Assembly: GCA_024614665.1 (NCBI GenBank)
Contig: GCA_024614665.1_4861.1
Source of the DNA: a phage
Length of the DNA: 64,000 nt
Strand: one strand, 5' to 3'
Shown: positions 1-64,000 of the stretch, piece after piece
How the letters are laid out: every line of letters begins with the position of its first letter
Position numbering within the stretch: the stretch's first letter is position 1
Position numbers and translations under genes: made by a program
The notes under the pieces: generated by a model
What the model saw: the letters and a program-made list of their open reading frames with translations, nothing else
What the model was told of the DNA's origin: nothing
Database searches by the model: none

Positions 1-305
1 ATACTCAGCTTACGGCTAGCGATATACTCTTCGTCTAACCGCCAGGCTTGTTCAGGAGGCACATCTAATCCAACGAGCAGATCCTTCTCATCTATCTCGA
101 GATACGCACCGTAATCACCAACCACCACACGGTTCCAACGTAGGCACACAGACACGCCACCTATTGTAGCAGTCCTTACCTTATCGAACCCGTTTAAGTG
201 TTGCTGATAAACTGACAAAGCTTCTTCACGCACTTTCTTGGGCAATGGTCGGTATCGATACCGTGCTGCCAAGCCCTCGATATACGCCAATATAGGATGC
301 TGCAT
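1..305 (-). CDS. hypothetical protein, 3'-partial (runs off window start); begins MQHPILAYIEGLAARYRYRPLPKK
   Basis: Minus-strand frame open from ATG at 305..303 through position 1 with no stop (translated by hand); absent from ORF track because it has no in-window stop; lies just downstream of terminator 322..353. Confidence 0.4.
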   Translation of the reverse strand, partial: MQHPILAYIEGLAARYRYRPLPKKVREEALSVYQQHLNGFDKVRTATIGGVSVCLRWNRVVVGDYGAYLEIDEKDLLVGLDVPPEQAWRLDEEYIASRKLS

Positions 306-321
306 ACAGCCCCCAGTGAAG

Positions 322-353
322 AAAAAAAGAGGGGCCGAAGCCCCGTCTTTTTA
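322..353. terminator. bidirectional rho-independent terminator
   Basis: GC hairpin GGGGCCGAAGCCCC (332..345) with A-run upstream and T-run downstream on the plus strand, so a U-run follows the hairpin on either strand; abuts stop of the 351..932 gene. Confidence 0.55.
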
Positions 354-932
354 ACACGTCGCGCCAAGTTCCGAACAGGGATCACCATCTTCCCAGTCGA
401 AAGCTGACATGCGTGCCCAGTTAAGTTGAATATCCACTTTATCGATTCGACTCAGTCGTACTGCACGATCTTCATTGGTAGCCCATTGCCAAATCTTATC
501 TTCATCGTACTTCGTCGAAATGCCCGATGTTGCTTCGCGGAAGTGGTCATCGGTACGCATATACGCATTCCCTTTGAACACATCCAACCGCGAAAAGCCG
601 TTCTCATAACCAGTCGCCATACCGTCATTATACAACTTACGATATTCCGGCATGGCAACGAGGAATGGCTGTAAAGCAGCATTGGCGAACTGGAATTCAC
701 CCAACTCTTCGATCTGTCTTACCATCTCCACCGCATCGCTATAACGTAATTTACGTGCGGTACTGAATGTTTCACGGAAACGCTCCAGTGAGATTAAGTC
801 CTGACAATGTTCTTTTACACGGTCAACGAGATCGGGTGCCAGGCTAGACAGCGAAAACGATTCTTTGAATACGCTGAGTGCCCCGCTACCTTCGGTCTGT
901 TTCGTCCACACCGTGCTACCTTGTAGCCACAT
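351..932 (-). CDS. hypothetical protein (193 aa), immediately downstream of the beta-prime-like gene
   Basis: ORF track; 13-nt spacing from upstream stop; followed by terminator; no motif recognised. Confidence 0.5.
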   Translation of the reverse strand: MWLQGSTVWTKQTEGSGALSVFKESFSLSSLAPDLVDRVKEHCQDLISLERFRETFSTARKLRYSDAVEMVRQIEELGEFQFANAALQPFLVAMPEYRKLYNDGMATGYENGFSRLDVFKGNAYMRTDDHFREATSGISTKYDEDKIWQWATNEDRAVRLSRIDKVDIQLNWARMSAFDWEDGDPCSELGATC

Positions 933-945
933 TACAATACTCCTA

Positions 946-1200
946 TTAGCCCATCACCGCTTCCAACGGAATGCCTTCTTCATCGTCCTCATCTGCCTCA
1001 ATAAGGAACTGGTTCTGCATACTGATTAGCTCGTTATGTAAAACCATGCCGTGTTCTACGCGGTCCACATCAGTAGAAGACATAAAGCCGTTATCTGGAC
1101 GGAATTGGAGCGCCAACTTCATCTCAGTTTCATCGACTGGCAAACGTACCTGGAACTGGTCACCATCGAAATCCTGTTTGTCCACCGTACACCGTTTCCG
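946..1200 (-). CDS. RNA polymerase beta-prime-like N-terminal module, exon 2 (catalytic DFDGDQ motif); 5' boundary approximate
   Basis: Translation ..KRCTVDKQDFDGDQFQVRLPVDETEMKLALQ matches the bacterial beta-prime region D ([23 protein letters not shown]); ORF track starts it at a GTG (1185) with no RBS, consistent with an internal exon; acidic C-terminal tail. Confidence 0.65.
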   Translation of the reverse strand, partial: RKRCTVDKQDFDGDQFQVRLPVDETEMKLALQFRPDNGFMSSTDVDRVEHGMVLHNELISMQNQFLIEADEDDEEGIPLEAVMG

Positions 1201-1559
1201 TATACAGCAGGTGTGCTAAGACACCCTCCTTATCTCTCGACAAGGCACAGACTATATCTTCACCATAGCTTACGCCTTAGGTGTTCTCCCACTTCGAAGT
1301 CCACTAGGACCCCTACTCGCATTTCAGCGATAGTCGTTGAACATTCCTCTCACGAGGCTTCGCTGCTGATTACCCATTATCACAACCCTTAGCACTATTG
1401 TTTAGCATAGGTCATCGTATCTGTTGTTTCAGACTTTCGTCCCCATTTCTGGTAGATACGCTTTAGGGTTTCCCAGCAATTCAGGAGAATACACATCGGA
1501 GGTTTCCCGTCCGATGGGGCTCTTTTCGAACCGTTAGCCATCTTTATCACACGGTCAGA
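1201..1559 (-). ncRNA. group I self-splicing intron (no homing-endonuclease ORF); boundaries about +/-25 nt
   Basis: Minus strand carries the canonical core elements in canonical order: P-like GAATTGCTGGGAAACC (1466..1481), Q-like AATCAGCAGCG (1361..1371), R-like GTTCAACGACTA (1331..1342), S-like AAGATATAGTC (1250..1260); interrupts beta-prime homology between region C and DFDGDQ; in-frame stops at 1395..1397 and 1216..1218 inside it. Confidence 0.6.
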
Positions 1560-2897
1560 GATACGCAGCGAACACTGGTTAACATCGGTAACAACTTCGT
1601 CGATGAACAGCGTCTGAATAGACAACTGTACCAGCGTTGGGTTACGTAGCGGTATAACCATGATCCCAAGACCGCCTGGGGATTCACGAATCAGTTCTTT
1701 AAAGATTTCGTCTACAAGCGGGTCATACTGCATTGCCGCTTTTGCGACGATACGTTCACACTGCCGCGACGAATAACCCCGGCGTAGCAGTTTGTTCTCG
1801 ATGTGGGTCGACATCAACCCAACCATCCAACGCCATGGTGCTTTTAACTTCCAGGCATCGTGTGGTTCTGAGATAGGTGAGATGGTTGCACGACCACCGA
1901 ACGGAATATGGGTGGAACCCAATTTCGCACGATAGTCACCCGGTTTACCTTCCATAGACTCACGACGGAAGTCCATGTGGAAGTACGTTAACTGACGGTT
2001 CGCTTTCAAAGCGCGACTAATCAGAAAACGCGGTTCGATCGCTTTACGCCGCGTATAAAGTAACGCGATATTTTTCACCGCATCAATAGCACCCGTGAAC
2101 ACTGGGTCTACCATGACACCACGACGACCTTCCTCAGTAACGATAAGTTTAGAGGAGATTAGCGGTAAGTGTCTTGGGAAGAATGCATGGCGTTGCGTTT
2201 CGAATAGCTCCTTCCATTGTAAACGTAAGCGTTCGCCTTCAGCGGCGTTATGCCGATTAGGTGCGAAGATTTCCTTCCAGGCTTCTGGCGTGGTAAGGAT
2301 GTTAAAGATACTAACGTGGTTATCAACCAGATTGCGCAAGCCACGAACGAAACCATGTTCTTCCAATACACGTTTCACAGCATGTGCGCGTTTACCGTCT
2401 GGTTCTTCTATAAGGTAATACGGGTCAATCATCCACATCATCAAGTCATTACCGCGTTCGATAGTGACCTTGTTACGTTCAAACTTCTTCAACTTGCTAT
2501 TAAAGAAAGCATTGAACATTGCCCAGAATCGTGGGTTGACGAAGTTACCCATTTCATCAGGTGCACGTAACCATACATCGGATTCAATTCGATGTTCAGT
2601 TACAACATAGCCACACGTCGGACACTTACAACCGAGATTGTAACGATGCGCGATCGGTGCCGGACAATCCAAACTACAAATCGGTGCAGAGTTCAGTTCT
2701 TCGTCAACGATTCTGTTCTGTACCATGCGATCGATAAGTTCAGCAACCTCGATCGCATCCCCGTTAACAGCGACATCGTTAATAATAGTGGGTGGTTTAA
2801 TACCTTTGGCAGCAGCTTCTATTTGCAAATCGGACAAATAGTTATCCTGACTAACCAACCGGCCGGATATTCCGTAGAATTTTGGTACCTTTCTCAC
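1560..2897 (-). CDS. RNA polymerase beta-prime-like N-terminal module, exon 1; 3' boundary approximate
   Basis: Cys cluster CSLDCPAPIAHRYNLGCKCPTCG (Zn-finger-like); GKPGDYRAKLGSTHIPFGGRATISP matches region B ([27 protein letters not shown]); VIPLRNPTLVQLSIQTLF matches region C (VLLNRAPTLHRLGIQAF); ORF track extends it to 1395 but the last ~55-65 codons are intronic read-through. Confidence 0.65.
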
Positions 2898-2979
2898 TCT
2901 GTCAACCTCAACAAAAAAAGAGGGAAGGACGGAGGCGTTAGCCCCCGTCCGTTTCCTAACTACTCAGTAACCGATTCGA

Positions 2980-4833
2980 TTACAGTTTGAAGTTGCTCAG
3001 AGACACGCCCAGACCGAAATCGGAACCGCTTGCAGACAGGCCGTTGCCAGACAGCGTGAAGTCTTCCCCACCGTTGTTGAAGAACAGAGAGGTCGCCATC
3101 GTGTTGTAGGCATTTACACCAGTCATAGACCAGGTGCAGTTGTTACGGACGAAGTCCAGCAGGCATTTACCGAAGATCGGGTTGATAGCCATATCCAGAG
3201 ATTCACCGGTAGCTTGCGGTGCTTTGGATGCGAACAGAGAAGCGGCCAGTTTCAGCATGTAGATACGCTGCTGACGCTCGTTCAGTTCACGGTGGCTGTA
3301 GGACTGTGCGTTCAGGTAGCTATAGACGTCGTTCGCGTTATCACCCAGTTTGGTAACAACGGAAATCAGGTCCATATCCTGGAAGCTGCGTTTCTGTGCA
3401 GTACCGGTGTAAACACCGGAAACAGTCGGTACGGCTGCTTTCACGATGTGGCTGCAATGGATGGTACCATTGAAGGCATCGCCCAGCTGTGCTTTCAGTG
3501 CAGAAGCAAATACTGCAGTGAAGCTGGTCGCTGCAACAACTTCGCCGTTCTGATCACGCGGGGACATGGAATTCAGAATAGCGAGCAGCTGTTTCAGAGA
3601 GTTGTCGTAACCGACCGCAATTTCAGACAGCATAGTAGACAGACCACCCAGGCCGTTACCGGCACGATGGCTAACTACCAGTGCTGCTTCACGCGGTGCG
3701 AACATATCCAGGCAACCTTCGATAGCTTCACGGCTACCGTCGATTTTGGATACATCAGGACGAGCGTCAGCACCCCAGGACAGGTATTCTGCCACACGGG
3801 AGAACTTGCGATCTTGTTTGTTCAGGCGTTTCACAAACAGGTCACGCCAGCCACCGATTGCCGCGATTTCTGCAAATGCAGCCAGCAGCAGCAGTTGACG
3901 TTCATACGGTGCCATTGCACCTTCAGTTTGAGAATCGACCAGACTTACTACGATTTCAGCCTGCAGCTGTTTCAGGTCGTAGACGCCGTTAACGACAGGT
4001 TTCTGACCGGTGAAACGCATATTGACGAAACCGGTACCGGATACACGCGGATACACCTGTACCTGATTGGTGTCCAGCAGAGTCGGAGTGGCATCGGTTA
4101 CGTTGCTTGGGCTGTGCTCAACGGTGATTGCGAAATCAGCACGCTGTGCGTGGCCGTTAGCATCCACAACCGCGCCATCTTCCAGCGGCATTACTGAGGC
4201 CTGATAACGGTCATGCTTACGCAGGTTCAGTGTACCCAGGTAGCCTGCGATACGACCGAAGATACCCATCATCATCTGACCCATCAGGGTACGTGCCCAC
4301 TCAGCATCCAGAACTTTACCCAGGTCTGGTACGGAGTTGATGATCATGAAGTTCGCATTGGTCAGACCATGCGCTTCCATGATGTTTTTCTGTACTACTG
4401 CCAGCACGTCTTTGTTGAACAGTTCAGTGATGGTGTAGTAGTCTTCCTGGCCGTTGTTGGTAGTTTCTTTCAGACGCAGAGACTGACCGCGTTCAAAGAA
4501 GATGATACCGTACAGCCAGTGGCCCTGCCATTGGCCTGCGACGTACGCCGCGGAACCCATTTCGTTACCCACGCCGACGATGGTGCCCCAGCGGAATGCG
4601 TTGAGGTATTCGTTGCTTTTCTTCAGCTCATCCAGGAGGTTGGTGAAGTGCATTGCATAAGTGCTGATGTTGCGGATGCCAAATGCGTTATCGAATTGGC
4701 TGACAGTAGAAGTACCCGGCACAGCAGTTTGCACTTTTACAGTCTCGTTGCCCAGACCGCCCAGTGGTGCGGTGTCTTGAGTCTGAGTGTTGTTCTGCTG
4801 AGCGTTGTTGTTAGAGTCAACGATTTTTACCAT
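2980..4833 (-). CDS. 617-aa protein with strong codon bias; candidate major structural or phage-nucleus shell protein (function unassigned)
   Basis: Long ORF with markedly host-optimal codon choice; sits directly upstream of the RNAP beta-prime gene; the long antisense ORFs across it are typical of highly biased genes. Confidence 0.6.
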   Translation of the reverse strand: MVKIVDSNNNAQQNNTQTQDTAPLGGLGNETVKVQTAVPGTSTVSQFDNAFGIRNISTYAMHFTNLLDELKKSNEYLNAFRWGTIVGVGNEMGSAAYVAGQWQGHWLYGIIFFERGQSLRLKETTNNGQEDYYTITELFNKDVLAVVQKNIMEAHGLTNANFMIINSVPDLGKVLDAEWARTLMGQMMMGIFGRIAGYLGTLNLRKHDRYQASVMPLEDGAVVDANGHAQRADFAITVEHSPSNVTDATPTLLDTNQVQVYPRVSGTGFVNMRFTGQKPVVNGVYDLKQLQAEIVVSLVDSQTEGAMAPYERQLLLLAAFAEIAAIGGWRDLFVKRLNKQDRKFSRVAEYLSWGADARPDVSKIDGSREAIEGCLDMFAPREAALVVSHRAGNGLGGLSTMLSEIAVGYDNSLKQLLAILNSMSPRDQNGEVVAATSFTAVFASALKAQLGDAFNGTIHCSHIVKAAVPTVSGVYTGTAQKRSFQDMDLISVVTKLGDNANDVYSYLNAQSYSHRELNERQQRIYMLKLAASLFASKAPQATGESLDMAINPIFGKCLLDFVRNNCTWSMTGVNAYNTMATSLFFNNGGEDFTLSGNGLSASGSDFGLGVSLSNFKL

Positions 4834-5018
4834 TTTAAATATTCCTTAATAGTGATTGCAATCATAGTTCGGTTCGCAGAGATAATATCTGCCTGTAATT
4901 TCATGGAATGCAAGTATGCCGTCGCTTACTTACAAGGCACATAGTCCAGACATTTCTCAGGAACTGTCACATAGATAATATCAATCTGAGATATTTTTGA
5001 CTGTGACTGACTTCCTAT

Positions 5019-6107
5019 GTGGAATCTAAGGAGTCTGCCATGTTCAGCCAAGCCGAGTTAAACCAAGTGGCCATAAAGGGTCACAGCACGGACCCCTCCG
5101 CTATAACATTAGCGGCTCACGTAAAAAACAACAGCCAGCGTATACGCAACTACTTCGAACAGCTTAATCGCAGTGCTGGTAATGGCCATTTGTTGCAACA
5201 GGTGTTGTCTGCCATCGGCTATGCCGGTGAACCAGAGTACGAAGACATCGAATGGGCTTGCCGTCGCAAGCTTGTTCAGATCGGTAACGCCTTACGCTTG
5301 ACGTCTGTTGGTGAGTACGGTCAAATCTTTAATAGCAAGTTTATCCAGGGCCAAGATGAGGTAATCTCTCTCGTAGCCCGCCCAGTAAATCCAGACCTTT
5401 CGTTCCGCGACTACACCCCCGCCCGTTACCTCTACCATGAGTATACCAACCTCAATTGGAAGTTCGGTGACGGACGGCCCCGAGGTGTTACGGTGATCGA
5501 AATCAACCTGGTTGCTTTGCTTTGGCAATATGTCAAAGGCCAGCAGCACTACAGTCGCGGTACCGAACCTATTGCCACACCTGTGTATCTCCAACGACAT
5601 GTGATCTCTCGCATGTTGCCGAGCTACATGGATATCGCCTTTGTAAATATACATCGTGCGATAGCCTTCGGGAAAGAGATTGAACCGGATGAAACATTAC
5701 GTGTCATTCCTGTTCCGCCGCTTCAAGCTTTAGCTGTGAAGCACGCAAAAGGCATCCGTAGTAAACTACTGGCTGCCAACCCGTTACCGGGACAAGTCTT
5801 AAACAACATCCCATTGTTCTTCCAACACCCTGATGAAGAAGGCCACACTGCACTGGAACTGATTGTCTTTCGAGAACCAGGTCAAACACTGCAGAACACC
5901 TGGCACCAGAACATGGTGAACTGGTACTGGGCACTGTTTTGTCTTCAATACAACCAGGGGAATATGGAGAAACACAAACGTACGATGTTGGTTGATTTGG
6001 CGCGTTATGTGGACTCTAAAGTCCTCACACGTTTGACCAAATCCTTCTATAACTTCATCCAACGCGATTTGATTATCCCGTTGATGACAGAGCTAGAAGA
6101 AAAATAA
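5019..6107 (+). CDS. hypothetical protein (362 aa)
   Basis: ORF track; ATG preceded by AAGGAG; divergent from the 2980..4833 gene across a 185-bp intergenic region; followed by terminator. Confidence 0.55.
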   Translation: MESKESAMFSQAELNQVAIKGHSTDPSAITLAAHVKNNSQRIRNYFEQLNRSAGNGHLLQQVLSAIGYAGEPEYEDIEWACRRKLVQIGNALRLTSVGEYGQIFNSKFIQGQDEVISLVARPVNPDLSFRDYTPARYLYHEYTNLNWKFGDGRPRGVTVIEINLVALLWQYVKGQQHYSRGTEPIATPVYLQRHVISRMLPSYMDIAFVNIHRAIAFGKEIEPDETLRVIPVPPLQALAVKHAKGIRSKLLAANPLPGQVLNNIPLFFQHPDEEGHTALELIVFREPGQTLQNTWHQNMVNWYWALFCLQYNQGNMEKHKRTMLVDLARYVDSKVLTRLTKSFYNFIQRDLIIPLMTELEEK

Positions 6108-6157
6108 GACTTACTCTCTCCTCGCGAACACTCTTTCGAGTATTCATACTATATACA

Positions 6158-6200
6158 AAAACTACACACTTCGGTGTGTAGTTCTTTTTTTTATTTTTTG
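6158..6200 (+). terminator. rho-independent terminator
   Basis: Hairpin CTACACAC-TTCG-GTGTGTAG (6162..6181) followed by a long T-run. Confidence 0.65.
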
Positions 6201-6208
6201 TCTGTCTA

Positions 6209-6406
6209 TTATTTTATCGTCTCCGTAAAATCACTTGCGTATGGTTTACCCCACACAGTGATTTTACGTTTCCGTTTGGCATCCAATGCCGTGATATGCA
6301 CCGTTTCGCCTGCCTGATGTAACTCAATATCCACGCAACCCCGTTCTTCGAGGTCGCGACGGATTGCGGTTATCATCTCTGTGGACTTCCCGCTATTTCG
6401 ATACAT
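6209..6406 (-). CDS. small ORF (65 aa) with P-loop-like SGKSTEM motif
   Basis: ORF track; NSGKSTEMITAIRR resembles a Walker A segment; overlaps the next ORF in another frame. Confidence 0.25.
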   Translation of the reverse strand: MYRNSGKSTEMITAIRRDLEERGCVDIELHQAGETVHITALDAKRKRKITVWGKPYASDFTETIK

Positions 6407-6674
6407 ACCCTTCCACCCGCACGTTTAAACCACCTATTGCTGCAAACCAACCGTCGAGAGGATTGTCAAATTGCTTGTCAATAGACACAACCGGTTTCAT
6501 GGTTTTCCAACGATCATCGCGTGGCGACACCGAACCTTCACACGATGCCAGTGTTTGAAACTGCGTTGGCAAAGACAACACATGCTGCCGTACCAGGTTA
6601 GGCTGGCTGTGCAAATAGAGCTGTCGCCAGCCCCAGTTATTTGCTTTACTGTTTCGTTTCGACACAATGTTCAT
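6393..6674 (-). CDS. small hypothetical ORF (93 aa)
   Basis: ORF track only; several overlapping small ORFs in this interval. Confidence 0.2.
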   Translation of the reverse strand: MNIVSKRNSKANNWGWRQLYLHSQPNLVRQHVLSLPTQFQTLASCEGSVSPRDDRWKTMKPVVSIDKQFDNPLDGWFAAIGGLNVRVEGYVSK

Positions 6675-6778
6675 CCTTTAGATAAGATAACCAAAGATTG
6701 AGTAGCGCCGTCGGTACCGGTGCTGGGTCCACCCACGTAACGGTTATTGTTTGTGGTACACACGATCGTGACTTATTC

Positions 6779-9058
6779 TTACTCCTCCGCTTCTTCCCCA
6801 TCTTCTTCCTCTCCATCACGTTCAGATTTCTTAACGTACTCACCACTACCTAATTCTTCCTTGACGGAATCTACAGACTCACCGTAGTAATCCGAAAGCA
6901 GACGAGTTCTGTTCTTGTCCATCATGAACACACCCAGACATTCCAGAATGTGATAGTAAGGTTCTACTGTGGAGAATGCGCTTCGACGTGTGTCTGCAGC
7001 ATCAATCAGCTCCGGCGGAATACCGAAGTTTTCCACCAGGAACTCTGGCAGTATCAGAGTGCGATAGGTACGATAGTTGTTTTCTTCGAACCACCGTGTT
7101 GCGGTGGTCTTAATCATCGGGTCTTTAATGTTTTCCAGCCACTCTTTAACGGCTGTTTTGTTCTCCAGGTTTACCGGAAGTTTCACGGCGTCATAAGGCG
7201 GTTCGTCCAGGTAGCCGTACTTCGGTCCAAAGATAGCGTTGTACATGCGGTGGTAATGGTAACTCTTTTCATCATCTTCAGAGTACGCACTACGGTCTTT
7301 GACGTTGGTTGTTTTCAGGTAGCCTGCTTTACCAGCGCGAATAGAATCCACCACAACGTGCTCAATTGCAGCAACCTTTTCCAGCAGAGGCAGAATCTTA
7401 ATCTTGTCACCACGTGCCACGATCTCACAGAGTTCTTTAATCGTGCGTTTGAACTCTTTCATGACCACCGGAGGAATGTTCGACGTACGTAAAGACACGC
7501 CCTTAACTTCTAACTCAGGGTCAGACTTCAACTGCCCTTCCTGGCCAGTGATGATGGAGAAATAGTGTTTTGCTTTCGTGGTTAACGCAAAGGAGTCGAA
7601 CTTAAATTCGTTCTTCATTGCGTACAAAAACAGACGCTCTTTCGCCACACCGATATTCGCCGACATACTCGCCATCAGATGACGTAAGTGCTGGGTTGCG
7701 ATATAAATCATCGCATCCGATACGCGCGTAGCTTCACGACCGTAATGTTGACCGGTATACCACTGCGCCCACCACTGTGCAGTCATCATCGTGGAGTCGG
7801 TATCAGATACCACGCCAACACGACGAACCACGTCAGGCATCCTGGCAATGTTGATTGGCAGGTTTTTGGTGGTCAGGATATTACGAATCAAGCACGCGTA
7901 CTTACCGATGGTTTTCTGCAGATACACAGCTGAGCGAATCAGCTCTTTGTATTTTTCCTGCTTATCCCACGGTTCCGCTTTGTTCGTGTTTTCGTCTTTG
8001 AGTTTAACGTCAGAGAACGACTTACCTAATGGCACGATATCAGTACGGAACTGCGAGATAATGATCTGCATGTCACCGTCGATAGAGCGCTCAGCAGCAT
8101 CCCAATCAGTGATCTCGTCTTCCATCTCCTCGGCAATCAGCGCACCGATAAATCCACGCATGAATTCATCGTTATATTTCGCCAGGTGGTAGAAGTCACC
8201 CATGTAGACAAACGCTGCACGTACCAGCGGGCTACAATTACCGACGTAGTGACGAATGAACTCCACCCCTTCCTCGTTACGGAAGTAAAACTCTGCAGAG
8301 TACATAACCACTTCCATAACCTCGTCCACAGTTGGGTAGTGGAGGTTATAGAGTTCCATACACTTCTTGAACTCCGCAAAGTTAGTCAGTGTACCGATAG
8401 AGAGTAGGTGGTCGATGACACGAGACGGCGTGTCGTAGTGACGATTACCGCCCAGTAGTCGTTCGTTGCCCGCATTACCGAATGATGTAGCTGTACGGCA
8501 GGTTGACGTCAATACAGAGTGTGAAGACTGGTTAAAGATTACCGTGTACGGTGATGAGAATGCACCCGACATCCCGTTGTTCAACGTCTTAACAGCGTTC
8601 TGTTCGTTCTTTTTGTTAATACGTAAAACTTCGTTTCCTGCAGCACCGGCTGCATACATCTCTTTCTTAACCACCGCACGCTTACGCACGTTCTCTGCCG
8701 TAAATTCAGCAAGCTTAGAACGCTTGACGTGTTCCGGCAAATAGAAAGTCAACGACGGTGCAGAAATGATCTGCTTATCAATCACTGTACGGAACAGTTT
8801 ATCTACCGTGGTGTATTTTTCTTCGCGATCGCCGGTCTTTTGATTGCGCACCCACATCTTACACACGGGGAATTCGTGTACTAACTCACCACCAGGTTGG
8901 AACATTTCTTCGACCTGCTGTCGACAGAACTCCAAAGAATATTTCCCGTTGGTGACGGTATGAATGTAGAGCGCCAGTTGTTCGTAGTACGCATCGATAA
9001 CGTCAATGTCGCGATGATACTCGTCTTGACTAAGACGAAATGGTGAATTGTAGTCCAC
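6779..9058 (-). CDS. large protein (759 aa); possible divergent RNAP beta-prime C-terminal-like module; acidic C-terminal tail
   Basis: Weak resemblance only: VGVVSDTDSTMM...QWYTGQHYGREATRVSDAMIYIATQHLRHL versus the beta-prime segment around the bridge helix ([29 protein letters not shown]); genomic context with beta-prime N module. Confidence 0.5.
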   Translation of the reverse strand: MDYNSPFRLSQDEYHRDIDVIDAYYEQLALYIHTVTNGKYSLEFCRQQVEEMFQPGGELVHEFPVCKMWVRNQKTGDREEKYTTVDKLFRTVIDKQIISAPSLTFYLPEHVKRSKLAEFTAENVRKRAVVKKEMYAAGAAGNEVLRINKKNEQNAVKTLNNGMSGAFSSPYTVIFNQSSHSVLTSTCRTATSFGNAGNERLLGGNRHYDTPSRVIDHLLSIGTLTNFAEFKKCMELYNLHYPTVDEVMEVVMYSAEFYFRNEEGVEFIRHYVGNCSPLVRAAFVYMGDFYHLAKYNDEFMRGFIGALIAEEMEDEITDWDAAERSIDGDMQIIISQFRTDIVPLGKSFSDVKLKDENTNKAEPWDKQEKYKELIRSAVYLQKTIGKYACLIRNILTTKNLPINIARMPDVVRRVGVVSDTDSTMMTAQWWAQWYTGQHYGREATRVSDAMIYIATQHLRHLMASMSANIGVAKERLFLYAMKNEFKFDSFALTTKAKHYFSIITGQEGQLKSDPELEVKGVSLRTSNIPPVVMKEFKRTIKELCEIVARGDKIKILPLLEKVAAIEHVVVDSIRAGKAGYLKTTNVKDRSAYSEDDEKSYHYHRMYNAIFGPKYGYLDEPPYDAVKLPVNLENKTAVKEWLENIKDPMIKTTATRWFEENNYRTYRTLILPEFLVENFGIPPELIDAADTRRSAFSTVEPYYHILECLGVFMMDKNRTRLLSDYYGESVDSVKEELGSGEYVKKSERDGEEEDGEEAEE

Positions 9059-9102
9059 GTCTGGCCCCTTGGTTTTTACTCAGCTATAAGACTTGCGGGA
9101 TA

Positions 9103-9142
9103 CGTGAAAAAAGAAAAAAAATAACCCACTCCGAAGAGTGGG
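9103..9142 (-). terminator. rho-independent terminator
   Basis: Minus strand hairpin CCCACTC-TTCG-GAGTGGG then T-run; follows stop of 9149..9559. Confidence 0.55.
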
Positions 9143-9148
9143 CTTACT

Positions 9149-9559
9149 TTAACCGGCAATACTCTCAACGATTTCAAAATCGACATCATTGAAACCGTTG
9201 GCAGCCAGGGCGCGCTTAAGGTCGTCAATCTCCTGTTTGTTATCCAGGGTGACGGTAAAGCGCACTTTCGTGTTTTCGATAATCTGAACATCACGAATCC
9301 AGGCATCAGCAGCGACTTTGGGTTTGCCATCAACACCTTTAAAAATCAGATACGTGTATTTGTTCACGTTATCTTCTGGCTGAGAAACAATGGAAGAGTA
9401 GATATTCTTCTGCTCCGCCATCACATCCATATAGCTTTTGGCCATTTCATAGCCAACGCCGGTTGCCAGAATAATTACACGCGTCTCTTGCCCTTTCAAA
9501 GGGGTGTCGTAAACAATGTTAACTTTTTGCCCAGCGACCAGTGTGCGTAAATCGAACAT
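9149..9559 (-). CDS. hypothetical protein (136 aa)
   Basis: ORF track; tightly packed same-strand array. Confidence 0.5.
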   Translation of the reverse strand: MFDLRTLVAGQKVNIVYDTPLKGQETRVIILATGVGYEMAKSYMDVMAEQKNIYSSIVSQPEDNVNKYTYLIFKGVDGKPKVAADAWIRDVQIIENTKVRFTVTLDNKQEIDDLKRALAANGFNDVDFEIVESIAG

Positions 9560-10158
9560 TATTCCTCCTCAGGAACATCAATAAGCAGCCTCATATCCAA
9601 AGCATTGGTTAACGGTGTCTTCGGGAAGTCCACCTTCAGAACCAACGTACGGATAGCGCCATTATGCGCCTCTAAGAACATCTTCACCGGCTCAACATAA
9701 TGCGCCATAACTGCCTCCGTTACGGCGGTCGCCATTAGATCCAACGTATAGTGCTTGAGCGTGGCCCAGTGTGAGCTGTCTTGCTCTTTGTACATCAACG
9801 CTAAATCTAACAATGGTGTCAGCCCGTTAAAATGTGACTCAGTGCTGGCTTCCATTGCAACATTAAACTTCCACCGACGGTACTCGTCAGTCAGTAACGT
9901 AAAGAAGTCGTGCAAGAACGTAAGGTCGGTGCGAGCCAACATGCAACGAAACTCGTACGTGTAGCTGGTCAGCGTTTCACGTATAAGTTCGTGCATCTCG
10001 TCCTGGTCCAATTCTTTTACAGGTATCTCCACGGTGATACGCGGTAGGCGGACTACGGTGTCAACCACCAAATCCAAAAACCGCATACCGTCCGGAAGAT
10101 ACCCCACGACCCCCAAGTCCACATTAATCAAGTGGTTGGCGATCACCTTGTAGATCAT
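9559..10158 (-). CDS. hypothetical protein (199 aa)
   Basis: ORF track; start/stop overlap with neighbour. Confidence 0.5.
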   Translation of the reverse strand: MIYKVIANHLINVDLGVVGYLPDGMRFLDLVVDTVVRLPRITVEIPVKELDQDEMHELIRETLTSYTYEFRCMLARTDLTFLHDFFTLLTDEYRRWKFNVAMEASTESHFNGLTPLLDLALMYKEQDSSHWATLKHYTLDLMATAVTEAVMAHYVEPVKMFLEAHNGAIRTLVLKVDFPKTPLTNALDMRLLIDVPEEE

Positions 10159-10167
10159 TCGTACTCC

Positions 10168-10599
10168 TTAACATTCAACACAGATGAGTGCGTTGCCAAT
10201 TTCATTCATAAGGAGTGAAACCTTTGTCTTTTTTGCTCCGTCTTCTGGAGTCAAGCCAGCCATGCCCCACACACGTTCTATCACGGAAAGGATTTCATAG
10301 AACCGAACTTCATCCTTAATCCCACTGCTCATGTTGTAGCAGTTTAGAGGCAGTACCTTTTCAGTACCCCACATCCCGCGCAACTGTTCCAGTATCAACG
10401 CAGGGTCTGGGGGAATAAAAGTAAGAAAGTTCTCACCCTTACCTAGCCCATTAACAATAGAACGTACCGTTAATTCGGCGTAACTGGCCAGAAACAAATA
10501 AGCGACAGCGGGCTCGATCTCGCTAGTATCAGCAATCTCGGCCCGTGCCAACAACGACTCATATTTGAAGACTTCGCCTATGGTCATGTACAGTTTCAT
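10168..10599 (-). CDS. hypothetical protein (143 aa)
   Basis: ORF track; 4-nt overlap with upstream gene. Confidence 0.5.
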   Translation of the reverse strand: MKLYMTIGEVFKYESLLARAEIADTSEIEPAVAYLFLASYAELTVRSIVNGLGKGENFLTFIPPDPALILEQLRGMWGTEKVLPLNCYNMSSGIKDEVRFYEILSVIERVWGMAGLTPEDGAKKTKVSLLMNEIGNALICVEC

Positions 10600-11084
10600 T
10601 CGCAGATTAACACCACATCGTTAAAACTATCACCTACATACGTTTGATATCGCCCCGGATACAGCGACTCTATCAGTCCAGCAAAACCAGTTAAGTTTGT
10701 TAACTCTTCGACCAGCAAACTTACTGCAGCGCCGAAGGCTGCTTGATGTTGTTCGGACGAACCTTGTGCTGCCAGAAACGTCGTATCGACGGACGTTTCC
10801 TTAGCGAACTGGTCAACGGACAGACCATCGGTCACCAGCTCCCAATTGCCCAGAGGTTCAAGCGTGTCTTCCTGTAACAAATCAACCATCGTCGAAGGGT
10901 CACGAGTTTTCACACCGATGATATACGCAAACGCAAAACGTTGATAAAAATCACGTATCTGTGTTTCATCAATCTCCAGGTTACTGGCTTCCAGTACACG
11001 CAATGCCGCTTCACGAACATGCTCGTAAAACCGAGTCGCGCTATATTGGTTCGCAATATCCGCCACATCAAACAGAACGCTCAT
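10596..11084 (-). CDS. hypothetical protein (162 aa)
   Basis: ORF track; 4-nt overlaps both sides. Confidence 0.5.
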   Translation of the reverse strand: MSVLFDVADIANQYSATRFYEHVREAALRVLEASNLEIDETQIRDFYQRFAFAYIIGVKTRDPSTMVDLLQEDTLEPLGNWELVTDGLSVDQFAKETSVDTTFLAAQGSSEQHQAAFGAAVSLLVEELTNLTGFAGLIESLYPGRYQTYVGDSFNDVVLICE

Positions 11085-11590
11085 ACACGACCTCCGAGAT
11101 TACCGATAAGCAAATCGATAACAGGCAGAAGTTGTGGGGTGATTCGCTCGTACGCTTCCTGGCTGGCAAACTGTGGGAATTTATCACCACCATTATAGTC
11201 CAGTAAGAATTCGACATCCGCCGGATTATGCATTGTGTATTGTGCACCGACCCAACGACCGTAGTGAGTAAACCAATAAGGAGACTGCGCTACGGCAGTC
11301 ATATACGCTCGGCCGATGTTTTGAATTGCAGTGCCGTAGGTGATTACTTGCTCATTTTCCAGCACAACGCCGTGTGCATTCAGTGTACGAGAAACAAACC
11401 CAAAGGTGTTGTTCATCATAAACTTTAACTCACTACCAATGGTTCCACGTTCCACGAAGCTCATGGCGGTATTGATTATCGAGTTCAAATCGTCATTCAC
11501 TTCGCGGAGCACATCGTTTGGCGAAAACTCCGTTAACGGCCCAGCCAATAACTGATAGCCGGGGATATAAAAATGAGATCGCTCAATCAT
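11081..11590 (-). CDS. hypothetical protein (169 aa)
   Basis: ORF track; compact operon. Confidence 0.5.
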   Translation of the reverse strand: MIERSHFYIPGYQLLAGPLTEFSPNDVLREVNDDLNSIINTAMSFVERGTIGSELKFMMNNTFGFVSRTLNAHGVVLENEQVITYGTAIQNIGRAYMTAVAQSPYWFTHYGRWVGAQYTMHNPADVEFLLDYNGGDKFPQFASQEAYERITPQLLPVIDLLIGNLGGRV

Positions 11591-11990
11591 TGTAAGTAAC
11601 CCCTGTAGTCAACATTTTCCAAACACCGTCTCCTACATGCCAGAGGAGAAAGTCGGATTGTGGTAAATAAGTCATGTCCTCGTCGATTGCTTGCCAGATG
11701 CAATCGGTGTCCCGTATCAACAACTCAAATCGACAAAGAGCCCAATATTTTGCCGATGTGGTTGGAGTAATGATTGGGTTATCGTGAACATACTCCATAA
11801 AGAACTGGCGTATCATGCTATCGATAACGCCATATTTTTTCCGCAGAACATGCAACCGAACAATTTGCTCGATATAGTCGTCAAGCTCTACCGCAGCATC
11901 CTGGTAATCGATGCCGAGATTCTCTTTGACGAGAGCGGTGAGTCGGCAAGTCAATCGCACGAACTCAGTATAAACCGTCATCATAGACAT
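11583..11990 (-). CDS. hypothetical protein (135 aa)
   Basis: ORF track; compact operon. Confidence 0.5.
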   Translation of the reverse strand: MSMMTVYTEFVRLTCRLTALVKENLGIDYQDAAVELDDYIEQIVRLHVLRKKYGVIDSMIRQFFMEYVHDNPIITPTTSAKYWALCRFELLIRDTDCIWQAIDEDMTYLPQSDFLLWHVGDGVWKMLTTGVTYND

Positions 11991-12273
11991 CTGTTACCTT
12001 ACGTGGAATGAAACGGAGAATTCTGTCTGCCTGATTATAATGATACCGATACCCTTTCGGAGGAATGCCCATTTCCTCACAGATAGCACGATGAACGTGT
12101 GACGCGATGGTGTGGATTTCCCGCGAATGACTTCTGGGACGATAACACCTAACAATCAGTGAGACTGTTTCTGTGTCCCACGCACCGTGTTCTGTAAATG
12201 TCGGAATCATGTATTCGAGCATACAGAGAATGATATGCTTCAACCCCGTGTTAACATCATACATGCTGAACAT
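11965..12273 (-). CDS. hypothetical protein (about 102 aa; start moved to internal ATG)
   Basis: ORF track ORF 11965..12432 overlaps the upstream gene by 146 nt; internal ATG at 12273 removes the overlap. Confidence 0.4.
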   Translation of the reverse strand: MFSMYDVNTGLKHIILCMLEYMIPTFTEHGAWDTETVSLIVRCYRPRSHSREIHTIASHVHRAICEEMGIPPKGYRYHYNQADRILRFIPRKVTDVYDDGLY

Positions 12274-12286
12274 GATGTCGCTGGGG

Positions 12287-12850
12287 TCATTCAATATCCT
12301 GACGTATGCCGTCGAGGCAATGTGATCGATCAGTACCAGACGGACGATATCGTTTGTTTGGGAAGCATTGGCGGTAGTGGATGAATCTGATGTCTTCTCC
12401 AATTTGTAACTCCAGAGATTGCACCTGCCCACGACGGGTTATGTGTGGTTCCAGTTTAATCGTCGCATAACGATTAAACGGGTGTTTGGCGGCCTTCACA
12501 GCATTCTCCACAAGCGCATGGATACTGTCCAGGAAACTGTTGTAACAGTCTTCGAATGCCAATCCGATAAGATATTCGGTAGAACGTAAAATCGCTACGG
12601 TCTCCTTCGTCTTATTAACCGGAGTACCCAAACCGCCGCTGGAAACGTGTGTACGTTCCACAGGAACTGTTTTCGGTGGAAGTATGATCTGGTCAGCCAC
12701 CAACATCATCGTGAGATTAAAAGCGTCAGTATAAGGTTCCAGCAAAGGTTCCATACGTGCATTAGGCATTTCCGGAACGGAGTAAAAGATATCTTCGAGC
12801 GCAGTGTGTAACAGTTGTACAGTTAACATCTCGCGTTCTTTTTGGCTCAT
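12287..12850 (-). CDS. hypothetical protein (about 187 aa; start moved to internal ATG)
   Basis: Internal ATG at 12850..12848 forms an ATGA overlap with the stop of the 12847..13167 gene (translational coupling). Confidence 0.45.
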   Translation of the reverse strand: MSQKEREMLTVQLLHTALEDIFYSVPEMPNARMEPLLEPYTDAFNLTMMLVADQIILPPKTVPVERTHVSSGGLGTPVNKTKETVAILRSTEYLIGLAFEDCYNSFLDSIHALVENAVKAAKHPFNRYATIKLEPHITRRGQVQSLELQIGEDIRFIHYRQCFPNKRYRPSGTDRSHCLDGIRQDIE

Positions 12851-13167
12851 CCGCAGAGCGGTAGCGTACTGGGAAGCATCGACAGGCCCCCAGAAGCTAG
12901 AATGAACCGCAGCTGGTTCGAGGTATATTCTGACCACGTTTGCACAACTCCATTTTTGTAATGAAAGGGATAGCTATGGTTTCGGCCCAACGCCGAAATA
13001 ACAAACCACGCTTCCGTGCCAAAATAACTTTCGGCAATGCGTATCCACTCGCGTGGAAACTCATGCGTGCCGGGATAAATGACTTCTTGTATCGCGCACA
13101 GTAACGTGTCCGCAGGCACAATCTGTTCATTTGTCCCTGGAGAGAAATTAAAGAACATGCGCGTCAT
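12847..13167 (-). CDS. hypothetical protein (106 aa)
   Basis: ORF track. Confidence 0.4.
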   Translation of the reverse strand: MTRMFFNFSPGTNEQIVPADTLLCAIQEVIYPGTHEFPREWIRIAESYFGTEAWFVISALGRNHSYPFHYKNGVVQTWSEYTSNQLRFILASGGLSMLPSTLPLCG

Positions 13168-13330
13168 CGAGAAATGCTCCTTAAGGATAATTCACGAAGA
13201 TAATATCTATGCAAAATTTCTTCGAGTATGGTGCGCACATAAAGGTCGTAAAACGTATTTTAATGTCAGGTAATGGGATAGCATTACCCGATGGTATGAG
13301 TTGTCCTACGAGCTTCATAGGAGCCTTAGA

Positions 13331-14143
13331 ATGAATGTTATCGACTACTGCCTGCGTAAAATCAGACAGCATATCCCTGCCCCGATTCTACAGGCGGCTT
13401 TTGTTCCAGAAAACCTCAAGTTACTGGGAATTGCAAGCTCTGTAGATAACGAAATTCAACAACGCGTTATTCGTGAAATTCTGGTCCCTGAAATCTCCAG
13501 AATGGGGCAGTATCAAGAAGTAGATTTGCAAGGTGTTCCTTGGGATAACGACACGCAAGATTATTTCAGTCGCGTGTACTATCTCGACGACATCAAAACA
13601 GGCGGTCGCCCTATTCTGGACGCCCATATCTCTGTAACACCTGTTGCCGGGCAGGCGTACACCATGCCACCTGCCGGTTCGTATCTGGACGGTGCAACCT
13701 CCGGTGTACTGGCGTCCACTCAACAAGTGGTTGATAGCCAATCGGCGATGCCACGTATCGCCTCGCCAGAAGTTGAGGTGCTCGGTCCGAATACCATTCG
13801 TATCAAAGACCCAGGCATGTTCGTTTACTCTACCAAACTCGTGGTGAAGTACGAACTGTCCCAGGAGATGAACGAAATCAAACCAGCATTCTATCCGGTT
13901 GTAGGTGAGCTGGCAGTCATGGCTGTTAAGCAATATATCTACAACACCATGATCTTCGACATGGACTCTGGTAAACTGGAAAACGGTATGGAGTTCGGTG
14001 CCTTCAGAAACGTTATTGAAGGTTACTCGGACGCAGGTCAAATGTTCGAAGACACCTTGCCGAAAATGCAGCGTTGCCTGGTCCACAACGACAACATCGG
14101 AAACCGTTGGAACTACATGAACGGTGGACGCTTCAAGTCGTAA
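13331..14143 (+). CDS. hypothetical protein (270 aa), opposite orientation to flanking block
   Basis: ORF track starts at a TTG at 13301; in-frame ATG at 13331 has AGGAG 8 nt upstream; terminator directly after stop; the antisense ORF 13421..14146 has atypical composition. Confidence 0.5.
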   Translation: MNVIDYCLRKIRQHIPAPILQAAFVPENLKLLGIASSVDNEIQQRVIREILVPEISRMGQYQEVDLQGVPWDNDTQDYFSRVYYLDDIKTGGRPILDAHISVTPVAGQAYTMPPAGSYLDGATSGVLASTQQVVDSQSAMPRIASPEVEVLGPNTIRIKDPGMFVYSTKLVVKYELSQEMNEIKPAFYPVVGELAVMAVKQYIYNTMIFDMDSGKLENGMEFGAFRNVIEGYSDAGQMFEDTLPKMQRCLVHNDNIGNRWNYMNGGRFKS

Positions 14144-14200
14144 CAAAAAAAAAAGAAAGATTCCGTACCTCTACGCAAGTAGAGGTACTTCTTCTTTTTT
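14144..14200. terminator. bidirectional rho-independent terminator
   Basis: Hairpin GTACCTCTAC-GCAA-GTAGAGGTAC (14165..14188) with A-run upstream and T-run downstream; between convergent genes. Confidence 0.65.
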
Positions 14201-14588
14201 AACCGGCAACACCCAGCACATCCTTAAGATGATGGGTAATACCTGACGTCCACGCCTCACCTTCACGCACGATTTCCGGTTGAGCGTTAACCAGTCGGCG
14301 GAGAGAAATTGTGTGTTCCGCTAAACCCGCTACGGGAAACACAGGTGGAACGGTGGCTTGTTTGACATAATCGACGACATCGTTGAAGCCTTCGTTAGAA
14401 GACCAATCAATTTCTACACCGTCGCAGACATCTAATTGACGCGTGTTATTCTCTTCATCGGGGTGGAAAGTAAAACCCCATTGAATTGTATCCAGGAGAC
14501 CACGGTCAAGTTCGTTGACCACTTTAATTTTCTTGAGGGTATCCGGATGCGCCATAATCACGTCCAGCGGACGCAGTTTGTTTTTCAT
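14199..14588 (-). CDS. hypothetical protein (129 aa)
   Basis: ORF track. Confidence 0.5.
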   Translation of the reverse strand: MKNKLRPLDVIMAHPDTLKKIKVVNELDRGLLDTIQWGFTFHPDEENNTRQLDVCDGVEIDWSSNEGFNDVVDYVKQATVPPVFPVAGLAEHTISLRRLVNAQPEIVREGEAWTSGITHHLKDVLGVAG

Positions 14589-14655
14589 CGAGCATCTCCT
14601 TTGGAATCTATTACAGCACAGACTCCCTACAAGATAGGTGCCTGCCGTAAAAAAG

Positions 14656-15072
14656 TCAGTGTAAGGTTCCGAGGGTTTTATAGTGTTTATAATTCATTGC
14701 GTGGATGCTGTCTAACACAATGGCGAATACTTCCTCATAAGGTAGTCGTTTCTGCATAACTGCAGCACACATCGAATCGAATAAAGAAGGCATTAATTGC
14801 GGCATTTCATTTAACGCCGATGATTCGCTACGGGATAAACACTCGCTTGTGTTTATTGTTGGTGTGTTTGGCCCAGTGTAGATAGCCACAGCCTCTACCA
14901 CATCTAGTGAGTCGAGCCACGGCTGGAATTGGGGCAACTGCATTAGCACTGGAAAGACCTCACTTGCAAGTATTCTTGAATAACTGCACTGCGGTCTTAA
15001 AGTCGTGGGTAATTTATTTTCTTCCAATGCTTTAAATAAATCTTTCGTCTGGTAGTAGCACTGCGTAATCAT
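14656..15072 (-). CDS. hypothetical protein (138 aa)
   Basis: ORF track. Confidence 0.5.
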   Translation of the reverse strand: MITQCYYQTKDLFKALEENKLPTTLRPQCSYSRILASEVFPVLMQLPQFQPWLDSLDVVEAVAIYTGPNTPTINTSECLSRSESSALNEMPQLMPSLFDSMCAAVMQKRLPYEEVFAIVLDSIHAMNYKHYKTLGTLH

Positions 15073-15105
15073 GGTAACTTCCTCCTATAAGATTCTGAGG
15101 CAGTC

Positions 15106-15143
15106 GTGAAAAAAGAAAAAAAAGAGGGAACCGAAGTTCCCTC
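15106..15143 (-). terminator. rho-independent terminator
   Basis: Minus strand hairpin GAGGGAA-CTTCGG-TTCCCTC then T-run; follows stop of 15158..16105. Confidence 0.6.
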
Positions 15144-15157
15144 AAAAGCATCGACTA

Positions 15158-16105
15158 CTAATCAAACTGAAAATCGTACACGCTAAGCCATTGCTCACGT
15201 GGAAACAAATTATAAACTTCCTCAGGGATGTGGAGTACCAACCATCTAGCTCCGTTACCGCCAACGTACCAGGAAGCGTACGGATATATAGAATCCTTCG
15301 GTGGTGCTAACGGAGAAGGTAATTGCTGAGCCCCATAAACGATGCTACCGACCATCTCGCCGTCCGGTAGGACTGCCGCAACCATCCAATTCGCGGGATA
15401 ATAGGTTCCAGCATCGGGAGTCGCTAAATAACGCAAGTATAAGTTATCTGGCTCAAACCGCTTGCGTAGAGTTAAGAATAAACACAACTCATACGGTTCG
15501 ATGTTCAATCTGGTGTTCGGGAGACTGTGCTCTTTATACCAGTTTGCATAACCTGCCTGCAGTGCTCTGATTGCCAGGATTGGTTTGTCTATATCCACAG
15601 GTAGCTGGAGTGGTGTAACGTTCAAATCTGCGGCGGTTGGAAACATTACCGGTTCAGGATTGATGAGCTGGTTATACGCTTCCCGTAAACGATTCATCTT
15701 GATGCGTAATGCACCGTTCGTTAACACCAGCCTACGTCCATGGTTTTCATCTGCCGCACGTTCCGTAAAAAGTGCATCGCCGAAGTGGCGAACAAACTCA
15801 ATGCTTAGGAACTTGGTGTGGTACGTAGGTGATGTGTACTCAATGAACTCATTCTGTCTGAATCCAAAATGGTGGAGCAATTCGCCGTTGGTCCATTTGA
15901 ACACAAATCGGAATTCGAAGTTCTTGTACTGTAGCGCATCTTTTACAGCACGTATCGCTTCCCAAGCGTCGAAGTTCGTTCTGTATAACGAACCAAAAGG
16001 GAAGAATCTGCGAGGTAAGAAAGGTCGAATGCGGGTTGCTTCTGCGAGGCTGAAGCCATCCTGGTTTAATCCTTCGATAGCGCTAGGATTACTTGGTCTG
16101 TACAT
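15158..16105 (-). CDS. hypothetical protein (315 aa)
   Basis: ORF track. Confidence 0.55.
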   Translation of the reverse strand: MYRPSNPSAIEGLNQDGFSLAEATRIRPFLPRRFFPFGSLYRTNFDAWEAIRAVKDALQYKNFEFRFVFKWTNGELLHHFGFRQNEFIEYTSPTYHTKFLSIEFVRHFGDALFTERAADENHGRRLVLTNGALRIKMNRLREAYNQLINPEPVMFPTAADLNVTPLQLPVDIDKPILAIRALQAGYANWYKEHSLPNTRLNIEPYELCLFLTLRKRFEPDNLYLRYLATPDAGTYYPANWMVAAVLPDGEMVGSIVYGAQQLPSPLAPPKDSIYPYASWYVGGNGARWLVLHIPEEVYNLFPREQWLSVYDFQFD

Positions 16106-16195
16106 GATGCATACCTTTTATAGTCGAGTTGGGAGAATTCAGATGAGGATTTCTCATCTCACTTAGGTAATATCTATCTGTGGATATTTGGAATG

Positions 16196-16239
16196 CAAAA
16201 AAAAATAAAAGAGTTGTCCTCACTCCGAAGAGTGAGGAC
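16196..16239 (-). terminator. rho-independent terminator
   Basis: Minus strand hairpin GTCCTCACTC-TTCG-GAGTGAGGAC then long T-run; downstream of stop at 16330. Confidence 0.6.
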
Positions 16240-16329
16240 TTCCCTGGTGTTGGCATGTAAATCTACAAGGTCTTACAAGGTCAGACGAGGGCTAATCGTC
16301 AGGAACATAGCTACTGGGCGTTAGCTAAT

Positions 16330-17151
16330 TCAGCGAAGGGCGTCGGTAGTCTTACCGTGAGAGTTAACCACGTAGACTTCGTCGCCTTTATAAAACAGTT
16401 CGTACAACGCACCGGTACTGATCTGGTTATCAGGATCGTATCCAGATTCTTCTTCGATGCACATTGCGCCAATCAGTTCATCGACTGACCGGTCGCCAGG
16501 GCGAGCGCCTTTTAAAACAGTGACAACGCACTCACCATTAACCCATTGTGAGTGTTCCTGGACATCAGTGAACTCGATAGATGGACCAGGCTCTAATTTG
16601 GCTTGTTGCAGTTCTTCCTGAGTGTAGACAATAATCGCCATGTCGCTATCAGGAGACGGCTTGTACCAACCTAATTTTTCTAAGGGCGTACCGAAACCAA
16701 CGAGTTCGCCGCAGATACTATCCATGGCTTCCGGTTCACATAAATTTGTCGCCAGTACCAAGATAGCGTTGCCCTTATTATCTAGCACGTAGCTAATAAA
16801 CTCGCGTGCGTTGCAGTTAAACACCTCGACCGTTTCCAAATCGGGGATAATAAGGTTGGGGAAAAGCTGCCTCAGGTATACGTGAGCATAAAGCTGACTT
16901 GTAGACAGGCGCTGCTGCCAGCTACAATAATCAGACAAATGCATGGTGTTCGGATCAGGCACATCAGGGGCAACGCGTTTTAACCCCGGATTAAGGGCTA
17001 ACTTTTCATCACCGACAACGATGTCGAAGCGCTCGTTCTCGAGCATTTTTAATGCCTCGCGGAATACACGAGACTTACGGTCACCGATACGAACCTTTTC
17101 ATGTTCGGTAATGATACGGTCACCATCAATCACACGTTTAACTGTAAACAT
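16330..17151 (-). CDS. hypothetical protein (273 aa; start moved to internal ATG)
   Basis: ORF track ORF 16330..17523 has a 124-codon Pro/Gly/Arg-rich N-terminal extension with non-protein-like composition that abuts the tRNA-like elements; ATG at 17151..17149 (MFTVKRVIDG) has AAGGA RBS. Confidence 0.5.
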   Translation of the reverse strand: MFTVKRVIDGDRIITEHEKVRIGDRKSRVFREALKMLENERFDIVVGDEKLALNPGLKRVAPDVPDPNTMHLSDYCSWQQRLSTSQLYAHVYLRQLFPNLIIPDLETVEVFNCNAREFISYVLDNKGNAILVLATNLCEPEAMDSICGELVGFGTPLEKLGWYKPSPDSDMAIIVYTQEELQQAKLEPGPSIEFTDVQEHSQWVNGECVVTVLKGARPGDRSVDELIGAMCIEEESGYDPDNQISTGALYELFYKGDEVYVVNSHGKTTDALR

Positions 17152-17526
17152 GTTGCTTTCCTTCTTACTACTATTGCTGCTTCTATTGGTAGTCCACGAC
17201 ATATCCCTCGTGGGTGGGTTCGGTGTGTAACCGAATAAGTTTTTCTGTTCCCAGGGCAACGCACCAGGCTTAATTGATTTAGTTGGCAAACCAGGAACAG
17301 AAAAGGGTGAACAGACCAGGGCGCGAGGTGGCTCTGTAAGGATGCGTAAGAAAAACCCAAACGGCCCTGGTCTGTAATTTGGCCCGAAGTCACCGTGTCG
17401 GAGGACAGCCCATGCAGGTAGGCGGCAATGGACACGGTGACCGCGGAAGTGGTTCGTGTTACCCTTGACCCGTGTGTGGATACGCGTCTTATTTCGAATG
17501 CCTTCGGGATAAGGATAACACAAATG

Positions 17527-17606
17527 GGGCGAGCAAACGGACGGATTCGAACCGTCGAAATATCCGATTATGAGTCGGGTGTTAATTCCTCTAACTTCGC
17601 TGCTCT
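17527..17606 (-). pseudogene. tRNA-like element (degenerate): T-arm GACGG-TTCGAAT-CCGTC and anticodon-arm-like CCGA-CUCAUAA-UCGG (CAU), but no pairable acceptor stem
   Basis: Hand folding of minus strand; anticodon loop identical to elongator tRNA-Met loops; acceptor stem cannot be formed and the variable region is 6 nt. Confidence 0.35.
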
Positions 17607-17675
17607 TGCTTTGACCGGTCTCGAACCGGCGACCTTCCTCAAAGAGGTTGCTCTACCTACCTGAGCTACAAAGCC
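17607..17675 (-). pseudogene. tRNA-like element (degenerate): canonical acceptor, D-arm and T-arm but anticodon arm shortened by about 4 nt
   Basis: Minus strand GGCTTTG-TA-GCTCAGGTAGGTAGAGC...GCCGG-TTCGAGA-CCGGT-CAAAGCA; only 13 nt where a 17-nt anticodon arm is expected; G1-A72 mismatch. Confidence 0.35.
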
Positions 17676-18450
17676 ATTGTAAGGTGCCGGTGCATCCCGG
17701 CGTGTGTTAGTGCAGTCAGCTCCCTCGGGCCTATCTGCGGCAACACGTTGCCCGGCGCACCGACATATACCACAGTAACCTCGTAAAGTCACTCTGGTAT
17801 TGTTCGTTGCATATTACTAAGTTATCACGTAAACGATTTCACCACTTCCAATAATTAACCTAAATTCATTTCTGAATGCAGGTGATGGACTTCTTCTTCT
17901 GAGCCTGGCCATAAGGTCAGGTCTTAGCGTCTCCAAGCACCACCCGCTATCACGTACATTCGTGGCGTACCGGCCGTATGAGGTACCGCGCCTACGGTGA
18001 CACACAGTCACCCTAACACTGGGAACTCAATCCCATTTGATTATCAGATTGTGGATTTACAGGCGTAGCGTAGCGGCTTAATGGGCCGGTGCTTGCCTGT
18101 CCCCTAGGGACGGTTGTCGTGGAGACGCCAGTCTGTAAGTGGGGCCCTTACGGGAAAACCCATCGCCTGTAAACCAAACATGACTGAATACCCAGAACCG
18201 GACGTTTGAAATCAACATCCTGATGTACTGGAGTATTTCATGCATAAACGTGTCTCGTATCGAATGAGGTTATGACCGGTCAGATACCCAGCATCCTGTA
18301 CAAGCGACCTGGTGCTTTGTGTACCTGGCTGCTACGGATTTATCGGTTTACCGTAGGTCTGAGCTGCTACCGGCTCATGCGGGACATCAACCCGCACAAT
18401 CTGAGTAAGTATCATGGCTCGAATAGGGTTAGTGGGCCGAAGCCCACTGT

Positions 18451-18693
18451 TTAGCCAGCATTGAACGATTCATGAACGACGGTCCCAGCAGGATAGTGCG
18501 TAGTGCCGATAAGAGTAACGGTCAGGGTAAGCCCTTCATCCCAGCGCTCTTTCGGTAACCAGCGGCAGTCCATCCAATGACCACAGTCGGGAGGAATTGC
18601 ACACGCGGCTTGCTCCGTAGGAGCCGCCACGATTATGGAATCAAATTCATCGTACCCGATATCGTCAGTTCGTTCTAGCAAGTACAAATTCAT
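18451..18693 (-). CDS. hypothetical protein (80 aa)
   Basis: ORF track; AGGAG RBS 6 nt upstream of ATG. Confidence 0.45.
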   Translation of the reverse strand: MNLYLLERTDDIGYDEFDSIIVAAPTEQAACAIPPDCGHWMDCRWLPKERWDEGLTLTVTLIGTTHYPAGTVVHESFNAG

Positions 18694-18757
18694 GTTGTTC
18701 TCCTACAGTTGACAAATCTGTGTCTTCTGTGTTGAACCTGAATTCGTTGGCTAAATG

Positions 18758-18833
18758 TGGCGGGGGCACGAGGTTTCGAACCTCGAACCTTCGGTTTTGG
18801 AGACCGGTGCGCTACCAATTGCGCCATACCCCC
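18758..18833 (-). tRNA. tRNA-Trp (anticodon CCA), 76 nt, CCA encoded
   Basis: Hand-folded cloverleaf on minus strand: acceptor GGGGGTA/TGCCCCC, D-arm GCGC-AATTGGTA-GCGC, anticodon arm CCGGT-CUCCAAA-ACCGA (as in E. coli tRNA-Trp except a C27-A43 mismatch), T-arm CGAGG-TTCGAAA-CCTCG, discriminator G, CCA. Confidence 0.8.
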
Positions 18834-18926
18834 AGAATTCTTTAAACGTGTTTATACGGATGCGCTACCCCGTTATCGCAGGCGATTGATGGGGTCAAGC
18901 TTGCGTGCTTCTGACTCCCGCATGAT

Positions 18927-19418
18927 TCACCTCCGTAGTTCGTAAGTGCTAATCTCACCACCGGTGTAGATATCGCATTCGGACGCAATCTCAACAGCAC
19001 GAACCGCATTCGCGCCCATCTTCATCGCACCCAACGCGTACTCGTAACCGCTTCCGGTTGCCAGAGGTGGTGTGGCTTCACTCCACCACAACGACACGTC
19101 GTCTTCACGCTTCCCACCGACTATCGCTTTCCCTGAGGCCAGAAGCATCAGGAAAGTAAAATCCATCTTCGCAGGTAACTGCGAGCTTTGTGTTAACCCC
19201 TTGTAGCCGGGTCTCAAGCGGATAGTTTCCAGCAGGGCCAATTGTCCTGTGATGTCGCCGCTTACCCCGAACACCACAATTCGTTCACCGGTAATCCACC
19301 ACTCCTCGTCAGGAGGACAGACGAATAACTTCTGGGTATTCAGGTTGCAGATATTCGACCCACGGGTTAACTGGCCGTCAGCAGCTAAGACTTTTCCATC
19401 GAACGCTATCGTGGTCAT
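18927..19418 (-). CDS. HslV-like Ntn-hydrolase peptidase (proteasome beta-type, 163 aa)
   Basis: N-terminal MTTIAFDGKVLAADGQ matches HslV [20 protein letters not shown] with Thr directly after Met; C-terminal LATGSGYEYALGAMK...ASECDIYTGGEISTYEL matches HslV IAIGSGGPYAQAAARA...AGDICIYTNHFHTIEEL; no HslU-like ATPase in window. Confidence 0.6.
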   Translation of the reverse strand: MTTIAFDGKVLAADGQLTRGSNICNLNTQKLFVCPPDEEWWITGERIVVFGVSGDITGQLALLETIRLRPGYKGLTQSSQLPAKMDFTFLMLLASGKAIVGGKREDDVSLWWSEATPPLATGSGYEYALGAMKMGANAVRAVEIASECDIYTGGEISTYELRR

Positions 19419-19949
19419 GATTTAATTCTCCGTTTGGTTTATCATACCTCACGCAGAATCTGTAAATTTTAATCAGCCAGGTACCGTCGTTTCTCAACGG
19501 GAGTACCCACCCCTCTCGTCTGTTCCGAGCCGCCAAGATTTGGACCAACCTCCTCGTCGGAGTTATCCCCCAAGTCTGCGGTTCTACACGCAGACCCCTT
19601 TTCGACGCAACGCCGAATTCGAATCAGTTTTGGCCCGACGCCAGAGCGGAATCAGCGATAACTATCGGAGGTAAGTTCAACGACGTCTCTCCGCTGCCCA
19701 GTCCTCTGGCGCTGCCACGGTCAACTCGGATTTTGTCATGGGTGCGCAGTCGACTTTCTCGACACTCTCGCAAACCGAACTACGCCCGACGTAGCACCGT
19801 CGGCAGGTCGGTTATTTACCGAGTACCTGAATGGGTGGTGATTGTCGGAATCCCCGCCGACGCTCACCGGTTCTGTTCCACGGCGAAAGTTTTCCAGAAC
19901 ATAATAAATCACGCAGTGTTAGATTGCGCTTTGTCGAAGACACCACGGT

Positions 19950-19990
19950 AGGTATTTTCGAAAAAGCGTCCTGGGTAACAATCCCAGGAC
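19950..19990 (-). terminator. candidate rho-independent terminator inside ORF-free region
   Basis: Minus strand 8-bp stem GTCCTGGG/CCCAGGAC with 7-nt loop followed by GCUUUUUCG; no protein gene upstream of it. Confidence 0.35.
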
Positions 19991-20349
19991 TTGGAGCCCT
20001 AGCGTGCAGGGTTTAAAAGTGATTGGACCATTGGCGCGGTCAATCGCTATTCGCATATAACAACAAACTCACGTAATCAAAAAATTACCGGCTCGAGGCG
20101 TAGGCGTCCAGGAGCCGGTGAGTCACACAGCAGTGAGTCCCTCTGCGGGGATTTTCGTGGAGCTTGTCGTTGGAATAAAAATCCGTCCCCGGACGGGTTG
20201 GTGGTGTGGGTCGACTTGTCAGAGTCTGCCGTCCAGGGAGGCGGCCACCGAAGCTATGGGTTTTGGACATCGAGTGGTGGTCTGAACACACGATAGGGAA
20301 ACCACGTAAAAAATACACAGGGTACCCAAACCAGGACGTCTGTCCGATC

Positions 20350-20545
20350 ACGATCTCTTAATAAGGATCACGCGCGCGCCCGCACGCGTTTTAAGATCTT
20401 AATATATTAATATATTTATTTATATAAATAATTATAATAATTAAATATAATACCTAAAGGTATTATTATATTTAATATTATTATATATTTTAAAAGATCC
20501 TGGAGGATACGGGTGTGCGCACGCGCACGCGTATAAGGAAAGGGT
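20350..20545. promoter_or_regulatory. AT-rich quasi-palindromic element flanked by alternating purine-pyrimidine GC tracts (candidate origin/unwinding element or promoter hub)
   Basis: About 100 bp of nearly pure A/T (20396..20495) with an inverted repeat around TTAAATATAATACC/GGTATTATTATATTTAA; flanked by CACGCGCGCGCCCGCACGCG (left) and GTGTGCGCACGCGCACGCG (right). Confidence 0.35.
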
Positions 20546-21121
20546 CTTCGACCCGATCCACAGGATCGATCTAAAAAACAATCTAAGTGATTGTTTTAAA
20601 AAGAAATTTTGAGAATTAGATTAAATTATCCCCTAAGGGGGATTTTAGAGTGAGTTAAACAACCCAAAGAACTCGTAAGTAACCGACAGTGTGTGTCGGT
20701 TACAGAACGATCCAGTTTTCACCCAGACATGGCACGAAGTGCTACCCAACGTGTGATCGTCGTCGCCGGCCGCGACCGTCACCTCGGAGCCGAAACGGGA
20801 ATGGCACTCTCGCGCTCTCAACGGCCCGCTGGCGCGATTTTCCGGTAGGGGGAACCCAAGTGTACTGGGTCAGGTATAAATCTCGTTCTAGCGCTTTCTA
20901 GAGCGTTTTTAATAACTGGTTAAAAAACATACAATCCTGAATCCACATTCCCTGAATTTCCTCGCCCCGACAAAAATAAATTCTCTGTCTCGATACATAA
21001 CCCCCTCTAAAACGCACGTAACCGACCCTAGAAAACGATAAACTGCCAAAAACGAGCTACCCTACATCCAGACCACTTAATCGTTTTCTGACGTCTCCTA
21101 GACCCCCTTTAACCGGCCGGT

Positions 21122-21184
21122 TAAAAAATAATCAAAAAAAAATAAAAAAAATAAGATTGGCGTACTCCCCGAAGAGAGTACGCC
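21122..21184 (-). terminator. rho-independent terminator
   Basis: Minus strand hairpin GGCGTACTCTC-TTCG-GGGAGTACGCC (11-bp stem, UUCG loop) then very long T-run. Confidence 0.7.
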
Positions 21185-21191
21185 TAGTGAC

Positions 21192-21701
21192 TTAACACTT
21201 GATGGTATAGCCATCAAGGCCAAGGTGTACTGGTTTTATCCATAACCCTGGCTCCCCGAAAATATTCAGGTCGTAAGTTTGGTAATGCATGATCTTTGCA
21301 GGAACATGCACACCCATGCGCTGCAGAAATTCCCAGACGGCGATGTAGCGTTCACGTGTGATGAACATTAACCCGGAGTCGAACCCGGAACCGATGTCTA
21401 AGAAATTACCAAGAGAACTGTCAAAACTTGACACACCATCTTGAGTAAGTGCGACCAACCCTTTAGTTAAATCTCTGTGGTTGTCAATGAAGTTACAGAG
21501 ATCTACGATGGTTATTTGACCGTAAATACGACGGAGGACGGCAGCAACAGCCAAAATCTCGCTGGTATTTCCGTAGTCACCTAAAGGGTTATGGTCCATC
21601 ATCGCAGTAATTATGCTTGTGTCACAGAGGTCGATTAACCGCTGGTCGTGTACCACCAGGTTAAGACCTTGCCCCACCCGCATGGTTGGCGCAGTAAACA
21701 T
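21192..21701 (-). CDS. hypothetical protein (about 169 aa; start moved to internal ATG)
   Basis: ORF track ORF 21192..21746 overlaps the upstream gene; internal ATG at 21701 (MFTAPTMRV) removes the overlap. Confidence 0.45.
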   Translation of the reverse strand: MFTAPTMRVGQGLNLVVHDQRLIDLCDTSIITAMMDHNPLGDYGNTSEILAVAAVLRRIYGQITIVDLCNFIDNHRDLTKGLVALTQDGVSSFDSSLGNFLDIGSGFDSGLMFITRERYIAVWEFLQRMGVHVPAKIMHYQTYDLNIFGEPGLWIKPVHLGLDGYTIKC

Positions 21702-21711
21702 AGGATGCTCC

Positions 21712-22845
21712 TTACGTTTTGACTGACTGTGAAGGTAATCTGGCATCGTACATTAAAAAGATTTCCAGCAGGCTCATACCCGTCGCGTAAAAGATTTGGT
21801 CTGTGATGACACTCACTAACGCTTCCGGGTCTATTGCATCTACCGCAAAATCACTGTCGAACTGCCAGAACTCGACGTCATCCCCCTTTTCAAACATTGC
21901 GGCATATAGTCCAGGTTTTACACCACGCCGGAACGAAAAGAGTTTTGCGTCAGACTCAGTGTCCTTACCATAGATTTCCCCATCAGTCCGTGTGATCGCT
22001 GCACGTTTACACCGAGTTACCGTAAGGAGCGCACGGTTTGCAGATGCTTGCGATTTAAACGGATAGGGGCCATCGTATGTCGGGACATTCTGGTCGCCTA
22101 AGGCATCAAGTGCCTTACTCCGATAGACTACCGGAGACTTAAAATTACACAGTCGATTCCCTTCGGTAAACATTGTGTATTCGACCTTAACGTCGGTACC
22201 GACGAGGTCAGCAGGGGACACTTTGTAGTGTGCTAATTGTCCCTGCACGCGGCGAGAAAGCATCGATGCCAGGAACGTGTGGTTGCCCTGTGTGCGCAAG
22301 ACATACCCAAACTCTGTGCAGTCGATGATACGAGCGTCCATACGTCGTACAGGCTCCAGCCGGTAAGTCACATCATTCGCTTCGATAAGAAACTGACTGA
22401 TGCTAACATCGCGAGATCGATGTTTGATTGCTTCAAACACTTCACCCGCTTCCAGAATGGCTGGTTCAATTACATTGACCTGGAATGGGAGGGGTTTCGT
22501 CGGCCGTTGACCCATTGTTGTCACTGTCATCGAACGTAGCCATGGATCGTCCTCGCTAGGGTCATTGGAAAGCCAATGTGTTAACCAGCGAGAAAGGTTC
22601 TGTGGAATCGTTGCGGTAGAATATAAAATCACGGTACCCATTATGCCTGCATCGGCCAGCAAGCGTGCGAGTACCGTGTTCATCGAATCGTATTTACCAT
22701 TTCGAAGAATAGGTAATCCTCCGACCTGGACCATTTCGCAGATGACGCCGTGCGGCAGCACCCACATCTTCACTTGTTGGGCAGAATGTATCTGTCCCGT
22801 GCGTAGCTTTTCCTGCCACGCGTGCTTACGTTCATAGTTCATCAT
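21712..22845 (-). CDS. hypothetical protein (377 aa)
   Basis: ORF track. Confidence 0.55.
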   Translation of the reverse strand: MMNYERKHAWQEKLRTGQIHSAQQVKMWVLPHGVICEMVQVGGLPILRNGKYDSMNTVLARLLADAGIMGTVILYSTATIPQNLSRWLTHWLSNDPSEDDPWLRSMTVTTMGQRPTKPLPFQVNVIEPAILEAGEVFEAIKHRSRDVSISQFLIEANDVTYRLEPVRRMDARIIDCTEFGYVLRTQGNHTFLASMLSRRVQGQLAHYKVSPADLVGTDVKVEYTMFTEGNRLCNFKSPVVYRSKALDALGDQNVPTYDGPYPFKSQASANRALLTVTRCKRAAITRTDGEIYGKDTESDAKLFSFRRGVKPGLYAAMFEKGDDVEFWQFDSDFAVDAIDPEALVSVITDQIFYATGMSLLEIFLMYDARLPSQSVKT

Positions 22846-22917
22846 TGGGTAAAATCTCCTTCAGGTATACTCTCAGTATGATAACATATATCCGTAAATT
22901 TTTAGAGGTTTAGCGCC

Positions 22918-24294
22918 ATGTCTGAATTGGTTTATGATTTCAGTGCCGGTTGTTATCGTGATACCGGAGCGAAGGTTGCCGTCGAATCATTCGGACGTGA
23001 CCCATTCTTCGACGATGACACGTATTCTACGGGCTTGTATTACGACTATGGTTTTGGCGGTTACGTTCCGATGGGGCTGGTAGTTGCTGCAGAAGCCATG
23101 AAGAATGACCGATTACGTAAAGTGTTTGACGAATGTTTTAAACACGTCGTTATCGATCGTCGTTTTGCAAAGCAAATTCAACTTCACGTGGATAACATTC
23201 TTAAACGTGAAGGCAATGTGGAGTGGCTAGGGTCTAATCTATTAGGCGTCCACACCATTCGTTTCTACGATTCTGACCGTAACCGCTTTTTTGAAGATGT
23301 CTTGAAAGTGGATGAAGATTATCTGTTCGAGATGATTAAAGAATCAGGTACGATTAACACCGACTGGGCAGTGGCGGGTGATCCGTATAACCTCTCTACG
23401 GTGTATACTCTACATCGAATGATGTCGAAATTCGCCGATCGTGAAATCCACGCCGCGGCGGTATCGTTAGTAACGCTTCTGCAATTCAAATTCTACTCCA
23501 GTATATATTATCACTTCTTCCCCAAGCCGGTCGACATGGCCGCTGCCGACGCCGCATACTCGATGTTGTCGTTAAAGTTCGATATCCGTCGTTTAGGCAA
23601 CTGGGGTCTGCACATGCAGGAGCGTTCAGAATACTTCTGTTCTCCGGAGTACCCAAACTACGACGCGGTTAAACGTTTTGATACGCCAGACCTGGTATTG
23701 CGTTTTATCACCGACCTGAACACCCGTACCAAACAAACCGTGAAGGACTATTACGCGGTGCTGGACAAAGTGCGTCGTGATAACAGTCGTGTGATTACGC
23801 AGTCAACCCGAATTGAGTTAGACGGCGAATCGATTATCCGTGACAAAGTGGGTGCACTGGATATCGCTAAGCAGAATCTGTTCGATGCGTCTTACGATAT
23901 CAACAATCTTTACAAAGAGCAATTAGCAAAAGTGGTGTTGGAGCTAGTACCCAAAGCATCTCCCGCGGCACTGAAAACTTTGCTGGCGTATATTGCAAGT
24001 CTACCGCTTGGCAAAAAGCGCGATGAGATTAACGCTATCATGGAGGACACGCTATCGCACGCGTTCGACGAAATTGTTACTTCTCGTCTGAACTTTAACG
24101 ATGCGAGTACGGTTCTACTGCGTATGCGTTCGTTGTACCAGGCTTCGAAGTCCCCCAATCCGTACGTGTTATCGTTACGTGAACGTATTGAGAAACTGGC
24201 TGCACGAGAAACACATATCCGCCATGAAGCCGCATTGGCCGCTTTGCGTAATGCGTTGTTGTTGTACTTCTTGATCCGCTCTTTGCAGAAATAA
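22918..24294 (+). CDS. hypothetical protein (458 aa)
   Basis: ORF track; divergent from the 21712..22845 gene; followed by strong terminator. Confidence 0.55.
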   Translation: MSELVYDFSAGCYRDTGAKVAVESFGRDPFFDDDTYSTGLYYDYGFGGYVPMGLVVAAEAMKNDRLRKVFDECFKHVVIDRRFAKQIQLHVDNILKREGNVEWLGSNLLGVHTIRFYDSDRNRFFEDVLKVDEDYLFEMIKESGTINTDWAVAGDPYNLSTVYTLHRMMSKFADREIHAAAVSLVTLLQFKFYSSIYYHFFPKPVDMAAADAAYSMLSLKFDIRRLGNWGLHMQERSEYFCSPEYPNYDAVKRFDTPDLVLRFITDLNTRTKQTVKDYYAVLDKVRRDNSRVITQSTRIELDGESIIRDKVGALDIAKQNLFDASYDINNLYKEQLAKVVLELVPKASPAALKTLLAYIASLPLGKKRDEINAIMEDTLSHAFDEIVTSRLNFNDASTVLLRMRSLYQASKSPNPYVLSLRERIEKLAARETHIRHEAALAALRNALLLYFLIRSLQK

Positions 24295-24346
24295 AATAAA
24301 ATGCCACCTCTCCAGTTTCGGAGAGGTGGCTACGTCGTATTTTTTC
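24288..24346. terminator. bidirectional rho-independent terminator
   Basis: Hairpin GCCACCTCTCC-AGTTTC-GGAGAGGTGGC (24303..24330) with A-rich run upstream and T-run downstream; between convergent genes. Confidence 0.65.
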
Positions 24347-24360
24347 GAGTTAAAGTTGAT

Positions 24361-24603
24361 TCAGGCGAGTGCTCCCGATACGGCAACTTGATGTAGGGTA
24401 TACACAACGTGTAGCCCCGCGGTCGATAGTCCACCGATAAGCAATACGCCAAAGCTACAGGTGATCTGTCCGAGCCGCATTGTGCGTGTGCAGACATCGT
24501 GGCTTTGTGCGTGGATGCGTATTACTTCGATGGTGTGGCGTAAGCCAAAGTACAGGCAAATCCACATTACCATCACGATTGCATAGTAGAGTTGAGTCAT
24601 CAC
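24361..24603 (-). CDS. small hydrophobic protein (80 aa, two predicted transmembrane segments)
   Basis: ORF track; hydrophobic stretches LYYAIVMVMWICLYFGL and ITCSFGVLLIGGLSTAGLHVVY; ATGA overlap with upstream gene. Confidence 0.4.
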   Translation of the reverse strand: MMTQLYYAIVMVMWICLYFGLRHTIEVIRIHAQSHDVCTRTMRLGQITCSFGVLLIGGLSTAGLHVVYTLHQVAVSGALA

Positions 24604-26711
24604 TTCATCCTCTGTCGTTGGATTAGCTCTTTCAAGCTTTCCATCGATGCGACGTTACGAACGTCAGTGTTGAGTTGAGAGACGAGCGCTTGAATACGAT
24701 TCTTGTACATGAGCTGTTGTACCGGGTCGGCTACAACTTGACTCTGTCTAATCATCGTTTCAATTTGCCCCATCAGTTGTTGTTGCTTTTCTTCTTCCTC
24801 GACTGCAGCCTCTTCATCGAATTCACCTGCCATGCCCCCGAGCATATTGCGGTTGCGCATCATCAGTCGGCTGTTACTTATACCGTAGTGGCCTAAGTTG
24901 TTGCCGAACAGAAGTAACCACATTGCCAGAAGCCAGGATATTACCAGGTCATCGTGACCGGATGCACGGTGGTCTATGCGCCCGTTTCGTTCGACGAGAC
25001 CGAGGATTTGGTCGATCAATTCGCCTGACCGCAGTAAGTCCGCAGAAAGACGCAACGCCGTGGTAAATACTTCACCATACAACTTACGGCGTTTATCCTG
25101 GTCGGTTGAGAAACCGATGTATTTACGGAATTTGTCCCAGAAGCGCTCTGGACTGCCCACAGGGCCACGATGGAACTCTTTGTAAAGTTCATCGTTCCTT
25201 GAGTAATCCTGGGTCACTTTCACGTACAAACGACGATGCAAATCGCGAACCTTAGATTGCAGCTGCAGTATGATGGCATCTGCTACCGAGGAGCCGGTAG
25301 ACCGTCGTTCCAGAATGAGTACCGTGTTCGGATATTCGATCATGAAGTCTGCTAAGTGAATCGCAAACCCGATGACGTTCGTTTCGTTCACGGTGAGCTT
25401 GCCGGCATATTCGGCAGTGACAGAGTTGACGATTGACATGGCAATGGCGTCACGTCCAACGGCTTCGGAGGTATCCAAACCGATGATGTGGCGGTCTTGC
25501 ATTTTAACCAGCATCTGTTCTTCAGTGTAATACCAATCCGTTACGTAGTTGGAAGCAGAGATAATTTTCTGTGCTGCCCGAATACGCGAGGCGTTCATAC
25601 GTCTTGCATCATCGCCTGAGAACGGTTTGTTGTAACCACCGGTTGTCCATTCACCACCGAAGTCACGGCGGATTTGGTCTGGTGTACCTGGGGCGTTCGC
25701 AATCATATCTGCGAGTTCTTCGTCCGTGGTACCGAGTTGGCGGTGGTTGTATTTCACGTAGAACATGATACGTGGAATCTTCGCAGTAGAGCCTTTGCGA
25801 ATCATGTCAATCAGTTGTGCACGAGTCGGAATGTCGATATACCGTTCATCCCACGAAATCCCCGACGTCATCAGGCTGTACATGTACTCACCTTCTTCTG
25901 TCGCCAAATCCCCAGGTGTTGTTGCGAAGACGTTGCCGTATGGAACACCTTCGGCTTCGTTAATACGACGCGCCGCAGTACCCGATGCTAGTGCAGCGGG
26001 GAGGATATGGTGGATGTTGTTGGTAAACGGTCCTTCATCCGAGAACAGGCGTCCGGCTGTGAGTCCACGGCCTACCCCGTTCGCAGCTTCCTTATCGTTT
26101 TGACCGATGCCGGTGATAAGTTTGTTACCCTGCGCTAGACATGCAAACGTCTCACGGTTATCAGGATCGTCCGGATGATGAGGCCAGAGGTAATCCGGTA
26201 ACGCGTTACGCAGTTGTTTCATTTTGTTGATAGTTTCTTCACGCAGGGCAGGACCCTTCGTGATAAGAATCGTACGTGAGTTCTCCAGGAAGCGCATCAG
26301 CCACAATAGCAATGCGGACATCCCGACAGTTTTACCATGCTGACGGAGAAACTCGATAGCGGCGTCGATGTTGTTGAAGAAAATCCAATACATCGAAAAG
26401 TTACCGCGGTCTAGACGAAACGGCATCCCGTTTTTTACACCATCCGCAGGGACACGGACACATTCACGGAAGAAGTACCATGGGTTTTCCGCGCACTCCG
26501 TAACAATCATCGCTTTTTGTTCGAGTGTTAAATCCGGGCTAAATGGATCAACACCACGGAGTTCGGGATTGTGTAATGCCAGGTGGACGTACCAATGCTG
26601 GACACCTAATCCTTGTAGTGTTGTGGCGAACTGAAGGAAGTGCACATTTGGTGTGACATCGTCAACAATCGCGCCAGGATAGTGTCGCCAATCGTTTTTT
26701 CGCAGTATCAT
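24600..26711 (-). CDS. putative terminase large subunit (703 aa)
   Basis: Walker A-like LRQHGKT (compare T4 gp17 SRQLGKT), candidate Walker B RLFSDEG; size and position next to structural genes; not confirmed by search. Confidence 0.4.
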   Translation of the reverse strand: MILRKNDWRHYPGAIVDDVTPNVHFLQFATTLQGLGVQHWYVHLALHNPELRGVDPFSPDLTLEQKAMIVTECAENPWYFFRECVRVPADGVKNGMPFRLDRGNFSMYWIFFNNIDAAIEFLRQHGKTVGMSALLLWLMRFLENSRTILITKGPALREETINKMKQLRNALPDYLWPHHPDDPDNRETFACLAQGNKLITGIGQNDKEAANGVGRGLTAGRLFSDEGPFTNNIHHILPAALASGTAARRINEAEGVPYGNVFATTPGDLATEEGEYMYSLMTSGISWDERYIDIPTRAQLIDMIRKGSTAKIPRIMFYVKYNHRQLGTTDEELADMIANAPGTPDQIRRDFGGEWTTGGYNKPFSGDDARRMNASRIRAAQKIISASNYVTDWYYTEEQMLVKMQDRHIIGLDTSEAVGRDAIAMSIVNSVTAEYAGKLTVNETNVIGFAIHLADFMIEYPNTVLILERRSTGSSVADAIILQLQSKVRDLHRRLYVKVTQDYSRNDELYKEFHRGPVGSPERFWDKFRKYIGFSTDQDKRRKLYGEVFTTALRLSADLLRSGELIDQILGLVERNGRIDHRASGHDDLVISWLLAMWLLLFGNNLGHYGISNSRLMMRNRNMLGGMAGEFDEEAAVEEEEKQQQLMGQIETMIRQSQVVADPVQQLMYKNRIQALVSQLNTDVRNVASMESLKELIQRQRMK

Positions 26712-26755
26712 ACAATCTCCATACCTCCACCCCCGAAGGGGTGGAGGAAGGTTTG

Positions 26756-28399
26756 TTACTCGATGTGGTGCGCCAGCATTGGCGTAGCCGCGAGGTTAAG
26801 CGTATCCGTAGGAGTGCGACGAATCCAGCGAATAACTAACGAATCGTCCAGAGCGATACGATAATCTACCGTTTGCTCATTTAACCACTCATCGATGCTG
26901 TGGGTGTAAACCTTACCACCGACATGCACCTCAAAGTGTGTAGGCTCGGGAGCCTCAGATTCATTACGACGATCGTAGAGTGGATAAACCGGCTCATACA
27001 ACGCTTTAAGCCACTCGGCTTTAGAGGCACAACCACAACGAAGGTTCAGCGTGGAGTAGTTGACGTTAGAGTATTTGAACTCTGCCCAAATTTCATTACC
27101 ATAGACCAGCCCATCAGGCAGGTACTCGATAAGGAAGTTGGTGTTCAACTCGTTACCTGGGTTAACCAGTGTGATAGCGAAAGACTGCGCCTGGATGAAT
27201 GCACGGAACTGTGGATTCACTTTGCTGATATCCACCTGCACGTTCAGACGCTGTTTCACACCCATCAATAGTGGGTCGAAAGTAGTCCCTGTGGTGTACT
27301 GGATGTTTGCGGTCGCGTCGTAGACTTGGCCGCGAGTCAGGTTGTACAATAGGAACGACAGACGATAGCCACGGTTCGCATCCAACCAACGCGGAACCAC
27401 AAACAGCTTCATGGAGTACGCCCCATCAACAGTTTCGGTCACAGCGGTATAGTCTTTGACAATCGTATCTTTAACGATATCGGTGCCACCGTAGGTTTCA
27501 CCACGGGCCAGCTGATAGCTTAACTGGCAAGGTAACTCATTACCGGCGTTTGACGCAATGTAGAATGTGTCGTGAGCACCAGAGTTGCGCAGACCGTTAA
27601 ACTTCACACGCGAGCCATCAATAGGTAGGCGTTTGGTTCCGTCGCTGTACTGGATGTCACACCACAGCGGAATAGATTCCAGCGGGATGTTAATCGGCAG
27701 CGTCAGCGTAGTACCGTTGTCGTCTACCAGGAACGGAGAAACCAGTTTAATACCTAGCACAGTGCGAGACGGAGTCTCTTGCGCCATCACCAGATTGGTC
27801 TTGATGATGTGACCGTGAGCGATCTGAACAACGTTACCGACGTCGGAGTAGACTAGGAAGGTACACTCTTCGCCGTTACTGACTTCGGCCAGGCAGCTCC
27901 CAGGAATCGCTTGCTTCACCACGGTTTCTGCGTCAGCCGCACTGATAGTCTGCACCGGCAGATAGTTCTTTTTCAGAACCCCGTCTTTGTAATAACCAGA
28001 CAGGATTTCCGCATCATCGTTTACAGATGAGCCACGCAAGATACGCACACCGTCGATATCGGGACCGTTGAAAGTGACGGCATCATCGATGACCATCGTC
28101 GGTGGAAGTTTGGTGCTGTCCACGTAGACGCGATATCTGTCAGAGCGTAGTGGGTAGTGACCATTAAGACGCCCGTCTTGGTTTGCCACACCAACGCCAC
28201 CGAACGGTTCTGTTTCCCACGACGGTACCGAATAGTTTACGCTAACCACACGGTCAAAACCGGAGGTCATGTCGTTCACGATAAGGTCACGTGGGTTAGG
28301 TACGTAACCTGTTGGTTTGTTTGGTTCGTACAATTCACTCGGGTCCCAGACTTCGAACCCGCGATCCTTGTCGATTAATTTGGACGCAATCTTCGCCAT
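26756..28399 (-). CDS. hypothetical protein (547 aa), likely virion-associated
   Basis: ORF track; context in structural block. Confidence 0.5.
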   Translation of the reverse strand: MAKIASKLIDKDRGFEVWDPSELYEPNKPTGYVPNPRDLIVNDMTSGFDRVVSVNYSVPSWETEPFGGVGVANQDGRLNGHYPLRSDRYRVYVDSTKLPPTMVIDDAVTFNGPDIDGVRILRGSSVNDDAEILSGYYKDGVLKKNYLPVQTISAADAETVVKQAIPGSCLAEVSNGEECTFLVYSDVGNVVQIAHGHIIKTNLVMAQETPSRTVLGIKLVSPFLVDDNGTTLTLPINIPLESIPLWCDIQYSDGTKRLPIDGSRVKFNGLRNSGAHDTFYIASNAGNELPCQLSYQLARGETYGGTDIVKDTIVKDYTAVTETVDGAYSMKLFVVPRWLDANRGYRLSFLLYNLTRGQVYDATANIQYTTGTTFDPLLMGVKQRLNVQVDISKVNPQFRAFIQAQSFAITLVNPGNELNTNFLIEYLPDGLVYGNEIWAEFKYSNVNYSTLNLRCGCASKAEWLKALYEPVYPLYDRRNESEAPEPTHFEVHVGGKVYTHSIDEWLNEQTVDYRIALDDSLVIRWIRRTPTDTLNLAATPMLAHHIE

Positions 28400-28401
28400 G
28401 A

Positions 28402-30915
28402 TTAACCCTTGATTATCAGATACTGATTAAGCTGCACTTCGCCATTCAGATAACGTTCATTGACGCGGTCTAAGAAAGCAAAGCCAAGTTCGTTGATTTC
28501 TACCGTTTCGTACTTCACATGCGGATGCAGTTTCACAAACGCTTTATCGTAACCGATATAGGCCGGGTCAAACGGCAGGAGGTCTTTATAACGCTCCATG
28601 ATGTTATCCAGCTGTGACGTCGAGATACGATACTCTGGATCGTCTTCCCGCAGAATCAGAATACCTTGCAAGTAGTCCCACAAGATCTTGTTCAGGGTTG
28701 GCGAATAGAGGTGATACAGATACGGCAACGGTACCGGGTTAACCGGTGGGGGTGTCGGGAACCAGTTAGACAGATAAGCCTCGACGCGTGTATCCAAATC
28801 ACGGGCAGTGTCGCGCAAGTCGTACGTATCGCCGCTTACCAGCGTCCGCAACGGAATAGTCGGATCGTCGACCGAGTATGGGAACCCGTCTTGTACGATG
28901 TCGACACCTACAGTGTTGTCTTCACGGAACACGACTTCGTCACGCAATAGCAGTGAACCACCACCCACGACACGAATCACTTTGTCGTCACGGCAATCAA
29001 ACTGGCTGTTATTAGACAGCAGTCCGCTTGACACGAAACCGTGTTTAGGAATACGGAGTTCACCGGTCACGCCACGACAACGCACTGAGATTTTATTTGT
29101 ATCCCCGTCCGCCATCCATGCTTTACAAACCACCACGATTTCCGGCCAGCGGGTGTGGTAATCGATACCGTGCACCAGTGGGTGGTTGTTCAACCACACT
29201 TCAACCGTTTCCATCGGTAGCCACAGCGTGCGCTGCTGCCCGTCTTGGTTACGTGCTACAATCGGAATACGTATCTGACCTTCCGACACCTTAACATCTA
29301 CTTCGAAGAACAGATGGAAGTCGTCGTAAATCACTGTCGGGTGACGTCGTGTCCGATCTACGGTCCAGGTGATTTTATTTCCGTCGCGGGTATAATCCGT
29401 TCCTTCCTCGGCTTTGTAGTAGTCGTTAGTTGGAACTTCCCCGACGACCATTCGAATCCAGAGCCCAACGTTTGAACCTGGCTCAATTTCAAAGTCAGGT
29501 GCGTTGTCAACAACCTTCACCGCATCCGAGACTTCGCCTGCAATAGCCTCGATGATTCGTGCTTCTGGATTGCGAGGGATGTAAACATCGTAGCCTGCAT
29601 TACGGTGATGTTCTAACAGCAACCCATCGGCATCGTACTCGTATACAGTTGACAGCGTTGCCAGTAAGTCGGGCAGAGTACCACGATAACCACCGGATGT
29701 AAGTTCCAGACGCTGTGGAGTGTCGGCACTGTAACGTGCGGCGGCATTGTAGCCGTACGCGTCAGTGCAGAGATCGCGTGTGATGTTCCGGAGTTTGGCT
29801 GCCGCTAACCGATTCGCTGCCGATTCTTCGAGCGCTGCTGCGGTCCACTCCGGTACGTTGGAGTTTGCCCCCACCATCGCACCGATGATTTGCTCGTCGT
29901 TAAGACGATAGAGATCGTGCGTGTGGGTGGAATTATACAGCGGCTTCAGGTCAAGGAAATCGTCACGTATCAATAAACGAATCGTTAGTTCGTCGATATC
30001 ATTCATCGGGGTATTGAACGCGGTGCGGTACTTCGAAATCCGCATCGAAGGAATCGATAGATCGTTCCACGTCAATTGTCGTACGGCCAGATGGCGGTGA
30101 CGATGGTAGTAACGCCCCTCACCTTTCCACAACAACTGAATTTCACAGTCGTTGTTGAAAATCCAAACGCCGTCCCCTTTTGGAATGTGCAGCAAGTATT
30201 TTCGTGTTTGGTCAAGCGTTGAGTAGAACGTTTGCAAATCCCCACAACGGTATTCAACCACACGACGAATACGTCCATCGACACGGATTTCAACATCATC
30301 CCATGCTTTGATATCCCCAGGTTTAGGATCGACAATCATCTTTCCGTTTACCCAGAAATCGACATAGCCGATTTTCTGGCTCTTCAATAGATTATAACGG
30401 TCTAAGACGATCTGGATCTGTTGTGGGTTCGGCGGATTATACGGTTCGATGAACGTCGGTTTAACAACAGGAGCGTTTTCACCGCCATCATTACCGGCAT
30501 AAATGCGCAGATAACATGGCGTGTCGTCTAACCACTTGTAGCGTTCCGTTTGCGGAATCGCCATGTAAATCTGACCAGAGAGTGTCCGCCAGAAATACAC
30601 AGAGTTCGACGGGATAATTGTCCCATCTTCGTTGTACACCTGCATCCACGCATGGAAGTTATTTACACACGTAGTAAGTTTCTTCCAGCGCTCAAGAGGG
30701 ATGCTCAAGTTGCCGTAGTTGAGGTGGAGCTTGTCAATTACAAACGCGTGCCACCACCCCTCGCCCGGTAAAGGAATCGGATTACGCCCGTGCTTGAAAA
30801 ACCCGATCGCTCCGGTCTTTTCAGTTAATCGAAAAGGCGCAATGTTCAACACCCCATCGAGGTACGGACGCTGCCACGCATTTTTAACGGCGTGAGCGAC
30901 CAGCCAGTTCTCCAT
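28402..30915 (-). CDS. hypothetical protein (837 aa), likely virion-associated
   Basis: ORF track; context in structural block. Confidence 0.5.
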   Translation of the reverse strand: MENWLVAHAVKNAWQRPYLDGVLNIAPFRLTEKTGAIGFFKHGRNPIPLPGEGWWHAFVIDKLHLNYGNLSIPLERWKKLTTCVNNFHAWMQVYNEDGTIIPSNSVYFWRTLSGQIYMAIPQTERYKWLDDTPCYLRIYAGNDGGENAPVVKPTFIEPYNPPNPQQIQIVLDRYNLLKSQKIGYVDFWVNGKMIVDPKPGDIKAWDDVEIRVDGRIRRVVEYRCGDLQTFYSTLDQTRKYLLHIPKGDGVWIFNNDCEIQLLWKGEGRYYHRHRHLAVRQLTWNDLSIPSMRISKYRTAFNTPMNDIDELTIRLLIRDDFLDLKPLYNSTHTHDLYRLNDEQIIGAMVGANSNVPEWTAAALEESAANRLAAAKLRNITRDLCTDAYGYNAAARYSADTPQRLELTSGGYRGTLPDLLATLSTVYEYDADGLLLEHHRNAGYDVYIPRNPEARIIEAIAGEVSDAVKVVDNAPDFEIEPGSNVGLWIRMVVGEVPTNDYYKAEEGTDYTRDGNKITWTVDRTRRHPTVIYDDFHLFFEVDVKVSEGQIRIPIVARNQDGQQRTLWLPMETVEVWLNNHPLVHGIDYHTRWPEIVVVCKAWMADGDTNKISVRCRGVTGELRIPKHGFVSSGLLSNNSQFDCRDDKVIRVVGGGSLLLRDEVVFREDNTVGVDIVQDGFPYSVDDPTIPLRTLVSGDTYDLRDTARDLDTRVEAYLSNWFPTPPPVNPVPLPYLYHLYSPTLNKILWDYLQGILILREDDPEYRISTSQLDNIMERYKDLLPFDPAYIGYDKAFVKLHPHVKYETVEINELGFAFLDRVNERYLNGEVQLNQYLIIKG

Positions 30916-30925
30916 AGTGGGCCTC

Positions 30926-31831
30926 TTACTTGATGTTCAGTGGTTTGGTGTTTTGATTCAACAGAAGGTTGTAAGTGAATTCAAACTTATCGCGTTTCTT
31001 AGCGGTGTCTGACTTCTTCACAATCCCACCTAACCGACTGCGGTTAAACATGTTATTATCCAGACAAGCCTTAATCATAACGAAGAGGCTAGGCGGATAT
31101 TCGATGGCGCTAGTAGCGAGTTGTTTTTCATAACTCACCCCGAAGAAGCTGGTATTCAACATCTGCTGCAGAGACAGAATGCTCAGGTCACGCACCCGCG
31201 GAGTGATATCTGCAGCCTGCACCATTTCGACGAATTCTGCGATATTACGCGGGAAAAGATATTCTGTGTGGCCTGTCACTGATTCAAACAGTTCCGCAGG
31301 TAAGCCTAATTGCTGCTCCAGCATCTGCTGCAAACGTAACGCTTTCACGTCATCTTCGACGTGGTTATAGAACTGCCCCACTGAGAATAATGCAGCCAAC
31401 GCTTTGATTTGCCCACTTTGATATGGAGCAAGTGCAAACGTGTGGGTAATCGCATCCGACACCCATTTGCTGAAAATCTCATGGTGGTAGGGCATCTGTG
31501 CCATCAGTGCAGCAAGCTTACCATTACTCCGTTTCCACACCAATTCCCAGCGAGCCTGGTCGAGACGCAATGCGTGTTCGACTGGGTTTCGTATTTTTAG
31601 CTCGTTGGTCTTATCCAGCGTGGTAAACGTGGCTGCGTATACATAAACGTCGTCGCCGATAACAATCGGCAAAGGAAACGGTTTTACATCAGCGGTCTCA
31701 ACAACGTAATGAACTTCATCGGACTGCGAGACAGTTTGGTTAAGTTTACGGGCTAATTCCAGGTCTGCCTTGGTGCGAGTAAGGTCGATTGCATTAAAGG
31801 GATTACCGCTGTAAGCGTTTTCGAGTGCCAT
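30926..31831 (-). CDS. hypothetical protein (about 301 aa; start moved to internal ATG)
   Basis: ORF track ORF 30926..31993 overlaps the divergent sheath gene start; internal ATG at 31831 has AAGGA RBS. Confidence 0.45.
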   Translation of the reverse strand: MALENAYSGNPFNAIDLTRTKADLELARKLNQTVSQSDEVHYVVETADVKPFPLPIVIGDDVYVYAATFTTLDKTNELKIRNPVEHALRLDQARWELVWKRSNGKLAALMAQMPYHHEIFSKWVSDAITHTFALAPYQSGQIKALAALFSVGQFYNHVEDDVKALRLQQMLEQQLGLPAELFESVTGHTEYLFPRNIAEFVEMVQAADITPRVRDLSILSLQQMLNTSFFGVSYEKQLATSAIEYPPSLFVMIKACLDNNMFNRSRLGGIVKKSDTAKKRDKFEFTYNLLLNQNTKPLNIK

Positions 31832-31888
31832 GAGTATGATCCTTAGTATGACCATCAGGTCTTTAAGACGAATATATGGAGACGTTCC

Positions 31889-33934
31889 ATGACTTTTATT
31901 CCACGAAACGGCGCGCCGTTGAATAACAAGCAAGGTTGGCAGGATAACTCTGTCCCCGAGCTTGTGCGTACCCCTACGGGTGACGCAATTCATAAGCCGC
32001 TGATCTTCACCTTTGCCGCGCGCGGGGTAGACAACGAGGCGTTCCCGTTAACCGGGGATAATGCACTGTCTCTGCTTGGTCGCAATGTCTTTGACTTGCG
32101 AGGCCCCTACGCGACGTTCAACACGCCCTATCAGGCGATGTTCAACGCCAACGCAAACGAGTGTATGTATCAGCGCTTGATCCCTGAAGATGCGAAGACC
32201 GCAAGTGTTCGCGTATTCGCCGACGTACTCGAAACGAAAGTTCCGTCCTACGACCGCGACAGCAACGGGATCGTTCAGTACGACAACTCGGGCAAGCCCA
32301 AGATCAAAGAACAAGTTGACGGTTTGGTAATCGTCTTCCGTTCTGTCGTAATCGACGAAACTACCCCGGCCATCGGCGCAGGTGTGGTTATCGACGGGAC
32401 GATGACTGGCGAAGGCGGCACGAAATCGAAGCTGTATCCGTTGTTCGATATCGCAGGCCCGTATGCGGGTGCTGACGTCAACGGTTTCGGTTTCAAACTG
32501 ATCCCACTCAGCGAGAAATCCAGCCCGGCTCTGACCTCCTCCTATCAAAATGAAGTCGGTGGTCGTGTTTACACCCTGCAATGGTTCGAAACCCTGGCAG
32601 GTGTGACTTCTCCGGTAGTGTGGAAAACTCTCACTGGCATGAGTAGCATCAATTTTAGCTTTAAGCCCGATGCATACTATCAGCCGATGAGAACGCAACT
32701 CGACTTCGAAGTTGTTGTTGCGGATGCATATCGTCAGACGATGCCTGACATTGGCGAGCTGCCAGATTATGGTCCTTTCGAGCAGTTCTATCTGTATCGC
32801 GAGAACCTGGAAACTGTACTGGGATTGGCTCAGGCCGCTATCACGACTGAAGCGCCTACTGACCCGTATATGGTTGACATCTTTGGCGGCTACGATTTAC
32901 TGGGCCAGCCTTACGATGGTCTTCAGGTAAACCCGGCTACTGAAACCGGTAAAGTTGTGTTCTCCTCATCCAACATCCACTACCTGCAAGGTGGTAGCGA
33001 TGGTACCATGAACAACGACGTTTACGACGAACTCGTTCGCCGTGAAATGTTGCTGTTCCCGGATGGCGGTAAAGTCCGTTACGACAACGAGCTGAAATAC
33101 TCGCTGGGTTGTTTCTGGGACTCCGGCTTTAGCTTCGATACTAAAGCTGCGCTCGTGAACTTCATCGGTCGTTCACGTAACACCTTCTTGACGCTGGCGA
33201 CTCACGTTTACAGCCAAGGCCGTAACGATGAGCAGGCAGAAGAAAGTGCAAAAATCGCCCTGATCGAATTGATCACAGCGGTACCGGAATCTGCCTATTA
33301 CGGCACTCCGGCTGCACGTGGTATGGTCACCGGCCAATCGGCGTTCATCAAGAACTCTTCCTACAAGAAGCCTGTTCCGATGAACTATTCCCTGGCGAAC
33401 TTCTTCTCGAAGTACCTGGGTGCTGCTGAAGGTCGTGCAAAACCGGCTTATCGTTTCAGCCGTGGCGAACTGACGATTATCGAAGATCTGACTGACCTGA
33501 GTATGCCGTGGAAAGGCAACGAAGTGTATGCATCTGACTGGGATGTGTCGCTGATCACTGCCCGTTCCTACGACTACTATCGCTTGTTCATTCCGGCGAT
33601 TCAGTCAATCTACAGCGAAGATCGTTCTGTACTGAACAACGCCCTGTTCAACTTCATGATGACCTACGTCTATCGTGTTTCCGACCGTGTATGGGCGGAC
33701 ATGTCTGGCGAAGCGGCCATGACGGATGATGAACGTGCGAAGATGATTGAGAACAAAATTATCGAACGTCTGGAAGGCCGTCTCGATAACGTTGCTGTCG
33801 TCACTCCGAAGGCGTACTTCACTGCAGACGATAAATCCAATGGTTACTCTGTGACGCTGGACCTGATCGCTGAAGGCGGTGTGCTGCTCACCCAGTTCAA
33901 CACCACTATCAAAGTTTACCGTCGGGAGAGCTAA
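31889..33934 (+). CDS. putative tail sheath protein (681 aa)
   Basis: Inference from size, strong codon bias, and an immediately following 291-aa gene plus strong terminator (sheath-tube arrangement); no motif verified. Confidence 0.4.
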   Translation: MTFIPRNGAPLNNKQGWQDNSVPELVRTPTGDAIHKPLIFTFAARGVDNEAFPLTGDNALSLLGRNVFDLRGPYATFNTPYQAMFNANANECMYQRLIPEDAKTASVRVFADVLETKVPSYDRDSNGIVQYDNSGKPKIKEQVDGLVIVFRSVVIDETTPAIGAGVVIDGTMTGEGGTKSKLYPLFDIAGPYAGADVNGFGFKLIPLSEKSSPALTSSYQNEVGGRVYTLQWFETLAGVTSPVVWKTLTGMSSINFSFKPDAYYQPMRTQLDFEVVVADAYRQTMPDIGELPDYGPFEQFYLYRENLETVLGLAQAAITTEAPTDPYMVDIFGGYDLLGQPYDGLQVNPATETGKVVFSSSNIHYLQGGSDGTMNNDVYDELVRREMLLFPDGGKVRYDNELKYSLGCFWDSGFSFDTKAALVNFIGRSRNTFLTLATHVYSQGRNDEQAEESAKIALIELITAVPESAYYGTPAARGMVTGQSAFIKNSSYKKPVPMNYSLANFFSKYLGAAEGRAKPAYRFSRGELTIIEDLTDLSMPWKGNEVYASDWDVSLITARSYDYYRLFIPAIQSIYSEDRSVLNNALFNFMMTYVYRVSDRVWADMSGEAAMTDDERAKMIENKIIERLEGRLDNVAVVTPKAYFTADDKSNGYSVTLDLIAEGGVLLTQFNTTIKVYRRES

Positions 33935-33937
33935 TAG

Positions 33938-34813
33938 ATGGCAATCAAAGATCGTCTCATTTTGCCTGATCAGGGTCTGCACGTCGACGGCGGCCAGTAC
34001 GATATGGTCAACGCGTTCTCCTCGGGCCAAAACGGCCCGGTTGGACAGGTTGGCAAGTTCGTTACTAACGCCTCTCGTCTGCGTCGTAACGTCATTGCGC
34101 GCGTCATGGAATTCCCTCGTTGGGTGGATTACATGCCGAACCCGCAGATGTGGCGTCAGGCTATCAAGTCCTTTATCGAGGTTCACTCCGAGATTACTGG
34201 CTTGGATAAAACCCTGAGCCATGCGGCTGTTGAAACTCAGCAGGGTCGTAACAACCGTACCCAGTATGAAGCTGGTCTGGTAACGGAAGCACTGTCCTCT
34301 GTTACCTTCACCACCCCGGATAAACTCGGGAAGGTGTACCAGAACATGCTGTGGGCGTGGCTGGTTTACGGTGTTTGCGATCCCCAGACTGGTCACCCAG
34401 GTCTGGCCGCAATCAACCCGAACGTTCCTGACCACCTGCCGGATATGTACAGCATGACCGTGCTGTTCATCGAACCGGATGCATATCAGCGTAAACCGCA
34501 GAATGCGTGGTGGTTAACGAACATGATTCCGGAAACCGCTGGCCAGGATATCGGTGAGCGTGAAACCAACACCGGTCCGCAGATTAACGAACTGTCAATC
34601 GCCTTTACCTCCCAGCAATGGACAGGTTGGGGTCCGATGCAGGCCGCTGCGAAAGAGCTGGATCGTATGAAGCTGTACGGTCTGCGTCCTTACGAACGCA
34701 AACTGTGGCTTACTCCGTCTCAGCAGACCGACGGTATCAACCCGGACGTCAACGCAACCCCAGGTGGTTACAACTCTGTCTCCGACGAGCAGATGGCCAA
34801 CCAGATGCGCTAA
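33938..34813 (+). CDS. putative tail tube protein (291 aa)
   Basis: Inference from position 3 nt after the candidate sheath gene, size and codon bias. Confidence 0.35.
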   Translation: MAIKDRLILPDQGLHVDGGQYDMVNAFSSGQNGPVGQVGKFVTNASRLRRNVIARVMEFPRWVDYMPNPQMWRQAIKSFIEVHSEITGLDKTLSHAAVETQQGRNNRTQYEAGLVTEALSSVTFTTPDKLGKVYQNMLWAWLVYGVCDPQTGHPGLAAINPNVPDHLPDMYSMTVLFIEPDAYQRKPQNAWWLTNMIPETAGQDIGERETNTGPQINELSIAFTSQQWTGWGPMQAAAKELDRMKLYGLRPYERKLWLTPSQQTDGINPDVNATPGGYNSVSDEQMANQMR

Positions 34814-34871
34814 GACAAAAAAAACAAGCGTTACCTCTCTCCATTTGGAGAGAGGTACGTTTTATTTTTTC
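34814..34871. terminator. bidirectional rho-independent terminator
   Basis: Hairpin GTTACCTCTCTCC-ATTT-GGAGAGAGGTAC (34829..34859) with A-run upstream and T-run downstream; between convergent genes. Confidence 0.7.
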
Positions 34872-35404
34872 GGTTGGCCAGCATCGATCTCACGCTGCGC
34901 ATTGGCACGAATCAGCAAGTTCTTGATTTGCAGCAATAATAGATAGGTTACGAGCACATCGAATTCAGACGGCGGTTGAACATCGCCCAAGTCGGGGTGG
35001 GCAATCTTCCAGAGAGACATCCCGTCTTTATAACCTTGTCCTGATTCTGCCGCGAGAATGTCGTTGGCGGACATGCTAATGAGTTCGTGTTCCAGTTGAC
35101 GGAGTACATCGTCACCCAGCTCTACTTGCAACAGGCACTTAAAGCGGATGATAAAGCCCGCGATAATACGACCGCTACTACCTTTGGTGATCGTGTCGAG
35201 AAAACGTTGGTAGCCGTTGATGGTGTGCGGAATAATCTCAACCGGATATTCGGCAATGGTTTCGAAAGCATCTTCCAGTATAGCTTTCATGGACAATGTA
35301 AACACGTCACCGATCTGATTGATGTGGCGGATAATGTCTTCACGTTTCATATCAGATGGAATCGGTTTGATATCGTCCTGACCGAGAGTATTAAGTTGCT
35401 TCAT
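34862..35404 (-). CDS. hypothetical protein (180 aa)
   Basis: ORF track. Confidence 0.5.
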   Translation of the reverse strand: MKQLNTLGQDDIKPIPSDMKREDIIRHINQIGDVFTLSMKAILEDAFETIAEYPVEIIPHTINGYQRFLDTITKGSSGRIIAGFIIRFKCLLQVELGDDVLRQLEHELISMSANDILAAESGQGYKDGMSLWKIAHPDLGDVQPPSEFDVLVTYLLLLQIKNLLIRANAQREIDAGQPKK

Positions 35405-35410
35405 TGTAGC

Positions 35411-35451
35411 TCCAAAATCAAAAAAAATAGGGCAGTCATAAGACCACCCTA
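35411..35451 (-). terminator. candidate rho-independent terminator
   Basis: Minus strand 7-bp stem AATAGGG/CCCTATT with 15-nt loop followed by T-run; after stop of 35509..35997. Confidence 0.35.
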
Positions 35452-35508
35452 TTGTTTACTGCTTCCGACCGAGTAGCTCAGCGAGTTACTTTGGGCTGGA
35501 CGGAATCA

Positions 35509-35997
35509 TTATTCGTCGTCTTCGTCTTCTTCATCAGTTGCCATCATGGACTTGGCAAACTCTTTACGCAGCTTGCCTTCCAACGCTTTAGACTTCGGAG
35601 AACCGAAACCGTAAGAGATGGACGCTGCCCATTCTTTCTGAGTTGGGTTTTCAGTAACCGGGCGAGAGAACACGGTAGAGAATGCTGCGTTACCGATATC
35701 GAGCGTTAAGTCCAGTGCACCGATTTCGCTATCCGCTTTTGCACGGTCGGCAATCAGACCACCGGCAACGCCACCGAACAGTTCAGTGAAGTTTGCGTCG
35801 TGCTGTCGCAGAGCGTCAGCGTCTTCCAGTGTGAAGCGATAGTCCACATCCCCAACTTTCGTTACCGGGAGCGTGGAAGTATATAGCTCGACGAGCGGCT
35901 CAGCGTTCAGCGCCAGGTCTTCGGACAGGGTTGCTGCCGGCGTGTCCAGTTCAGCGATCAGTTTGTGCAGTGCTTTCATTGAAGTTACTTCAGCCAT
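35509..35997 (-). CDS. hypothetical acidic protein (162 aa)
   Basis: ORF track; acidic C-terminus. Confidence 0.5.
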   Translation of the reverse strand: MAEVTSMKALHKLIAELDTPAATLSEDLALNAEPLVELYTSTLPVTKVGDVDYRFTLEDADALRQHDANFTELFGGVAGGLIADRAKADSEIGALDLTLDIGNAAFSTVFSRPVTENPTQKEWAASISYGFGSPKSKALEGKLRKEFAKSMMATDEEDEDDE

Positions 35998-36023
35998 CTT
36001 AATATTCCTTAAGGTCAGTGTGA

Positions 36024-36695
36024 TTAATCGTGTGAAAGACGAGCTTCGAGGTCGTCGATAATGGTATCTGTGAAATAGCTAATATCTAGCTGCTCCACGA
36101 AATCCCTGCGTTCCAGAATGCGCTCTGCGAAGAGCGTACCGTACCAACTAGGGACATTACTAACGCCGTTGCGTCCGAACTTCTGCTGGACATGACCAAC
36201 GGCATGGAATTTTGCATCACCTTTGCTTTTACCCTGTTCACGGGCAAACAGATAAGAACGGTGCATGTAATTGCTCACGTCATCTACAGACGGTATACCA
36301 CGGTCAGCTGCGGCAACTATCTCAGAGACAATCCCGTTGTAGTTCCCTTTGTGAGAACTGCGGTGTTCTAAGACTGCATGGGCAATCGTCAAACATTCAT
36401 CATCGGTAAGTTTATACTTACGTTTGAGCACTGGCTTGTTATCCAGTATCCAGCTATACCCTTTGATGTGGTGCGACGCACGGTCTTCTTTGGTAGAGAA
36501 GATGTCGTGAGCTGCCACCGCAATCAGTATCAGCTTCAGGTGTTCGGTTTGCCCAAGCATATACGCGATACGAATCGCATTTGATTTAACTGAGTTGATG
36601 TGATCCATGCGATGCGCACTATCGGTATAACGATAGAAGTCGCGGAATTGACGAACCAGTTTTTCCCAAAGTTTGTTGAGTTCAGTGCCCTGCAT
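36024..36695 (-). CDS. putative HD-domain phosphohydrolase (223 aa)
   Basis: His...His-Asp...His pattern typical of HD-domain metal sites (MDHINSV, LIAVAAHDIF, SHHIKG); assignment by motif only. Confidence 0.4.
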   Translation of the reverse strand: MQGTELNKLWEKLVRQFRDFYRYTDSAHRMDHINSVKSNAIRIAYMLGQTEHLKLILIAVAAHDIFSTKEDRASHHIKGYSWILDNKPVLKRKYKLTDDECLTIAHAVLEHRSSHKGNYNGIVSEIVAAADRGIPSVDDVSNYMHRSYLFAREQGKSKGDAKFHAVGHVQQKFGRNGVSNVPSWYGTLFAERILERRDFVEQLDISYFTDTIIDDLEARLSHD

Positions 36696-36729
36696 GTAAA
36701 TATTCCTTACGGTAATGGTCGATTAACTA

Positions 36730-37119
36730 CTACGAGAATGTGTGATAACAACGTGTCAGTGTAACTTTCACGTTATCAGAATGGTCTTCGTTGGTATACA
36801 CCACCGGCCAGATAATGTTATCAGACGAAAGCGTCTTTGATAACCCTTCAATCAATTCCTTCATTGAGGTTCCCTTCAGCCGATGGGTCGTACGCCACCT
36901 GTGTGACGTCATACGGCTATAAACCACCATATCTGGTGTAAGGGTACTACTTTCCTCTTTAATCTCCTCTAAACGCTTCTCCTCGCTTTCTACGAAGCTT
37001 AGTAAAGCATCTGGATTTCGAACAAACTCACCGAAACGATCGTCTCGGCGCAAGCCACAAAGAACCCATAGCGTAAATGGATCTCTGCACGCATCTACCA
37101 ACCCCTCTGCGATTTTCAT
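36730..37119 (-). CDS. hypothetical protein (129 aa)
   Basis: ORF track. Confidence 0.5.
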   Translation of the reverse strand: MKIAEGLVDACRDPFTLWVLCGLRRDDRFGEFVRNPDALLSFVESEEKRLEEIKEESSTLTPDMVVYSRMTSHRWRTTHRLKGTSMKELIEGLSKTLSSDNIIWPVVYTNEDHSDNVKVTLTRCYHTFS

Positions 37120-37173
37120 TTTATTCCTTCCTACACAGTCAAAGGATTTGTACGATTCGTTATTTTTGAGAGA

Positions 37174-37572
37174 TCAGATCAGCTGCTCGGCGCGCAAACG
37201 TCTCAAAGTGTTCGTTGCTGTAATAAGAACATCTTGCAGCTCTTGTATTGCTTCGCCATCAAAGTACGCTTTAAGATGCAGGTCGCTGGTGATGAGTCCG
37301 CCGTATTTGTAAGGCAGGTCTGTAATATCACAGACGATGGGATTTTCTGCTCGCCACTTTTCATCAGCAATGAGAATAAGAAACTTCCAGGCGTTTTGAT
37401 TGTCGAGCGCTTCGCCGGTTTCTGGCTTGTAGAGTTCTTTTAAACGTTTATCGCGCTCAGCGATAAGGTATTCGTCATCAGTCAACAGACGAATTAAATC
37501 GGCTTCGTTGCTCTCGGCTTTAGCACAAAGCATCATGGCAACAAAGGGGTCTTGGCGTAGTTGGTTAGTCAT
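37174..37572 (-). CDS. hypothetical protein (132 aa)
   Basis: ORF track. Confidence 0.5.
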   Translation of the reverse strand: MTNQLRQDPFVAMMLCAKAESNEADLIRLLTDDEYLIAERDKRLKELYKPETGEALDNQNAWKFLILIADEKWRAENPIVCDITDLPYKYGGLITSDLHLKAYFDGEAIQELQDVLITATNTLRRLRAEQLI

Positions 37573-37661
37573 TGTAAATACTCCTTCTGGGTAATAGTCG
37601 ATTAAAGCGTTAACGTGTAACGCTCACCTAAGTAATATATATCTCAGTTCTTTTTGAATGC

Positions 37662-37710
37662 AATTAATAAAATAAAAAGGCTCACCCGTATCCGAAGATA
37701 GGATGAGCCT
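37662..37710 (-). terminator. rho-independent terminator
   Basis: Minus strand imperfect hairpin GGCTCATCCTATC-TTCGG-ATACGGGTGAGCC then T-rich run; follows stop at 37719. Confidence 0.5.
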
Positions 37711-37718
37711 AGTGGAGC

Positions 37719-38267
37719 TTAGACTTGCAGTAGTGTCCCCGAGTGAGTAATCGGGTCATTGTAGAACGCTTCACACTGGAGGCAAATGCCATCAATGTTC
37801 GGTTCTTCAGTTCGCGACCATATTGCCGCGCCACCTTGCAAAATCCATTCTCGACAGTTACGACCATAATCGTCGACAAGCAAATTACCTCGCGAGGCGT
37901 AAGCTTTCTTCTGCCCTGAACTTTCGGTGACGATGACTTTGTCAGCTGGTACCCCAAAGTGCTTCATGAACCACCGTTGTTTTGAATCCACAACCAATTG
38001 GTGGTCGTAGTGATCTTCTGACCCAGAGGTGAGTATTGCCCAACTGTCGCAAAGTCTATCTACCGTTTCCAGGATTCGCTCTACACCCTCAATTGGTTCG
38101 AGTTTGTAAAACAGGTCAGGATCGTTCTGATACATCGAACGAACCAAACTACGACGGCGGAGTTCAGGTAATGCGTTAAACTCTTTAATCGTCATTCCGG
38201 GAAAATGTGTGGATAAAACGTATTTACGCCAGCGTGCAAAAACGCCATCGCTATCCAGATAAAACAT
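37719..38267 (-). CDS. putative HAD-superfamily 5'(3')-nucleotidase-like phosphatase (about 182 aa)
   Basis: N-terminal MFYLDSDGVF matches HAD motif I (DxDG); later LVDDYG; start moved from ORF track 38306 to ATG at 38267. Confidence 0.4.
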   Translation of the reverse strand: MFYLDSDGVFARWRKYVLSTHFPGMTIKEFNALPELRRRSLVRSMYQNDPDLFYKLEPIEGVERILETVDRLCDSWAILTSGSEDHYDHQLVVDSKQRWFMKHFGVPADKVIVTESSGQKKAYASRGNLLVDDYGRNCREWILQGGAAIWSRTEEPNIDGICLQCEAFYNDPITHSGTLLQV

Positions 38268-38320
38268 TTTCTTGTCCTTATTTTGTTCCCCAACACATGA
38301 AACCAACGTCGTGTAAAAAA

Positions 38321-38665
38321 CTACATTTGCTTTATTGCCATATTCGAACGATACGGCTCAGTGAGTAGAAAGTAAGTACGGCGATAGTCGATTGTCACTC
38401 CAGCCTCTTTAATGTCGCAATAGAGTGCCATGATATCTAGCGACGCGATTCCGGAGATAATGTTATTAACCTTGCGTTTTGTATCAAAACGTTCCGATAA
38501 GATTTCGGCAAGCACTTCCTTACCAGCCTTTCCTTGGATGGCGTAGATCGCTAACGCTTTCAGTTCTTCCGGCGTCAAACAACGAAGGGTCGGAGGTATT
38601 GCGATGTTAACGACCTTCATGCGTCCCCCTACTGTAGTGGTTTTTAGTTGTGATTTGCAGACCAC
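38321..38665 (-). CDS. hypothetical protein (114 aa)
   Basis: ORF track. Confidence 0.5.
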   Translation of the reverse strand: MVCKSQLKTTTVGGRMKVVNIAIPPTLRCLTPEELKALAIYAIQGKAGKEVLAEILSERFDTKRKVNNIISGIASLDIMALYCDIKEAGVTIDYRRTYFLLTEPYRSNMAIKQM

Positions 38666-38675
38666 GAACTAGGCA

Positions 38676-39305
38676 CTACGGTGTAACGACGTATTCGTTC
38701 AGTGCGTTATCAAAAGCAGTACGCGCAGTGGCGACCGCCTCCGAGACCTTAACTTCACCGCGCTCCCAGTTGACGCTGATAATCAGTCGATAAAATTCGC
38801 CGGCTTTCAGCAGTTGACTGGTAGACAGGCGCACATCTTGTCCGAAACTTAAGTGATAGACAAAAACGTGGCCGCCGTTGCGAAGTTCTGACAACCGCAT
38901 CTCGCCCAGGTAAATCGGTTTGATATCCCAGTTCGACATGCGGTGCGGTACAATCCATACTTCACCCGCCCGATTCGGTTCCTGCGTCAGGTTGACCGAA
39001 GGCTGCGCTACATCACGTTCATCAAAACCGTAAAGATACAATCGTGTGGGTATTTCGATTGCAGAGAAGTTGTGACGTGCACCCTTAATCGCTCGCTCTA
39101 AATCTACCGAGCAGCAAATCCTGGGCACGGTCTTGTCTTCATCTGGCGCGCACGAAAGTGGGATACGCGGCGAAAACGTCGGTATCTTACACTTGCTTAA
39201 ATGCAGCGGCTGTTCAGTCAGTTTACGCAACGTCAACTTTTTGGCGACGTGCGGCATCTGGCGTTCACACCACCGCTCTAATGACGGGTCGATATGTTCT
39301 GCCAT
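38676..39305 (-). CDS. hypothetical protein (209 aa)
   Basis: ORF track. Confidence 0.5.
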   Translation of the reverse strand: MAEHIDPSLERWCERQMPHVAKKLTLRKLTEQPLHLSKCKIPTFSPRIPLSCAPDEDKTVPRICCSVDLERAIKGARHNFSAIEIPTRLYLYGFDERDVAQPSVNLTQEPNRAGEVWIVPHRMSNWDIKPIYLGEMRLSELRNGGHVFVYHLSFGQDVRLSTSQLLKAGEFYRLIISVNWERGEVKVSEAVATARTAFDNALNEYVVTP

Positions 39306-39308
39306 TTT

Positions 39309-40112
39309 TTACCAGCTCCTTACACCCATGCCCATTACCCGCAGATTGGACACTTTCGGAGCCAGCTGCAGGTATTCCTGCGCGAGTTGCTGGAGAGCAC
39401 CACGACGGGACTCAGTGGCAACAGCGCTGGTCGTTGTCGGATTGTACAGAATGTCTTCCAACACTTGACGACTGATAGGGCGGTCGACGTAAGTGCGAGT
39501 AGATTCCTGTGCCACTTTACTACCGCGTTGAATCGCAGAGTATTTGTTACAGATTTGCAGGCCATCTTCAATAACCCAGTCAAAGGTGACCAGTTTATCG
39601 ATACGGCGTACGATAGTCGTACCCAGACGACCTTCACGAACGATAGCACGCAGTGAGAAACACACGTTCTGATGTGGGTTCTCTAGTGCTTCCGCCAGAA
39701 GCGGACCACGTTCACGGTTAGGTTTAATCCAACCCCAGATTTCCATTACCGGCAGACCGTTACACATCTGGTCGGTCGGCTTCACTTCTACTTCGCGAAT
39801 GTGCATACACACGTTACGCGTTTCGATCCATTCGTTACGTTCGATCCACTGGGCTTCGCTCATGCCTTGTTCGTATTGCGGATGGTCTTCTTCACCGAAG
39901 AGATTCCCCGCCAAAACTTTACGCATGAAAACGTTAGAGCGCTCGAAGACATGTTTTGACTCGTTATAGGCGTAGTAAATATTCTCAGAGTTGAAAATAT
40001 TCAGTGCACCTAACAGGACGTAGTAATACCCGTCCGCATCTTTCTTTAGCGTTGCCCCTTTATTGACCCCAGCGAGTGCCACGCAGTTATAACGTAGTGA
40101 CAAGTTTTCCAT
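39309..40112 (-). CDS. hypothetical protein (267 aa)
   Basis: ORF track. Confidence 0.5.
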   Translation of the reverse strand: MENLSLRYNCVALAGVNKGATLKKDADGYYYVLLGALNIFNSENIYYAYNESKHVFERSNVFMRKVLAGNLFGEEDHPQYEQGMSEAQWIERNEWIETRNVCMHIREVEVKPTDQMCNGLPVMEIWGWIKPNRERGPLLAEALENPHQNVCFSLRAIVREGRLGTTIVRRIDKLVTFDWVIEDGLQICNKYSAIQRGSKVAQESTRTYVDRPISRQVLEDILYNPTTTSAVATESRRGALQQLAQEYLQLAPKVSNLRVMGMGVRSW

Positions 40113-40174
40113 TGGTTTCCCCAGTTGTTATTACCGAGGCGGGTTATTGGGGACGTACAATAACCCTACCTCAG

Positions 40175-40903
40175 TTACCTCATATACAAATCCTCGAGTG
40201 GCTCTGCACGTACCGGATCGACCTGGAGTGCAGAACGGATACCCTGTTTCAGCTCCACATCTGCAATCTTGGCCAACCTGGAAGTTTTGTTCAATGAACC
40301 TGAACGCAGCGGAATAAACTGCACCCGATTCATCAAATCGCTGTCTTTTTTCAGGGTGTAGCGGAAATACGTCCGCGGGTCGCCAACCTTACGCTGTGTG
40401 TGGGCAGCATAACAGTCAGCGGTGATCTGGTCGTTAAAGACCGTAAAGCCGTTCCACGTCTTAGTGTCAGACAATAGCTCAGCGTCATCTACTGCGGTAT
40501 ACCAGAAAGGCCGGTTGCCGAAGTCGTAGATGTACGAAGCGATGTTGTAGACTGGCGAGGATAGCACTTGCAGCATTCGGTTGGGGAACACCACCGTGCC
40601 GGGGTCAAAACGGAACTCGTAATACGGCACACCCTGAACATCAATTTCCTCAAACGCCGACGGGGTAATTTCAATGAACGTCGTGACGTTCGATACCCCG
40701 TAGGTTTTGCGGTCAGTGGAGATAGCGAAAATACCGACGATTTCTACTTGCGAAGAAATTACCGCCAGCTCTTTAGCCACGAAGCCAACAGGGATGTAAA
40801 TGTAACATCCCCCTTTGGTGATGGTGGCCGTGCCTTGGTCCACTAAATCTGCATGAATTTTCGTCGCGTCACGACGTGCTGTTTCAATGGCGCTCACGAC
40901 CAC
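40175..40903 (-). CDS. hypothetical protein (242 aa)
   Basis: ORF track. Confidence 0.5.
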   Translation of the reverse strand: MVVSAIETARRDATKIHADLVDQGTATITKGGCYIYIPVGFVAKELAVISSQVEIVGIFAISTDRKTYGVSNVTTFIEITPSAFEEIDVQGVPYYEFRFDPGTVVFPNRMLQVLSSPVYNIASYIYDFGNRPFWYTAVDDAELLSDTKTWNGFTVFNDQITADCYAAHTQRKVGDPRTYFRYTLKKDSDLMNRVQFIPLRSGSLNKTSRLAKIADVELKQGIRSALQVDPVRAEPLEDLYMR

Positions 40904-40912
40904 CTCTCTTTA

Positions 40913-42388
40913 TTAAACTTTGCTCGGTACAGAAATAACCACACCGCCACAAATCCAATCCAGAACGTAGTTAATCATCCAGTCGGTCGCTACCTCGTCA
41001 GGTTGACGGTTAGCAATCATACCACGATGAATATCCAGCATCAGCTTGGACAGCTCGTACTCACCAAAGACTTCGGTTGCTGAGACTTTGATAACGAACT
41101 CTGTGATGTCGGTGGTGTCGGTGGTGAAGAACTCGTCGATGAAGCTCGCCGTCGAACGCTTAATGAGTTCTGGCGTTGCTACCTGACCGTCTTCTCCACG
41201 CCAGAACAGTTCAGGATCGGTTGCATCGATGGCCACGTTAAACGCTTGTTTCAGTGACTGGCGATTGCGTGTTACCCAATTGCTATCGAGCTTAGCACGC
41301 TGAATCGCGGAACGGTGGCTCCAGGCAGCGATGTAGTCTTTCTGTTTTTCCAACAGTGAAGCTACACGCGTGGAGACATTGGTGTCACCTTCGTCCAGTT
41401 GGTAAATAGCGCCCAGTAACGCTTCAACGCTACCGCCTTTTTCCAGATAGTCATCCATAACTTCCTGGCAGATATACACTTTCTTCTCAACGTTGTCGTA
41501 TCCGAAGACAATGTTACCGGTCTTGATGCGGGTAACGATGTTCTGGGTGTAGGCGTAAACCCAGCCGATATAGCTGTAATGCAATGGCAGCATCTGTGCT
41601 TTCCACTGCCCGCTATTCAGACCAGAGTCTTTCCACGGCATTTCCAGGTAGTAGCCAGAAAGCAGCATAAACAGAATGTTGCGTTTCAGGTTGTGTGGTG
41701 CCTGGTCGCTTACCGGAGAGAGCATGTTCCCTTCGAGCATGGTGCGAACGGCTTCGTTGATGCTCCAACCCAGAGCATTCAGCAGTTCTTTAACCAGATC
41801 GTCGTAAGCTTTGCTGCCGGTTTCTGGCAGTTCGATATCAGCAGGGACGTTAGCTTTAACCGCGGGATGTGTGGTACCGTTACCCAGCGGGTTCTCTACC
41901 GAATCAATTAATGCTTGTACCACCGGGGAGTTCAACGCCGGGTCCATACCTGCCGGTACGAGTGCCCACTCTTCGCTAACTGCCTGGTTTTCAATACCCT
42001 GGTTGTTTTGGATGACCAGCTGAACAAACGGCTGAATAACGTTACGGGCAAAGTCAAGCATACCCTGACAACGCTGGATGGCCATGCGCTTCAGTTCAAA
42101 CAGCGTTGGTTCGTGGTCTTCGACGTTCAGCGTTTCTGGACCCGCTGCCGTATCCGCGATTACAGACGCTTCGCCCGTGCCAGCTTGCGGCGTTTTCAGT
42201 GCAGTGATATCCGGCAGAGACTGGAAGAACTCTTCGTCAGTTATCTGCGTATCGAAAACGCTCTGCTGCGTAGTCGCTTTTGTCAGTAGACCAACAGGAC
42301 TGTCAACGTCAGCTTCCAAACGAATCTGGTGTTGTTTCGCCAGTTTCATTGCGTTGGTGACAGCATTAAGTGAATATAAGTTGATCAT
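40913..42388 (-). CDS. hypothetical protein (491 aa)
   Basis: ORF track. Confidence 0.55.
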   Translation of the reverse strand: MINLYSLNAVTNAMKLAKQHQIRLEADVDSPVGLLTKATTQQSVFDTQITDEEFFQSLPDITALKTPQAGTGEASVIADTAAGPETLNVEDHEPTLFELKRMAIQRCQGMLDFARNVIQPFVQLVIQNNQGIENQAVSEEWALVPAGMDPALNSPVVQALIDSVENPLGNGTTHPAVKANVPADIELPETGSKAYDDLVKELLNALGWSINEAVRTMLEGNMLSPVSDQAPHNLKRNILFMLLSGYYLEMPWKDSGLNSGQWKAQMLPLHYSYIGWVYAYTQNIVTRIKTGNIVFGYDNVEKKVYICQEVMDDYLEKGGSVEALLGAIYQLDEGDTNVSTRVASLLEKQKDYIAAWSHRSAIQRAKLDSNWVTRNRQSLKQAFNVAIDATDPELFWRGEDGQVATPELIKRSTASFIDEFFTTDTTDITEFVIKVSATEVFGEYELSKLMLDIHRGMIANRQPDEVATDWMINYVLDWICGGVVISVPSKV

Positions 42389-42678
42389 GCCTGACCCCCG
42401 TTTTTGGTGCTGATGGAATCCTGGATGCGACCAGTAATGCGCGCACCCACCATATCAGCGATGTCTCGTTTCAGCAAACGCTGATCGCCCATGCGGTCAG
42501 ACAGGCCATTGCTGCCCTTCAGCAGTCCGTGAATAATTTCGGTGGCCAATTCAACCGCATTGCCCAGAACAACAAAGTTCATGCGTTGCTGTGGGGAATA
42601 ACCTTCCGTTTCCGGATTCGTGCTATTACGACCCACCGGAATCCCATGCTGCTGCTTGAGCGTATCTAAAATTCCCAT
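42385..42678 (-). CDS. hypothetical protein (97 aa)
   Basis: ORF track; ATGA overlap with downstream gene. Confidence 0.45.
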   Translation of the reverse strand: MGILDTLKQQHGIPVGRNSTNPETEGYSPQQRMNFVVLGNAVELATEIIHGLLKGSNGLSDRMGDQRLLKRDIADMVGARITGRIQDSISTKNGGQA

Positions 42679-42725
42679 TATTAACTCCGGAGTTTATTTA
42701 CCGGGCGGGAGCGACCCGCCCTACA

Positions 42726-45700
42726 TTAGTTGATTTTAGCCGGCAAGGCTGGGACGTCTTCACCATCTAAGATGCGTCCGATGTTCTCCCCACCACGATA
42801 CCCGACAGCGTTGGTGGTTCCGATGCGCATGATAGAACCTACGATACGTGCGTCGACGGAATCACGACCAAAGATAATGTCGAGTTCCTGCCCGTCTTCC
42901 GTTTTGTTGGTTCCATACATCACTTCCTGAACCGTCGTTTTCAGCTGGTTAGCAATAACCATCTTATCCGCTGCTGCCATCTCTACCCGGTGTGTGATGT
43001 AGAATCGGACACACAGGCTATTGTACGCTAACGGCACCCCCTCAACACGAAAATCACCGTTGACTCGACCGTCCTTCGGCTCGTCACGTTTGAGAGCCAG
43101 CGCAGTCTTCCGACGTATACGGTCGTATTTACGAACCATCTCCGCCAAAGACGGGGTCATATCTTCCAACTCGCCGTGGTAAACCACTTCGATTTTGTCG
43201 ATAAACCCACGAACACCAGAGCGTGGTGCAAAGGAGCTTAACTCACGCAGCGTCTCCGCTGCTTCTTTACTGAACCCGCTCATATCGCCAGTCAGGTTGT
43301 CGGTGAAGGTGCATAGAATTGAATCCACGTCTACGTGGTCCCCTTCTTTTACCATCTCCAACAGGTTCTGGGTGAATGTCATTGTGACTTCTTTGAGTTT
43401 GGTAACATCGGCTTCGGCCTTAGCAGCGAACCGCTCACTAATGGCGTTGGAGTCCTCAATTACTTCTTCCCCTTCAATCAAAGCGACAGTTGCCAGTATC
43501 CCGTTTTTAAAACTGACCTGCGTTGGATCATAGATGTCTGGTTCAAAGTGTTGTTCGTTGTACGTGATAACGGCACCGGCAGGGAGTTTATCTCCGCGCT
43601 TCCATTTCGTTACCAGGGTGTGTGGGTAGTAAGTCCCTTCGTGCGGACCGAACCAACGACCCAGTGGGAAAGCTTCTTCCTCCCCGTCGTCGTATTTGAT
43701 TTTAACGTGGTCGTTAAGAACCTCCACAATCTTGCCAGGTTTATCGATTACGCGTGCGTGCTTCACAGAAGTACGGTGTGCCACGAACTTTTCTTGCTCG
43801 GTACGATACGGTGTGGTGGTTGCGCCAACACAACTGGTCGCAGAACCGAATTGAATCCCAACGAAGTTCTGACGCTTAGCATCGTCCATCAGGGTATCCG
43901 GCACCAAGCCATCAATAAACGACAGCGCCTCACCCGGCTTCAGTTTATCGAGGTCCTTTTTAAAGGTCGTGCCGTCCACGGTATCGTAGCGCGGGTTGTT
44001 TGTTGCAAAGGCGGTGATACCTACGTCGCCGTTATCGACCGTGTTACCGGAGACAATCCCCAGGTCGCTCGGTTGGAATTCACGGGTACTGTAGACCATG
44101 GTTTTGCGGTTACGACCGCCTGTACCGCCCATGGTAACGACATCCTTTTCTTTGATGTTCTGTACCGGGTTTGCGCCAGGTGCCAGCAAAACAGACGGGT
44201 CGGAGTTAATTGCACCCCACACCATGTCCTGTGTCAGCTCAAACTTACGATTCGAGTTAGGCGCGTTGTTGTAGTTACGCATCGCCCGCACCATCGCGGT
44301 GTAGATGTGATACGAAATACGTTGGTTCCCGATGAACATCATTTCGTCACCGTTAATTTCCGGTAACGTGTGGTCCGTCTGCAGCAGTTCGTTAGAACGC
44401 TCCAGTAAGCCGATAAAGGTTTCCGGCTCGCCCATTTTCCTGAGGATACGCGCGTGCATGTCGTCAACAAATGCGGTCCGCATCAGCTTCAGCTCTTTGA
44501 TGTAGCGTGGTGTTAGCCCATCTGCATCGCGTAACAGGTTCAGGTAAATGTCTTCCCGGTCAACTTCCGACTCGGTATACGTGGTAAAGTGTTTAATGTA
44601 ACGGTCTAAGCCGTTGACAATCATCCTCTGTTGATCGTTCTCGCAGACAATTGCAATTTTCGCATCCTGGAGACGAATAATGGAGTCGAACTGACCTTTA
44701 TCGATACGTTGTCCGACAGAGAGAACCTCGTAACTGATACCGAAGTGTTTCAACATCCCGGTTAATCCGAGATAGTACGCAAACACAAAGCCCAGCGAGA
44801 TTGATTTACCCATCAGTGACAATTCAGTCATTTCACGTGGAGCCTTAGCGGTGTCCACGCCAAAGACTTCGGCGAGTGTACCCAGTGGTTCGGTCTTATC
44901 CTTATCCACTCGATAGAGCTGGGAGTTTTTATCCATACCGACGATGACATGACTCCGCGGTTTCTTCGCCACAGGTACCAGCTCGACACGGTCCGCATCT
45001 GCCAGTTGCCCTTCGTTAAAGAATACCGCTTTCTGTTTAATGTCAAAGTTCCATTGGTACCCAATTGCGTTGAACGTTGCTACACGACGCGCTACTTCGG
45101 TATATTGGCGCGGCAGTTTAGACAGCGGATCGAACACATTCGCCAGTTTTGCATCAGTGATTTCGGTGTTCTTTGGATCGACTGCACGAGTAATAATCGC
45201 GTTAGTGAGCCAACGTCCGTAATCATTGACGACTTTATCGCTGCGACGGACAAAGTTCTTCCCGTAGGCAGTGGTTAACGCTACAGTATCGTGGGACACT
45301 TTACGGATAGGAACATCGACGCGCTGACGACGCATTGTATATTCCACACCATTTGCAACCCAAGTACCGTCTTCGGTTAATGCAGGAATTGAGAAACGTA
45401 CCGTGGTTGGTTCTCCGCCAATCGGCTGAATACGCAACGTGTGGTGTTCGATATTCCCGGTAACGGAAATCTCTTTCTCAACAGTGTGATTGTGAATCGC
45501 CAAACCGAGACGCTGAGATGACGCCACTGCACCCAGAACATCTTTCGGGAAGATTTCCTGGTTGTACTGACGAATGATTTGGTCGGTGGTATTTTCCGCC
45601 CAGGCTTCATCCGTAACTAAGCGTTCAATCTTCTTAGGCTCGGCTTTAACTTCGAGTTTCTTCGGATCAATGGTCAGACCTTCGCCGTACGTCTCTTTAG

Positions 45701-46931
45701 GATTGTACGGGTTGGGTAAGTTTACGAAACGTTTAGAAGATTCGTTCAGGAACTGATACGCTTTGGCGGTGACGCGGCCCGCTTCTGCCAGACGCTCAAC
45801 TTCCTGTTTAATCACAGCATCGTGTGGGATGGTGCGTTCTACGACGATGGTGGTTGGTTTGACATCTTCTTTCGGCGCTTCGATGACCAGATCTTCTTTC
45901 TCATCGAACTCATGATCGTTCAATGTGTCGTCGGCGTTGTCGCTTTGTGTTGCTTCATCGTCGACGATATCGAGGGTTTCTTCCGGTTTACTGGCAACGG
46001 TATCAACAGCATCGTCGTCCTCACCCAGATGTACGCGTTCGTCCCCTTCCGGTGTAACGAACTCGTCATCTTCGTAGTCGGTAGACGGCGGTGTGGTCAT
46101 CACAGTAGTCAGTGTACGGTAGAACATTCTGCCCATCTGCACGTCAGTCAAACGACCACCGGCAGACTTACGCATTCTTTCAATTACACCCATGTTCATG
46201 GATGTAAAACCACCGTTGTGCGTGAAGATAAAGTTCACACGTGACAGCTGGTTCATGTCCATACCGTCAAACAGGGTTGCTTGCTGATCGCCGTAAGCCC
46301 AACCGAACAGTTCCAGTAACCACAGGAGATTAAAGTCCTTAAAGCGCTCCAGTTTGGTTTTAACACGATCGTTATACGTCGTTTTAAAACGATCGAAAGA
46401 AGGCAGTACGTTACCCAGTTCGATGATGTAGTAGTTCTGACGCATGTACTCACGTGAGTCAGTTTTCATCTGGTTAGTTATCAGCAGCTGAATGTTGTGC
46501 AGACGTTCGTACCAGGACATCAGAGTATCAGGGTAGAAATAATGCGGCAGCATCGGGGTGTAGTTTTCGATGAGCAGCACTTTTGGATCGGAACGTACCA
46601 CGCCGTCTTCAATCATGCGACGAATACGACGGTTGTTACGATGGTACTGGAAGATTTGACGTTCTTGGCCAACAACCGGTTTCTTACGCGGATGGCCGAT
46701 AATGCCGTCTTCAGGCAGCTGGAAGTGGTGGCGAATCATCGCCGGTTTTTCCAGCTGGCCAAAACACGGTGTAGTTAACGGCGGCGCTAAAACCACCTGG
46801 TCTAAATCGATGGTGTGGTAGATAGAACCACGTGGGAGCTGGAGCTTCTCCAGCGGGATAATACGCGGGCGACCGAACTCATCGGTCTTGCGCACGGTAA
46901 AGCGCTGGTTAAACTGTTTCAGAAAAATCAT
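42726..46931 (-). CDS. multisubunit RNA polymerase beta-like subunit (1401 aa; N-terminal/central module with long acidic insertion)
   Basis: TMGGTGGRNRKTMVYSTREFQPSDLGIVSGNTVDNGDVGITAF resembles the bacterial beta Rif-region segment [44 protein letters not shown]; C-terminal GEMEVWAL-type region not present; adjacent to beta-prime N module. Confidence 0.55.
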   Translation of the reverse strand: MIFLKQFNQRFTVRKTDEFGRPRIIPLEKLQLPRGSIYHTIDLDQVVLAPPLTTPCFGQLEKPAMIRHHFQLPEDGIIGHPRKKPVVGQERQIFQYHRNNRRIRRMIEDGVVRSDPKVLLIENYTPMLPHYFYPDTLMSWYERLHNIQLLITNQMKTDSREYMRQNYYIIELGNVLPSFDRFKTTYNDRVKTKLERFKDFNLLWLLELFGWAYGDQQATLFDGMDMNQLSRVNFIFTHNGGFTSMNMGVIERMRKSAGGRLTDVQMGRMFYRTLTTVMTTPPSTDYEDDEFVTPEGDERVHLGEDDDAVDTVASKPEETLDIVDDEATQSDNADDTLNDHEFDEKEDLVIEAPKEDVKPTTIVVERTIPHDAVIKQEVERLAEAGRVTAKAYQFLNESSKRFVNLPNPYNPKETYGEGLTIDPKKLEVKAEPKKIERLVTDEAWAENTTDQIIRQYNQEIFPKDVLGAVASSQRLGLAIHNHTVEKEISVTGNIEHHTLRIQPIGGEPTTVRFSIPALTEDGTWVANGVEYTMRRQRVDVPIRKVSHDTVALTTAYGKNFVRRSDKVVNDYGRWLTNAIITRAVDPKNTEITDAKLANVFDPLSKLPRQYTEVARRVATFNAIGYQWNFDIKQKAVFFNEGQLADADRVELVPVAKKPRSHVIVGMDKNSQLYRVDKDKTEPLGTLAEVFGVDTAKAPREMTELSLMGKSISLGFVFAYYLGLTGMLKHFGISYEVLSVGQRIDKGQFDSIIRLQDAKIAIVCENDQQRMIVNGLDRYIKHFTTYTESEVDREDIYLNLLRDADGLTPRYIKELKLMRTAFVDDMHARILRKMGEPETFIGLLERSNELLQTDHTLPEINGDEMMFIGNQRISYHIYTAMVRAMRNYNNAPNSNRKFELTQDMVWGAINSDPSVLLAPGANPVQNIKEKDVVTMGGTGGRNRKTMVYSTREFQPSDLGIVSGNTVDNGDVGITAFATNNPRYDTVDGTTFKKDLDKLKPGEALSFIDGLVPDTLMDDAKRQNFVGIQFGSATSCVGATTTPYRTEQEKFVAHRTSVKHARVIDKPGKIVEVLNDHVKIKYDDGEEEAFPLGRWFGPHEGTYYPHTLVTKWKRGDKLPAGAVITYNEQHFEPDIYDPTQVSFKNGILATVALIEGEEVIEDSNAISERFAAKAEADVTKLKEVTMTFTQNLLEMVKEGDHVDVDSILCTFTDNLTGDMSGFSKEAAETLRELSSFAPRSGVRGFIDKIEVVYHGELEDMTPSLAEMVRKYDRIRRKTALALKRDEPKDGRVNGDFRVEGVPLAYNSLCVRFYITHRVEMAAADKMVIANQLKTTVQEVMYGTNKTEDGQELDIIFGRDSVDARIVGSIMRIGTTNAVGYRGGENIGRILDGEDVPALPAKIN

Positions 46932-46949
46932 ACATGTGCCTTATGGGTA

Positions 46950-48563
46950 TCATTTCAACAGCGCAGCAGTCGTTCTTTTAATCACGTTGTTAACCGGATT
47001 GATTTTGAAACTGCCGTCTGTTGCAAACCAGTAGTTTTTCGAACTGACCCACTTCCGATTTTCCTCGAGCGCTTCGGTTGACATCGGGCAGTTTGCTGAG
47101 CCGGTGTCACCATCGTAGTCACCACCCAATCCACCTAATCGGGATGGATGTGGTGCCATGGATTCCACAAAGGTTTTCACGGTACGGTCAGGGAAGCTAA
47201 TTGCACCCTTCTCTTTTAACGTGACCCAATCGTCTTCCAGTTCATGCAAATAGAGGGAAGAGGTGGTGGTCTCCAATCTTATGGTCGAGGAGTAAGTCGA
47301 ACCGCGTCCCGTAACCGGATAACGCGTGATGAACGAGAAGTAGTCATTCCAAATATCGTAACCTGACAAATAGAGGAGTTCTGCTAAGCTCAGTCCGCGG
47401 ACAAGCTTACGGTCACGTCCTTCCGGCAGGTCTTCAATATCGTAAAAGATTTTGAAGCTGCGTTTGTCCTGGTAGATTAATGCCACGTAATGGTCCGGAT
47501 CAATCATCAGCGGTTTATGTCGAAGCTCGCGCGCTTCCATTCTGTTGATGAGTGTTTCGATGCCATCGTCGGTAGTGAAAAGGTCATACACCCGCCCGGA
47601 GACTTCCAGGAACTCACGCTTGAGTGTTTTGGTGTTAACGCCGTATAAGTTGCCGTCCCCTGCCCGGATGTTACTGAGGTAACGTTCACGGATGTGGTAT
47701 TGAGCCACAGGCAGTAATGCCTTCAGGGTTTGGTACAAACCGATACGGGTATCCGTTGGACGAATCGCATCTTCGCGACCCATGACCTTGGAACCGGTTG
47801 AGAATGAAGACAGTACGTTACGCGTACCGTTCATTAACTTACGTGACGTCACTTTACGACGTGCAAAACCACCTTTACCGTCTTGGATGTTGAAAAAGTA
47901 CATCCAGATGTCATTAAAGGTTTGTTGGAGCTTCCAGCGAACCGGGTCAGTCAGTTCCGTTCGCGTACTGCGGTCGGGGATTGCACGTGCCAGAGAAATC
48001 AGACGGCGGTAGAGTCCGCCAATCTCTTCTTCTTGGTCGCGGCCATCCTGACGAATGACCAAATCACGTAATCCCGCAGGCAGAACCAGCACATAGCGGC
48101 TGAGACTGACCGGACGGAACTTATTGAAGAAATCGACTGTCTCGTCGCGACGCATTGATTCGTTGCGTCCTGGCGTCAGTTGTTCGTAGTAGCGTAGGAA
48201 GAAGTTGAAGCCGGTGTCTGCACCTTTATCACTGGGCAGAGCCGGCTCGAAATCTTTTTCTTTCTCATTCCAGATAGCGAATCGCTTCCCGGAACAGATT
48301 TCTTCGTACAGCTGTTTCAGCTGGAACAGTGCCAAACAAACGGTCGGCGAAATGATATCCAGTTTGATATCAATGTACGAGAACGTTGAGTCTCGTGCCT
48401 CGCTCCCTGTGAGGCCAAATATTTCAGTTGAATACAGTCCTTCAGGGTGAAAGTTTTTCGTCAGTCCCTGAAAGGTGTCTGTTGTTGTAACTGGTTTTAA
48501 ATGCGACACCAGGGACTTGTTGACGTTTAACAGGTAAAAGTCAACCCAGTTTAGCTTTCTCAC
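46950..48563 (-). CDS. multisubunit RNA polymerase beta-prime-like N-terminal module (537 aa; paralog with DYDGD)
   Basis: [35 protein letters not shown] matches [67 protein letters not shown] matches region B; [13 protein letters not shown] matches region C; GGDYDGD matches NADFDGD; no Zn-finger cysteines. Confidence 0.7.
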   Translation of the reverse strand: [537 protein letters not shown]

Positions 48564-48592
48564 TTTTAAGCTCCTGAATTGGAAGAAACATT

Positions 48593-51500
48593 ATGGCAAA
48601 AAGAGGCAAAGACGGTTTCGATGATATCGACTTAGATAGACTCGATGACTGGGATGATTTCGGTGAACCACCCCGTCCCAAAGACGAGAAAAAACGAAGC
48701 CCGATACTTAGTACCCTGAATGTTGCCAGGAAGTCGGCGTTGTCAACTATCTGGCCAGAAGGGAAACGCGACCAAGTTATCCTCAAGGGGATGCCTAAGC
48801 CGGCAGCTGATGCATACGAGGGCTATCAGTCAGCGGCAGCTGCAGCAAAGGATATTTACGCCCATACGAAAGGGGAGCTTGAGAAGACCGAGCGCACGCT
48901 GAAGATGCAAGCGCGCCAACTCGGTCCGACGATGAAGAAATACTTGCCTGATGCGGTTACTAAGCGCATCGACAAGTGGTCAAAATCTGACCAGTTGGAT
49001 TACCAAAATTACGATCCTAATCAGGCGTTGATGGATCGTGAACTGGGCGACGTTTTCTCAGGTGTGCCAAAGGACGCCGAAGAACAACGTCAGCTGCAGG
49101 ACAGCATGGTAGAGGATAAGCTCCGCGACAGCATCAAAGAGATGCGTGCGGATGCAATGCACCAAACCATGATTGGGATGGCGAAAGACATTAACCTGCT
49201 AACCGGGTTAAGCCGCGGGGTATTCTTAAACATCGAGCGTAAGAAACTCGAACTGCAATACCGTACCCTGTTTGCCATCCAAGACATCGTGAAGATGAAG
49301 CAGTCGGAGTTCGATCGTAATACGCCTGCTTTAGAAGCCATCGTGAAGAACACGGCATTGCCGGATTACGCGAAGGAAGATTTCTCAGAAGTCCGTTGGG
49401 CGAACGTTAAACGCCAGGCTGCGGAATGGATGAACCCGTTGCGGTATGCTGACGGGTTTATGGACATGATTCGCGAAAATACCAAGAAGAAAATTTCTGG
49501 TATATTTGGCGAAGGTCGCGGTTTGTTAGAATCTGTTCTCGGCATGGGCGTTGAAGATGATTTCGGCATGAGCGACAGCTCTTCGTTGACTGCTGAACGT
49601 CGCAAAACAAATGCTCGCGATAAAGCAACTGCATGGGGTAGCGGATTCCTTGCGAAGAAACTACTCGGTCCACAAATCGAGAAACTCCAGAAATGGACTC
49701 GCGAGGAGATGGAGAAAAATCCAGAGGTCATGAAACGCCTGCAGAAGGGCGCGTTCACCTTTGGTAATCTTTCCTCCATCTCGAACTCAGCCATCGCAGG
49801 CGAAACGCAAGGACCGTTGGCGGATTTGTTCCGGGTGCTGAATGAACTCGGTATTGTCCAACCGTTAAACCGTGAGAAAGCCTTCCTTGACGAACGTAAT
49901 GGCGAAACGTTAAGCCGTTCGGCGAAATTTGACCGTAAAGCATATCTTAGCCTGGTTGAAGTTATTCCTGCCTGGCTGGCAGAGATTAACAAATCTGTTC
50001 GTCGGGGTTATGGCGAACATGCCGACCTGGAATACGACATCACTAGTCGTGGGTTCGTAGACCGTAAAGTGGTCGGTAACCGCGTACGCAAGGCGGTTGC
50101 AAACGATGAACAACGCCTGCGTCTCCAAAATTCCATTAACAGCACTGTGGATTTTGTTGACCGCGGCAAAACGCTCTCGCAGAAGGATCGACAGCATCTC
50201 GCCGACTATATCGAGTCGCGAGCCTCGCAGGGCCGCGCATTCGACGTAGAAGCGATTCTGAAAGACCCGATGCATCTTCATCGGTATATGCCAGGAAACT
50301 CCGCAGAACGCATTAAGGAAGCCTTACAGGGGCATTCTGATAGCCTAACCGGTGGTAGTAACGAATTAAGTAACGAACTGGCTCGTAAAATCTCCACAGT
50401 ACAATCGTCTATCACCCAGCGTCAGGCAGTTATTGACGAAGCGGTGAACATTTACGGCGAACGTGCGCTGCGTGATGCAGGTATATTCAACTACGACGCA
50501 AAGAGTGACACCTTCGGCGTAGATAAAGACCTCTCCGATCCCTACACCTTGTTTAATGACTTGGCGATGGGTAAGACACGCAGTGGTCGTGCACTGACTC
50601 GTGACCAGGAGATTCAACGTAAACTGCAAAACGGTTCAGCGTTAGGCGACTACTTGCGCCGGATGAACCAAGGGGCAAATGGTGGTGTCGATGACACGTC
50701 GTTGCCGCCGGCTTTACGTGGCGGTGGTAAAGGCCGCGGAATGTCGCCTCGGCAGTTAGCCGCAGTTCTCTACGGTGAAACCTCGACTAACTTTGTTGAA
50801 TTGTTGAGTCAACGTAACCGCGGCGAAGAAGCACCACGGAATAACTTTGACGGCATCATCGAAGCGATTCGGGGTAATAACAACAGTGACACCCTCCAGA
50901 AAATTCTGGAACACGTCAGAAGTATGGACGAAGAAGGGGTTCTCCTGGCTTCGTTAGCAGGGGGTGCTGGTTCTGGTGACGAAGAGATGGGACCACCTCG
51001 TCCTGGTGGTGGTAGCGGTGGCGGTAAACGCCGCCGTATTATCATCGGTGAGGATGGGCTTATTCGTCGTTGGGGCGGTGTGTTGTTCGACACTGCAGCA
51101 GGAATCGGTGGCTTTGCAAAACGTGGTGTTAAAGGTGCCTGGAATAAACTGAATCAGTTCGGTGGCTGGGCACGCGGTAAAATCGCAGGGATGGGCGGCG
51201 GAGAAGGTCCTGGTTTCTTAACCCGGATGCGTGGCCTTATCAGCGGTAGTGTCCGTGGGGGCTTTGAAGCGGTAAGTTCCTTCGGTAAAGGACTACTGGG
51301 TATCCGCGACATTTACGATGACCACGGTAATGTTGTTCTGCAAGGTGCACGTCTGGAAGCTGGAGAATACTACCAGGTCATTGATGGTAAAATGGTTCAG
51401 CTGAAAACGCTGGACGACATCAAACTGGGGAGTGATATTGTTGACTCCGCAGGTAATCTGGTATTAGCAGCCGCTGACTTAGCCGCTGCGGGTAAACTCC

Positions 51501-54500
51501 GCTACTATAAAGGCGGGAAAATCCAAGCACTGACCCAAGGTCTGGCCAGTAAGATTGGCTTAGGCTTTAATAAAGTGGCTAAGCTACCGAAACGGTTCCT
51601 GGATTTCCTGTCGCCAAAAGCGGGCAGCATCGTTGGTAAGATTAAGGACTGGCTGAACGAGATTCCGGAAGGCGAAGAAAAGACACGTCTCCAGAAAGCG
51701 TTCAACCGCGTAACGAGCTTACCGGGTAAAGTGCTCGGTTTTGCGAAACGTGGTGTCGACCGTCTGAAAGACATGATTACCGACAACCCACTGACGCGTT
51801 GGTGGAAAGGCCGTAAAGATGGTGGGGGAGGTGGTTTCAGTCTCTTCTCATCGACCGGCAAGAAAACCAACCACATTCTTATCCGTATCTACAAACTGTT
51901 GAACCAACGTTTACCGGGTGATCCGGAAGACGAAAGTTGGACAGAAGAAATGGAGAAGGGTGTCGGTGGCGGTGGTAGTACGATCGGCCGTGCAGTTCGC
52001 GGGGCGTATAATCGTGCGAAAGCGTCATTGTCTGAACGTTTTGGTGGACGTTGGTCAAGAACAAAAGCGTTCTTTGGTCGTGGACGTGACCGCCTGCGTG
52101 GTTGGTTCAGTGGTTTCCGAGGCCGGGCTGGGGATATGCTCGATGGATATCGTGGAGCACGACACGACATTGCTACACGTTACGAAGTTGAACGTCGGTT
52201 GGCTGGACGTGATGATGATGTTGCTGAGTTTTATCGCAGTCATTTGAACGCGAAAGGTGGCCTTTCTGGCCGTAAAGTCTACGGTGATGCGAAGGAAGAC
52301 CTTGAGACCGCCCGTGATGCAGCAGGGAGAGTTATTAACAAAGGGAAGAATGCTGCCAAGTCTGCAGGTGCAAGATTGTTTGAACGCTTGGACCGAATGA
52401 TTGGCTTGCAAGAGATGTCGTGGTTTAACACCATGCGCGAATCAGTATCCCGTGCAGGTGGTGACGATGGCATTATTCGTACCATGTTTGCGAAGTTCGG
52501 TAAACGTAACAAGCCGCCTGAAGGTGATGAAAAACGCGACTACTTTAACTTCTTCAAACGTTGGCGTGAGAAACGTAAGGAGAAGAAAGAGAAAGCGCAG
52601 GGCTCCAAAGGGAAATCTGGCGGTCTGTGGGATATGGTGAAAGGCTTACCTATCATCGGTCCCATCGTCAGTATCTTGGGAACTGTGGGTAATATACTCG
52701 GTTCTATCACGAAATGGGGTGTGTTAAAACCCGTAGGCCTTTTAGGGAAGGCTGCGTGGAATGTTGGTAAGTTCGCAGTAACCCGCTTGGCGGCACCCGC
52801 GGTGTCCGCTGTGGCAACTGCGGCATCTGCCGTCGTGACCGCGGTGGGTTGGCCGGCAATTCTCATCGGTGGTGCGATCGCCGCGGCAGGTTACGCCGCG
52901 TACAAAATCGCAACGACTACCTATACCCAGTACCTGGATAAGATGCGTTTAGCTCAGTACGGTTTCCGTGATTACGATAAGTGGTCGTCGGACGACGGGG
53001 CGAAAGCGCGTTACTTAGAAGACGCATTGCGTGAGTATGTGTCTTACGCGGAAGATGGCCAAGCCAGTCTCCGTGGGCTAAGTGGAAAAGACGTTCAGAA
53101 GTTAGCTGAAGGATTCGGTATCAACGTTGAGGAAAAAGGCGAGATGTTGGCCTTCCAAGCGTTTATGCTTCAGCGCTTCATTCCGATTTATCTCCGTTGG
53201 ATTACGGCACTGAAATCAATGCCGAACAGTATCCAGTTGGCTGACGTCGGCGATGCGAAGAAAGTATCGAAAGAGGACATGCAGACACTCTTCAACAAAA
53301 TGAAGATGACTAAGGATGCAAAAGCGTTCTCTTCGTTAACTGACCCACGCAAAGTCAACCAAGGTTTCTTCTCGAAAGCTTGGGACGTTGTAACCTTTAC
53401 ACCGAAGGAGTTTTTGAGCGGTGAAGAGGTTATGGAAGTGCAGAATGAAGTCGAGCGTGCGATCAAGTTCAGAATGGACGATAAGAAAGCACGTAAGTAC
53501 GGAATGGCACCGGCCGTGGAGGGGATTAAATCCGCTGGCGTTGATGAAGCTATCAACAAACTCGGACAGCTGGATAACGAACGTAACAAAAATCTGGCGA
53601 AGGTAGAAGGTTGGGAAGACGGAACAGAGCAGGTTCAGATTCAGGTAGACTGGAATGCGGTGCTCGACCAGAAAGACATGAATGCGATGGAGTCGGTACG
53701 TTGGAAGACTTATGGTTTTACCACCATCGATAACGCCACTCGCACCATGATCACGGTATTCGAGAAGAACGTCATTAAGGACATTGACGTGAAAACCGCA
53801 AGCTACAAAGGAGATTGGAAGAAAGCAATCGCCTCGATGGTTCCAGACGCTATCGGTACACCGAAAGAAGATCGTTTGAAACGGTGGTTCTTTGACCGTT
53901 TCTTACCGGTATTCATGACGTATTTGGTTGGGGTGAAGCGTTACCTGCCAACAGCCGATCCGCTGAACTTGAAACTGACCGGCGGCTACCTGTACGAAAT
54001 CAGTCTGATGATGTCAACAGCCTACAGCTTGAAAGGCGGTATAAGACAGTCGGTGTGGGAAGTGAATATCAACCCATTAGGGGGTGAGGCTAACACGAAC
54101 CCATCGTCCATCAAAGCCGAACTGGAAACGCTGAAGCTGCTGTCAAAAGAAGCTGACCTTGCCGTGCGTAACATGATCAAAGCCATTAAAAATAATGGCA
54201 AGCGTGCACGCTGGAAGGATCGTAACAAGAACCGCAGTTCTCTGGAAGTCACCGGTGAAGATGATGAAGACTCGAACATCAGTTCGGGAGATTCTTTGTC
54301 ATCCGACGGTGCTCGCGCCTCAGGTTATATCCCAACGGGTACAAGCGGTGGCGTACCGGGTAACTTAGGCCAAGTCGTCGATGCGGTTGGTGGTGTGCGG
54401 AACTACGCTGCAATGACCACGGGTTCGTCTTCGATTAACCTGAGTGATGTGAAAGACGGTGATTATAAGTCACTGGCTGAAAAATACCCGATAGAAATGT

Positions 54501-55714
54501 TGGGTAGAAAGGGTGCGTTGAACGTTCCAAATATCAAAGCACTGATTACCGATGCAGCGAACATGATGGGCGTGCCACCTGCAGTGGCGTTAGCAATGGC
54601 TAAGGCGGAGTCTGGATTTAACTACACCGCTAAAAACCCGTATGCTTCGGCGTCTGGGTTGTTCCAGTTTGTTAACGGTACGTGGGACGGGATGATGAAG
54701 GGGTATTCGCGGAAGTTCGGTATTCCGCGTGTTAACCAGATGGACCCGTGGGCGAATGCTATATTGGGTGTACAGTTCATTCGTGACAACATCCAACAAG
54801 CACAACGTGACCTGGGTGGTAAAGCACCACCTCCAGCCGTGGCTTATTTGTATCACTTCCTGGGTGCAGGCGGCGGTAAGAAATTCCTGGAAGCATGGAA
54901 GCGTAATCCGAATATGGCGGCATCAAGTGCTCCTGGGATTACATCTGCAATACTGAGAGGGAATGCCAACGTCTTCTACAGCAACGGTCGTATACGTAGC
55001 GTAGACGGGGTTATTCAGGAACTGAACCGCCGCATGGGCGCAATTTCCGCCAACGAAGTCGCTGCCGATCCGAGTAAGACGAAGGATATGGTTGCAGGCT
55101 TGTCGCCTAATTCACCAACCAACCCGGCAGCAGCAATGGGTGCACCGGCCGCTAATGATCCGAGTCTGTCGCCAGCAGATAACCTGCCGGCAGATAATGC
55201 TAATCGTCGTGATGACGCATTGACGCAGAAAGGGGCCATGGCGGCACAAGATGCAATGGCTACCGCCGCAGGTAATGTAGGACCAGCAGCACCTACACCA
55301 ACTACAGGTGGTTCCGGAACATCCGATGCCTCAACAACAGCCGAAACCGTAGCGTCGCAAGCTGCAGCAGAAGGATTGTCTGCAACGGATGTTGCTAAAG
55401 TGAAAGCAGGCGCGGAAGCGCAGGTTAACGCAGCAGCTCGTCCAGTTGCCGCTCCAACTTCTGATGCTACAGCATCGACGCCAACGCTGAATGGTGACCC
55501 GATAGATGTTCAGCAGCTCAAGGTACTGATTCAGTCTCGCGATTACTTGAAAGAGATTCGTGATATTTTGAAATCAAATCCGAGAGCAGCAAACGACACG
55601 CGTGGTGGTAGTATCCAGCAAGCGGCAAATGTGGCTCCTCCGGGCTCAGCTGCACGCAGGCAGGAAATAACCCAACCGACACCGTCGTTAAACGTAAGTC
55701 GGAAAGCAAGCTAA
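48593..55714 (+). CDS. giant virion-associated protein (2373 aa) with lytic transglycosylase domain
   Basis: SLT-type motif AMAKAESGFNYTAKNPYASASGLFQFVNGTWDGM at about 54560..54900; multiple Gly-rich linkers, Arg/Gly-rich segment, long hydrophobic segment, Ala/Pro/Thr-rich C-terminus; AGGAG-like RBS. Confidence 0.7.
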   Translation: MAKRGKDGFDDIDLDRLDDWDDFGEPPRPKDEKKRSPILSTLNVARKSALSTIWPEGKRDQVILKGMPKPAADAYEGYQSAAAAAKDIYAHTKGELEKTERTLKMQARQLGPTMKKYLPDAVTKRIDKWSKSDQLDYQNYDPNQALMDRELGDVFSGVPKDAEEQRQLQDSMVEDKLRDSIKEMRADAMHQTMIGMAKDINLLTGLSRGVFLNIERKKLELQYRTLFAIQDIVKMKQSEFDRNTPALEAIVKNTALPDYAKEDFSEVRWANVKRQAAEWMNPLRYADGFMDMIRENTKKKISGIFGEGRGLLESVLGMGVEDDFGMSDSSSLTAERRKTNARDKATAWGSGFLAKKLLGPQIEKLQKWTREEMEKNPEVMKRLQKGAFTFGNLSSISNSAIAGETQGPLADLFRVLNELGIVQPLNREKAFLDERNGETLSRSAKFDRKAYLSLVEVIPAWLAEINKSVRRGYGEHADLEYDITSRGFVDRKVVGNRVRKAVANDEQRLRLQNSINSTVDFVDRGKTLSQKDRQHLADYIESRASQGRAFDVEAILKDPMHLHRYMPGNSAERIKEALQGHSDSLTGGSNELSNELARKISTVQSSITQRQAVIDEAVNIYGERALRDAGIFNYDAKSDTFGVDKDLSDPYTLFNDLAMGKTRSGRALTRDQEIQRKLQNGSALGDYLRRMNQGANGGVDDTSLPPALRGGGKGRGMSPRQLAAVLYGETSTNFVELLSQRNRGEEAPRNNFDGIIEAIRGNNNSDTLQKILEHVRSMDEEGVLLASLAGGAGSGDEEMGPPRPGGGSGGGKRRRIIIGEDGLIRRWGGVLFDTAAGIGGFAKRGVKGAWNKLNQFGGWARGKIAGMGGGEGPGFLTRMRGLISGSVRGGFEAVSSFGKGLLGIRDIYDDHGNVVLQGARLEAGEYYQVIDGKMVQLKTLDDIKLGSDIVDSAGNLVLAAADLAAAGKLRYYKGGKIQALTQGLASKIGLGFNKVAKLPKRFLDFLSPKAGSIVGKIKDWLNEIPEGEEKTRLQKAFNRVTSLPGKVLGFAKRGVDRLKDMITDNPLTRWWKGRKDGGGGGFSLFSSTGKKTNHILIRIYKLLNQRLPGDPEDESWTEEMEKGVGGGGSTIGRAVRGAYNRAKASLSERFGGRWSRTKAFFGRGRDRLRGWFSGFRGRAGDMLDGYRGARHDIATRYEVERRLAGRDDDVAEFYRSHLNAKGGLSGRKVYGDAKEDLETARDAAGRVINKGKNAAKSAGARLFERLDRMIGLQEMSWFNTMRESVSRAGGDDGIIRTMFAKFGKRNKPPEGDEKRDYFNFFKRWREKRKEKKEKAQGSKGKSGGLWDMVKGLPIIGPIVSILGTVGNILGSITKWGVLKPVGLLGKAAWNVGKFAVTRLAAPAVSAVATAASAVVTAVGWPAILIGGAIAAAGYAAYKIATTTYTQYLDKMRLAQYGFRDYDKWSSDDGAKARYLEDALREYVSYAEDGQASLRGLSGKDVQKLAEGFGINVEEKGEMLAFQAFMLQRFIPIYLRWITALKSMPNSIQLADVGDAKKVSKEDMQTLFNKMKMTKDAKAFSSLTDPRKVNQGFFSKAWDVVTFTPKEFLSGEEVMEVQNEVERAIKFRMDDKKARKYGMAPAVEGIKSAGVDEAINKLGQLDNERNKNLAKVEGWEDGTEQVQIQVDWNAVLDQKDMNAMESVRWKTYGFTTIDNATRTMITVFEKNVIKDIDVKTASYKGDWKKAIASMVPDAIGTPKEDRLKRWFFDRFLPVFMTYLVGVKRYLPTADPLNLKLTGGYLYEISLMMSTAYSLKGGIRQSVWEVNINPLGGEANTNPSSIKAELETLKLLSKEADLAVRNMIKAIKNNGKRARWKDRNKNRSSLEVTGEDDEDSNISSGDSLSSDGARASGYIPTGTSGGVPGNLGQVVDAVGGVRNYAAMTTGSSSINLSDVKDGDYKSLAEKYPIEMLGRKGALNVPNIKALITDAANMMGVPPAVALAMAKAESGFNYTAKNPYASASGLFQFVNGTWDGMMKGYSRKFGIPRVNQMDPWANAILGVQFIRDNIQQAQRDLGGKAPPPAVAYLYHFLGAGGGKKFLEAWKRNPNMAASSAPGITSAILRGNANVFYSNGRIRSVDGVIQELNRRMGAISANEVAADPSKTKDMVAGLSPNSPTNPAAAMGAPAANDPSLSPADNLPADNANRRDDALTQKGAMAAQDAMATAAGNVGPAAPTPTTGGSGTSDASTTAETVASQAAAEGLSATDVAKVKAGAEAQVNAAARPVAAPTSDATASTPTLNGDPIDVQQLKVLIQSRDYLKEIRDILKSNPRAANDTRGGSIQQAANVAPPGSAARRQEITQPTPSLNVSRKAS

Positions 55715-55723
55715 TCGTAGGGG

Positions 55724-57985
55724 GTGGCAACACCCCCTAATCATCTTACAGAGAGGTTTTACGTGGAAGCAAGACAACTAAAAGATTCAGGATGGGTAAC
55801 CGGCCTGTTTGGCGGTACAACCGCACAACGCGATGAGCGTTTCCTGGGTTTGCGTCGTTACTCTAACGCGATGCTCTCGTTTGAAGATACCACGATGGGT
55901 GGTTCGCAAGCGTTAAATGCGCCGCCGCAGTTTACGATGTTTGCTGATCCGAGTTCAACAGGTGCCTTTGCACAACCTGATGCAGGTCGTGGTTCGTACT
56001 CAAAGTACGTTAAAGGTCAAGACCAACGTGGTTCCTATCGTCTAGGGACTTTCTATTACGAAGCTATTAACCAAAACAGTTTTTATCTTCATTGTCGTTT
56101 CGGTAAACCTCGATATATCGGGGTCGCTGCATTCTTCGCGAATATGTACGATTCCAACCTAGCGTATCTGGCACGCACAGGTGATTACCCAGGTATGTTA
56201 CGTGCGATGGGGACGTATGTTGCCGCCGCAGCAATATGGGCCGCAGTAGGTACGGTTGCCTTTGCGGTTATTCTGATTACGCCACGTATGTTGAAGATGG
56301 TGCTGAACAAGCAGACTTCTCGCTACTACTACGTGAAACCGACAATGCACTTGTATCTGCGCGCTGTGCAGAATATGGTCAACACCCAGTTAGTTTATCG
56401 TCGATTAGTACCAACGGGTGTGTTAGGGACTTTCCAGCTTGCTAATGCTGTAGATGGGTCTGAGAAAGGCGGTACTGCTAATAAGTACAACGGCGACCGT
56501 AAAGAGTGGTACTCCATGCTGCCAGAAATCTGGACAGCTGATGGTGAGTTCGATATCTATCGAATGATTAACCGCTACCAAACTTTGGCCAACTACCAGG
56601 CGAAAACCATCGATAAGATTCGTAAAGAGTCGAGTAACGAAGAGGACATGGCTCGCCGTTTGCGAAACTTCTATCTGGAAGCGACGTACTCAACAACCCA
56701 TTTGGAAAAAGCTGCGCAGTACGAGGTTTCTTTACGTAACCTTGAATACGTAGCCAAAGCTGGTAAAGGGTACGATGCTGGTTTTGAAAACGTCGACAAC
56801 AAAGAAGACGAACTGGTAGCAGGGATGAATGGAAGCATTCAGGATGCTCAGTCACAAGGAGGTAAAGCTGAAAACTTCGAAAACGAAGGTGACGTGCAAC
56901 GTAAAGAGCTTGCCGATCGCATGGCGCAGGTTGAAAAGAACCAGGCTCAGGTTGCTAAAAGTCAGACTGAAGCAAACTCGATGGATGAGAACAATCTCGA
57001 CATTGGGAAAATTGAAAACTGGATGGACCAAGGTCAGAAAGAATCTGTCGGTAGCGTCTTTAAAGACTATATCGATATTTTAGATGGCGCTATGGATGGC
57101 CTAACTTCGAACATCGCTTCGGAGATACGTAACGGTTCGCAATGGATTACTTGGCGTGTTGATGGGCGCGATACCGTAGGGCGTTCGTTCTCCAACACCA
57201 CCAAAGAACCTGAAATCTCTGGCACGGTTAACTCCGCCACGCAGAAAGCACGTTCTTTGGAAGTAAACCTCTCCGGTGGTAAGACTGGTTTCGACGCAGT
57301 CGATGGTCTCATTACTGGGCTGAAGTCCGCCTTTACAGGCGCACTCGATTTCTTACATTTATCAGGGATTATGTCACTGTACAACTCGTCGGTGATTGAC
57401 TTCCCGGAAGTGTGGGACTCCTCAGACACCTCAGGTGACGATATCTCGCTAAGTATTCCCCTTCGCTGTTGGTCGGGTAATGACTTAGATGTGTTTCAGG
57501 ATCTGATTGTCCCGTTGTCGTTCTGGTTAGCGGCAGTTTGTCCGTTAGCAACCGGTAAACAATCGTTTACACACCCGTTCTATCTGGAGTGCTATTCTCG
57601 CGGTCGTTATTCCATGCGTAATGCCATGGTAACTAACCTGAGTCTCCAGTTCGGTACAGGTGGTTTAGGTTGGCGTGCTGACGGTCTGCCGTTGTCGTGT
57701 GATATACAGGTAACTATTCGTGACCTGTCGCGTGTTATGTACATGCCGATTGTAACTGATATTGGTGTGTTTGATGATGATAACAAGTTCAGTGAATTTA
57801 TGTCTGTGTTGGGCGCTGCCACACTTTACGAGCGTACCAACGGCATCGCGCAGGCTAAAATCAATGCGTCTATCTGGGCGCAGAACTGGGCAAGTGCTTG
57901 GTCGCAGGGTAGCATCGTCAACGCCGCCTTAGATATCATACCAGCCCGACAAATCGCGAACATTTTCCTACCACAAGCGCGTTAA
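55724..57985 (+). CDS. hypothetical protein (753 aa), likely virion-associated, with one hydrophobic segment
   Basis: ORF track; 9-nt spacing after the giant gene; hydrophobic stretch AAAAIWAAVGTVAFAVILI. Confidence 0.55.
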   Translation: MATPPNHLTERFYVEARQLKDSGWVTGLFGGTTAQRDERFLGLRRYSNAMLSFEDTTMGGSQALNAPPQFTMFADPSSTGAFAQPDAGRGSYSKYVKGQDQRGSYRLGTFYYEAINQNSFYLHCRFGKPRYIGVAAFFANMYDSNLAYLARTGDYPGMLRAMGTYVAAAAIWAAVGTVAFAVILITPRMLKMVLNKQTSRYYYVKPTMHLYLRAVQNMVNTQLVYRRLVPTGVLGTFQLANAVDGSEKGGTANKYNGDRKEWYSMLPEIWTADGEFDIYRMINRYQTLANYQAKTIDKIRKESSNEEDMARRLRNFYLEATYSTTHLEKAAQYEVSLRNLEYVAKAGKGYDAGFENVDNKEDELVAGMNGSIQDAQSQGGKAENFENEGDVQRKELADRMAQVEKNQAQVAKSQTEANSMDENNLDIGKIENWMDQGQKESVGSVFKDYIDILDGAMDGLTSNIASEIRNGSQWITWRVDGRDTVGRSFSNTTKEPEISGTVNSATQKARSLEVNLSGGKTGFDAVDGLITGLKSAFTGALDFLHLSGIMSLYNSSVIDFPEVWDSSDTSGDDISLSIPLRCWSGNDLDVFQDLIVPLSFWLAAVCPLATGKQSFTHPFYLECYSRGRYSMRNAMVTNLSLQFGTGGLGWRADGLPLSCDIQVTIRDLSRVMYMPIVTDIGVFDDDNKFSEFMSVLGAATLYERTNGIAQAKINASIWAQNWASAWSQGSIVNAALDIIPARQIANIFLPQAR

Positions 57986-58007
57986 TATACCATAGAGGTA
58001 GTGCGTT

Positions 58008-58559
58008 ATGAGTTTATTTGGAAAGACCGCAAAAGAGCTGGTTTACGATCTCATCGTGTCTCAGAATCCTGGACTGACTGGTAAGGGCGTGACCATCGAT
58101 AAATTGTCGTTCGGTAACCCGGCACACATCACCGCAGCCGATCCTGACCCAGAGCAATACACCAGACTGAACACCAACCTTGATGTTTCTGGTATCATTG
58201 AGAAGGGTACGTTCGGTAAGATGGGTCTTACTTATCGACGATTGGACGTAGCACATTTGTTTGAGAACGTCGTGTTGTCTGTCGATGGCACCGGCGTGTC
58301 GACCGCTGCCGATCTTGTTCCCTTGCTGCGAACCAAATACAATTGGTTAATCGACGCAACCGAGATTTACGCGACAGAATCAATGACTTCCCCCACGAAA
58401 CACAATCTGCGTTTCAATGGAAAGTCGCTGGCGTGGACAGGTACGGTTGAGGTTTATTTGACCGAAGTTCCGAGCGATGGTGTCGATATCAGTAAACTGA
58501 TTACCGTTACTGAGTTGAACGGTTTGGTTTATGACGTTTCCGACATGGCTCAAGCGTAA
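58008..58559 (+). CDS. hypothetical protein (183 aa)
   Basis: ORF track; followed by terminator. Confidence 0.5.
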   Translation: MSLFGKTAKELVYDLIVSQNPGLTGKGVTIDKLSFGNPAHITAADPDPEQYTRLNTNLDVSGIIEKGTFGKMGLTYRRLDVAHLFENVVLSVDGTGVSTAADLVPLLRTKYNWLIDATEIYATESMTSPTKHNLRFNGKSLAWTGTVEVYLTEVPSDGVDISKLITVTELNGLVYDVSDMAQA

Positions 58560-58616
58560 CAAAAAAATAAGTAATGCGAGTACCCCTAACGGGGTACTCG
58601 TTTGCTTTTATTTTTA
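58560..58616. terminator. bidirectional rho-independent terminator
   Basis: Hairpin GAGTACCCC-TAAC-GGGGTACTC (58578..58599) with A-run upstream and T-run downstream; between convergent genes. Confidence 0.7.
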
Positions 58617-59051
58617 GCGTTCGATAATCACTTTTACGATATCTTCTACCGGAGGGTAATACCACAACACCACACTGTTTCGTCCCAAGTCTTTTGGAAA
58701 CGTTTGGCAATATGCAATGTCGGTGCCGAAGCGCTCAGAGAGCTTTAAAACGTTCTCTGGGAACTGACAACCACCACGCCAGTCGTGCGTATAGAGTACC
58801 TGCTGTAATAATTTCACATTAGCATCGAAGAAGTACAGATTTTCTACCGGCGCAATGTGAGGTACCGGAATTGGTGTGTCGGTGAGTACGAACTCCAAAC
58901 CACCGCATTGTTCTGAACGCTCCGCTAGGAATTTCAGATGCCATGGCATTAGACCGTGGTCTTCCCAGACGATATTGTTGACCAGTAAACGATCAACGTA
59001 TTCGTCGTAATCAACCGTGAACAGTTTCTTCGCCATCGGTAAACGCCTCAT
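58614..59051 (-). CDS. hypothetical protein (145 aa)
   Basis: ORF track; start uncertain (overlaps upstream gene by 41 nt). Confidence 0.45.
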   Translation of the reverse strand: MRRLPMAKKLFTVDYDEYVDRLLVNNIVWEDHGLMPWHLKFLAERSEQCGGLEFVLTDTPIPVPHIAPVENLYFFDANVKLLQQVLYTHDWRGGCQFPENVLKLSERFGTDIAYCQTFPKDLGRNSVVLWYYPPVEDIVKVIIER

Positions 59052-59952
59052 CTTTTACAGTAAGGGAACCGTTTACTTCGATTTCAGCAGCAGTCATGTC
59101 TGCTTCTTTAACGAAGATACCGTCCGCGTTCAGGAAACCCTTACGGTCTTTGATTTCATCCCACGCCAAGGAGAAGCACTGTTCCAGAGTCATATCGTAC
59201 GCAATAGCCAGCGCATTGGCGTATTCGACCATCTGAGCGAAGTGACATTCGATCATTACCGCGTCGCTGTTCTCGAAGTGTTTATATTCGAGTTGCTTAG
59301 CTGAGTCGATGCCTGCCTGATCCCAGATATAATCAACCGCACAAGTAAGATGGAAACGCATTTTGTGGAACAGGTAATGACTGTTCCCGGCGTGTGGTTT
59401 CTTTGAACGTGCGTCGTTGACGTATGTGCTGATATCGGTTGAGTCAAACTTAATGAGTTCCATCAAGTTAACCAACACGACCAGAGCATCACCGATACCG
59501 TCCATGATGTAACGACGTTTGTTTTTACTGATACCGGTTGCCGCTTCACCGTCTTCTTCGTAGAGTTTGGTGGCTTGGCTATACCAGACGCCGTTATCCA
59601 GAATACCACGCGCTTTAGACCAACCCATAACGTTAGTAATACATTGTGGGATGGTGTACAAAGGTACGTAACGCGGACGATCAACCGTACCACGATACTC
59701 GACACCTTCCAACGTCCACGGCATTTCGAAATCATTTATTTCCAAACTCTGGTCGCCTGTGAATACTTTACCTTCGACGTAAGTGTGACCGGTTTCACTG
59801 TTCACGCACAGGGTGTACAGTTTCTCAAAGGACCACGGTTCAACAAACTGACGTTGGCAGAATCCAGCCAGAAGCTCATTAATCTGTGCCAGGTACTGGT
59901 TAGGTTCAACAATAACGTTATACGGAATCTGGATAATGAAACGGTCGCCCAT
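59011..59952 (-). CDS. hypothetical protein (313 aa) with possible MazG-like NTP pyrophosphohydrolase segment
   Basis: Weak motif resemblance only (KLYEEDGEAA ... IMDGIGDALVVLVNL resembles the EExGE / ELGD helices of MazG-type enzymes). Confidence 0.3.
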   Translation of the reverse strand: MGDRFIIQIPYNVIVEPNQYLAQINELLAGFCQRQFVEPWSFEKLYTLCVNSETGHTYVEGKVFTGDQSLEINDFEMPWTLEGVEYRGTVDRPRYVPLYTIPQCITNVMGWSKARGILDNGVWYSQATKLYEEDGEAATGISKNKRRYIMDGIGDALVVLVNLMELIKFDSTDISTYVNDARSKKPHAGNSHYLFHKMRFHLTCAVDYIWDQAGIDSAKQLEYKHFENSDAVMIECHFAQMVEYANALAIAYDMTLEQCFSLAWDEIKDRKGFLNADGIFVKEADMTAAEIEVNGSLTVKDEAFTDGEETVHG

Positions 59953-59967
59953 TTTGATAGCTCCTTA

Positions 59968-60006
59968 AACAAAAAAATAAGTAGGGTGTCCATATGGACA
60001 CCCTAA
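59968..60006 (-). terminator. candidate rho-independent terminator
   Basis: Hairpin TAGGGTGTCC-ATAT-GGACACCCTA with T-run on the minus strand. Confidence 0.45.
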
Positions 60007-60014
60007 TACGTATT

Positions 60015-60203
60015 TTAAATCTTGCACGCACCACCGGTGCAGTTGTCGTCGTCTTTCGACGGGTCAACGCCACCTTCCACACCTGCGTCAGGGTCAAGTC
60101 CAGGGATAACCATCTCGTCATCCGGAGACATGTTTACATCCGCACCTAACCCATCACGATACATGAACGTTGTGGCTTGCCCACGACCGAGTTCTCCAGC
60201 CAT
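60015..60203 (-). CDS. small acidic ORF (62 aa)
   Basis: ORF track only. Confidence 0.3.
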   Translation of the reverse strand: MAGELGRGQATTFMYRDGLGADVNMSPDDEMVIPGLDPDAGVEGGVDPSKDDDNCTGGACKI

Positions 60204-60215
60204 ATTTTCCTCTAC

Positions 60216-60695
60216 TTAATTAATCAGGTGTATCACAACGTCTGGCGTTACTACGTCGACCAGACTGCGATAGATTTTATCGTAACTGAACTTGTTGAAG
60301 AAGAAACCCGCTTCATCGACAATAACCAAGCCGAATTTCTCGTAGCCGGATATACCAGCACCCGTCGCGCGTTTCCAACCCTCAGGCAAGTAGTTACAGT
60401 GCACGGTCAGCCAACCGTTCCCAGCGGCTTTTTCATGGAATTTCTCCACCACTTCGCTCCGTAACGCTTCATTGTGAACCAGATACAGAACGCTGCCGTG
60501 GAACTTTGCTGACATATCAACAGCGTGTGTTGTAACGCCTTTCTGACGACCAGCGCCATAGCGGATAGTGCGGAACTCGCTCAGTGCAATATGCGGTAAA
60601 AAGCCACAGCTACGGGCTTCATCGGAGTCCAGTTCGATAAGACCTTTGGACAGTTCTTTTACTACGGCGCGATAATCGATCCGAGTTATAGACAT
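60216..60695 (-). CDS. hypothetical protein (159 aa) with Walker B-like LVIVDEAG
   Basis: ORF track; no clear Walker A. Confidence 0.45.
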   Translation of the reverse strand: MSITRIDYRAVVKELSKGLIELDSDEARSCGFLPHIALSEFRTIRYGAGRQKGVTTHAVDMSAKFHGSVLYLVHNEALRSEVVEKFHEKAAGNGWLTVHCNYLPEGWKRATGAGISGYEKFGLVIVDEAGFFFNKFSYDKIYRSLVDVVTPDVVIHLIN

Positions 60696-60706
60696 CTGTT
60701 TTCACC

Positions 60707-61504
60707 TTATTTGTAGTTAACCATATACGGCGCGCCCTGCTTAGTAAAGCCAACCGTCAGCTTGCTCGCCTCTTCTTTTACCCATGCGGGTAATTCTTCA
60801 CGGAATGCCGGGTTCAGGAACCAAATCTGCTCATAGCGCCCGTCAATCTTTTCAACAACACGTTCCCAACCTTCGACGTACGTCAACGAGAACCATTTAA
60901 AACGCGCATGGCGTGCCCAGTAGTGGTATTCGATGGTTCGACCGACGTGAGTCAATACATCAATCAGAACTTGGTAGAAGCTCGGCTTTCCGATGACATG
61001 GGTATACTCGAAGATAACAGACTCTTCGCCAGGGACGAAGTTATCTTCAAAATTCTTCTCCCCTGTTAAAGGTACCATTATCGTGTCGTTGTTGATACAC
61101 AGCAACCAGTGCTTATTCGAAAATATCGGCGTGTCGCCTGAGAAACGAGCCCAGCGATAATTTTCAATCGCGACGCCAATCTGTGGCCGTAATGTATCGA
61201 CCACCTTCGCTATCGCTGCAGGGTCTATCGGCTCATAGACCAGACAAATCGCTTGCACTTGCTCTCTTTCCTGCTCAGGTTCCGCAGGTCGTGGTCGCCG
61301 CCCCAGCATCAAAATCCCACTAAGATTAGTTTCCCCAATCTCAATGATTTCTATTTCGCTAGTAGGAAGCTGCCGTTTAGCGTCCTCCATGTCGACGGCT
61401 CCTAATAACCCGTATTCGTAGTCGTCGAATTCCACCGTGTAGAATTCATCGGAGAACGCAAAGAGTTTCATCATCTTATTTCTCCATTGTTTTAAAGAGA
61501 ACAT
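60707..61504 (-). CDS. hypothetical protein (265 aa)
   Basis: ORF track. Confidence 0.5.
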   Translation of the reverse strand: MFSLKQWRNKMMKLFAFSDEFYTVEFDDYEYGLLGAVDMEDAKRQLPTSEIEIIEIGETNLSGILMLGRRPRPAEPEQEREQVQAICLVYEPIDPAAIAKVVDTLRPQIGVAIENYRWARFSGDTPIFSNKHWLLCINNDTIMVPLTGEKNFEDNFVPGEESVIFEYTHVIGKPSFYQVLIDVLTHVGRTIEYHYWARHARFKWFSLTYVEGWERVVEKIDGRYEQIWFLNPAFREELPAWVKEEASKLTVGFTKQGAPYMVNYK

Positions 61505-61739
61505 CTACGCTATTACGGAGCATATTCAGTTCTTCTTCTTTCTTACGCAGCAGCATTTCAGGAGCGTTCTTTGCAAACTCTTTCAGTGCCATTTGGACGA
61601 CATGCGAATCGGTTTCGTCCGGGAACAGAGCTTTTAATGCGACCCATTCTTCCGCGGTGAATACGTCGCCCTTGCGGACATTACGCTGTTGTGGCAGTCG
61701 AATTGTTTTACTGAGACGGTCTGTCATAACTCCACCCAA
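61476..61739 (-). CDS. hypothetical protein (87 aa)
   Basis: ORF track. Confidence 0.4.
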   Translation of the reverse strand: MGGVMTDRLSKTIRLPQQRNVRKGDVFTAEEWVALKALFPDETDSHVVQMALKEFAKNAPEMLLRKKEEELNMLRNSVDVLFKTMEK

Positions 61740-62260
61740 ATCAGTTTAAAGGTATTACCTTCTAAGCCAGTAGGATGGATAATCATCGCTTCGGTATAGA
61801 TAGGCTCTTCTTCCGCAATACGGTGCTCAGCTGCTAAGCCTGAAAGGTGCATGTAGAGGTCTTCATCCATATCCCCGTTAAAAGACGAAGTCAGGATAAA
61901 GGGTGTGGACTCAGCGATTTGCAAAAGCGTTTCTTTGCTAATCTGTATTTCCATTGTCCGACGCCGTTCCATCCAGCTACCTTGCTCGTGGATATATGGG
62001 TCGGTATTAATGCGAACGACAGGTTCCGTAGACACACCCAGACCACGCGACATCATCTGGATAGCCAGAAGCGTCCACCATTCTTGTTCGGATATCGGGA
62101 AACCGATAGCCTTCATTGTACCGTCCGGTTGTGGAACGTGTAATTGTCCACGATGTTCGTCTGGAAGCTCGATGATCTTCTGTCCGTTGATAGGAATAAA
62201 CGGCGATTCGTCCGTAGCAACCGCCGCTTTAGGCTTGAAGGGAACGATGTTGTCAACCAT
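61724..62260 (-). CDS. hypothetical protein (178 aa)
   Basis: ORF track. Confidence 0.5.
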   Translation of the reverse strand: MVDNIVPFKPKAAVATDESPFIPINGQKIIELPDEHRGQLHVPQPDGTMKAIGFPISEQEWWTLLAIQMMSRGLGVSTEPVVRINTDPYIHEQGSWMERRRTMEIQISKETLLQIAESTPFILTSSFNGDMDEDLYMHLSGLAAEHRIAEEEPIYTEAMIIHPTGLEGNTFKLIWVEL

Positions 62261-62272
62261 AAACGCTCCTAA

Positions 62273-63310
62273 TTAGATAGCGACTGGTGCTTTAATTGGG
62301 TCGTGTGATACATAATCCCGGATCTCAAAATCTTCGAACTTATAATCGAAGATAGATTCCGGTTTACGCTTGATGACCAGTTTCGGTAAAGGTAAATGTT
62401 CGCGCGTCAGCTGCAGCTTGGCCTGCTCCAGATGGTTGGAGTACAGATGCACATCGCCGCCACTCCAAACGAAATCGCCCGGCACCATGTTAACTTGCTG
62501 TGCTACCATGTGTACGAGTAATGCGTAAGACGCGATGTTGAACGGTGTTCCCAGGAAGAAGTCTTGGGAACGTGCGTACAGTTGACATGAAAGAACGCGG
62601 CGAGGTATTTCAAGTGCGTCCATCTCAACGTGGAACACTGTGTCATCTGCTACAGCTTCATTACTAAAGCGGGAATCGTTAAATTGATCTGGAAGGTTCT
62701 TTTCAAACCAATCAAGACGCTCGTCGATAGACAGCTCACGAGTGTAGAACTGAAAGAACGCATGACACGGAGCTAACGCCATTTGATCCAACTCACCCAC
62801 GTTCCATGCGCTGACAATAATACGGCGACTGTCAGGATCGTTACGCAGCTGGTCAATCACCTTAGAGATCTGGTCGTGCTCTTTCAGAAGTACACGCGCA
62901 TCGAACATTTGTGAACCGTCGTCCGCGTCGCCATAATCCGCGTATCCAGCAGCTTGCAGTTTCTCGAGTAAAGCTGCATTTTTCTTAGGCACCAGTTTCA
63001 CATCTTTCCAACGTCTCCATTGTGCACCATACAGGGGTCCAAGGTTCCCATTCTCATCTTGCCACTCCCGCCAAATGGTAACGCCGTTATCTTCCAGATA
63101 TTTGGTGTTGGTATCACCACTAAGGAACCACAGCAATTCATGGATAATAGAACGCAGGTGGAGTTTCTTAGTCGTGACTAACGGGAAACCTTTACGCAAA
63201 TCAAAACGCATCTGGCGACCAAAGACAGAAAGCGTCCCCGTTCCAGTACGATCGCCTTTAACATGACCCTCGTCCAGAATGTTCTGCATCATCTCAAGAT
63301 ATTGTTTCAC
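62273..63310 (-). CDS. thyA: thymidylate synthase family protein (ThyA-like, about 345 aa with two insertions); could equally be a dUMP hydroxymethylase-type homologue
   Basis: [31 protein letters not shown] matches E. coli ThyA N-terminus [31 protein letters not shown] if translation starts at GTG 63310; active-site [12 protein letters not shown] and [30 protein letters not shown]-terminal KAPVAI conserved; two insertions of about 40-45 aa. Confidence 0.8.
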
Positions 63311-63312
63311 AA

Positions 63313-64000
63313 TTATTTTCCTTTCAATAAATTCAAAATGTCTCTTAAATCGTCGTTCGCACAAATGTTTACAGCGTTACCATCGAACTTAACATCAACA
63401 CGAGGGTTACGATTGAACAACATTTGTTTTCTTACTATCCACGGTTCAAAGTGCGCCTTGAGAAGCTCTTGCAGCTTTTCGTTCATAATGTCCTCCATCC
63501 GCAGCAATAGCTGCGGCATGGCGACTTCACCGTTATGTTTGGTTTGTAAATCATTCGATGTGGCCAAAAGGCAATTTACAATAATGTCGTGAACTGACTC
63601 GTTGGTTTTGTACACCGCCTGATAGGTTTGTTTCGCCAAATCGTTGTCGGGTAACGGCAACGTTGCTTTAAGCAGTTCGCCGAGCGTGCTTAATGTTTCG
63701 GGAGTCTTAACGAGCTTACGATGACCGTTAAAAACAACGCGGTCAAACTCCAGCCCGCAGCGACACGCTAACAATTGATACTGCCTCATCAACTTACGAA
63801 GCAGCGCGCTGTAACTCTTAGGGTCGTGTTCTGGTTCTCGCAAAACAACACTAACGGCCTCGACCGCAATTAACATGAGTTGCTGCAGCTGCCCTTCTTT
63901 CGTTCCAGTTGTAGTACGAACGGATAGCGCGTCACTCAGCGGAACGATAATATCGCCGAAGTTAGAATGTGGACCGAGGTGTAGCAGCGCGGCAAATGTC
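63313..64000 (-). CDS. hypothetical protein, 5'-partial (frame open to window end)
   Basis: ORF track starts it at ATG 63876, but the same minus-strand frame is open with no stop from 64000; stop at 63313..63315 is 3 nt upstream of the thyA GTG start. Confidence 0.45.

Follow-up and report, generated by a model that had tools for sequence, protein, structure and literature searches.

Two putative nucleotide-phosphate hydrolase genes lie close together on one strand of a 64,000-nucleotide stretch of phage DNA (assembly GCA_024614665.1, contig GCA_024614665.1_4861.1; hereafter the window), raising the question of what such a pair does for the phage. A preliminary description, based on motifs, had proposed that they share one operon and, together with ThyA-like and MazG-like genes, reshape the dNTP pool, for example by excluding a canonical nucleotide. 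Below we ask which enzymes they are, how they are transcribed and whether base replacement fits their surroundings.

The phage is an SPN3US-like, nucleus-forming jumbo phage that infects Salmonella. SPN3US-like jumbo phages (Seoulvirus) are 99% identical to the window, and a 3.9-kb comparison gave 99.0% identity to phage SEGD1 and 98.7% to SPN3US. This jumbo phage is well studied. In the full text of two papers on the SPN3US virion and its assembly, gp246 and gp248-gp251 are not mentioned, and gp252 is likewise absent from the second. Both family labels are already public, as SPN3US records carry a "putative HD domain protein" and NT5C is annotated in one related record. Our analysis thus confirms existing database annotations.

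Identity of the two enzymes

Both ORFs were found on the minus strand with the motifs that had drawn attention to them. The first (37719..38267, 182 aa) is the equivalent of SPN3US YP_009153542, which is gp248 when counted from the protease gp245. It has its ATG at 38267, and the YLDSDGV motif lies in its N-terminus, MFYLDSDGV. The gene encodes an NT5C-family protein of the HAD superfamily, annotated here as a 5'(3')-deoxyribonucleotidase. Its match to Pfam NT5C (PF06941) is above the gathering cut-off (34.1 bits against 24.8, E 3.1e-8), and the confident predicted model shows a Rossmann-like HAD core with a small helical cap, nearest to 5'(3')-deoxyribonucleotidases. HAD motifs I (DxD), II (T/S), III (K) and IV (DD) are all present and invariant, with D5, D7, T80, S81, K120, D132 and D133 unchanged across 15 homologues. 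In searches of the PDB, the single NT5C sequence was more sensitive than the family profile.

The closest known systems are the human 5'(3')-deoxyribonucleotidases, cytosolic (cdN/NT5C) and mitochondrial (mdN/NT5M), and the Staphylococcus protein 3BWV. Unlike these, the phage protein lacks an N-terminal extension, hence the position of the nucleophilic Asp at residue 5, and it ends in a stretch of ~30 residues peculiar to the phage clade. The enzyme would be Mg2+-dependent, with Asp5 as the phospho-accepting nucleophile, Asp7 as the acid/base and Thr80/Ser81, Lys120 and Asp132-Asp133 completing the active site. It is predicted to convert dNMPs to deoxynucleosides and Pi. Its likely substrates, judging from cdN, mdN and PBS1 Dtm, are pyrimidine dNMPs (dUMP, dTMP).

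The second gene (36024..36695, 223 aa, phrog_3921) encodes an HD-domain metal-dependent phosphohydrolase and is the equivalent of SPN3US YP_009153545, a "putative HD domain protein". The AAHDI motif spans its residues 61-65. Single-sequence searches of this protein against Pfam, NCBIfam and the PDB returned either nothing or a weak YedJ match only, so that its placement required profiles and structure prediction. The NCBIfam YedJ model matched at E 2.5e-5, a score so far below the equivalog cut-off that orthology with YedJ is excluded. Pfam PF01966 matches 10 of 24 close and 12 of 39 distant homologues (best E 9.6e-7). The family profile hit the PDB entries 2pq7 (1.4e-11), YedJ (5.7e-10), 3djb (1e-5), 3b57 (1.3e-4) and YpgQ (5.9e-3), and the confident model has an all-alpha HD fold. 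The metal motif H...HD...D (H32, H63-D64, D131) is invariant in the 24 close and 39 distant homologues. Across the latter, with identities down to 25%, H28, H32, H63, D64, H75, H111 and D131 are all unchanged. Taken together, the profile-to-PDB matches, the fold and the invariant catalytic residues place the protein in the HD superfamily, within the YedJ/YpgQ/PenF clade.

Profile searches therefore put both proteins inside the families first proposed from motifs, and the invariance of the catalytic residues in 39 HD and 15 NT5C homologues shows that the motifs are not chance matches. The idea that the motif matches are accidental, or that either protein or both serve as catalytically inactive scaffolds, could draw on the fact that the single HD sequence has no Pfam match at E<=1, PF01966 included. 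However, every catalytic residue is invariant in deep alignments and the confident models fit the family folds, making this idea extremely improbable.

Relatives of the HD protein and its probable chemistry

Two characterised proteins guide the reading of the HD active site. Bacillus subtilis YpgQ (PDB 5DQV) is a Mn2+-dependent (d)NTP pyrophosphohydrolase, while its relatives YedJ (3GW7), 2PQ7, 3DJB and 3B57 are uncharacterised. YpgQ and these relatives share only 16-21% identity with the phage protein, and 2PQ7 and YedJ are structurally closest to it. Streptomyces PenF, an HD-domain nucleoside 5'-monophosphatase of the YpgQ-like group (PMC11592144), resembles the phage protein in its H..HD..D ligands and in an R-x3-F and H-x3-K substrate-binding pattern (R146/F150 and H168/K172 in the phage protein), a correspondence inferred through YpgQ and 3B57. 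PenF differs in belonging to an antibiotic biosynthesis cluster and in preferring arabinonucleotides.

H28, R146 and F150 line up with YpgQ H25, R136 and F140 in the HMM alignment, and H168 and K172 fall on the QH..DK segment of 3b57. H168 and K172 may thus be the counterparts of YpgQ H158 and PenF K178, indirectly by way of 3b57. The putative nucleotide-binding residues R146, F150, H168 and K172 are conserved. H32, H63-D64 and D131 would act as metal ligands. The phage family has two further invariant histidines, H75 and H111 (within an EHRxS motif), which 2PQ7 and YedJ possess but YpgQ lacks, so that metal nuclearity and chemistry may differ from those of YpgQ. The substrate of the HD protein is most likely a mononucleotide, with (d)NTP split into (d)NMP and PPi as in YpgQ or (d)NMP into nucleoside and Pi as in PenF.

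The best viral fold matches were the HD phosphohydrolases of other nucleus-forming or jumbo phages, namely Goslar, RAY (gp73), Noxifer and N1M2 (Foldseek E 1.5e-8 to 5e-6), which were also tblastn matches with 24-32% identity. No NT5C neighbour of the HD gene was detected in these phages. A point of likeness is that in N1M2, too, the HD gene adjoins the tail tube and sheath genes. Relatives fused to MazG form 20 clusters (49-100% identity), and one protein is an HD-ThyX fusion. In phage RAY, ThyA and the HD gene are 4 kb apart, and a thymidylate kinase gene lies four genes from one HD homologue. A tblastn search for ThyA, ThyX, thymidylate kinase, DHFR and MazG around HD homologues in 31 loci returned only the two cases seen previously. 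This result does not establish an enrichment of HD homologues beside thymidylate genes, and beyond the fusions the ties of the family to thymidylate genes are anecdotal.

These data also bear on a possible role in anti-defence, in which the HD protein would act as a phosphodiesterase or phosphatase on immune or stress nucleotides of the host, namely cyclic oligonucleotides or alarmones, and destroy them, or would join NT5C in clearing dNMP "danger signals" such as m6-dAMP. A dNMP-sensing defence system does exist, as PUA-Cal-HAD is activated by m6-dAMP (bioRxiv 10.64898/2026.01.15.699771). The HD protein has the extended H..HD..H..H..D pattern that typifies dinuclear HD enzymes (PMC8177086), and six of the 39 HD relatives show weak matches to Pfam HD-CE. 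Nevertheless, in sequence as in fold the best matches come from the YedJ/YpgQ clade and not from phosphodiesterases, the HDxxH signature of class I phosphodiesterases is missing from the sequence, and R146, F150, H168 and K172 fit the residues with which YpgQ and PenF bind mononucleotides. PADLOC gave no match for either the HD or the NT5C protein, and the MazG and ThyX fusions indicate precursor metabolism. Phage nucleotidases, moreover, are not known from experiment to help evade defence. We therefore regard an anti-defence role as unlikely.

Gene order and transcription units

The NT5C and HD genes are co-oriented, and NT5C is upstream of HD in 21 of 21 related loci (HD identity 37-100%). 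The search for related loci, made from the close alignment, returned 23 loci that are mostly of the same clade. This conserved adjacency may reflect nothing beyond a generally rigid synteny of the genome region.

An intrinsic-terminator-like element directly follows the NT5C stop codon (37665..37710, minus strand), as indicated by RNA folding and conservation. It consists of a 14-bp hairpin with a UUCG loop (37678-37710) followed by a U-rich tract (37665-37677). Its fold of -21 kcal/mol (z -3.9) was matched in stability by 0 of 200 shuffles. A hairpin and T-tract occupy the same position 3' of NT5C in all 21 related loci, with differing stem sequences. This suggests that the two genes are probably transcribed separately, with read-through possible. 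The NT5C gene would close a transcription unit that starts upstream among the head-protease genes, and the HD gene would belong to the next. The next terminator-like hairpin on the strand (35426..35453, minus strand; 12-bp stem then T8, -25.4 kcal/mol, z -5.0) is the probable end of the unit holding the HD gene.

Two small minus-strand ORFs lie between the genes as lineage-specific inserts, one of 132 aa (37174..37572, phrog_27024) and one of 129 aa (36730..37119, phrog_23206). Neither has a match in Pfam, NCBIfam or PADLOC, and both are missing in relatives where NT5C directly adjoins HD. They were rejected as paralogues of each other, sharing only an 11-residue match (E 0.028). Of the proposed single operon, the common strand and the conserved order hold, while the single unit is not supported, given the terminator in every related locus and the two unrelated ORFs in between.

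The 5' leader of the HD gene (36696..36726, minus strand) carries one copy of a duplicated leader motif (TTAATCGACYATTACC...AAGGARTATTTACA-ATG), and the second copy (37573-37605) precedes the 132-aa ORF. The word TAATCGACYATTACC occurs exactly twice in the window, at these two leader sites (repeat families D1 and D13). A phiKZ-like early-promoter word, TATATTAC, lies in the gap between NT5C and gp249 and was discarded as evidence, since the window holds two copies where 1.4 would be expected. A sigma-70 promoter scan stayed at chance level.

The position of NT5C informs another reading, in which one or both enzymes dephosphorylate dNMPs from degraded host DNA for export and not for recycling. 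Phage T5 offers the precedent, its Dmp being a 5'-deoxyribonucleotidase, and NT5C chemistry is compatible with this. Yet NT5C sits at the end of a unit with the head-maturation protease, a morphogenesis context that is not obviously early, and we found no evidence that SPN3US-like phages break host DNA down to mononucleotides. A T5-like function is accordingly doubtful.

It is similarly improbable that the conserved NT5C and HD genes flanking the terminator in SPN3US-like nucleus-forming phages are dedicated to draining one particular nucleotide species in two steps, from (d)NTP through (d)NMP to nucleoside, and so serve as a counter-defence or genome-purity module and not as housekeeping metabolism. 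The drained species could then be a non-canonical or damaged dNTP, or a host-derived dNMP that triggers immunity, such as m6-dAMP.

Thymidylate genes and the role of the pair

The two other genes of the window cited for base exclusion fared unequally. The ThyA gene (62273-63289, minus strand) passes the NCBIfam thymidylate-synthase equivalog cut-offs and is a bona fide ThyA. The "MazG-like" gene (59011-59952, minus strand) has a weak Pfam MazG match (E 0.004) under the gathering score. The annotations of a near-identical phage include DHFR and thymidylate kinase, as do those of the SPN3US-like lineage according to published work (PMC6614189). A check of the annotations of SPN3US and Proteus phage 7 revealed no dCTP deaminase, dUMP kinase, PurZ or hydroxymethylase. 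ThyA, DHFR and thymidylate kinase, with none of these four annotated, make up a dTTP-synthesising set, the opposite of what known thymidine-excluding phages carry.

Base exclusion has precedents in PBS1, DSS3_VP1 and PhiR1-37, which have dU-DNA, and in S-2L with its DatZ/MazZ/PurZ. For the present phage, it would mean that an HD and HAD operon, with the ThyA-like and MazG-like genes, strips one canonical deoxynucleotide so that the DNA bears a substitute base. Known phages do use both families to this end: the Dtm of PBS1 belongs to PF06941 and that of DSS3_VP1 to the HD family (YfbR type), and both are dTMP phosphatases (PMC12697855), phage-encoded members of the same two superfamilies that act on deoxynucleotides. 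NT5C and HD are, in addition, conserved neighbours. However, the phage HD protein is of the YedJ/YpgQ and not the YfbR type, and a terminator parts NT5C from HD. PBS1 and DSS3_VP1 lack thymidylate synthesis and possess dCTP deaminases, whereas the present phage has ThyA, with DHFR and thymidylate kinase annotated in close relatives, and no annotated Dcd. This gene content is at odds with thymidine exclusion of the dU-DNA type. Nor does the phage fit the 2-aminoadenine type (DatZ/MazZ/PurZ), which is marked by a PurZ homologue and a DatZ-type HD dATPase. The suggested exclusion of a canonical nucleotide is thus not borne out, and we consider it very improbable.

We instead favour, as a probable reading, two separate, adjacent and co-oriented auxiliary genes of nucleotide metabolism that sanitise or balance the deoxynucleotide pool around the phage's own thymidylate pathway (ThyA, DHFR and thymidylate kinase), with no base replacement. 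Pool sanitation or balancing is the most likely role of both enzymes. A dTMP/dUMP phosphatase beside ThyA and thymidylate kinase would run a partly futile cycle unless specificity or timing differs.

In its present form the result is an ordinary one and carries little weight, in that existing labels are confirmed for two accessory enzymes and a speculative link to base replacement is removed. One useful detail added is that phrog_3921 is a large and mostly phage-borne HD family of the YedJ/YpgQ/PenF clade, comprising over 1000 clusters at 50% identity. Considering that this family is recurrently fused to MazG, it is a reasonable target for first biochemistry. Should the enzymes prove narrowly specific, this could shed light on the way in which nucleus-forming phages handle their supply of dNTPs.

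Phage identity and local gene content

Positions 35500-39400 of the window share 99.0% identity with Enterobacteria phage SEGD1 and 98.7% with Salmonella phage SPN3US, and the window is therefore taken, by sequence identity, to be a portion of an SPN3US-like jumbo phage genome of roughly 240 kb. Another 21 Seoulvirus records are at least 96.7% identical to the same interval. The SPN3US RefSeq order starts with a minus-strand run: the head maturation protease (39309-40112), two hypothetical genes, a 182-aa hypothetical protein that is our HAD candidate (37719-38267), two small hypothetical genes, a "putative HD domain protein" (36024-36695) and three small genes. The listed order ends with the tail tube and sheath genes, which are convergent with this run. 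The 182-aa protein is already labelled NT5C in the related record SPFM19 and is annotated as a putative 5'(3')-deoxyribonucleotidase in pEa_SNUABM_8. In tblastn searches, SPFM5, 6, 9, 12 and 20 (LR535903, LR535905, LR535907, LR535911 and LR535917) aligned with this region solely as numerous short fragments with broken reading frames, and proteins named for SPFM6, 8, 9, 12 and 15 in the protein database covered only 11-31% of the queries. These fragmented matches suggest error-rich assemblies and not real divergence.

Family assignment of the two hydrolases

Both hydrolase genes that the preliminary description had recognized by motif are present, and profile searches placed each in the proposed family. 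The HAD candidate (182 aa, 37719-38267, minus strand) begins with MFYLDSDGV and matched Pfam NT5C (PF06941) above the gathering score (E-value 3.1e-8, 34.1 bits versus 24.8), as well as PHROG 2643, "5'-3' deoxyribonucleotidase" (6.8e-19). As a single sequence against the PDB, it matched the mouse and human 5'(3')-deoxyribonucleotidases with E-values of about 0.008, in an alignment spanning the FF/FY segment, the TS motif, the YDH segment and the LL(V/I)DD motif. Residues D5, D7, T80, S81, K120, D132 and D133, which make up HAD motifs I-IV, were unchanged in all 15 homologues, down to 54% identity. As far as sequence and fold can tell, they establish it as an NT5C family member.

The HD candidate is a 223-aa ORF (36024-36695, minus strand) with the AAHDI motif at residues 61-65. 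Alone, it had no Pfam match at E≤1 and no PDB match by phmmer, and it matched the NCBIfam YedJ model weakly (E-value 2.5e-5). A profile of 24 homologues, ten of which individually matched Pfam HD, matched 2pq7 ("predicted HD superfamily hydrolase"), YedJ and SE1688; in this alignment H28, H32, H63, D64, H75, E110-H111-R112 and D131 were unchanged. Searched against 1.84 billion representatives, the HD profile recovered 1092 clusters at E≤1e-3, of which 640 also passed E≤1e-10. All 39 sampled relatives belong to phrog_3921, a family of unknown function. In the broader alignment of these 39 members H28, H32, H63, D64, H75, H111 and D131 were still invariant, and D25, R112, S114, R146, K172 and G174 nearly so. 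The broader profile matched five solved structures from one clade: 2pq7 (1.4e-11), YedJ 3gw7 (5.7e-10), 3djb (1e-5), 3b57 (1.3e-4) and Bacillus subtilis YpgQ 5dqv (5.9e-3). The best viral fold matches were HD hydrolases of other jumbo phages, namely Noxifer, RAY and Goslar. Family membership of both enzymes is close to certain.

A review of HD proteins describes YpgQ as a Mn2+-dependent (d)NTP pyrophosphohydrolase with metal ligands H29, H58, D59 and D124 and active-site residues H25, R136, F140 and H158 (PMC8177086). In the HMM alignment, where the YpgQ chain numbering is offset by six residues, phage H28, H32, H63, D64, D131, R146 and F150 correspond to YpgQ metal and active-site residues, and phage H168 and K172 align with the QH..DK segment of 3b57. 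PenF, a relative of YpgQ, has nucleoside 5'-monophosphatase activity that relies on R140, F144, H174 and K178 (PMC11592144). Considering the correspondence to YpgQ and 3b57, the HD protein is a divergent member of the YedJ/YpgQ/PenF clade, predicted to be catalytically intact and to bind its substrate in a mononucleotide-type site. Compared to YpgQ, it retains the additional invariant histidines H75 and H111, which it has in common with 2pq7 and YedJ. Such an extended histidine pattern has been linked with dinuclear sites (PMC8177086), and the exact chemistry may therefore differ from that of YpgQ.

Gene order and a terminator-like hairpin

The two genes had been proposed to form one operon. 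They are on the same strand, and NT5C lies upstream of HD in all 21 loci with 37-100% HD identity, a set that includes the SPN3US, phiEaH2, Wellington, Phobos and CR5-like lineages. They are separated by 73-1358 bp, with at most two small ORFs in between. At three loci where HD identity is about 30%, NT5C does not occur within 6 kb, and many phages carry NT5C homologues yet gave no HD match; the two genes are thus paired in a clade-specific manner. Distant HD homologues (27-32% identity) occur in the jumbo phages N1M2 and RAY, neither with a detectable NT5C neighbour. The HD gene of Klebsiella phage N1M2 (230931-231635) adjoins tail tube and sheath genes, an arrangement shared with SPN3US.

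Against a single operon stands a terminator-like hairpin directly 3' of the NT5C stop codon (37665-37710, minus strand). It has a 14-bp stem and a UUCG loop followed by UUUUUAUUUUAUU (-21 kcal/mol, z -3.9). All 21 loci (L005, L006, L018-L032 and L034-L037) have a hairpin and T-tract in this position, with -16 to -29 kcal/mol and z -2.8 to -8.5. Between lineages the stem varies in sequence while position and structure are kept, a pattern that speaks for a working terminator or 3'-end element after NT5C, within a region of morphogenesis genes. Since the next such element is at 35426-35453 (minus strand), the likely layout is two units: one running from the protease through gp246 and gp247 to NT5C and its terminator, the other comprising gp249, gp250, HD, gp252 and gp253 and ending at the second terminator.

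The small ORFs gp249 (37174-37572, phrog_27024) and gp250 (36730-37119, phrog_23206), both on the minus strand, had no Pfam, NCBIfam or PADLOC matches. They are missing from relatives in which NT5C adjoins HD, and are bracketed by two copies (36696-36726 and 37573-37605, minus strand) of a leader of about 33 nt (TTAATCGACYATTACC...AAGGARTATTTACA-ATG). This suggests that both ORFs entered the HD leader as a cassette.

Nucleotide metabolism and the proposed base exclusion

Some members of the HD family carry extra domains. A MazG-HD architecture, as in homologue P0115, was found in 20 clusters (315-330 aa, 49-100% identity, at least 96% coverage) and is solid evidence for a role of the family in nucleotide metabolism. 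These fusion proteins (P0115 and P0224-P0242) are metagenomic and MAG sequences, and their HD half and the phage protein are members of one family; among the close stand-alone relatives is a protein whose name assigns it to a Campylobacterales MAG. The metagenomic protein P0221 (780 aa) joins, in a single ORF, an HD domain from this family to a ThyX interrupted by a LAGLIDADG intein. One HD homologue has a thymidylate kinase four genes away, and gp73 of Erwinia phage RAY lies 4 kb downstream of thymidylate synthase. Since a tblastn screen of 31 loci revealed no further thymidylate-gene neighbours, the link to thymidylate genes is suggestive only.

The preliminary description had also proposed that the pair, found in the same window as ThyA-like and MazG-like genes, would suit reshaping of the dNTP pool, such as exclusion of a canonical nucleotide. 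There are real precedents: to make dU-DNA, PBS1 uses a PF06941 dTMP phosphatase and DSS3_VP1 an HD (YfbR-type) one, and in both phages a dCTP deaminase accompanies the hydrolase while thymidylate synthesis is lacking (PMC12697855). Conversely, thymidylate-synthesis genes are present here and no dCTP deaminase is annotated in SPN3US. The ThyA-like gene (62273-63289, minus strand) scored above the curated cut-offs of three NCBIfam thymidylate synthase equivalog models (NF002499, 416 versus 405; NF002497, 397 versus 327; TIGR03284, 347 versus 108). Its product is 338 aa long compared to the 264-aa model and aligns in three stretches, with about 80 extra residues inserted between model positions ~104 and ~157; positively selected sites have been described in this gene (Thanki et al., PMC6614189). 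Dihydrofolate reductase and thymidylate kinase are annotated in near-identical genomes (see also PMC6614189), while the SPN3US and Proteus phage 7 annotations list no dCTP/dCMP deaminase, dUMP kinase, PurZ, dUTPase or ribonucleotide reductase. The annotated nucleotide-metabolism genes thus centre on dTTP production, the opposite of exclusion, and base exclusion by this pair is very improbable. The MazG-like gene (59011-59952, minus strand) does match Pfam MazG, but weakly (E-value 0.004, below the gathering score). The match covers residues 129-174 of 313; the product had no NCBIfam match, and SPN3US labels the gene "mazG nucleotide pyrophosphohydrolase".

We consider nucleotide substrates likely for both enzymes, and their direct biochemical coupling doubtful. 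NT5C would hydrolyse dNMPs via an Asp5 phospho-enzyme intermediate, while the HD enzyme would hydrolyse (deoxy)mononucleotides at a His/Asp-bound metal centre, converting either triphosphate to monophosphate or monophosphate to nucleoside. Their probable role, alongside ThyA, dihydrofolate reductase and thymidylate kinase, is to trim or clean the pool of deoxynucleotides during replication; disposal of host-derived dNMPs in the manner of T5 Dmp is improbable.

The sequences and family labels of both genes are already in public records, and they represent no new kind of system but an ordinary auxiliary metabolic gene pair, correctly spotted. New here are the negative outcome on base exclusion, the conserved arrangement of NT5C, terminator and HD, and, for the HD protein, its clade placement, its family size and the fusions to MazG and ThyX.

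Follow-up and report, generated by a model that had tools for sequence, protein, structure and literature searches.

Jumbo phages related to phiKZ encode two multisubunit RNA polymerases (RNAPs) of their own, one of which is injected from the virion, so that the genome can be transcribed without the host enzyme. This two-RNAP strategy is already established for SPN3US, phiKZ, 201phi2-1 and AR9, and work on phiKZ has shown that the non-virion RNAP (nvRNAP) transcribes the late genes. To our knowledge, host-type promoters are not used by SPN3US-like and phiKZ-related phages. The virion RNAP (vRNAP) of SPN3US is made up of gp240 (beta'N), gp241 (betaN), gp244 (beta'C), gp42 (beta'M) and gp218 (betaC). 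Mass spectrometry detected gp240 and gp241 in SPN3US heads (Thomas et al. 2016, PMC5105663; Ali et al. 2017, PMC5694885), gp244 was assigned to the enzyme through the proteomics of amber mutants (PMC5105663, PMC5694885), and particles of 241(am11), 218(am101) and 244(am84) are devoid of all five subunits and non-viable (PMC5105663, PMC5694885). The vRNAP is ejected along with the phage DNA (PMC5105663) and, in phiKZ, ~10 copies of gp180 are present per virion (PMC10612078). The published genetics and proteomics concern the proteins of SPN3US, which is another isolate than the phage analysed here (PMC5105663, PMC5694885).

The window studied here, a 64,000-nucleotide stretch of phage DNA, is assigned to an SPN3US-like (Seoulvirus) jumbo phage by its ~99% DNA identity to Salmonella phage SPN3US; nucleotide comparison gave 99.2% for the whole finding. 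The first-pass annotation had placed ORFs of 1401, 537 and 2373 aa side by side, and all three are found, at 42726..46931 (minus strand), 46950..48563 (minus strand) and 48593..55714 (plus strand), respectively. The 537-aa and 1401-aa ORFs almost certainly encode two of the five vRNAP subunits of a jumbo phage that resembles SPN3US and belongs to the phiKZ-related group. The same genes make up the SPN3US vRNAP: the 537-aa protein is identical to gp240 (537/537 aa, 100%) and the 1401-aa protein nearly so to gp241 (1395/1401, 99.6%). The neighbours (the gp239 tape measure protein and gp242-gp245), their order and their strands are likewise all the same. Compared with SPN3US, the window phage has six substitutions in the N-terminal part of gp241, one extra residue in its gp239-like protein and a group I intron in the gp23 gene, which SPN3US lacks. 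The finding is sound but unexceptional, given that genetics and virion proteomics have already covered identical or almost identical proteins. The vRNAP genes were already known and no novel reading survives for the genes themselves, of which the window contributes one more near-identical copy; novelty at the strain level is limited to the mobile intron.

The 537-aa ORF had been described as an intact beta'N with a DYDGD motif and no Zn finger, and this description holds. DYDGD is found at aa 482-486 (nt 47106..47120; DYDGD(T) at aa 482-487), and in a 30-sequence alignment of the gp240 family D482 is invariant and D484 and D486 are nearly so. The protein has just three dispersed Cys residues (76, 90 and 492) and no column of the 30-sequence alignment is mostly Cys, so that a Cys-type Zn finger is absent. 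It belongs over its full length to phrog_2986, a jumbo-phage RNAP family (E 2.9e-238), and shares ~34% identity with its Phikzvirus orthologue across 94% of its length. Searches with the single sequence were not significant, with no Pfam family at E up to 0.1 and only a sub-threshold match to the catalytic loop by phmmer against the PDB (E 0.39); the protein is therefore recognised as RNAP through profiles, structure prediction and PHROGs. The gp240 family profile matched the AR9 beta' chain 7s01_d in the PDB at 8.9e-13, and bacterial and plastid beta' chains at 1e-7 to 1e-10. The AlphaFold2 (AF2) model of the protein (pLDDT 81) also had 7s01_d as its top Foldseek match (E 5.9e-16), and the best 50 matches were all RNAP beta'/gamma-type large-subunit chains. 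In this model the catalytic loop itself is of low confidence (pLDDT <50 at 480-485). The protein is almost certainly the N-terminal piece of beta'. Its Mg-binding DYDGD loop sits in a predicted double-psi beta-barrel, and the N-terminal Zn-binding domain has been lost. Its ORF starts with GTG, preceded by AGGAG 7 nt upstream. A shorter gp240 of 519 aa is given in Table 5 of PMC5105663. This alternative start was rejected and the length of 537 aa retained because homologues are conserved from residue 1 onward and AGGAG precedes the GTG.

The 1401-aa protein, described in the first-pass annotation as beta-like, is a member of phrog_3148, again a jumbo-phage RNAP family (E = 0). No Pfam family was found for it at E up to 0.1, and a single-sequence phmmer search against the PDB returned noise. 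With the gp241 profile, a match to Thermus thermophilus beta (1iw7_C) was obtained at 2.8e-8, made up of four colinear segments that span beta residues 118-880; the first of these begins at profile position 505, or roughly aa 500. The beta-homologous part, supported by profile, AF2 and PHROGs, corresponds to aa 451-1401 of this gp241 homologue and phiKZ gp178 orthologue (42726..45581, minus strand). The AF2 model of this part (pLDDT 79.4, pTM 0.74) had 8w8o_C as its best Foldseek match (E 7.6e-25, TMq 0.51), and almost all of the matches listed were bacterial beta. A conserved 'DD..KR' stretch lies at aa 1016-1020. PHROGs, profiles and AlphaFold/Foldseek thus agree with the proposal that the locus encodes a second multisubunit RNAP of the phiKZ type, built from split beta and beta' pieces.

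The remaining aa 1-450 (45582..46931, minus strand) form an N-terminal extension without detectable beta homology; before about aa 500, gp241 gave no PDB or Pfam match. An acidic low-complexity linker is located at about aa 285-355 of the extension, and all six residues that differ from SPN3US are located at aa 184-333, in this non-RNAP part. An extension of roughly 400 residues has already been described for SPN3US gp241, where it was proposed to guide the enzyme, once assembled, into the prohead (PMC5105663). In the window phage, the extension of roughly 400-450 aa appears non-RNAP-like and may serve in head targeting. SPN3US gp241 is not processed, in contrast to the beta subunit of 201phi2-1, from which an N-terminal propeptide is removed (PMC5694885).

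Could the pair instead be a decayed, non-catalytic RNAP relic, retained only for a structural role in the head or for ejection? The absence of a Cys cluster from the 537-aa protein, the change from F to Y in its catalytic loop (DYDGD, against a family consensus of DFDGD) and an N-terminus of beta that is not RNAP-like may be taken as marks of decay, and the very low sequence identity to cellular beta' in the Foldseek alignments (12-14%), the lack of Pfam matches for both proteins and the disturbed capsid assembly on loss of phiKZ gp178 (PMC11620839) are in line with such a view. We nevertheless consider it very improbable, as the three metal-loop Asp residues and many beta/beta' core positions are invariant or nearly invariant among diverged homologues, and members of the gp240 family occur in 324 phage records. 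The AR9 nvRNAP beta' likewise has DYDGD. Furthermore, SPN3US particles without the vRNAP have an intact appearance and yet are non-viable (PMC5694885), and the SPN3US protein identical in sequence to the 537-aa protein is functional.

The vRNAP has five subunits, and in this respect the earlier description of a second RNAP module was right about beta and beta'N but incomplete, because it missed the gp244 homologue (40175..40903, minus strand). This protein of the phiKZ gp176 family is 240/240 identical to gp244, matches phrog_2926 ('virion structural protein', 1.3e-94) and is the candidate beta'C, the fifth vRNAP subunit. The genes for gp218 and gp42 were not found in the window; SPN3US coordinates place gp218 at 189.8-190.4 kb, and both lie outside. 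The beta gene is separated from the gp244 homologue by two genes of the same strand block (40913..42678), the homologues of gp242 (42385..42678, minus strand; PHROG match and SPN3US annotation) and gp243 (40913..42388, minus strand; 488/491 identical to SPN3US gp243), the latter a head assembly or ejection protein according to PMC5694885. The last gene of this syntenic head-gene block encodes the prohead protease (39309..40112, minus strand), of the SPN3US gp245 and phiKZ gp175 family (Pfam Peptidase_S80, 1e-84; 267/267 identical to gp245).

On the other side, the 537-aa ORF is head-to-head with the 2373-aa ORF (48593..55714, plus strand), their start codons being 29 bp apart, and the SLT domain noticed in the first-pass annotation is real: PF01464 matches aa 1984-2072 (nt 54542..54808) with 37.4 bits against a cut-off of 21.3 (2.1e-9). 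The protein is phrog_3201 (E = 0) and shares 2361 identical residues with gp239, than which it is one residue longer. gp239 has been named the 259-kDa tape measure protein (PMC5694885). Pfam, PHROGs and sequence identity therefore all assign the 2373-aa protein to the tape measure family of SPN3US gp239 and phiKZ gp181, with a predicted cell-wall-digesting SLT lytic transglycosylase domain. The tape measure is a separate virion component, and adjoins the RNAP genes only via conserved gene order. The order SLT tape measure, divergent beta'N, beta, gp176/gp244-like gene and protease is the same in SPN3US and in Phikzvirus KEN49, and matches gp181/gp180/gp178/gp176/gp175 of phiKZ. In phiKZ, gp180 and gp178 lie beside gp181 in the same divergent arrangement, with the same downstream genes for a gp176-like protein and a gp175-like protease. 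The DxDGD loop of the phiKZ vRNAP is likewise in the small subunit, and that enzyme too is packaged and ejected, although the phiKZ-type proteins have a slightly greater length (550 and 1451 aa) and beta'N identity is only about 34%. For annotation, which is where the practical value lies, the 537-aa, 1401-aa and 242-aa ORFs can be named vRNAP beta'N, beta(N) and beta'C candidate, respectively, and the 2373-aa ORF tape measure protein with SLT domain.

Experiments on SPN3US and phiKZ suggest how the encoded enzyme would act. The five subunits would assemble in the infected cell and enter the prohead as a complex. The N-terminal part of beta that is not RNAP-like may direct this complex to the head. 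Once ejected, the vRNAP would transcribe early phage genes independently of host RNAP; its subunits might cross the tail in a non-native state. We found no evidence contradicting the vRNAP reading in this analysis.

Split beta/beta' subunits are also a feature of the nvRNAPs of phiKZ (7OGP) and AR9 (7S00/7S01), which have the same architecture without alpha or omega homologues, and among solved structures it is AR9 beta'N that the 537-aa protein matches best. However, these enzymes are a different, paralogous set that is unpackaged and serves late-gene transcription. In the split beta' of cyanobacteria and plastids (gamma/RpoC1 + RpoC2), the break also comes after the catalytic loop and the N-terminal half is similar in size; such chains rank high in both the Foldseek and the profile matches of the 537-aa protein. 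Unlike the vRNAP of the window phage, the cyanobacterial and plastid enzymes keep the Zn-binding domain, need alpha, omega and sigma and have no virion role.

A second beta'N gene, split by an intron, had been reported at 946..2897 (minus strand) with a Cys cluster and DFDGDQ, and we find both features. Exon 1 (1530..2897, minus strand) contains C74, C78, C90, C92 and C95, and exon 2 (946..1173, minus strand) opens with DFDGDQ. The spliced protein of 531 aa is identical to SPN3US gp23 at 530 positions, with DFDGDQ at aa 457, and the intron-split protein matches the phiKZ nvRNAP chain 7ogp_A (gp55) at 2.1e-38 by phmmer. We thus assign the split gene as nvRNAP beta'N, a true orthologue of phiKZ gp55, and it should be annotated as such after joining across the intron. 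This nvRNAP beta'N keeps the Cys cluster, unlike the 537-aa protein. The two beta'N proteins had been called paralogous, and each of them does match beta' separately; compared directly they are barely alike (BLASTP E 0.32), and hhalign of the gp240 family profile with the single nvRNAP sequence aligned only a GKxG..R..R segment (E 0.011, probability 3.7%). As the direct comparison is nearly uninformative, we infer a common beta' origin through cellular beta', and the probable paralogy of the two proteins follows from their separate matches to cellular or phage beta'.

Which of the two sets is packaged had been regarded as open, but the detection of gp240 and gp241 in SPN3US heads (PMC5105663, PMC5694885) had already answered this question. 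Reversed roles, with the gp240/gp241-like pair as the non-virion (late) RNAP and the intron-split paralog in the packaged enzyme, have nothing in their favour beyond the fact that sequence alone would permit either assignment, and are refuted by published virion proteomics of identical proteins, given that the 537-aa protein is identical to the gp240 found in heads by mass spectrometry (PMC5105663, PMC5694885), that its phiKZ orthologue gp180 occurs in virions (PMC10612078) and that the intron-split protein matches a chain of a solved nvRNAP. The presence of both sets within 64 kb had also been singled out; this proximity is unremarkable because the ends of the SPN3US record are arbitrary and the window spans them.

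The intron in the nvRNAP beta'N gene is a 356-nt group I intron without an endonuclease ORF (1174..1529, minus strand), matched by the Rfam covariance model RF00028 with 65.5 bits against a cut-off of 50. Its boundaries were set by comparison with the intron-less SPN3US allele, which is without exactly this segment. The intron follows a Gly codon (GGT) and precedes the codon for the first Asp of DFDGDQ. Exon 1 ends in ...GGT, which puts a U ahead of the 5' splice site, and the intron closes with ...CAG, giving it a terminal G. Removal of the predicted intron restores the 531-aa ORF. SPN3US, SEGD1 and the SPFM phages do not have this intron. The ORF-less form is also found in several phages ~98% identical to the window phage, and in Proteus phage 7 the intron at this position includes a gene for an HNH/NUMOD1 endonuclease. 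Homing with interference competition has been shown for PhiPA3 gp210 at the vRNAP beta gene. It is conceivable, though on balance unlikely, that members of the present intron family home actively when Seoulvirus phages infect the same cell, and that they mediate such competition at the nvRNAP gene.

Two of the virion RNA polymerase (vRNAP) genes of this phage lie in a block of three large genes, and ORF listing confirmed the positions of all three: a 1401-aa gp241-like protein (42726..46931, minus strand), a 537-aa gp240-like protein (46950..48563, minus strand) and a 2373-aa gp239-like protein (48593..55714, plus strand), numbered after their SPN3US counterparts. By megablast, the whole 42726-48563 region is 99.2% identical in DNA to three Seoulvirus genomes (Salmonella phage SPN3US, SEGD1 and Proteus phage 7), and the window's initial 5 kb aligns with where those genomes begin. 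The window is a stretch of an SPN3US-like genome in reverse complement, running over the point at which the SPN3US record was arbitrarily opened. At the protein level, identity to SPN3US was 1395/1401 for gp241 and 537/537 for gp240, with 2361 identical residues for gp239; the homologues of gp244 and gp245 show no differences from SPN3US, and that of gp243 matches at 488/491. The gp240-like and gp239-like genes are arranged head-to-head with 29 bp (48564..48592) between their divergent start codons, so the promoter of each must lie within or beyond the coding sequence of the other. An AGGAG motif is found 7 nt upstream of the GTG start of the gp240-like gene.

The first-pass annotation read this locus as a second, divergent RNA polymerase (RNAP) module and left open which polymerase is packaged, a question that published work on these very proteins has settled. 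Thomas et al. 2016 (PMC5105663) assigned gp241 as betaN, gp218 as betaC, gp240 as beta'N, gp42 as beta'M and gp244 as the beta'C candidate, and detected all five vRNAP subunits in SPN3US heads by mass spectrometry. All five were lost when the mutant 241(am11) was grown under non-permissive conditions (PMC5105663), and the same loss was reported for 218(am101) and 244(am84) by Ali et al. 2017 (PMC5694885), whose particles looked intact yet were non-viable. The latter study also found that gp241 does not undergo proteolytic processing and identified gp239 as the 259-kDa tape measure protein (PMC5694885). In phiKZ, each virion contains about 10 copies of gp180 (the DFDGD subunit), and this protein co-precipitates with gp178, gp80 and gp149 (PMC10612078); gp178 is the phiKZ vRNAP beta subunit (PMC11620839). 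Such a module is thus known already, and experiments have characterised it in a phage almost the same as this one.

Our profile and fold analyses, which address the refuting conditions set in the first-pass annotation, likewise support the interpretation as an RNAP module. The 1401-aa protein falls over its full length in the jumbo-phage 'RNA polymerase beta subunit' family of PHROGs (E = 0), and its profile of 23 members matched T. thermophilus beta (2.8e-8), the alignment falling into four colinear pieces that together span beta residues 118-880. Using Foldseek, a model of aa 451-1401 (pLDDT 79, pTM 0.74) matched bacterial beta at 7.6e-25 with a TMq of 0.51. Before about aa 500, no relative was detected in PDB, Pfam or family-profile searches. 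All six substitutions relative to SPN3US gp241 fall at aa 184-333 (45933..46382), within the N-terminal extension and acidic linker that lack RNAP homology, and the beta core is identical.

The 537-aa protein is also placed at full length in the PHROGs jumbo-phage 'RNA polymerase beta subunit' family (E 2.9e-238). Its family profile, built from 30 diverse homologues, gave E-values of 8.9e-13 with the beta' chain of the AR9 non-virion RNAP and of 1e-10 to 1e-7 with beta' from plastids, cyanobacteria and bacteria, and the top Foldseek matches of its AlphaFold model (pLDDT 81) were beta' N-terminal halves (7s01_d, 5.9e-16). The protein carries DYDGDT at aa 482-487. Because it has only three scattered Cys, and the 30-member family alignment contains no mostly-Cys column, the proposed absence of a Zn finger is borne out. 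Pfam scans matched neither protein to a family, single-sequence searches of both against PDB returned nothing significant, and no vRNAP-type chain was found among their PDB sequence or Foldseek matches. The beta'N family is present in 324 phage records from many hosts. A record of the identical beta'N protein (P0001) comes from a contig of 241,679 bp filed under Salmonella enterica serovar Enteritidis, and further close relatives are likewise labelled as Salmonella proteins; bacterial assemblies therefore contain complete jumbo-phage genomes. Several SPFM phage RNAP entries (P0101, P0102, P0104, P0155, P0156, P0158) gave very strong HMMER scores but BLASTP coverage of only 3-12%, a mismatch which suggests frameshifted or error-rich gene models.

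Gene order across the vRNAP neighbourhood is equal to that of a Phikzvirus genome, where a 2236-aa 'tail fiber' protein (the gp181 homologue, by position) is followed divergently by the genes for beta'N (550 aa) and beta (1451 aa), then by two ORFs without names, a virion protein of 240 aa and the protease for head maturation. The corresponding order here is gp239-like, divergently gp240-like, gp241-like, gp242-like, gp243-like and gp244-like (40175..40903) and a Peptidase_S80 protease (39309..40112); the divergent gap is 75 bp in a Phikzvirus and 29 bp here. Going by SPN3US coordinates, the window does not include gp218 or gp42. The SLT domain noted in the 2373-aa protein scored above the Pfam gathering score (aa 1984-2072); this protein does not belong to the polymerase, and its place beside the RNAP genes reflects a gene order that is conserved. 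It is a tail component and would digest peptidoglycan during infection. As work on identical or orthologous proteins has shown, the split vRNAP subunits would assemble, enter the prohead as a complex, leave it together with the DNA on ejection and transcribe early genes independently of host RNAP. The non-RNAP N-terminus of beta may be the head-targeting part, and the enzyme would presumably have to unfold for passage through the tail tube.

The sole strain-specific feature is an intron in the beta'N gene of the non-virion RNAP (nvRNAP; 946..2897, minus strand). Rfam placed a group I intron at 1228..1537 (minus strand; 65.5 bits, cut-off 50), and alignment with SPN3US gp23, which has no intron, set its limits at 1174..1529 (356 nt), with exon 1 ending AAC GGT, the intron ending ACAG and exon 2 starting GAT TTC GAT GGT GAC CAG. 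The predicted spliced product of 531 aa is 530/531 identical to gp23, ends at 946 and contains both the Cys cluster and the DFDGDQ motif, in agreement with the first-pass annotation. Its match at 2.1e-38 to gp55, chain A in the solved structure of the phiKZ non-virion RNAP, identifies it as the beta'N of the non-virion enzyme. Compared directly, the two beta'N proteins showed marginal similarity, and their kinship as read from sequence rests on separate matches of each to beta'. A 500-aa ORF (1395..2897, minus strand) runs past the 5' splice site through 44 intron codons (1395..1529) to a stop; unspliced mRNA would therefore yield a beta'N cut just before the catalytic DFDGD loop.

SPN3US, SEGD1 and the SPFM phages lack the intron; this phage and SPLA3, JN03, EC001, SPLA5c, 1252 and Lh1B have it without an ORF, so that its presence varies among Seoulvirus genomes about 98-99% identical. 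Proteus phage 7 has a 1404-nt intron at the identical site (after GGT and before GAT of DFDGD), which carries an HNH/NUMOD1 endonuclease ORF and has a ribozyme core 77% identical to ours; SaP7 has a similar-sized insertion. Judged by this distribution, the intron appears to be mobile. RNAP-gene introns in jumbo phages and their part in phage competition are already documented (PMC11620839).

Elsewhere in the window, Rfam and ARAGORN identified a tRNA-Trp (anticodon CCA) at about 18758..18833 (minus strand). Two adjacent weak tRNA-like Rfam matches at 17532..17675 (minus strand; 38.1 and 30.6 bits) had no ARAGORN call; the equivalent part of the SPN3US record carries a single 'tRNA-OTHER' annotation. 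The 759-aa protein at 6779..9058 (minus strand), whose SPN3US homologue gp18 is annotated merely as hypothetical, matched the Pfam 'Divergent Family B DNA polymerase' (PF20286) at 4.6e-284.

Follow-up and report, generated by a model that had tools for sequence, protein, structure and literature searches.

The gene on the plus strand at positions 48593..55714 of the window, that is, of the whole 64,000-nucleotide stretch of phage DNA that was analysed, probably codes for the giant tape-measure-type tail protein of a jumbo phage resembling SPN3US, a protein that would be ejected, cut the cell wall and act on the membrane by the mechanism proposed below. By sequence comparison, the gene is the ortholog of those for SPN3US gp239 and phiKZ gp181. 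The protein has already been described as the tape measure of SPN3US-like Salmonella jumbo phages, tape measure protein being the name given to gp239 by the SPN3US authors, and it is no new gene.

Gene and Orthology

48593..55714, plus strand: complete gene, 2,373 aa, matching phrog_3201 over its full length (2463 bits)

The open reading frame starts with ATG, about 7 nt downstream of a GGAAG Shine-Dalgarno-like motif, and is the largest in the window, as an earlier reading made from the letters alone (hereafter, the sequence-only reading) had noted; the runner-up encodes 1,401 aa. The DNA is 98.2% identical to SPN3US_0239, and the protein differs from SPN3US gp239 in 12 of 2,373 amino acids (99.5% identical), the sole indel being Gly805. 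Because about 128 nucleotide differences (1.8% of 7,122 nt) give only 12 amino acid changes, the differences are necessarily mostly synonymous. The open reading frame is a genuine gene, and a chance ORF is ruled out.

SPN3US gp239 (259.1 kDa) is thus a practically identical protein with matching neighbours, has been found in virions and attributed to the tail, and shows no functionally notable differences. phiKZ gp181 (2,237 aa), a virion-associated peptidoglycan hydrolase, is colinear in BLASTP over the N-terminal region and again from the hydrophobic block onward to the C-terminal end, with 22-23% identity, the central part being too diverged for BLAST to reach. In addition, gp181 carries an SLT domain in the matching position and shares the flanking genes, gp180 for a divergent virion RNA polymerase (vRNAP) subunit and gp182 downstream. 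The sequence-only reading had missed both the tape-measure-type identity and the orthology with SPN3US gp239 and phiKZ gp181.

Domain Organization

The segments of the protein, all on the plus strand, are as follows.

48593..49627: acidic motif at the N-terminus (DDIDLDRLDDWDDF), then long helices, aa 1-345 (71% helix by AlphaFold2)
49628..50671: helical domain, moderate-confidence prediction, aa 346-693 (pLDDT 76-90)
50672..51301: Gly-rich, low-confidence, indel-prone linker, aa 694-903 (pLDDT <50; gap fraction at most 0.36 in homologs)
51302..51547: small beta-hairpin motif in two copies, aa 904-985 (DIYDDHGNV at 906, DIVDSAGNL at 948; AlphaFold2 and sequence pattern)
52001..52192: Arg/Gly-rich variable segment, aa 1137-1200
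52493..52630: polybasic stretch (KRWREKRKEKKEK...), aa 1301-1346, directly preceding the hydrophobic block (residue counts)
52631..52912: Gly/Ala/Val/Ile-rich hydrophobic block, aa 1347-1440, with 2-3 candidate membrane-spanning segments (hydropathy)
52913..54172: conserved helical domain, confident prediction, specific to the gp239/gp181 family, aa 1441-1860
54173..54376: disordered linker, acidic and then Ser/Gly-rich, aa 1861-1928 (pLDDT <50; identity 0.12 among homologs)
54377..55132: SLT-type lytic transglycosylase domain, aa 1929-2180 (Pfam SLT)
55133..55711: Ala/Pro/Thr/Ser-rich spacer and then C-terminal helices, aa 2181-2373 (colinear with the phiKZ gp181 C-terminus)

The N-terminal half, about 1,350 aa, is predicted to be largely alpha-helical; its first 1,200 aa are 61% helix in the prediction and include long helices. 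The module conserved most widely is aa 1-345, in which the KNTxLPDYxK motif at aa 252-261 is invariant and the invariant alignment columns are K252, N253, L256, P257, K261 and E266; it matches residues 26-297 of phiKZ gp181 and also gp81 of Bacillus phage AgentSmith (E=3e-15). A Foldseek search with the N-terminal fold gave nothing significant and no globular match, the best hits being coiled-coil or stalk proteins at non-significant E-values, and a search of aa 346-693 against solved structures gave no match. The Gly-rich and RG-rich spacers described in the sequence-only reading are evident from composition, with 30 Gly per 100 residues at aa 801-900 and 11 Arg and 10 Gly per 50 residues at aa 1151-1200. 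Indels among homologs fall in these variable segments, of which aa 1137-1200 is conserved least (identity 0.13-0.21, gap fraction 0.44-0.47). The beta-hairpin motif region is kept in many homologs, some of which add about 66 residues immediately downstream; a BLASTP self-comparison of aa 851-1100 was negative for internal repeats, the two-copy motif being seen only as a short pattern.

The hydrophobic block, which had been put at roughly 90 aa, was found at aa 1347-1440, where the Kyte-Doolittle hydropathy exceeds 1.4 in two segments, 1351-1373 (maximum 1.79) and 1399-1440 (maximum 1.91). It contains LPIIGPIVSILGTVGNILG at 1352-1370, AILIGGAIAAAGYAAYKI at 1422-1439 and 14 small-xxx-small motifs, and residues 1301-1350 at its front are Lys-rich (13 Lys, net charge +10). 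Nearly all homologs have one such block at 55-62% of their length; it starts at residue 1247 in the Goslar ortholog and at 1297 in phiKZ gp181, where it is weak (maximum hydropathy 1.22). AlphaFold2 gave no confident helices or other structure for the block.

The C-terminal half is composed of folded domains in the AlphaFold2 models. The SLT catalytic motif picked out by the sequence-only reading lies where the domain search that it had proposed finds Pfam SLT (PF01464, residues 1984-2072, E=2e-9, 37.4 bits against a gathering score of 21.3). The predicted catalytic Glu2006 (nt 54608-54610) is in the ES motif of ESGFN (2006-2010), and G2022-L-F-Q-F (2022-2026) provides the G-L-x-Q motif; these align with ES and GWFQF of phiKZ gp144. 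Across 33 homologs the Ser never varies and conservation of the catalytic Glu reaches at least 90%, and the domain has a lysozyme-like (goose-type) fold. The C-terminal domain is a genuine SLT-type lytic transglycosylase by sequence and fold, with its reaction chemistry predicted. The endolysin gp144 (PDB 3bkh, 9xps), a second, paralogous SLT protein in phiKZ that serves as neck wedge, is a free-standing enzyme of 260 aa with an N-terminal peptidoglycan-binding domain, whereas the SLT domain described here is embedded near the C-terminus of a structural protein. Beyond it, the Ala/Pro/Thr-rich tail of the earlier description was recovered as 84 Ala, Pro, Thr or Ser residues out of 150 at 2151-2300, and a nearly invariant Arg is found near the C-terminus.

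Furthermore, a review (PMC5380687), with reference to Briers 2008, gives phiKZ gp181 a muralytic activity of 60,000 U/mg. Homologs replace or supplement SLT with other wall hydrolases (GH19, M23, VanY) at the matching position, and this swapping or addition argues that the module is selected for wall cutting.

Location in the Virion and Gene Neighbourhood

The expectation of a virion protein was borne out in SPN3US by mass spectrometry (MS), with a mean of 570 peptide-spectrum matches (PSMs) for gp239 in virions vs 2.7 in tailless heads (PMC10052503, Table S2); these head particles retain gp240 and gp241 and lose gp239 (PMC10052503). By these gp239 data, the 2,373-aa protein is a tail component, probably of low abundance. 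The PSMs per kDa, semi-quantitative as spectral counts are, were 2.2 for gp239, 1.4 for gp238, 15 for the tube and 33 for the sheath, and the gp238 homolog gp182 is present in 6 copies in phiKZ (PMC13250141). Given presence in virions and the reported muralytic activity of phiKZ gp181, neither absence from virions nor want of wall-degrading activity, which the sequence-only reading had named as counting against it, was found.

The neighbouring features are as follows.

46950..48563, minus strand: divergent neighbour, virion RNA polymerase subunit, SPN3US gp240-like and phiKZ gp180-like (phrog_2986, E=3e-238; phiKZ gp180, E=5e-77)
48564..48592, no strand: divergent intergenic spacer of 29 bp containing both ribosome-binding sites
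55724..57985, plus strand: downstream gene, SPN3US gp238-like, 753 aa, phiKZ gp182 homolog (BLASTP E=1e-40)
58008..58559, plus strand: third operon gene, gp237-like, 183 aa, DUF7941 (Pfam, E=1e-26)
58576..58601, no strand: strong hairpin terminator closing the gp239-gp238-gp237 unit (11-bp stem, 7 GC pairs, T-rich tail)

The gp238-like gene begins 9 bp 3' of the 2,373-aa gene in one operon, and its phiKZ homolog gp182 forms the "spacer", a hexameric ring placed between the tube initiator and the hub (PMC13250141). The 2,373-aa gene is co-transcribed with a baseplate ring gene. Both SPN3US gp238, the gene for which is reported to be essential, and gp237 are tail proteins by MS, and the gp237-like protein has no similarity to phiKZ gp184. 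A sigma-70 promoter scan of the operon gave 5 sites vs 10.1 in shuffled sequence, a scarcity to be expected of genes that a phage polymerase transcribes. The gene neighbourhood is common to phiKZ, Goslar, RSL2, Halocynthia phage JM-2012 and Bacillus phage AgentSmith. The succession of the 2,373-aa gene and the spacer-ring gene has a parallel in the order 29-48-54 in T4. The head-to-head arrangement of the gene and the RNA polymerase genes, which the sequence-only reading had singled out, is real and deeply conserved, but the polymerase subunits are head proteins and the 2,373-aa protein is a tail protein, so that adjacency is no evidence of a physical or mechanistic connection.

Comparison with Tape Measures

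Several properties expected of a tape measure are present, since the protein is a tail component absent from heads in the SPN3US MS data and its gene lies beside the spacer-ring gene; an extended, mainly alpha-helical character is found in the N-terminal half alone. Among 207 full-length relatives, protein length keeps to a constrained range of about 2,100-2,700 aa, and identity falls to about 22% in one set of homologs. No Pfam tape-measure family matched at E-values up to 1, the hits being of SLT type only, and an NCBIfam scan gave nothing relevant, just sub-threshold SLT-like hits. The sequence diversity of tape measure proteins is notorious. No tail assembly chaperone genes of the lambda G/GT type, in which frameshifting is programmed, lie upstream, where the divergent vRNAP subunit gene is found. 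Such frameshifted genes are not universal, T4 having none.

The full chain would reach about 3,560 Å if each residue spanned 1.5 Å, and the phiKZ tube measures about 1,620 Å. The full-length values are 0.73 Å per residue for phiKZ and 0.80 for Goslar, so the canonical proportionality of about 1.5 does not hold; counted up to the hydrophobic block they are 1.25-1.44, nearer to the canonical value. Moreover, the Goslar tube is 11% longer than that of phiKZ while its ortholog is only 0.7% longer, and the pre-block segment is likewise unscaled. This mismatch, which comprises two data points, weakens simple proportionality but is compatible with a ruler segment. Equating the ruler with the pre-block segment (1,346 aa x 1.5 Å = 2,019 Å vs a 2,000 Å tail) was tried and rejected; because the phiKZ/Goslar comparison fails to scale, it is kept as a loose possibility. 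No published SPN3US tail length was found in the literature searched. The tube lumen is about 40 Å by estimate, which may leave too little room for the confidently folded domains of the C-terminal part. A "double-length" chain, in three copies or folded back, might conceivably fill the lumen to about the density of six ordinary tape measures.

Alternative Explanations

These length relations bear most directly on the explanation that the protein is a tail-internal or baseplate-associated conduit and lysin that is ejected and is not a ruler, its size being the sum of conserved domains and tail length being set otherwise. A value per residue of half the canonical one, the lack of length scaling between phiKZ and Goslar, the predicted folding of aa 346-693 and 1441-1860 as domains and not as a continuous coiled coil, and the absence of a tape-measure Pfam match all speak for it; but the narrow length range across the family is what a ruler predicts, a probably low copy number, helices in the N-terminal half and a spacer-ring gene next door suit a tape measure, and the SPN3US, phiKZ and Goslar papers examined name no alternative tape-measure candidate. 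We regard this explanation as rather unlikely, with perhaps one chance in five. An older view of phiKZ gp181 would place the protein at the baseplate centre: with reference to Briers 2008 and Fokine 2008, a 2017 review (PMC5380687) lists gp181 as a putative trimer and "needle-like cell-puncturing device". The 2026 phiKZ structure, however, assigns spike, tip, hub and spacer to gp164, gp163.1, gp101 and gp182 (PMC13250141), and the AlphaFold2 models have no beta-helix or OB-fold spike domains, so that this view has become very improbable.

The tail fibre identity given in GenBank records and PHROG 3201 ("putative tail fibre protein") is scarcely credible: neither a fibre-like fold nor a receptor-binding domain is predicted, the protein contains an enzyme domain together with long helices and a hydrophobic block, the fibres of phiKZ consist of gp131-family proteins, and the label looks like a size-based annotation carry-over. 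The adjoining vRNAP genes could also suggest a head-packaged ejection protein like T7 gp16 (internal core, SLT domain), delivered together with the polymerase; yet tailless SPN3US heads keep gp240 and gp241 and are almost devoid of gp239, which leaves hardly any probability for it.

Proposed Mechanism and Precedents

As a tape-measure-type protein, a few copies, probably three, would lie inside the tail tube, with the C-terminal part anchored at the tube-initiator, spacer and hub end and the helical N-terminal part reaching toward the neck, where it may help to fix or stabilise tube length in assembly. On sheath contraction the spike complex would depart and the protein would be expelled before the DNA; the SLT domain would then make local cuts in the glycan strands, and the polybasic stretch and adjoining hydrophobic block may engage the inner membrane and open or line a passage by which DNA and head-packaged proteins enter. 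The searchable literature yielded no experiments with phiKZ-like phages on ejection, membrane insertion or length mutants (deletions or insertions).

Ejection and envelope crossing, which the sequence-only reading had suggested, are a reasonable supposition by analogy with T5 pb2 and lambda gpH: lambda gpH* was proposed as a trans-envelope channel, and T5 pb2 is released upon tube opening (PMC12617516). T5 pb2 and the tape measure proteins of TM4, phiIPLA35 and P23-45 (gp96) are likewise long and tail-internal, with a helical ruler, membrane-active or hydrophobic segments and a wall-degrading domain, although no sequence homology to the 2,373-aa protein was detected. The latter differs from the T5 pb2 type in that its lytic domain is an SLT and not a metallopeptidase, its phage has a contractile tail and a spike distinct from it, and its length-to-tail ratio is about half. 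It resembles lambda gpH/gpH* in its Gly-rich region, its candidate membrane segments and the channel across the periplasm that is proposed to form after ejection; however, gpH has 853 aa, six copies and no enzyme domain and is cleaved near its C-terminus, whereas the mature weight of SPN3US gp239 is listed as the full 259.1 kDa (SPN3US Table S4).

The inner tube of phiKZ has been seen attached to the early phage infection (EPI) vesicle, a defining feature of nucleus-forming jumbo phages, according to a 2026 review. It is conceivable, though we consider it improbable, that the polybasic stretch and hydrophobic block (aa 1301-1440) go beyond making a pore and couple the tip of the tail tube to the inner membrane, and that the giant tail protein thereby seeds the EPI vesicle, in which case incoming DNA and head proteins would inflate a sealed membrane invagination. 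No link between a tape measure protein and the EPI vesicle was found in the searchable literature.

Significance for the Family

The gp239/gp181 family is described in neither of the two 2026 virion structure papers, although nucleus-forming jumbo phages have no larger protein: the main text of the 2026 phiKZ atlas nowhere mentions gp181 or a tape measure, nor does the Goslar preprint mention a tape measure or tube lumen. SPN3US amber-mutant genetics make questions about this protein, a 2,373-residue chain in a tail of about 200 nm, testable. The family is large and uniform in architecture, and the gain for annotation is that the widespread "tail fibre" label is corrected to that of a tape-measure-type, wall-cutting tail protein of SPN3US-like phages.

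The Giant Tail Gene and Its Product

The largest open reading frame of the window, at 48593..55714 (+), encodes 2,373 amino acids, exactly as the sequence-only reading had described; its ATG start lies about 7 nt downstream of a Shine-Dalgarno-like GGAAG. Over the full length its DNA shares 98.2% identity with SPN3US_0239 from the Salmonella phage SPN3US, a member of the genus Seoulvirus. There are 12 differences between the protein and SPN3US gp239, one of them a Gly indel at 805, so that with about 1.8% nucleotide divergence the substitutions must for the most part be synonymous. The match to PHROG 3201 scores 2,463 bits, the database labels (GenBank records, PHROG) read 'tail fibre protein', and the SPN3US literature names gp239 (259.1 kDa) the tail tape measure protein. 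Earlier publications already report the gene, place its product in the tail, assign it as a tape measure and describe the lytic domain.

That reading had also described a mosaic of low-complexity spacers, a hydrophobic block and a lytic transglycosylase (SLT) domain. All the low-complexity, hydrophobic and motif features were recovered by composition and hydropathy along the protein, and the SLT domain was found by domain search.

Features of the giant protein (amino acid positions; gene on the + strand)
801-900: Gly-rich, 30 Gly per 100 residues
904-985 (51302-51547, +): two-copy motif, DIYDDHGNV...GEY and DIVDSAGNL...LRY, predicted β-hairpins
1151-1200: Arg/Gly-rich
1301-1350: Lys-rich stretch, net charge +10
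1347-1440: hydrophobic block containing both peptides quoted in the sequence-only reading; Kyte-Doolittle means 1.79 and 1.91 in two segments
1984-2072: Pfam SLT, above the gathering threshold
2006-2010: ESGFN
2022-2026: GLFQF
2151-2300: Ala/Pro/Thr/Ser-rich region

The 2,373 residues include no cysteine, and homologs longer than 2,000 aa have 0-6; this absence may be related to the oxidising periplasm, either to passage through it or to function there.

Predicted Structure and Family Architecture

AlphaFold2, run with an alignment of 33 diverse homologs, predicts 61% helix for aa 1-1200 (mean pLDDT 57.8), with long helices across aa 37-420, a helical domain at about 350-690 with moderate confidence, Gly-rich linkers at 694-903 with low confidence and a small β-hairpin pair at 905-980 overlapping the two-copy motif, and structural search with this N-terminal model gave no significant match. 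Just 3' of the motif, after aa 1026-1050, many homologs have about 66 extra residues, where the family consensus contains a motif resembling DIYDDHGNV / DIVDSAGNL, and the number of hairpin-motif units may thus vary among homologs. In the model of aa 1300-2373 (mean pLDDT 70.9) the hydrophobic block has no confident structure and is followed by a confident helical domain (1439-1859), a disordered linker (1864-1923), a confident SLT domain (about 1929-2180) and C-terminal helices. Structural search with the domain at aa 1441-1860 gave no convincing match; it has 361 protein matches among 1.84 billion cluster representatives, and the full-length proteins among the 150 matches listed are giants with the domain at the same relative position. 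Among solved structures, phiKZ gp144, a known endolysin (PDB 9xps chain S), is closest to the SLT domain.

The family set comprised 93 close-to-distant homologs, with identity to the window protein down to about 22%, and 127 further representatives, giving, among the matches listed, at least 207 full-length sequences with a median length of 2,368 aa (interquartile range 2,259-2,454). Nearly all homologs have a single hydrophobic block at 55-62% of their length. In the homolog alignment, conservation peaks at aa 226-275, 451-500, 901-925 and 1451-1475 and in the SLT core, and gaps and insertions are concentrated in the Gly-rich, Arg/Gly-rich and Ala/Pro/Thr-rich segments, which therefore act as adjustable linkers. 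The lytic module is swappable between family members: SLT is the commonest, GH19 occurs in some members including that of Ralstonia phage RSL2, SLT is combined with peptidase M23 in one homolog and with VanY in the protein of Bacillus phage AgentSmith (second part of a split gene), and Pfam finds no lytic domain in the ortholog of Goslar.

Counterpart in phiKZ

BLASTP against phiKZ gp181 gave colinear matches of aa 12-267 to 26-297 (E=1e-12), about 438 onward to 460 onward (E=1e-4) and 1383-2349 to 1297-2219 (E=3e-30). The flanking genes also agree, with gp180, a virion RNA polymerase (vRNAP) subunit, divergent upstream (E=5e-77 to its window counterpart) and gp182 downstream (E=1e-40). A review (PMC5380687, citing Briers 2008) reports a muralytic activity of 60,000 U/mg for gp181. 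Its description in earlier work as the cell-puncturing needle (PMC5380687) is superseded by the baseplate assignments of the 2026 phiKZ atlas (PMC13250141): spike gp164, tip gp163.1, hub gp101 and spacer gp182. The atlas main text mentions neither gp181 nor a tape measure, and the Goslar virion preprint mentions neither a tape measure nor a tube lumen. The atlas places gp144 as six 'wedge' copies in the neck between whisker and sheath; with gp181, phiKZ virions thus have two different SLT-type proteins.

Location and Copy Number in the Virion

The sequence-only reading had found the product consistent with an ejected protein that crosses the envelope and cuts peptidoglycan, and its presence in virions is clear from published mass spectrometry of SPN3US, which assigns gp239 to the tail (PMC10052503).

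Mean PSMs in SPN3US whole virions and tailless am107 heads (PMC10052503 Table S2)
gp239: virions 570; heads 2.7; Tail
gp238: virions 116; heads 1; Tail
gp237: virions 91; heads 4; Tail
gp240 (vRNAP): virions 166.7; heads 180.7; Head
gp241 (vRNAP): virions 441.7; heads 375.7; Head

PSM/kDa is 2.2 for gp239 and 1.4 for gp238, against 15 and 33 for tube and sheath, respectively, and phiKZ gp182, the gp238 homolog, has six copies in the atlas. The closeness to gp238 suggests that each virion has a few copies of gp239, spectral counting being semi-quantitative only. In addition, for a lumen about 1,700 Å long and of an assumed width of about 40 Å, our arithmetic gives about 45% filling by three copies and about 90% by six, which favours about three copies in the tube if the whole chain is inside.

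Tape Measure or Ejected Lysin

The analyses show a low-abundance tail protein whose N-terminal half is helical and which also contains a conserved hydrophobic block and a genuine SLT domain; its gene shares an operon with that of a baseplate ring. A tape-measure-type model as a whole is probable. If it works like T5 pb2 and lambda gpH (PMC5380687, PMC12617516), the protein would lie inside the tail tube, help to determine tail length, be expelled after contraction, cut peptidoglycan locally and engage the inner membrane.

Several results stand against a simple ruler. At 1.5 Å per residue the whole protein would span about 3,560 Å, against tube lengths of about 1,620 Å in phiKZ and 1,800 Å in Goslar (phiKZ atlas; Goslar paper); the Goslar tube is 11% longer, whereas the orthologs have 2,252 (Goslar) and 2,237 aa, and the hydrophobic block, at 1247 in Goslar and 1297 in phiKZ, does not shift with tube length. 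Furthermore, Pfam and NCBIfam scans gave no match to curated tape-measure families. Because of these results some weight goes to a tail-internal ejected lysin and conduit without a role in setting tail length, which is nevertheless rather unlikely, and the tape-measure-type model is held with no more than good confidence. A tie between the tape measure protein and vesicle formation is unlikely, and no such link was found in the searchable literature.

Operon and Divergent vRNAP Neighbour

The giant gene is followed at 9 bp by the gp238-like gene and, after a further 22 bp, by the gp237-like gene.

Features of the operon
55724-57985 (+): gp238-like gene
58008-58559 (+): gp237-like gene, 183 aa, DUF7941 protein (Pfam E=1e-26), in the SPN3US tail by mass spectrometry
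58576-58601: strong hairpin terminator, 11-bp stem with 7 GC pairs, closing the gp239-gp238-gp237 unit

DUF7941 proteins are a family specific to these phages and form flexible filaments anchored at the baseplate (2026 Goslar preprint). Terminator scoring picks out the hairpin on both strands, with convergent genes on its far side, and a promoter scan of the operon showed no enrichment of sigma-70-type promoters.

The start codons of the giant gene and the divergent vRNAP subunit gene are 29 bp apart (48564-48592) with both ribosome-binding sites inside, so the promoters of both genes must lie within the opposite coding region or be very compact; the corresponding gap in RSL2 is 28 bp. GC skew and AT skew flip sign at about 46-48 kb, GC skew going from -0.006 (44001-46000) to +0.18 (52001-54000), and the change coincides with the switch from minus- to plus-strand genes (44000-50000).

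The window pairing, 42726-48563 (-) with 48593-55714 (+), was compared with five other loci (L002-L006), and the head-to-head arrangement also occurs in phiKZ, Goslar, RSL2, Halocynthia phage JM-2012 and AgentSmith, where two parts of 1,044 and 2,081 codons make up the split giant gene. The Goslar record (L003) has an annotated group I intron ('Intron_gpI', 8224-8652) between genes upstream of the giant tail gene, in the region of the virion RNA polymerase genes. The placement, called notable in the sequence-only reading, is therefore a real, old and conserved synteny, but as the polymerase is in the head and the giant protein in the tail of SPN3US, adjacency alone does not prove a mechanistic link. 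Thermus phage P23-45 has its virion RNA polymerase fused to the tape measure protein, so that the association of vRNAP and tape measure is worth recording.

Follow-up and report, generated by a model that had tools for sequence, protein, structure and literature searches.

The window, a 64,000-nucleotide stretch of phage DNA, carries near its end a thymidylate synthase (TS) gene (62273..63310, minus strand) that encodes 345 amino acids followed by a TAA stop codon and is the ortholog of gp229 of phage SPN3US. The longest open reading frame at this locus (62273..63364, -) was confirmed and would yield a 363-aa protein, but the segment that it adds (63311..63364, -) is a spurious 5′ extension, which opens with TTG and corresponds to the last part of the upstream gene, read in another frame. 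As an earlier note on this DNA had proposed, the true start is an internal GTG (63308..63310, -) that aligns with Met1 of E. coli ThyA and gives the N-terminus MKQYLE. A Shine-Dalgarno-like AGGA read from the sequence, gaaAGGAaaataattGTG, lies 8 nt upstream of this codon (63319..63322, -), and the GTG is located 2 nt past the TAA stop (63313-63315) of the upstream gene, a gp228 homolog. ATG occupies the aligned position in 15 of the 16 other phage loci examined, and in most of them in-frame stops occur 0-18 codons upstream; for SEGD1, SPFM4, SPLA3 and EC001, the annotated TS genes begin at this same position.

Translation from TTG 63364, which would add 18 residues to the N-terminus, would use the longest open reading frame, and we consider it extremely unlikely. 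No Shine-Dalgarno sequence precedes this TTG, the frame that it opens would share 52 nt (63313-63364) with the upstream gene, and the in-frame stops and the ATG codons of relatives make an extension absent or impossible there; in SPLA3, a 930-bp insertion separates the stretch equivalent to the extension from the TS start, which is an ATG in that phage, and E. coli ThyA itself begins at the Met aligned with GTG 63310. The earlier note was correct about the extent of this overlap, but the codon at 63364 that it took for ATG is TTG. The start of this gene is also mis-set in some records, being 7 codons late in SPN3US and 18 codons early in the longest-ORF reading of the window. At the TS start of SPLA3 there is also a 255-aa open reading frame annotated as a ‘restriction endonuclease’, which had no match to a Pfam domain.

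The family assignment of the window TS is supported by several profiles. It matched PF00303 with 373.9 bits (E 4.6e-112, against a Pfam cut-off of 24.3), passed the cut-offs of three NCBIfam TS equivalogs (NF002499, 430.3 bits with a cut-off of 405; NF002497, 407.2 with 327; TIGR03284, 355.6 with 108) and matched phrog_160, ‘thymidylate synthase’. Alignment with E. coli ThyA (phmmer against PDB) gave three colinear blocks (query 1-102 with E. coli 1-102, 145-191 with 109-155, and 240-345 with 159-264), and 193 of the 264 core positions are identical, or 73-74% overall. The top PDB fold match of its AlphaFold2 (AF2) model is likewise E. coli TS (E 4e-34, TM 0.82 normalised by target length); the AF2 models are of monomers and have a moderate mean pLDDT of 77, and their confidence is low near the catalytic loop (residues 167-182). 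The nucleotide sequence of the gene is 97.7% identical to that of the annotated TS gene of Salmonella phage 1252 and 95% identical to that of SPN3US. Since the PF00303 score is this high and two insertions in the protein recur in dozens of related phage genes, the window TS is no chance feature, and the view that the gene product belongs to the ThyA family and has its active site intact is borne out, all TS motifs including the C-terminal IKAPVAI having been found. From these comparisons, the gene very probably encodes a canonical, dTMP-making ThyA-type TS of an SPN3US-like (Seoulvirus) nucleus-forming jumbo phage of Salmonella, read from GTG 63310 and bearing two modules that are predicted to be structured and to lie at the surface. 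Because SPN3US and its relatives already have this gene annotated as thymidylate synthase, this part of the assignment is routine.

The residues expected of such an enzyme are all present. The catalytic nucleophile Cys182 (E. coli C146; 62765..62767, -) lies in a PCH motif, is followed by His183 (E. coli H147) and is invariant in both homolog alignments, and the remainder of the catalytic network (E58, Y94, D250, H288 and Y290, equivalent to E. coli E58, Y94, D169, H207 and Y209) is, like C182 and H183, invariant in 33 relatives. The dUMP-binding set R21, R162, R163, R247 and S248 (E. coli R21, R126′, R127′, R166 and S167) is also invariant, as is Asn258 (E. coli N177; 62537..62539, -), the determinant of uracil over cytosine specificity (PMC8670742), which is held within a PFNIASY context that does not vary among relatives. 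In addition, residues used in folate binding and hydride transfer are kept (W80 and W83 of IWREW, L179 and F257, with the last two equivalent to E. coli L143 and F176), and the C-terminus is IKAPVAI in the window TS and most relatives, or ISAPVAI in SPN3US and three close relatives. With these residues, Cys182 would attack C6 of dUMP, the methylene of 5,10-CH2-THF would be passed to C5, and hydride transfer from the cofactor would then yield dTMP and dihydrofolate, a series of steps that is established TS chemistry.

Phage homologs of TS are sometimes pyrimidine hydroxymethylases that feed DNA modification, as the earlier note had pointed out, so on a second reading the gene would encode a dUMP or dCMP hydroxymethylase, or else a dCMP methylase, whose product is a modified pyrimidine for phage DNA, with its insertions adapting the fold to water attack in place of hydride transfer. 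The SPO1-type enzymes do exceed TS in length (382-407 aa; PMC4528723), and a weak MazG-like gene is found about 2.3 kb downstream of the TS gene, in keeping with the ability of MazG-like pyrophosphatases to accompany base replacement (PMC7824862); the MazG match, however, scored 17.7 bits, which is below the Pfam cut-off of 22. The residues equivalent to E. coli Asn177 and His147 discriminate between dUMP and dCMP, and gp42-type dCMP hydroxymethylases have Asp at position 177 (PMC8670742), whereas Asn258 and His183 of the window protein are both in the TS state. An alignment with SPO1 gp29 and a check of these discriminating residues, along the lines that the earlier note had recommended, found the TS state at every motif compared. 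W80, W83, Y94, L179, F257 and the C-terminal PVAI are conserved as well, the insertion loops lie far from the catalytic residues along the sequence, and the passing of three TS equivalog cut-offs with a core 73-74% identical to E. coli ThyA contrasts with 19% identity to SPO1 gp29 (E 3e-4). In the viral fold search, the gp42 dCMP hydroxymethylase of phage Acj9 ranked only 38th (TMq 0.41, 12% identity). SPO1 gp29 matched 720 phage records, and the 40 of these that were sampled belong to Bacillus, ViI-like, M6-like and PhiW-14-type phages and include no Seoulvirus. Finally, TS chemistry requires dihydrofolate reductase (DHFR) and hydroxymethylase chemistry does not (PMC4528723), and DHFR is reported to be encoded by close relatives in this phage group (PMC6614189); a review describes DNA modification as uncommon in Chimalliviridae. 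We therefore regard a hydroxymethylase as very improbable, and the DNA-modification idea, which these sequence comparisons do not support, can be dropped.

A canonical TS fits what has been reported about nucleotide metabolism in these phages. DHFR, TS and dTMP kinase are reported in all SPFM (Seoulvirus) genomes (PMC6614189), so dihydrofolate may be recycled by a phage DHFR and dTMP passed on by a phage dTMP kinase (gp100 in SPN3US), an arrangement that would supply thymidylate for the replicating 240-kb genome. A tblastn search detected no FolA-like or DHFR gene within the window, and the presence of DHFR rests on the genomes of close relatives. Gp100 has been listed as a second TS in SPN3US (‘gp100 thymidylate synthase’, PMC5694885), but SPN3US_0100 is a thymidylate kinase in the GenBank annotation, and the idea of a second TS was rejected. 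A TS-GFP fusion of PhiPA3 was kept out of the phage nucleus, and by analogy with this ortholog the window TS may act in the cytoplasm outside that compartment. Antisense knock-down of phiKZ TS (gp235) produced a weak reduction in plaquing.

What distinguishes the window TS from its bacterial counterparts is the pair of insertions. The first, residues 103-144 (62879..63004, -), falls in the loop at E. coli 100-110, termed the ‘interface loop’ (PMC4661567), where 42 aa replace 6 (E. coli 103-108; net +36). The earlier note had placed two large insertions of about 40-45 aa after the WxEW and FFQFY segments; their number stands, but insertion 1 does not directly follow WREW (80-83) and instead begins ~19 residues further on, past YGAQWRRW. 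It is predicted to form a strand-helix-strand-strand unit (strand 101-108, helix 112-120, strands 124-130 and 137-145) with a pLDDT of about 70-88 in AF2 models of both the window TS and the homolog P0029, and its G122 is invariant in 33 relatives. Insertion 2, residues 192-239 (62594..62737, -), puts 48 aa in place of 3 (E. coli 156-158; net +45) at the tip of the β-hairpin formed by FFQFY and LSCQLYQRS (E. coli 155-158), and is predicted to be all-helical (AF2 helices at 195-205, 207-212, 217-221 and 223-232). Across 117 diverse sequences, it is framed by the motif T-R-E-L-T-x-x-E(78%)-R(88%) ... [VI]-P(93%)-x-R, and its length ranges from 22 to 92 aa. Pfam recognised the TS domain alone in the full-length protein, NCBIfam gave no match to either insertion peptide, PDB searches returned no solved structure that covers either insertion and none with an insertion at the E. 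coli 155-158 hairpin, and no published description of these insertions was found in open-access text. We know of no characterised cellular TS with an insertion at that hairpin.

Both insertions are retained in every relative that is 64-97% identical to the window TS. Insertion 2 was present in none of the 79 bacterial ThyA proteins sampled among the matches listed (from at least 600 candidate stretches) as opposed to 30 of 80 viral loci. The profile used in a representative search included the insertion columns, so its results are enriched for insertion-2 proteins and do not reflect their true frequency. Its presence and absence cluster on the core tree (23 changes, compared with about 92 when shuffled), and on this sequence evidence insertion 2 appears to mark a large, apparently phage-restricted group of phage and metagenomic TS.

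Because TS genes are classic targets of mobile genetic elements, the insertions might be imagined as remnants of such elements, for instance mini-inteins, read-through introns or homing-endonuclease debris. The T-even td genes do bear introns or homing endonucleases, an endonuclease-annotated frame (255 aa) sits exactly at the TS start in SPLA3, and the gene is a gene-conversion mosaic. An intein, however, needs at least about 130 aa and splice-junction residues, and a group I intron exceeds 200 nt and interrupts the frame, whereas these insertions are 42 and 48 aa (126 and 144 nt). Their N-junctions lack Cys, Ser or Thr, and their C-junctions lack His-Asn followed by Cys, Ser or Thr (insertion 2 ends in IPRRV, directly before LSC). 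The reading frame is kept and all insertion indels are in frame in relatives down to about 50% core identity, the insertions are predicted to fold confidently, and the element in SPLA3 is not located within the coding region of TS. An intein or intron origin was rejected on size, junction residues and the conserved frame, and descent from mobile elements as a whole is hardly credible.

The TS gene of close relatives is, as judged from sequence alignment, a fine-scale recombination mosaic in which insertion 2 has been exchanged like a cassette. Among close relatives, the insertions differ so little in DNA that a dN/dS test on them gave no information, yet it exposed a patchy mosaic in the core. 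Patch A (codons 68-93; 63032..63109, -) has 8-14 differences per 30 nt compared with 0-1 in its flanks, and the alternative allele was found in SPLA3 and SEGD1; in patch D (codons 331-340; 62291..62320, -), the window departs from SPN3US, SPLA3, SEGD1 and SPFM4 alike at 17 of 30 nt, and these four close relatives share VGYQSHEKIS where the window carries a different allele. This mosaic probably explains the ‘positive selection’ reported earlier at codons 89 and 92. The cassettes of insertion 1 and insertion 2 have been swapped independently of each other and of the core. The window core is nearest to Enterobacterales ThyA (74-76%), and the core of another locus that also has insertion 2 (L025) is nearest to Pseudomonas ThyA (79%).

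Taken with the predicted structures, these patterns indicate that two modules, insertion 1 α/β and insertion 2 acidic and helical, have probably been grafted onto loops that lie far along the sequence from the catalytic residues, that the insertion 2 module is predicted to sit on an extended β-hairpin of the central sheet, and that both have probably been inherited across nucleus-forming jumbo phages as fast-evolving units that recombine independently of the catalytic core. We infer that the insertions leave the chemistry unchanged and may provide phage-specific surfaces for interaction or for dimer stabilisation, such as contacts with other nucleotide-synthesis enzymes. No conserved neighbouring gene was identified around the TS locus, and the low conservation inside the insertions fits weak constraint equally well.

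Another possibility is that this is a normal TS with functionally neutral loop expansions at two permissive surface sites, which persist through inheritance and recombination. Identity between cassettes within the insertions is just 13-33%, compared with 70-100% in the cores, and the length of insertion 2 varies widely. Human TS is known to have insertions at the equivalents of E. coli 69-88 and 100-110 (PMC4661567, PMC5929524). In related metagenomic TS of 476-588 aa, Pfam found the TS domain alone, and up to about 300 additional residues had no domain match. On the other hand, both insertions are kept from SPN3US-type to phiKZ-type enzymes even though the cores are about 50% identical, and no loss of either was seen in the SPN3US-like family (19 closest viral loci and 32 aligned homologs). 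The strong conservation of the E, R and P frame residues of insertion 2 and of G122 in insertion 1 is also at odds with neutrality, as are the retention of one predicted fold class by two cassettes that are just 14% identical (AF2; window TS and P0029), the lack of insertion 2 from those 79 bacterial ThyA matches, and the retention of a module while the cores resemble different host lineages. We think neutral expansion a somewhat unlikely account of the insertions.

A more specific proposal is that the modules are phage-specific functional surfaces, such as docking sites for a cytoplasmic dNTP-synthesis complex or surfaces involved in host conflict, which selection keeps and shuffles while the core is replaced by, or converted towards, a host-like thyA. 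In its favour, cassette swaps occur, the cores are host-like (Enterobacterales-type and Pseudomonas-type), and the modules are absent from the bacterial ThyA sampled among the matches listed. We put this proposal forward as a speculative one that is distinctly unlikely in this particular form.

The insertion modules are shared by many phage TS, and a large, apparently phage-restricted group of enzymes bears these conserved and uncharacterised additions. Should the modules prove to mediate interactions, they would give a way to study the cytoplasmic arrangement of nucleotide supply in nucleus-forming phages.

Comparison with known systems places the window TS close to cellular enzymes in its core. 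It is 73-76% identical to the ThyA proteins of E. coli and other Enterobacterales (EC 2.1.1.45; PDB 2TSC and 1TYS) over all 264 core positions and has the same N- and C-termini and the same catalytic, dUMP-binding and folate-binding residues, but E. coli ThyA lacks both insertions, having PTPDGR (6 residues) where the window TS has 42 and DGK (3 residues) where it has 48. Insertions are also found in other cellular TS. The L. casei enzyme, which is 316 aa long, has a small-domain insert of roughly 50 aa. Human TS has inserts of 12 and 8 aa at the places that correspond to E. coli 69-88 and 100-110 (PMC5929524, PMC4661567). In both enzymes, insertions in the small domain or interface loop are tolerated without a change in chemistry, and insertion 1 of the window TS lies in the same 100-110 loop, although it exceeds the human insert in size and has no sequence relationship to it.

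Among phage enzymes, the T4-type td protein is a ThyA with small lineage-specific insertions that works with a phage DHFR (frd adjoins td), and it is about 36% identical to the window TS. T4 td was rejected as a precedent for the insertion sites, since its extra residues are near E. coli 72, 86 and 240 and none are at the sites of insertion 1 or 2. SPO1 gp29 and T4 gp42 share the fold superfamily of the window TS and are folate-dependent modifiers of pyrimidine C5, but, unlike the window TS, these hydroxymethylases lack DRTGTGT, WxEW, PCH and the PVAI tail, and SPO1 gp29 has PCN in place of PCH and a long, unrelated C-terminus. The TS of chimalliviruses (201phi2-1 B3FJL1, phiKZ gp235, the phiKZ-like PhiPizzaParty and the PhiPA3 ‘TMS’) have the same two insertion sites and share the frame motifs G[FY] in insertion 1 and TRELTxxER...PxR in insertion 2; the 201phi2-1 enzyme is the best viral fold match of the window TS (TMq 0.82). 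The phiKZ-type TS, in which insertion 1 is also found, differ from the window TS in having cores that are about 50% identical, a length of 457-488 aa and a third insertion, about 125 aa long, near E. coli 86.

By megablast, the window falls in Seoulvirus, as part of a jumbo Salmonella phage that resembles SPN3US, and its thymidylate synthase (TS) gene (minus strand, 62273-63310) is 97.7% identical to the 'thymidylate synthase' gene of Salmonella phage 1252 and ~95% identical to SPN3US_0229 (gp229); the TS label is already in public records. In SPN3US-like phages, ThyA-type sequence is matched just once; tblastn, for instance, hit phage 1252 at a single place. The minus-strand open reading frame reported in an earlier note at 62273..63364 is real and encodes 363 aa from its first possible start, a TTG codon rather than the ATG that was claimed. 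The same note proposed GTG 63310 as the true start, and this proposal is borne out by several lines of evidence. From this codon, the predicted protein (MKQYLE...) pairs residue for residue with E. coli ThyA from Met1, an AGGA motif lies 8 nt 5' of it, and 2 nt separate it from the TAA that ends the preceding gene, a homolog of gp228 extending past the window end. In addition, the aligned codon is ATG in 15 of 16 other phage loci checked, most of which have in-frame stops 0-18 codons upstream of the TS start and no alternative start, and in the close relative SPLA3, a Salmonella phage, 930 bp of inserted DNA lie between the counterpart of the window's putative 18-codon extension and a TS gene that starts with ATG. 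The alignment to Met1, the AGGA motif, the starts of relatives and the SPLA3 gap therefore indicate that the GTG call is right and that the TS protein is 345 aa long. The position of GTG 63310 is also the annotated TS start in the SEGD1, SPFM4, SPLA3 and EC001 records, and the SPN3US record (L001 6076; NC_027402 / JN641803, position 197633), which begins at Met8 and gives 338 aa, is 7 codons too short relative to the conserved start used in SEGD1, SPFM4 and SPLA3.

All sequence and fold features tested place this protein in the ThyA family. It matches PF00303 (373.9 bits, Pfam), three NCBIfam TS equivalogs above their curated cut-offs and phrog_160 ('thymidylate synthase'), and a phmmer search of the PDB aligned it colinearly with E. 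coli ThyA over three blocks (residues 1-102, 145-191 and 240-345 with E. coli 1-102, 109-155 and 159-264). Of the 264 E. coli positions, 193 are identical. The closest solved structure to its AlphaFold2 model (mean pLDDT 77) is also E. coli TS (TM 0.82, normalised by target length). R21, E58, W80, W83, Y94, R162/R163 (E. coli 126/127), C182-H183 (146/147), R247, S248, D250, N258 (177), H288 and Y290 are present and invariant in 33 relatives; as judged from sequence, these are the residues that define TS chemistry, and none is missing. The C-terminus is IKAPVAI in the window protein and ISAPVAI in SPN3US and three close relatives. The protein is thus predicted to be a TS that methylates dUMP and has a normal active site.

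The earlier note had also raised the possibility of a pyrimidine hydroxymethylase that feeds DNA modification, which is now highly improbable. The discriminating sites are E. coli 177, where Asn specifies dUMP and Asp dCMP, and E. coli 147 (PMC8670742), and the window protein has Asn and His at these positions. SPO1 gp29, a characterised dUMP hydroxymethylase, is only 19% identical to it (E 3e-4), has PCN where TS has PCH, lacks DRTGTGT and WxEW, and ends in a long, unrelated C-terminus; a gp42 dCMP hydroxymethylase ranked 38th in a viral fold search with 12% identity. The features that define the gp42 and gp29 hydroxymethylase families were looked for in the window protein and not found. Among 40 sampled phage records matching SPO1 gp29, relatives came from Bacillus, ViI-like, M6-like and PhiW-14-type phages, and Seoulvirus was absent. 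TS oxidises its folate and hence depends on DHFR, neither of which holds for dUMP hydroxymethylase (PMC4528723); all SPFM Seoulvirus genomes are reported to contain DHFR, TS and dTMP kinase (PMC6614189). The GenBank annotation of SPN3US gp100 is dTMP kinase; one paper names gp100 a predicted thymidylate synthase (PMC5694885), whereas GenBank lists SPN3US_0100 (L084 9525-10148) as thymidylate kinase. Elsewhere in the window, a 313-aa mazG-like ORF (59011-59952, minus strand), corresponding to the SPN3US 'mazG nucleotide pyrophosphohydrolase' and with a weak Pfam MazG match (17.7 bits, cut-off 22), is co-oriented with TS and ~2.3 kb downstream of it, and a very large 2373-aa ORF (48593-55714, plus strand) precedes a 753-aa ORF on the strand opposite to the TS gene block.

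This TS carries two insertions. Insertion 1 (residues 103-144; 62879-63004, minus strand) replaces E. coli residues 103-108, within the 'interface loop' of residues 100-110 (PMC4661567), and insertion 2 (residues 192-239; 62594-62737, minus strand) takes the place of the turn (DGK) in the beta-hairpin FFQFYVA-DGK-LSCQLYQRS. AlphaFold2 predicts a strand-helix-strand-strand arrangement for insertion 1 and, for insertion 2, short helices bundled on a hairpin that is slightly lengthened (pLDDT ~70-92), and neither insertion has a Pfam or NCBIfam match. A second model, of the homolog P0029, contains modules of the same two fold classes, although the insertion 2 cassette of P0029 is only 14% identical to that of the window and 8 residues longer. 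In one viral-contig TS (L054 4001-4792), the conserved strand L-S-C-Q-L-Y-Q-R-S is interrupted at its Ser by an in-frame stop, which may be due to a sequencing error or to recoding, or the gene may be a pseudogene.

Homologs at 64-97% identity are all 336-353 aa long, apart from two shorter fragments (P0031 and P0032), and most are encoded on 220-245 kb contigs, including those of Erwinia phages Wellington and pEa_SNUABM_38; both insertions are present in all of the homologs that were aligned. The 488-aa TS of the phiKZ-like phage PhiPizzaParty (L167 601-2064) has both insertions with the same frame motifs, and the top viral fold match of the model is the 201phi2-1 TS, so both modules are shared among nucleus-forming jumbo phages. 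The distribution of insertion 2 is wider than this group. About two thirds of the best 150 representatives from a library clustered at 50% identity have an insertion at this hairpin, a search biased toward insertion 2 by the insertion columns in its profile. Over 117 diverse sequences, its frame reads T-R-E-L-T-x-x-E(78%)-R(88%) ... [VI]-P(93%)-x-R, with a median net length of 43 aa (range 22-92) and a negative net charge in 81%. No such insertion occurs in the best 80 of at least 600 candidate stretches from one-per-species bacterial genomes, and these 80 ThyA hits are all 777-831 nt; the counts are 0/79 bacterial sequences versus 30/80 viral loci. When a rough neighbour-joining tree is built from core positions alone, the state of insertion 2 requires 23 changes versus ~92 when shuffled, so it is phylogenetically coherent, though not strictly monophyletic. 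In open-access text, no paper was found that describes this conserved arrangement of insertions or its restriction to phages. Five metagenomic TS proteins (P0123, P0133, P0138, P0159 and P0194) reach 476-588 aa, with up to ~300 extra residues, and Pfam matched the TS domain alone in them; phage TS seems to be a scaffold for large uncharacterised inserts.

Identities by segment indicate that each insertion moves independently of the other and of the core. For example, the EC001-type alleles P0021, P0022 and P0024 have cores 92-100% and an insertion 1 90-92% identical to those of the window but an insertion 2 only 31-33% identical, whereas against L010, from a distantly related 241-kb phage, they are 89-91% identical in insertion 2 and 71-91% in the cores. 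Thus, in these alleles and in Escherichia phage EC001 itself (L170), insertion 2 alone appears to have been swapped for the L010 cassette. P0029 likewise combines a window-like insertion 1 (76%) with an insertion 2 of the type in viral locus L014. Such independent movement would argue against tight contact between the two modules. In addition, the window core is nearest to Enterobacterales ThyA (74-76%), and that of L025, a 318-aa TS with insertion 2 only (4001-4954 of an 89.7 kb IMG/VR contig), is nearest to Pseudomonas ThyA (79%), placing homologous modules on cores that resemble different host lineages. Either the module spreads among host-derived cores, or cores are converted toward host thyA with the module kept.

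Recombination is also suggested at a finer scale among five close relatives (the window, SPN3US, SPLA3, SEGD1 and SPFM4). Both insertions hardly vary among them at the DNA level, in contrast to their cores, which contain hyper-divergent short patches at codons 68-93 (63032-63109 in the window, minus strand), 243-255 (62546-62584), 281-291 and 331-340 (62291-62320), with the same codons in L001, L002, L168 and L169. These patches span 30-80 nt, differ at up to 17/30 nt and vary in combination by allele, the rest being nearly identical, a pattern that we read as a mosaic of gene conversion or fine-scale recombination. Codons 89 and 92, reported to be positively selected in SPFM phage TS (PMC6614189), fall within the first patch (N89A, P92E; codons 89-93 are 63032-63046), so this selection signal is probably a recombination artefact. 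The 930-bp SPLA3 insertion (L002 ~1565-2483) maps to window position 63311/63312, precisely between the stop of the upstream gene and the TS start, which are 2 nt apart in the window. Its 255-aa ORF, labelled 'restriction endonuclease' in the annotation, gave no Pfam hit. The insertion resembles a free-standing mobile element of the homing-endonuclease type adjoining the TS gene, and could drive local gene conversion.

With respect to function, the insertions would be non-catalytic surface modules that are kept for a benefit to the phage, most plausibly as interaction or dimer-stabilising surfaces. The main rival, in which permissive loops have expanded neutrally, is possible but less probable. 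By analogy with orthologs, the window TS would be cytoplasmic and outside the phage nucleus: PhiPA3 TMS-GFP is cytoplasmic and kept out of the nucleus. Loss of phiKZ gp235 by knock-down is just mildly harmful. Among characterised or solved TS, phmmer against the PDB and a structure search found no insertion at the insertion 2 hairpin, and the extra residues of T4 td lie elsewhere than either site. PhiPizzaParty and phiKZ-type TS have an additional third insertion of ~125 aa near E. coli residue 86, and human TS carries an 8-residue insert in the same loop as insertion 1.
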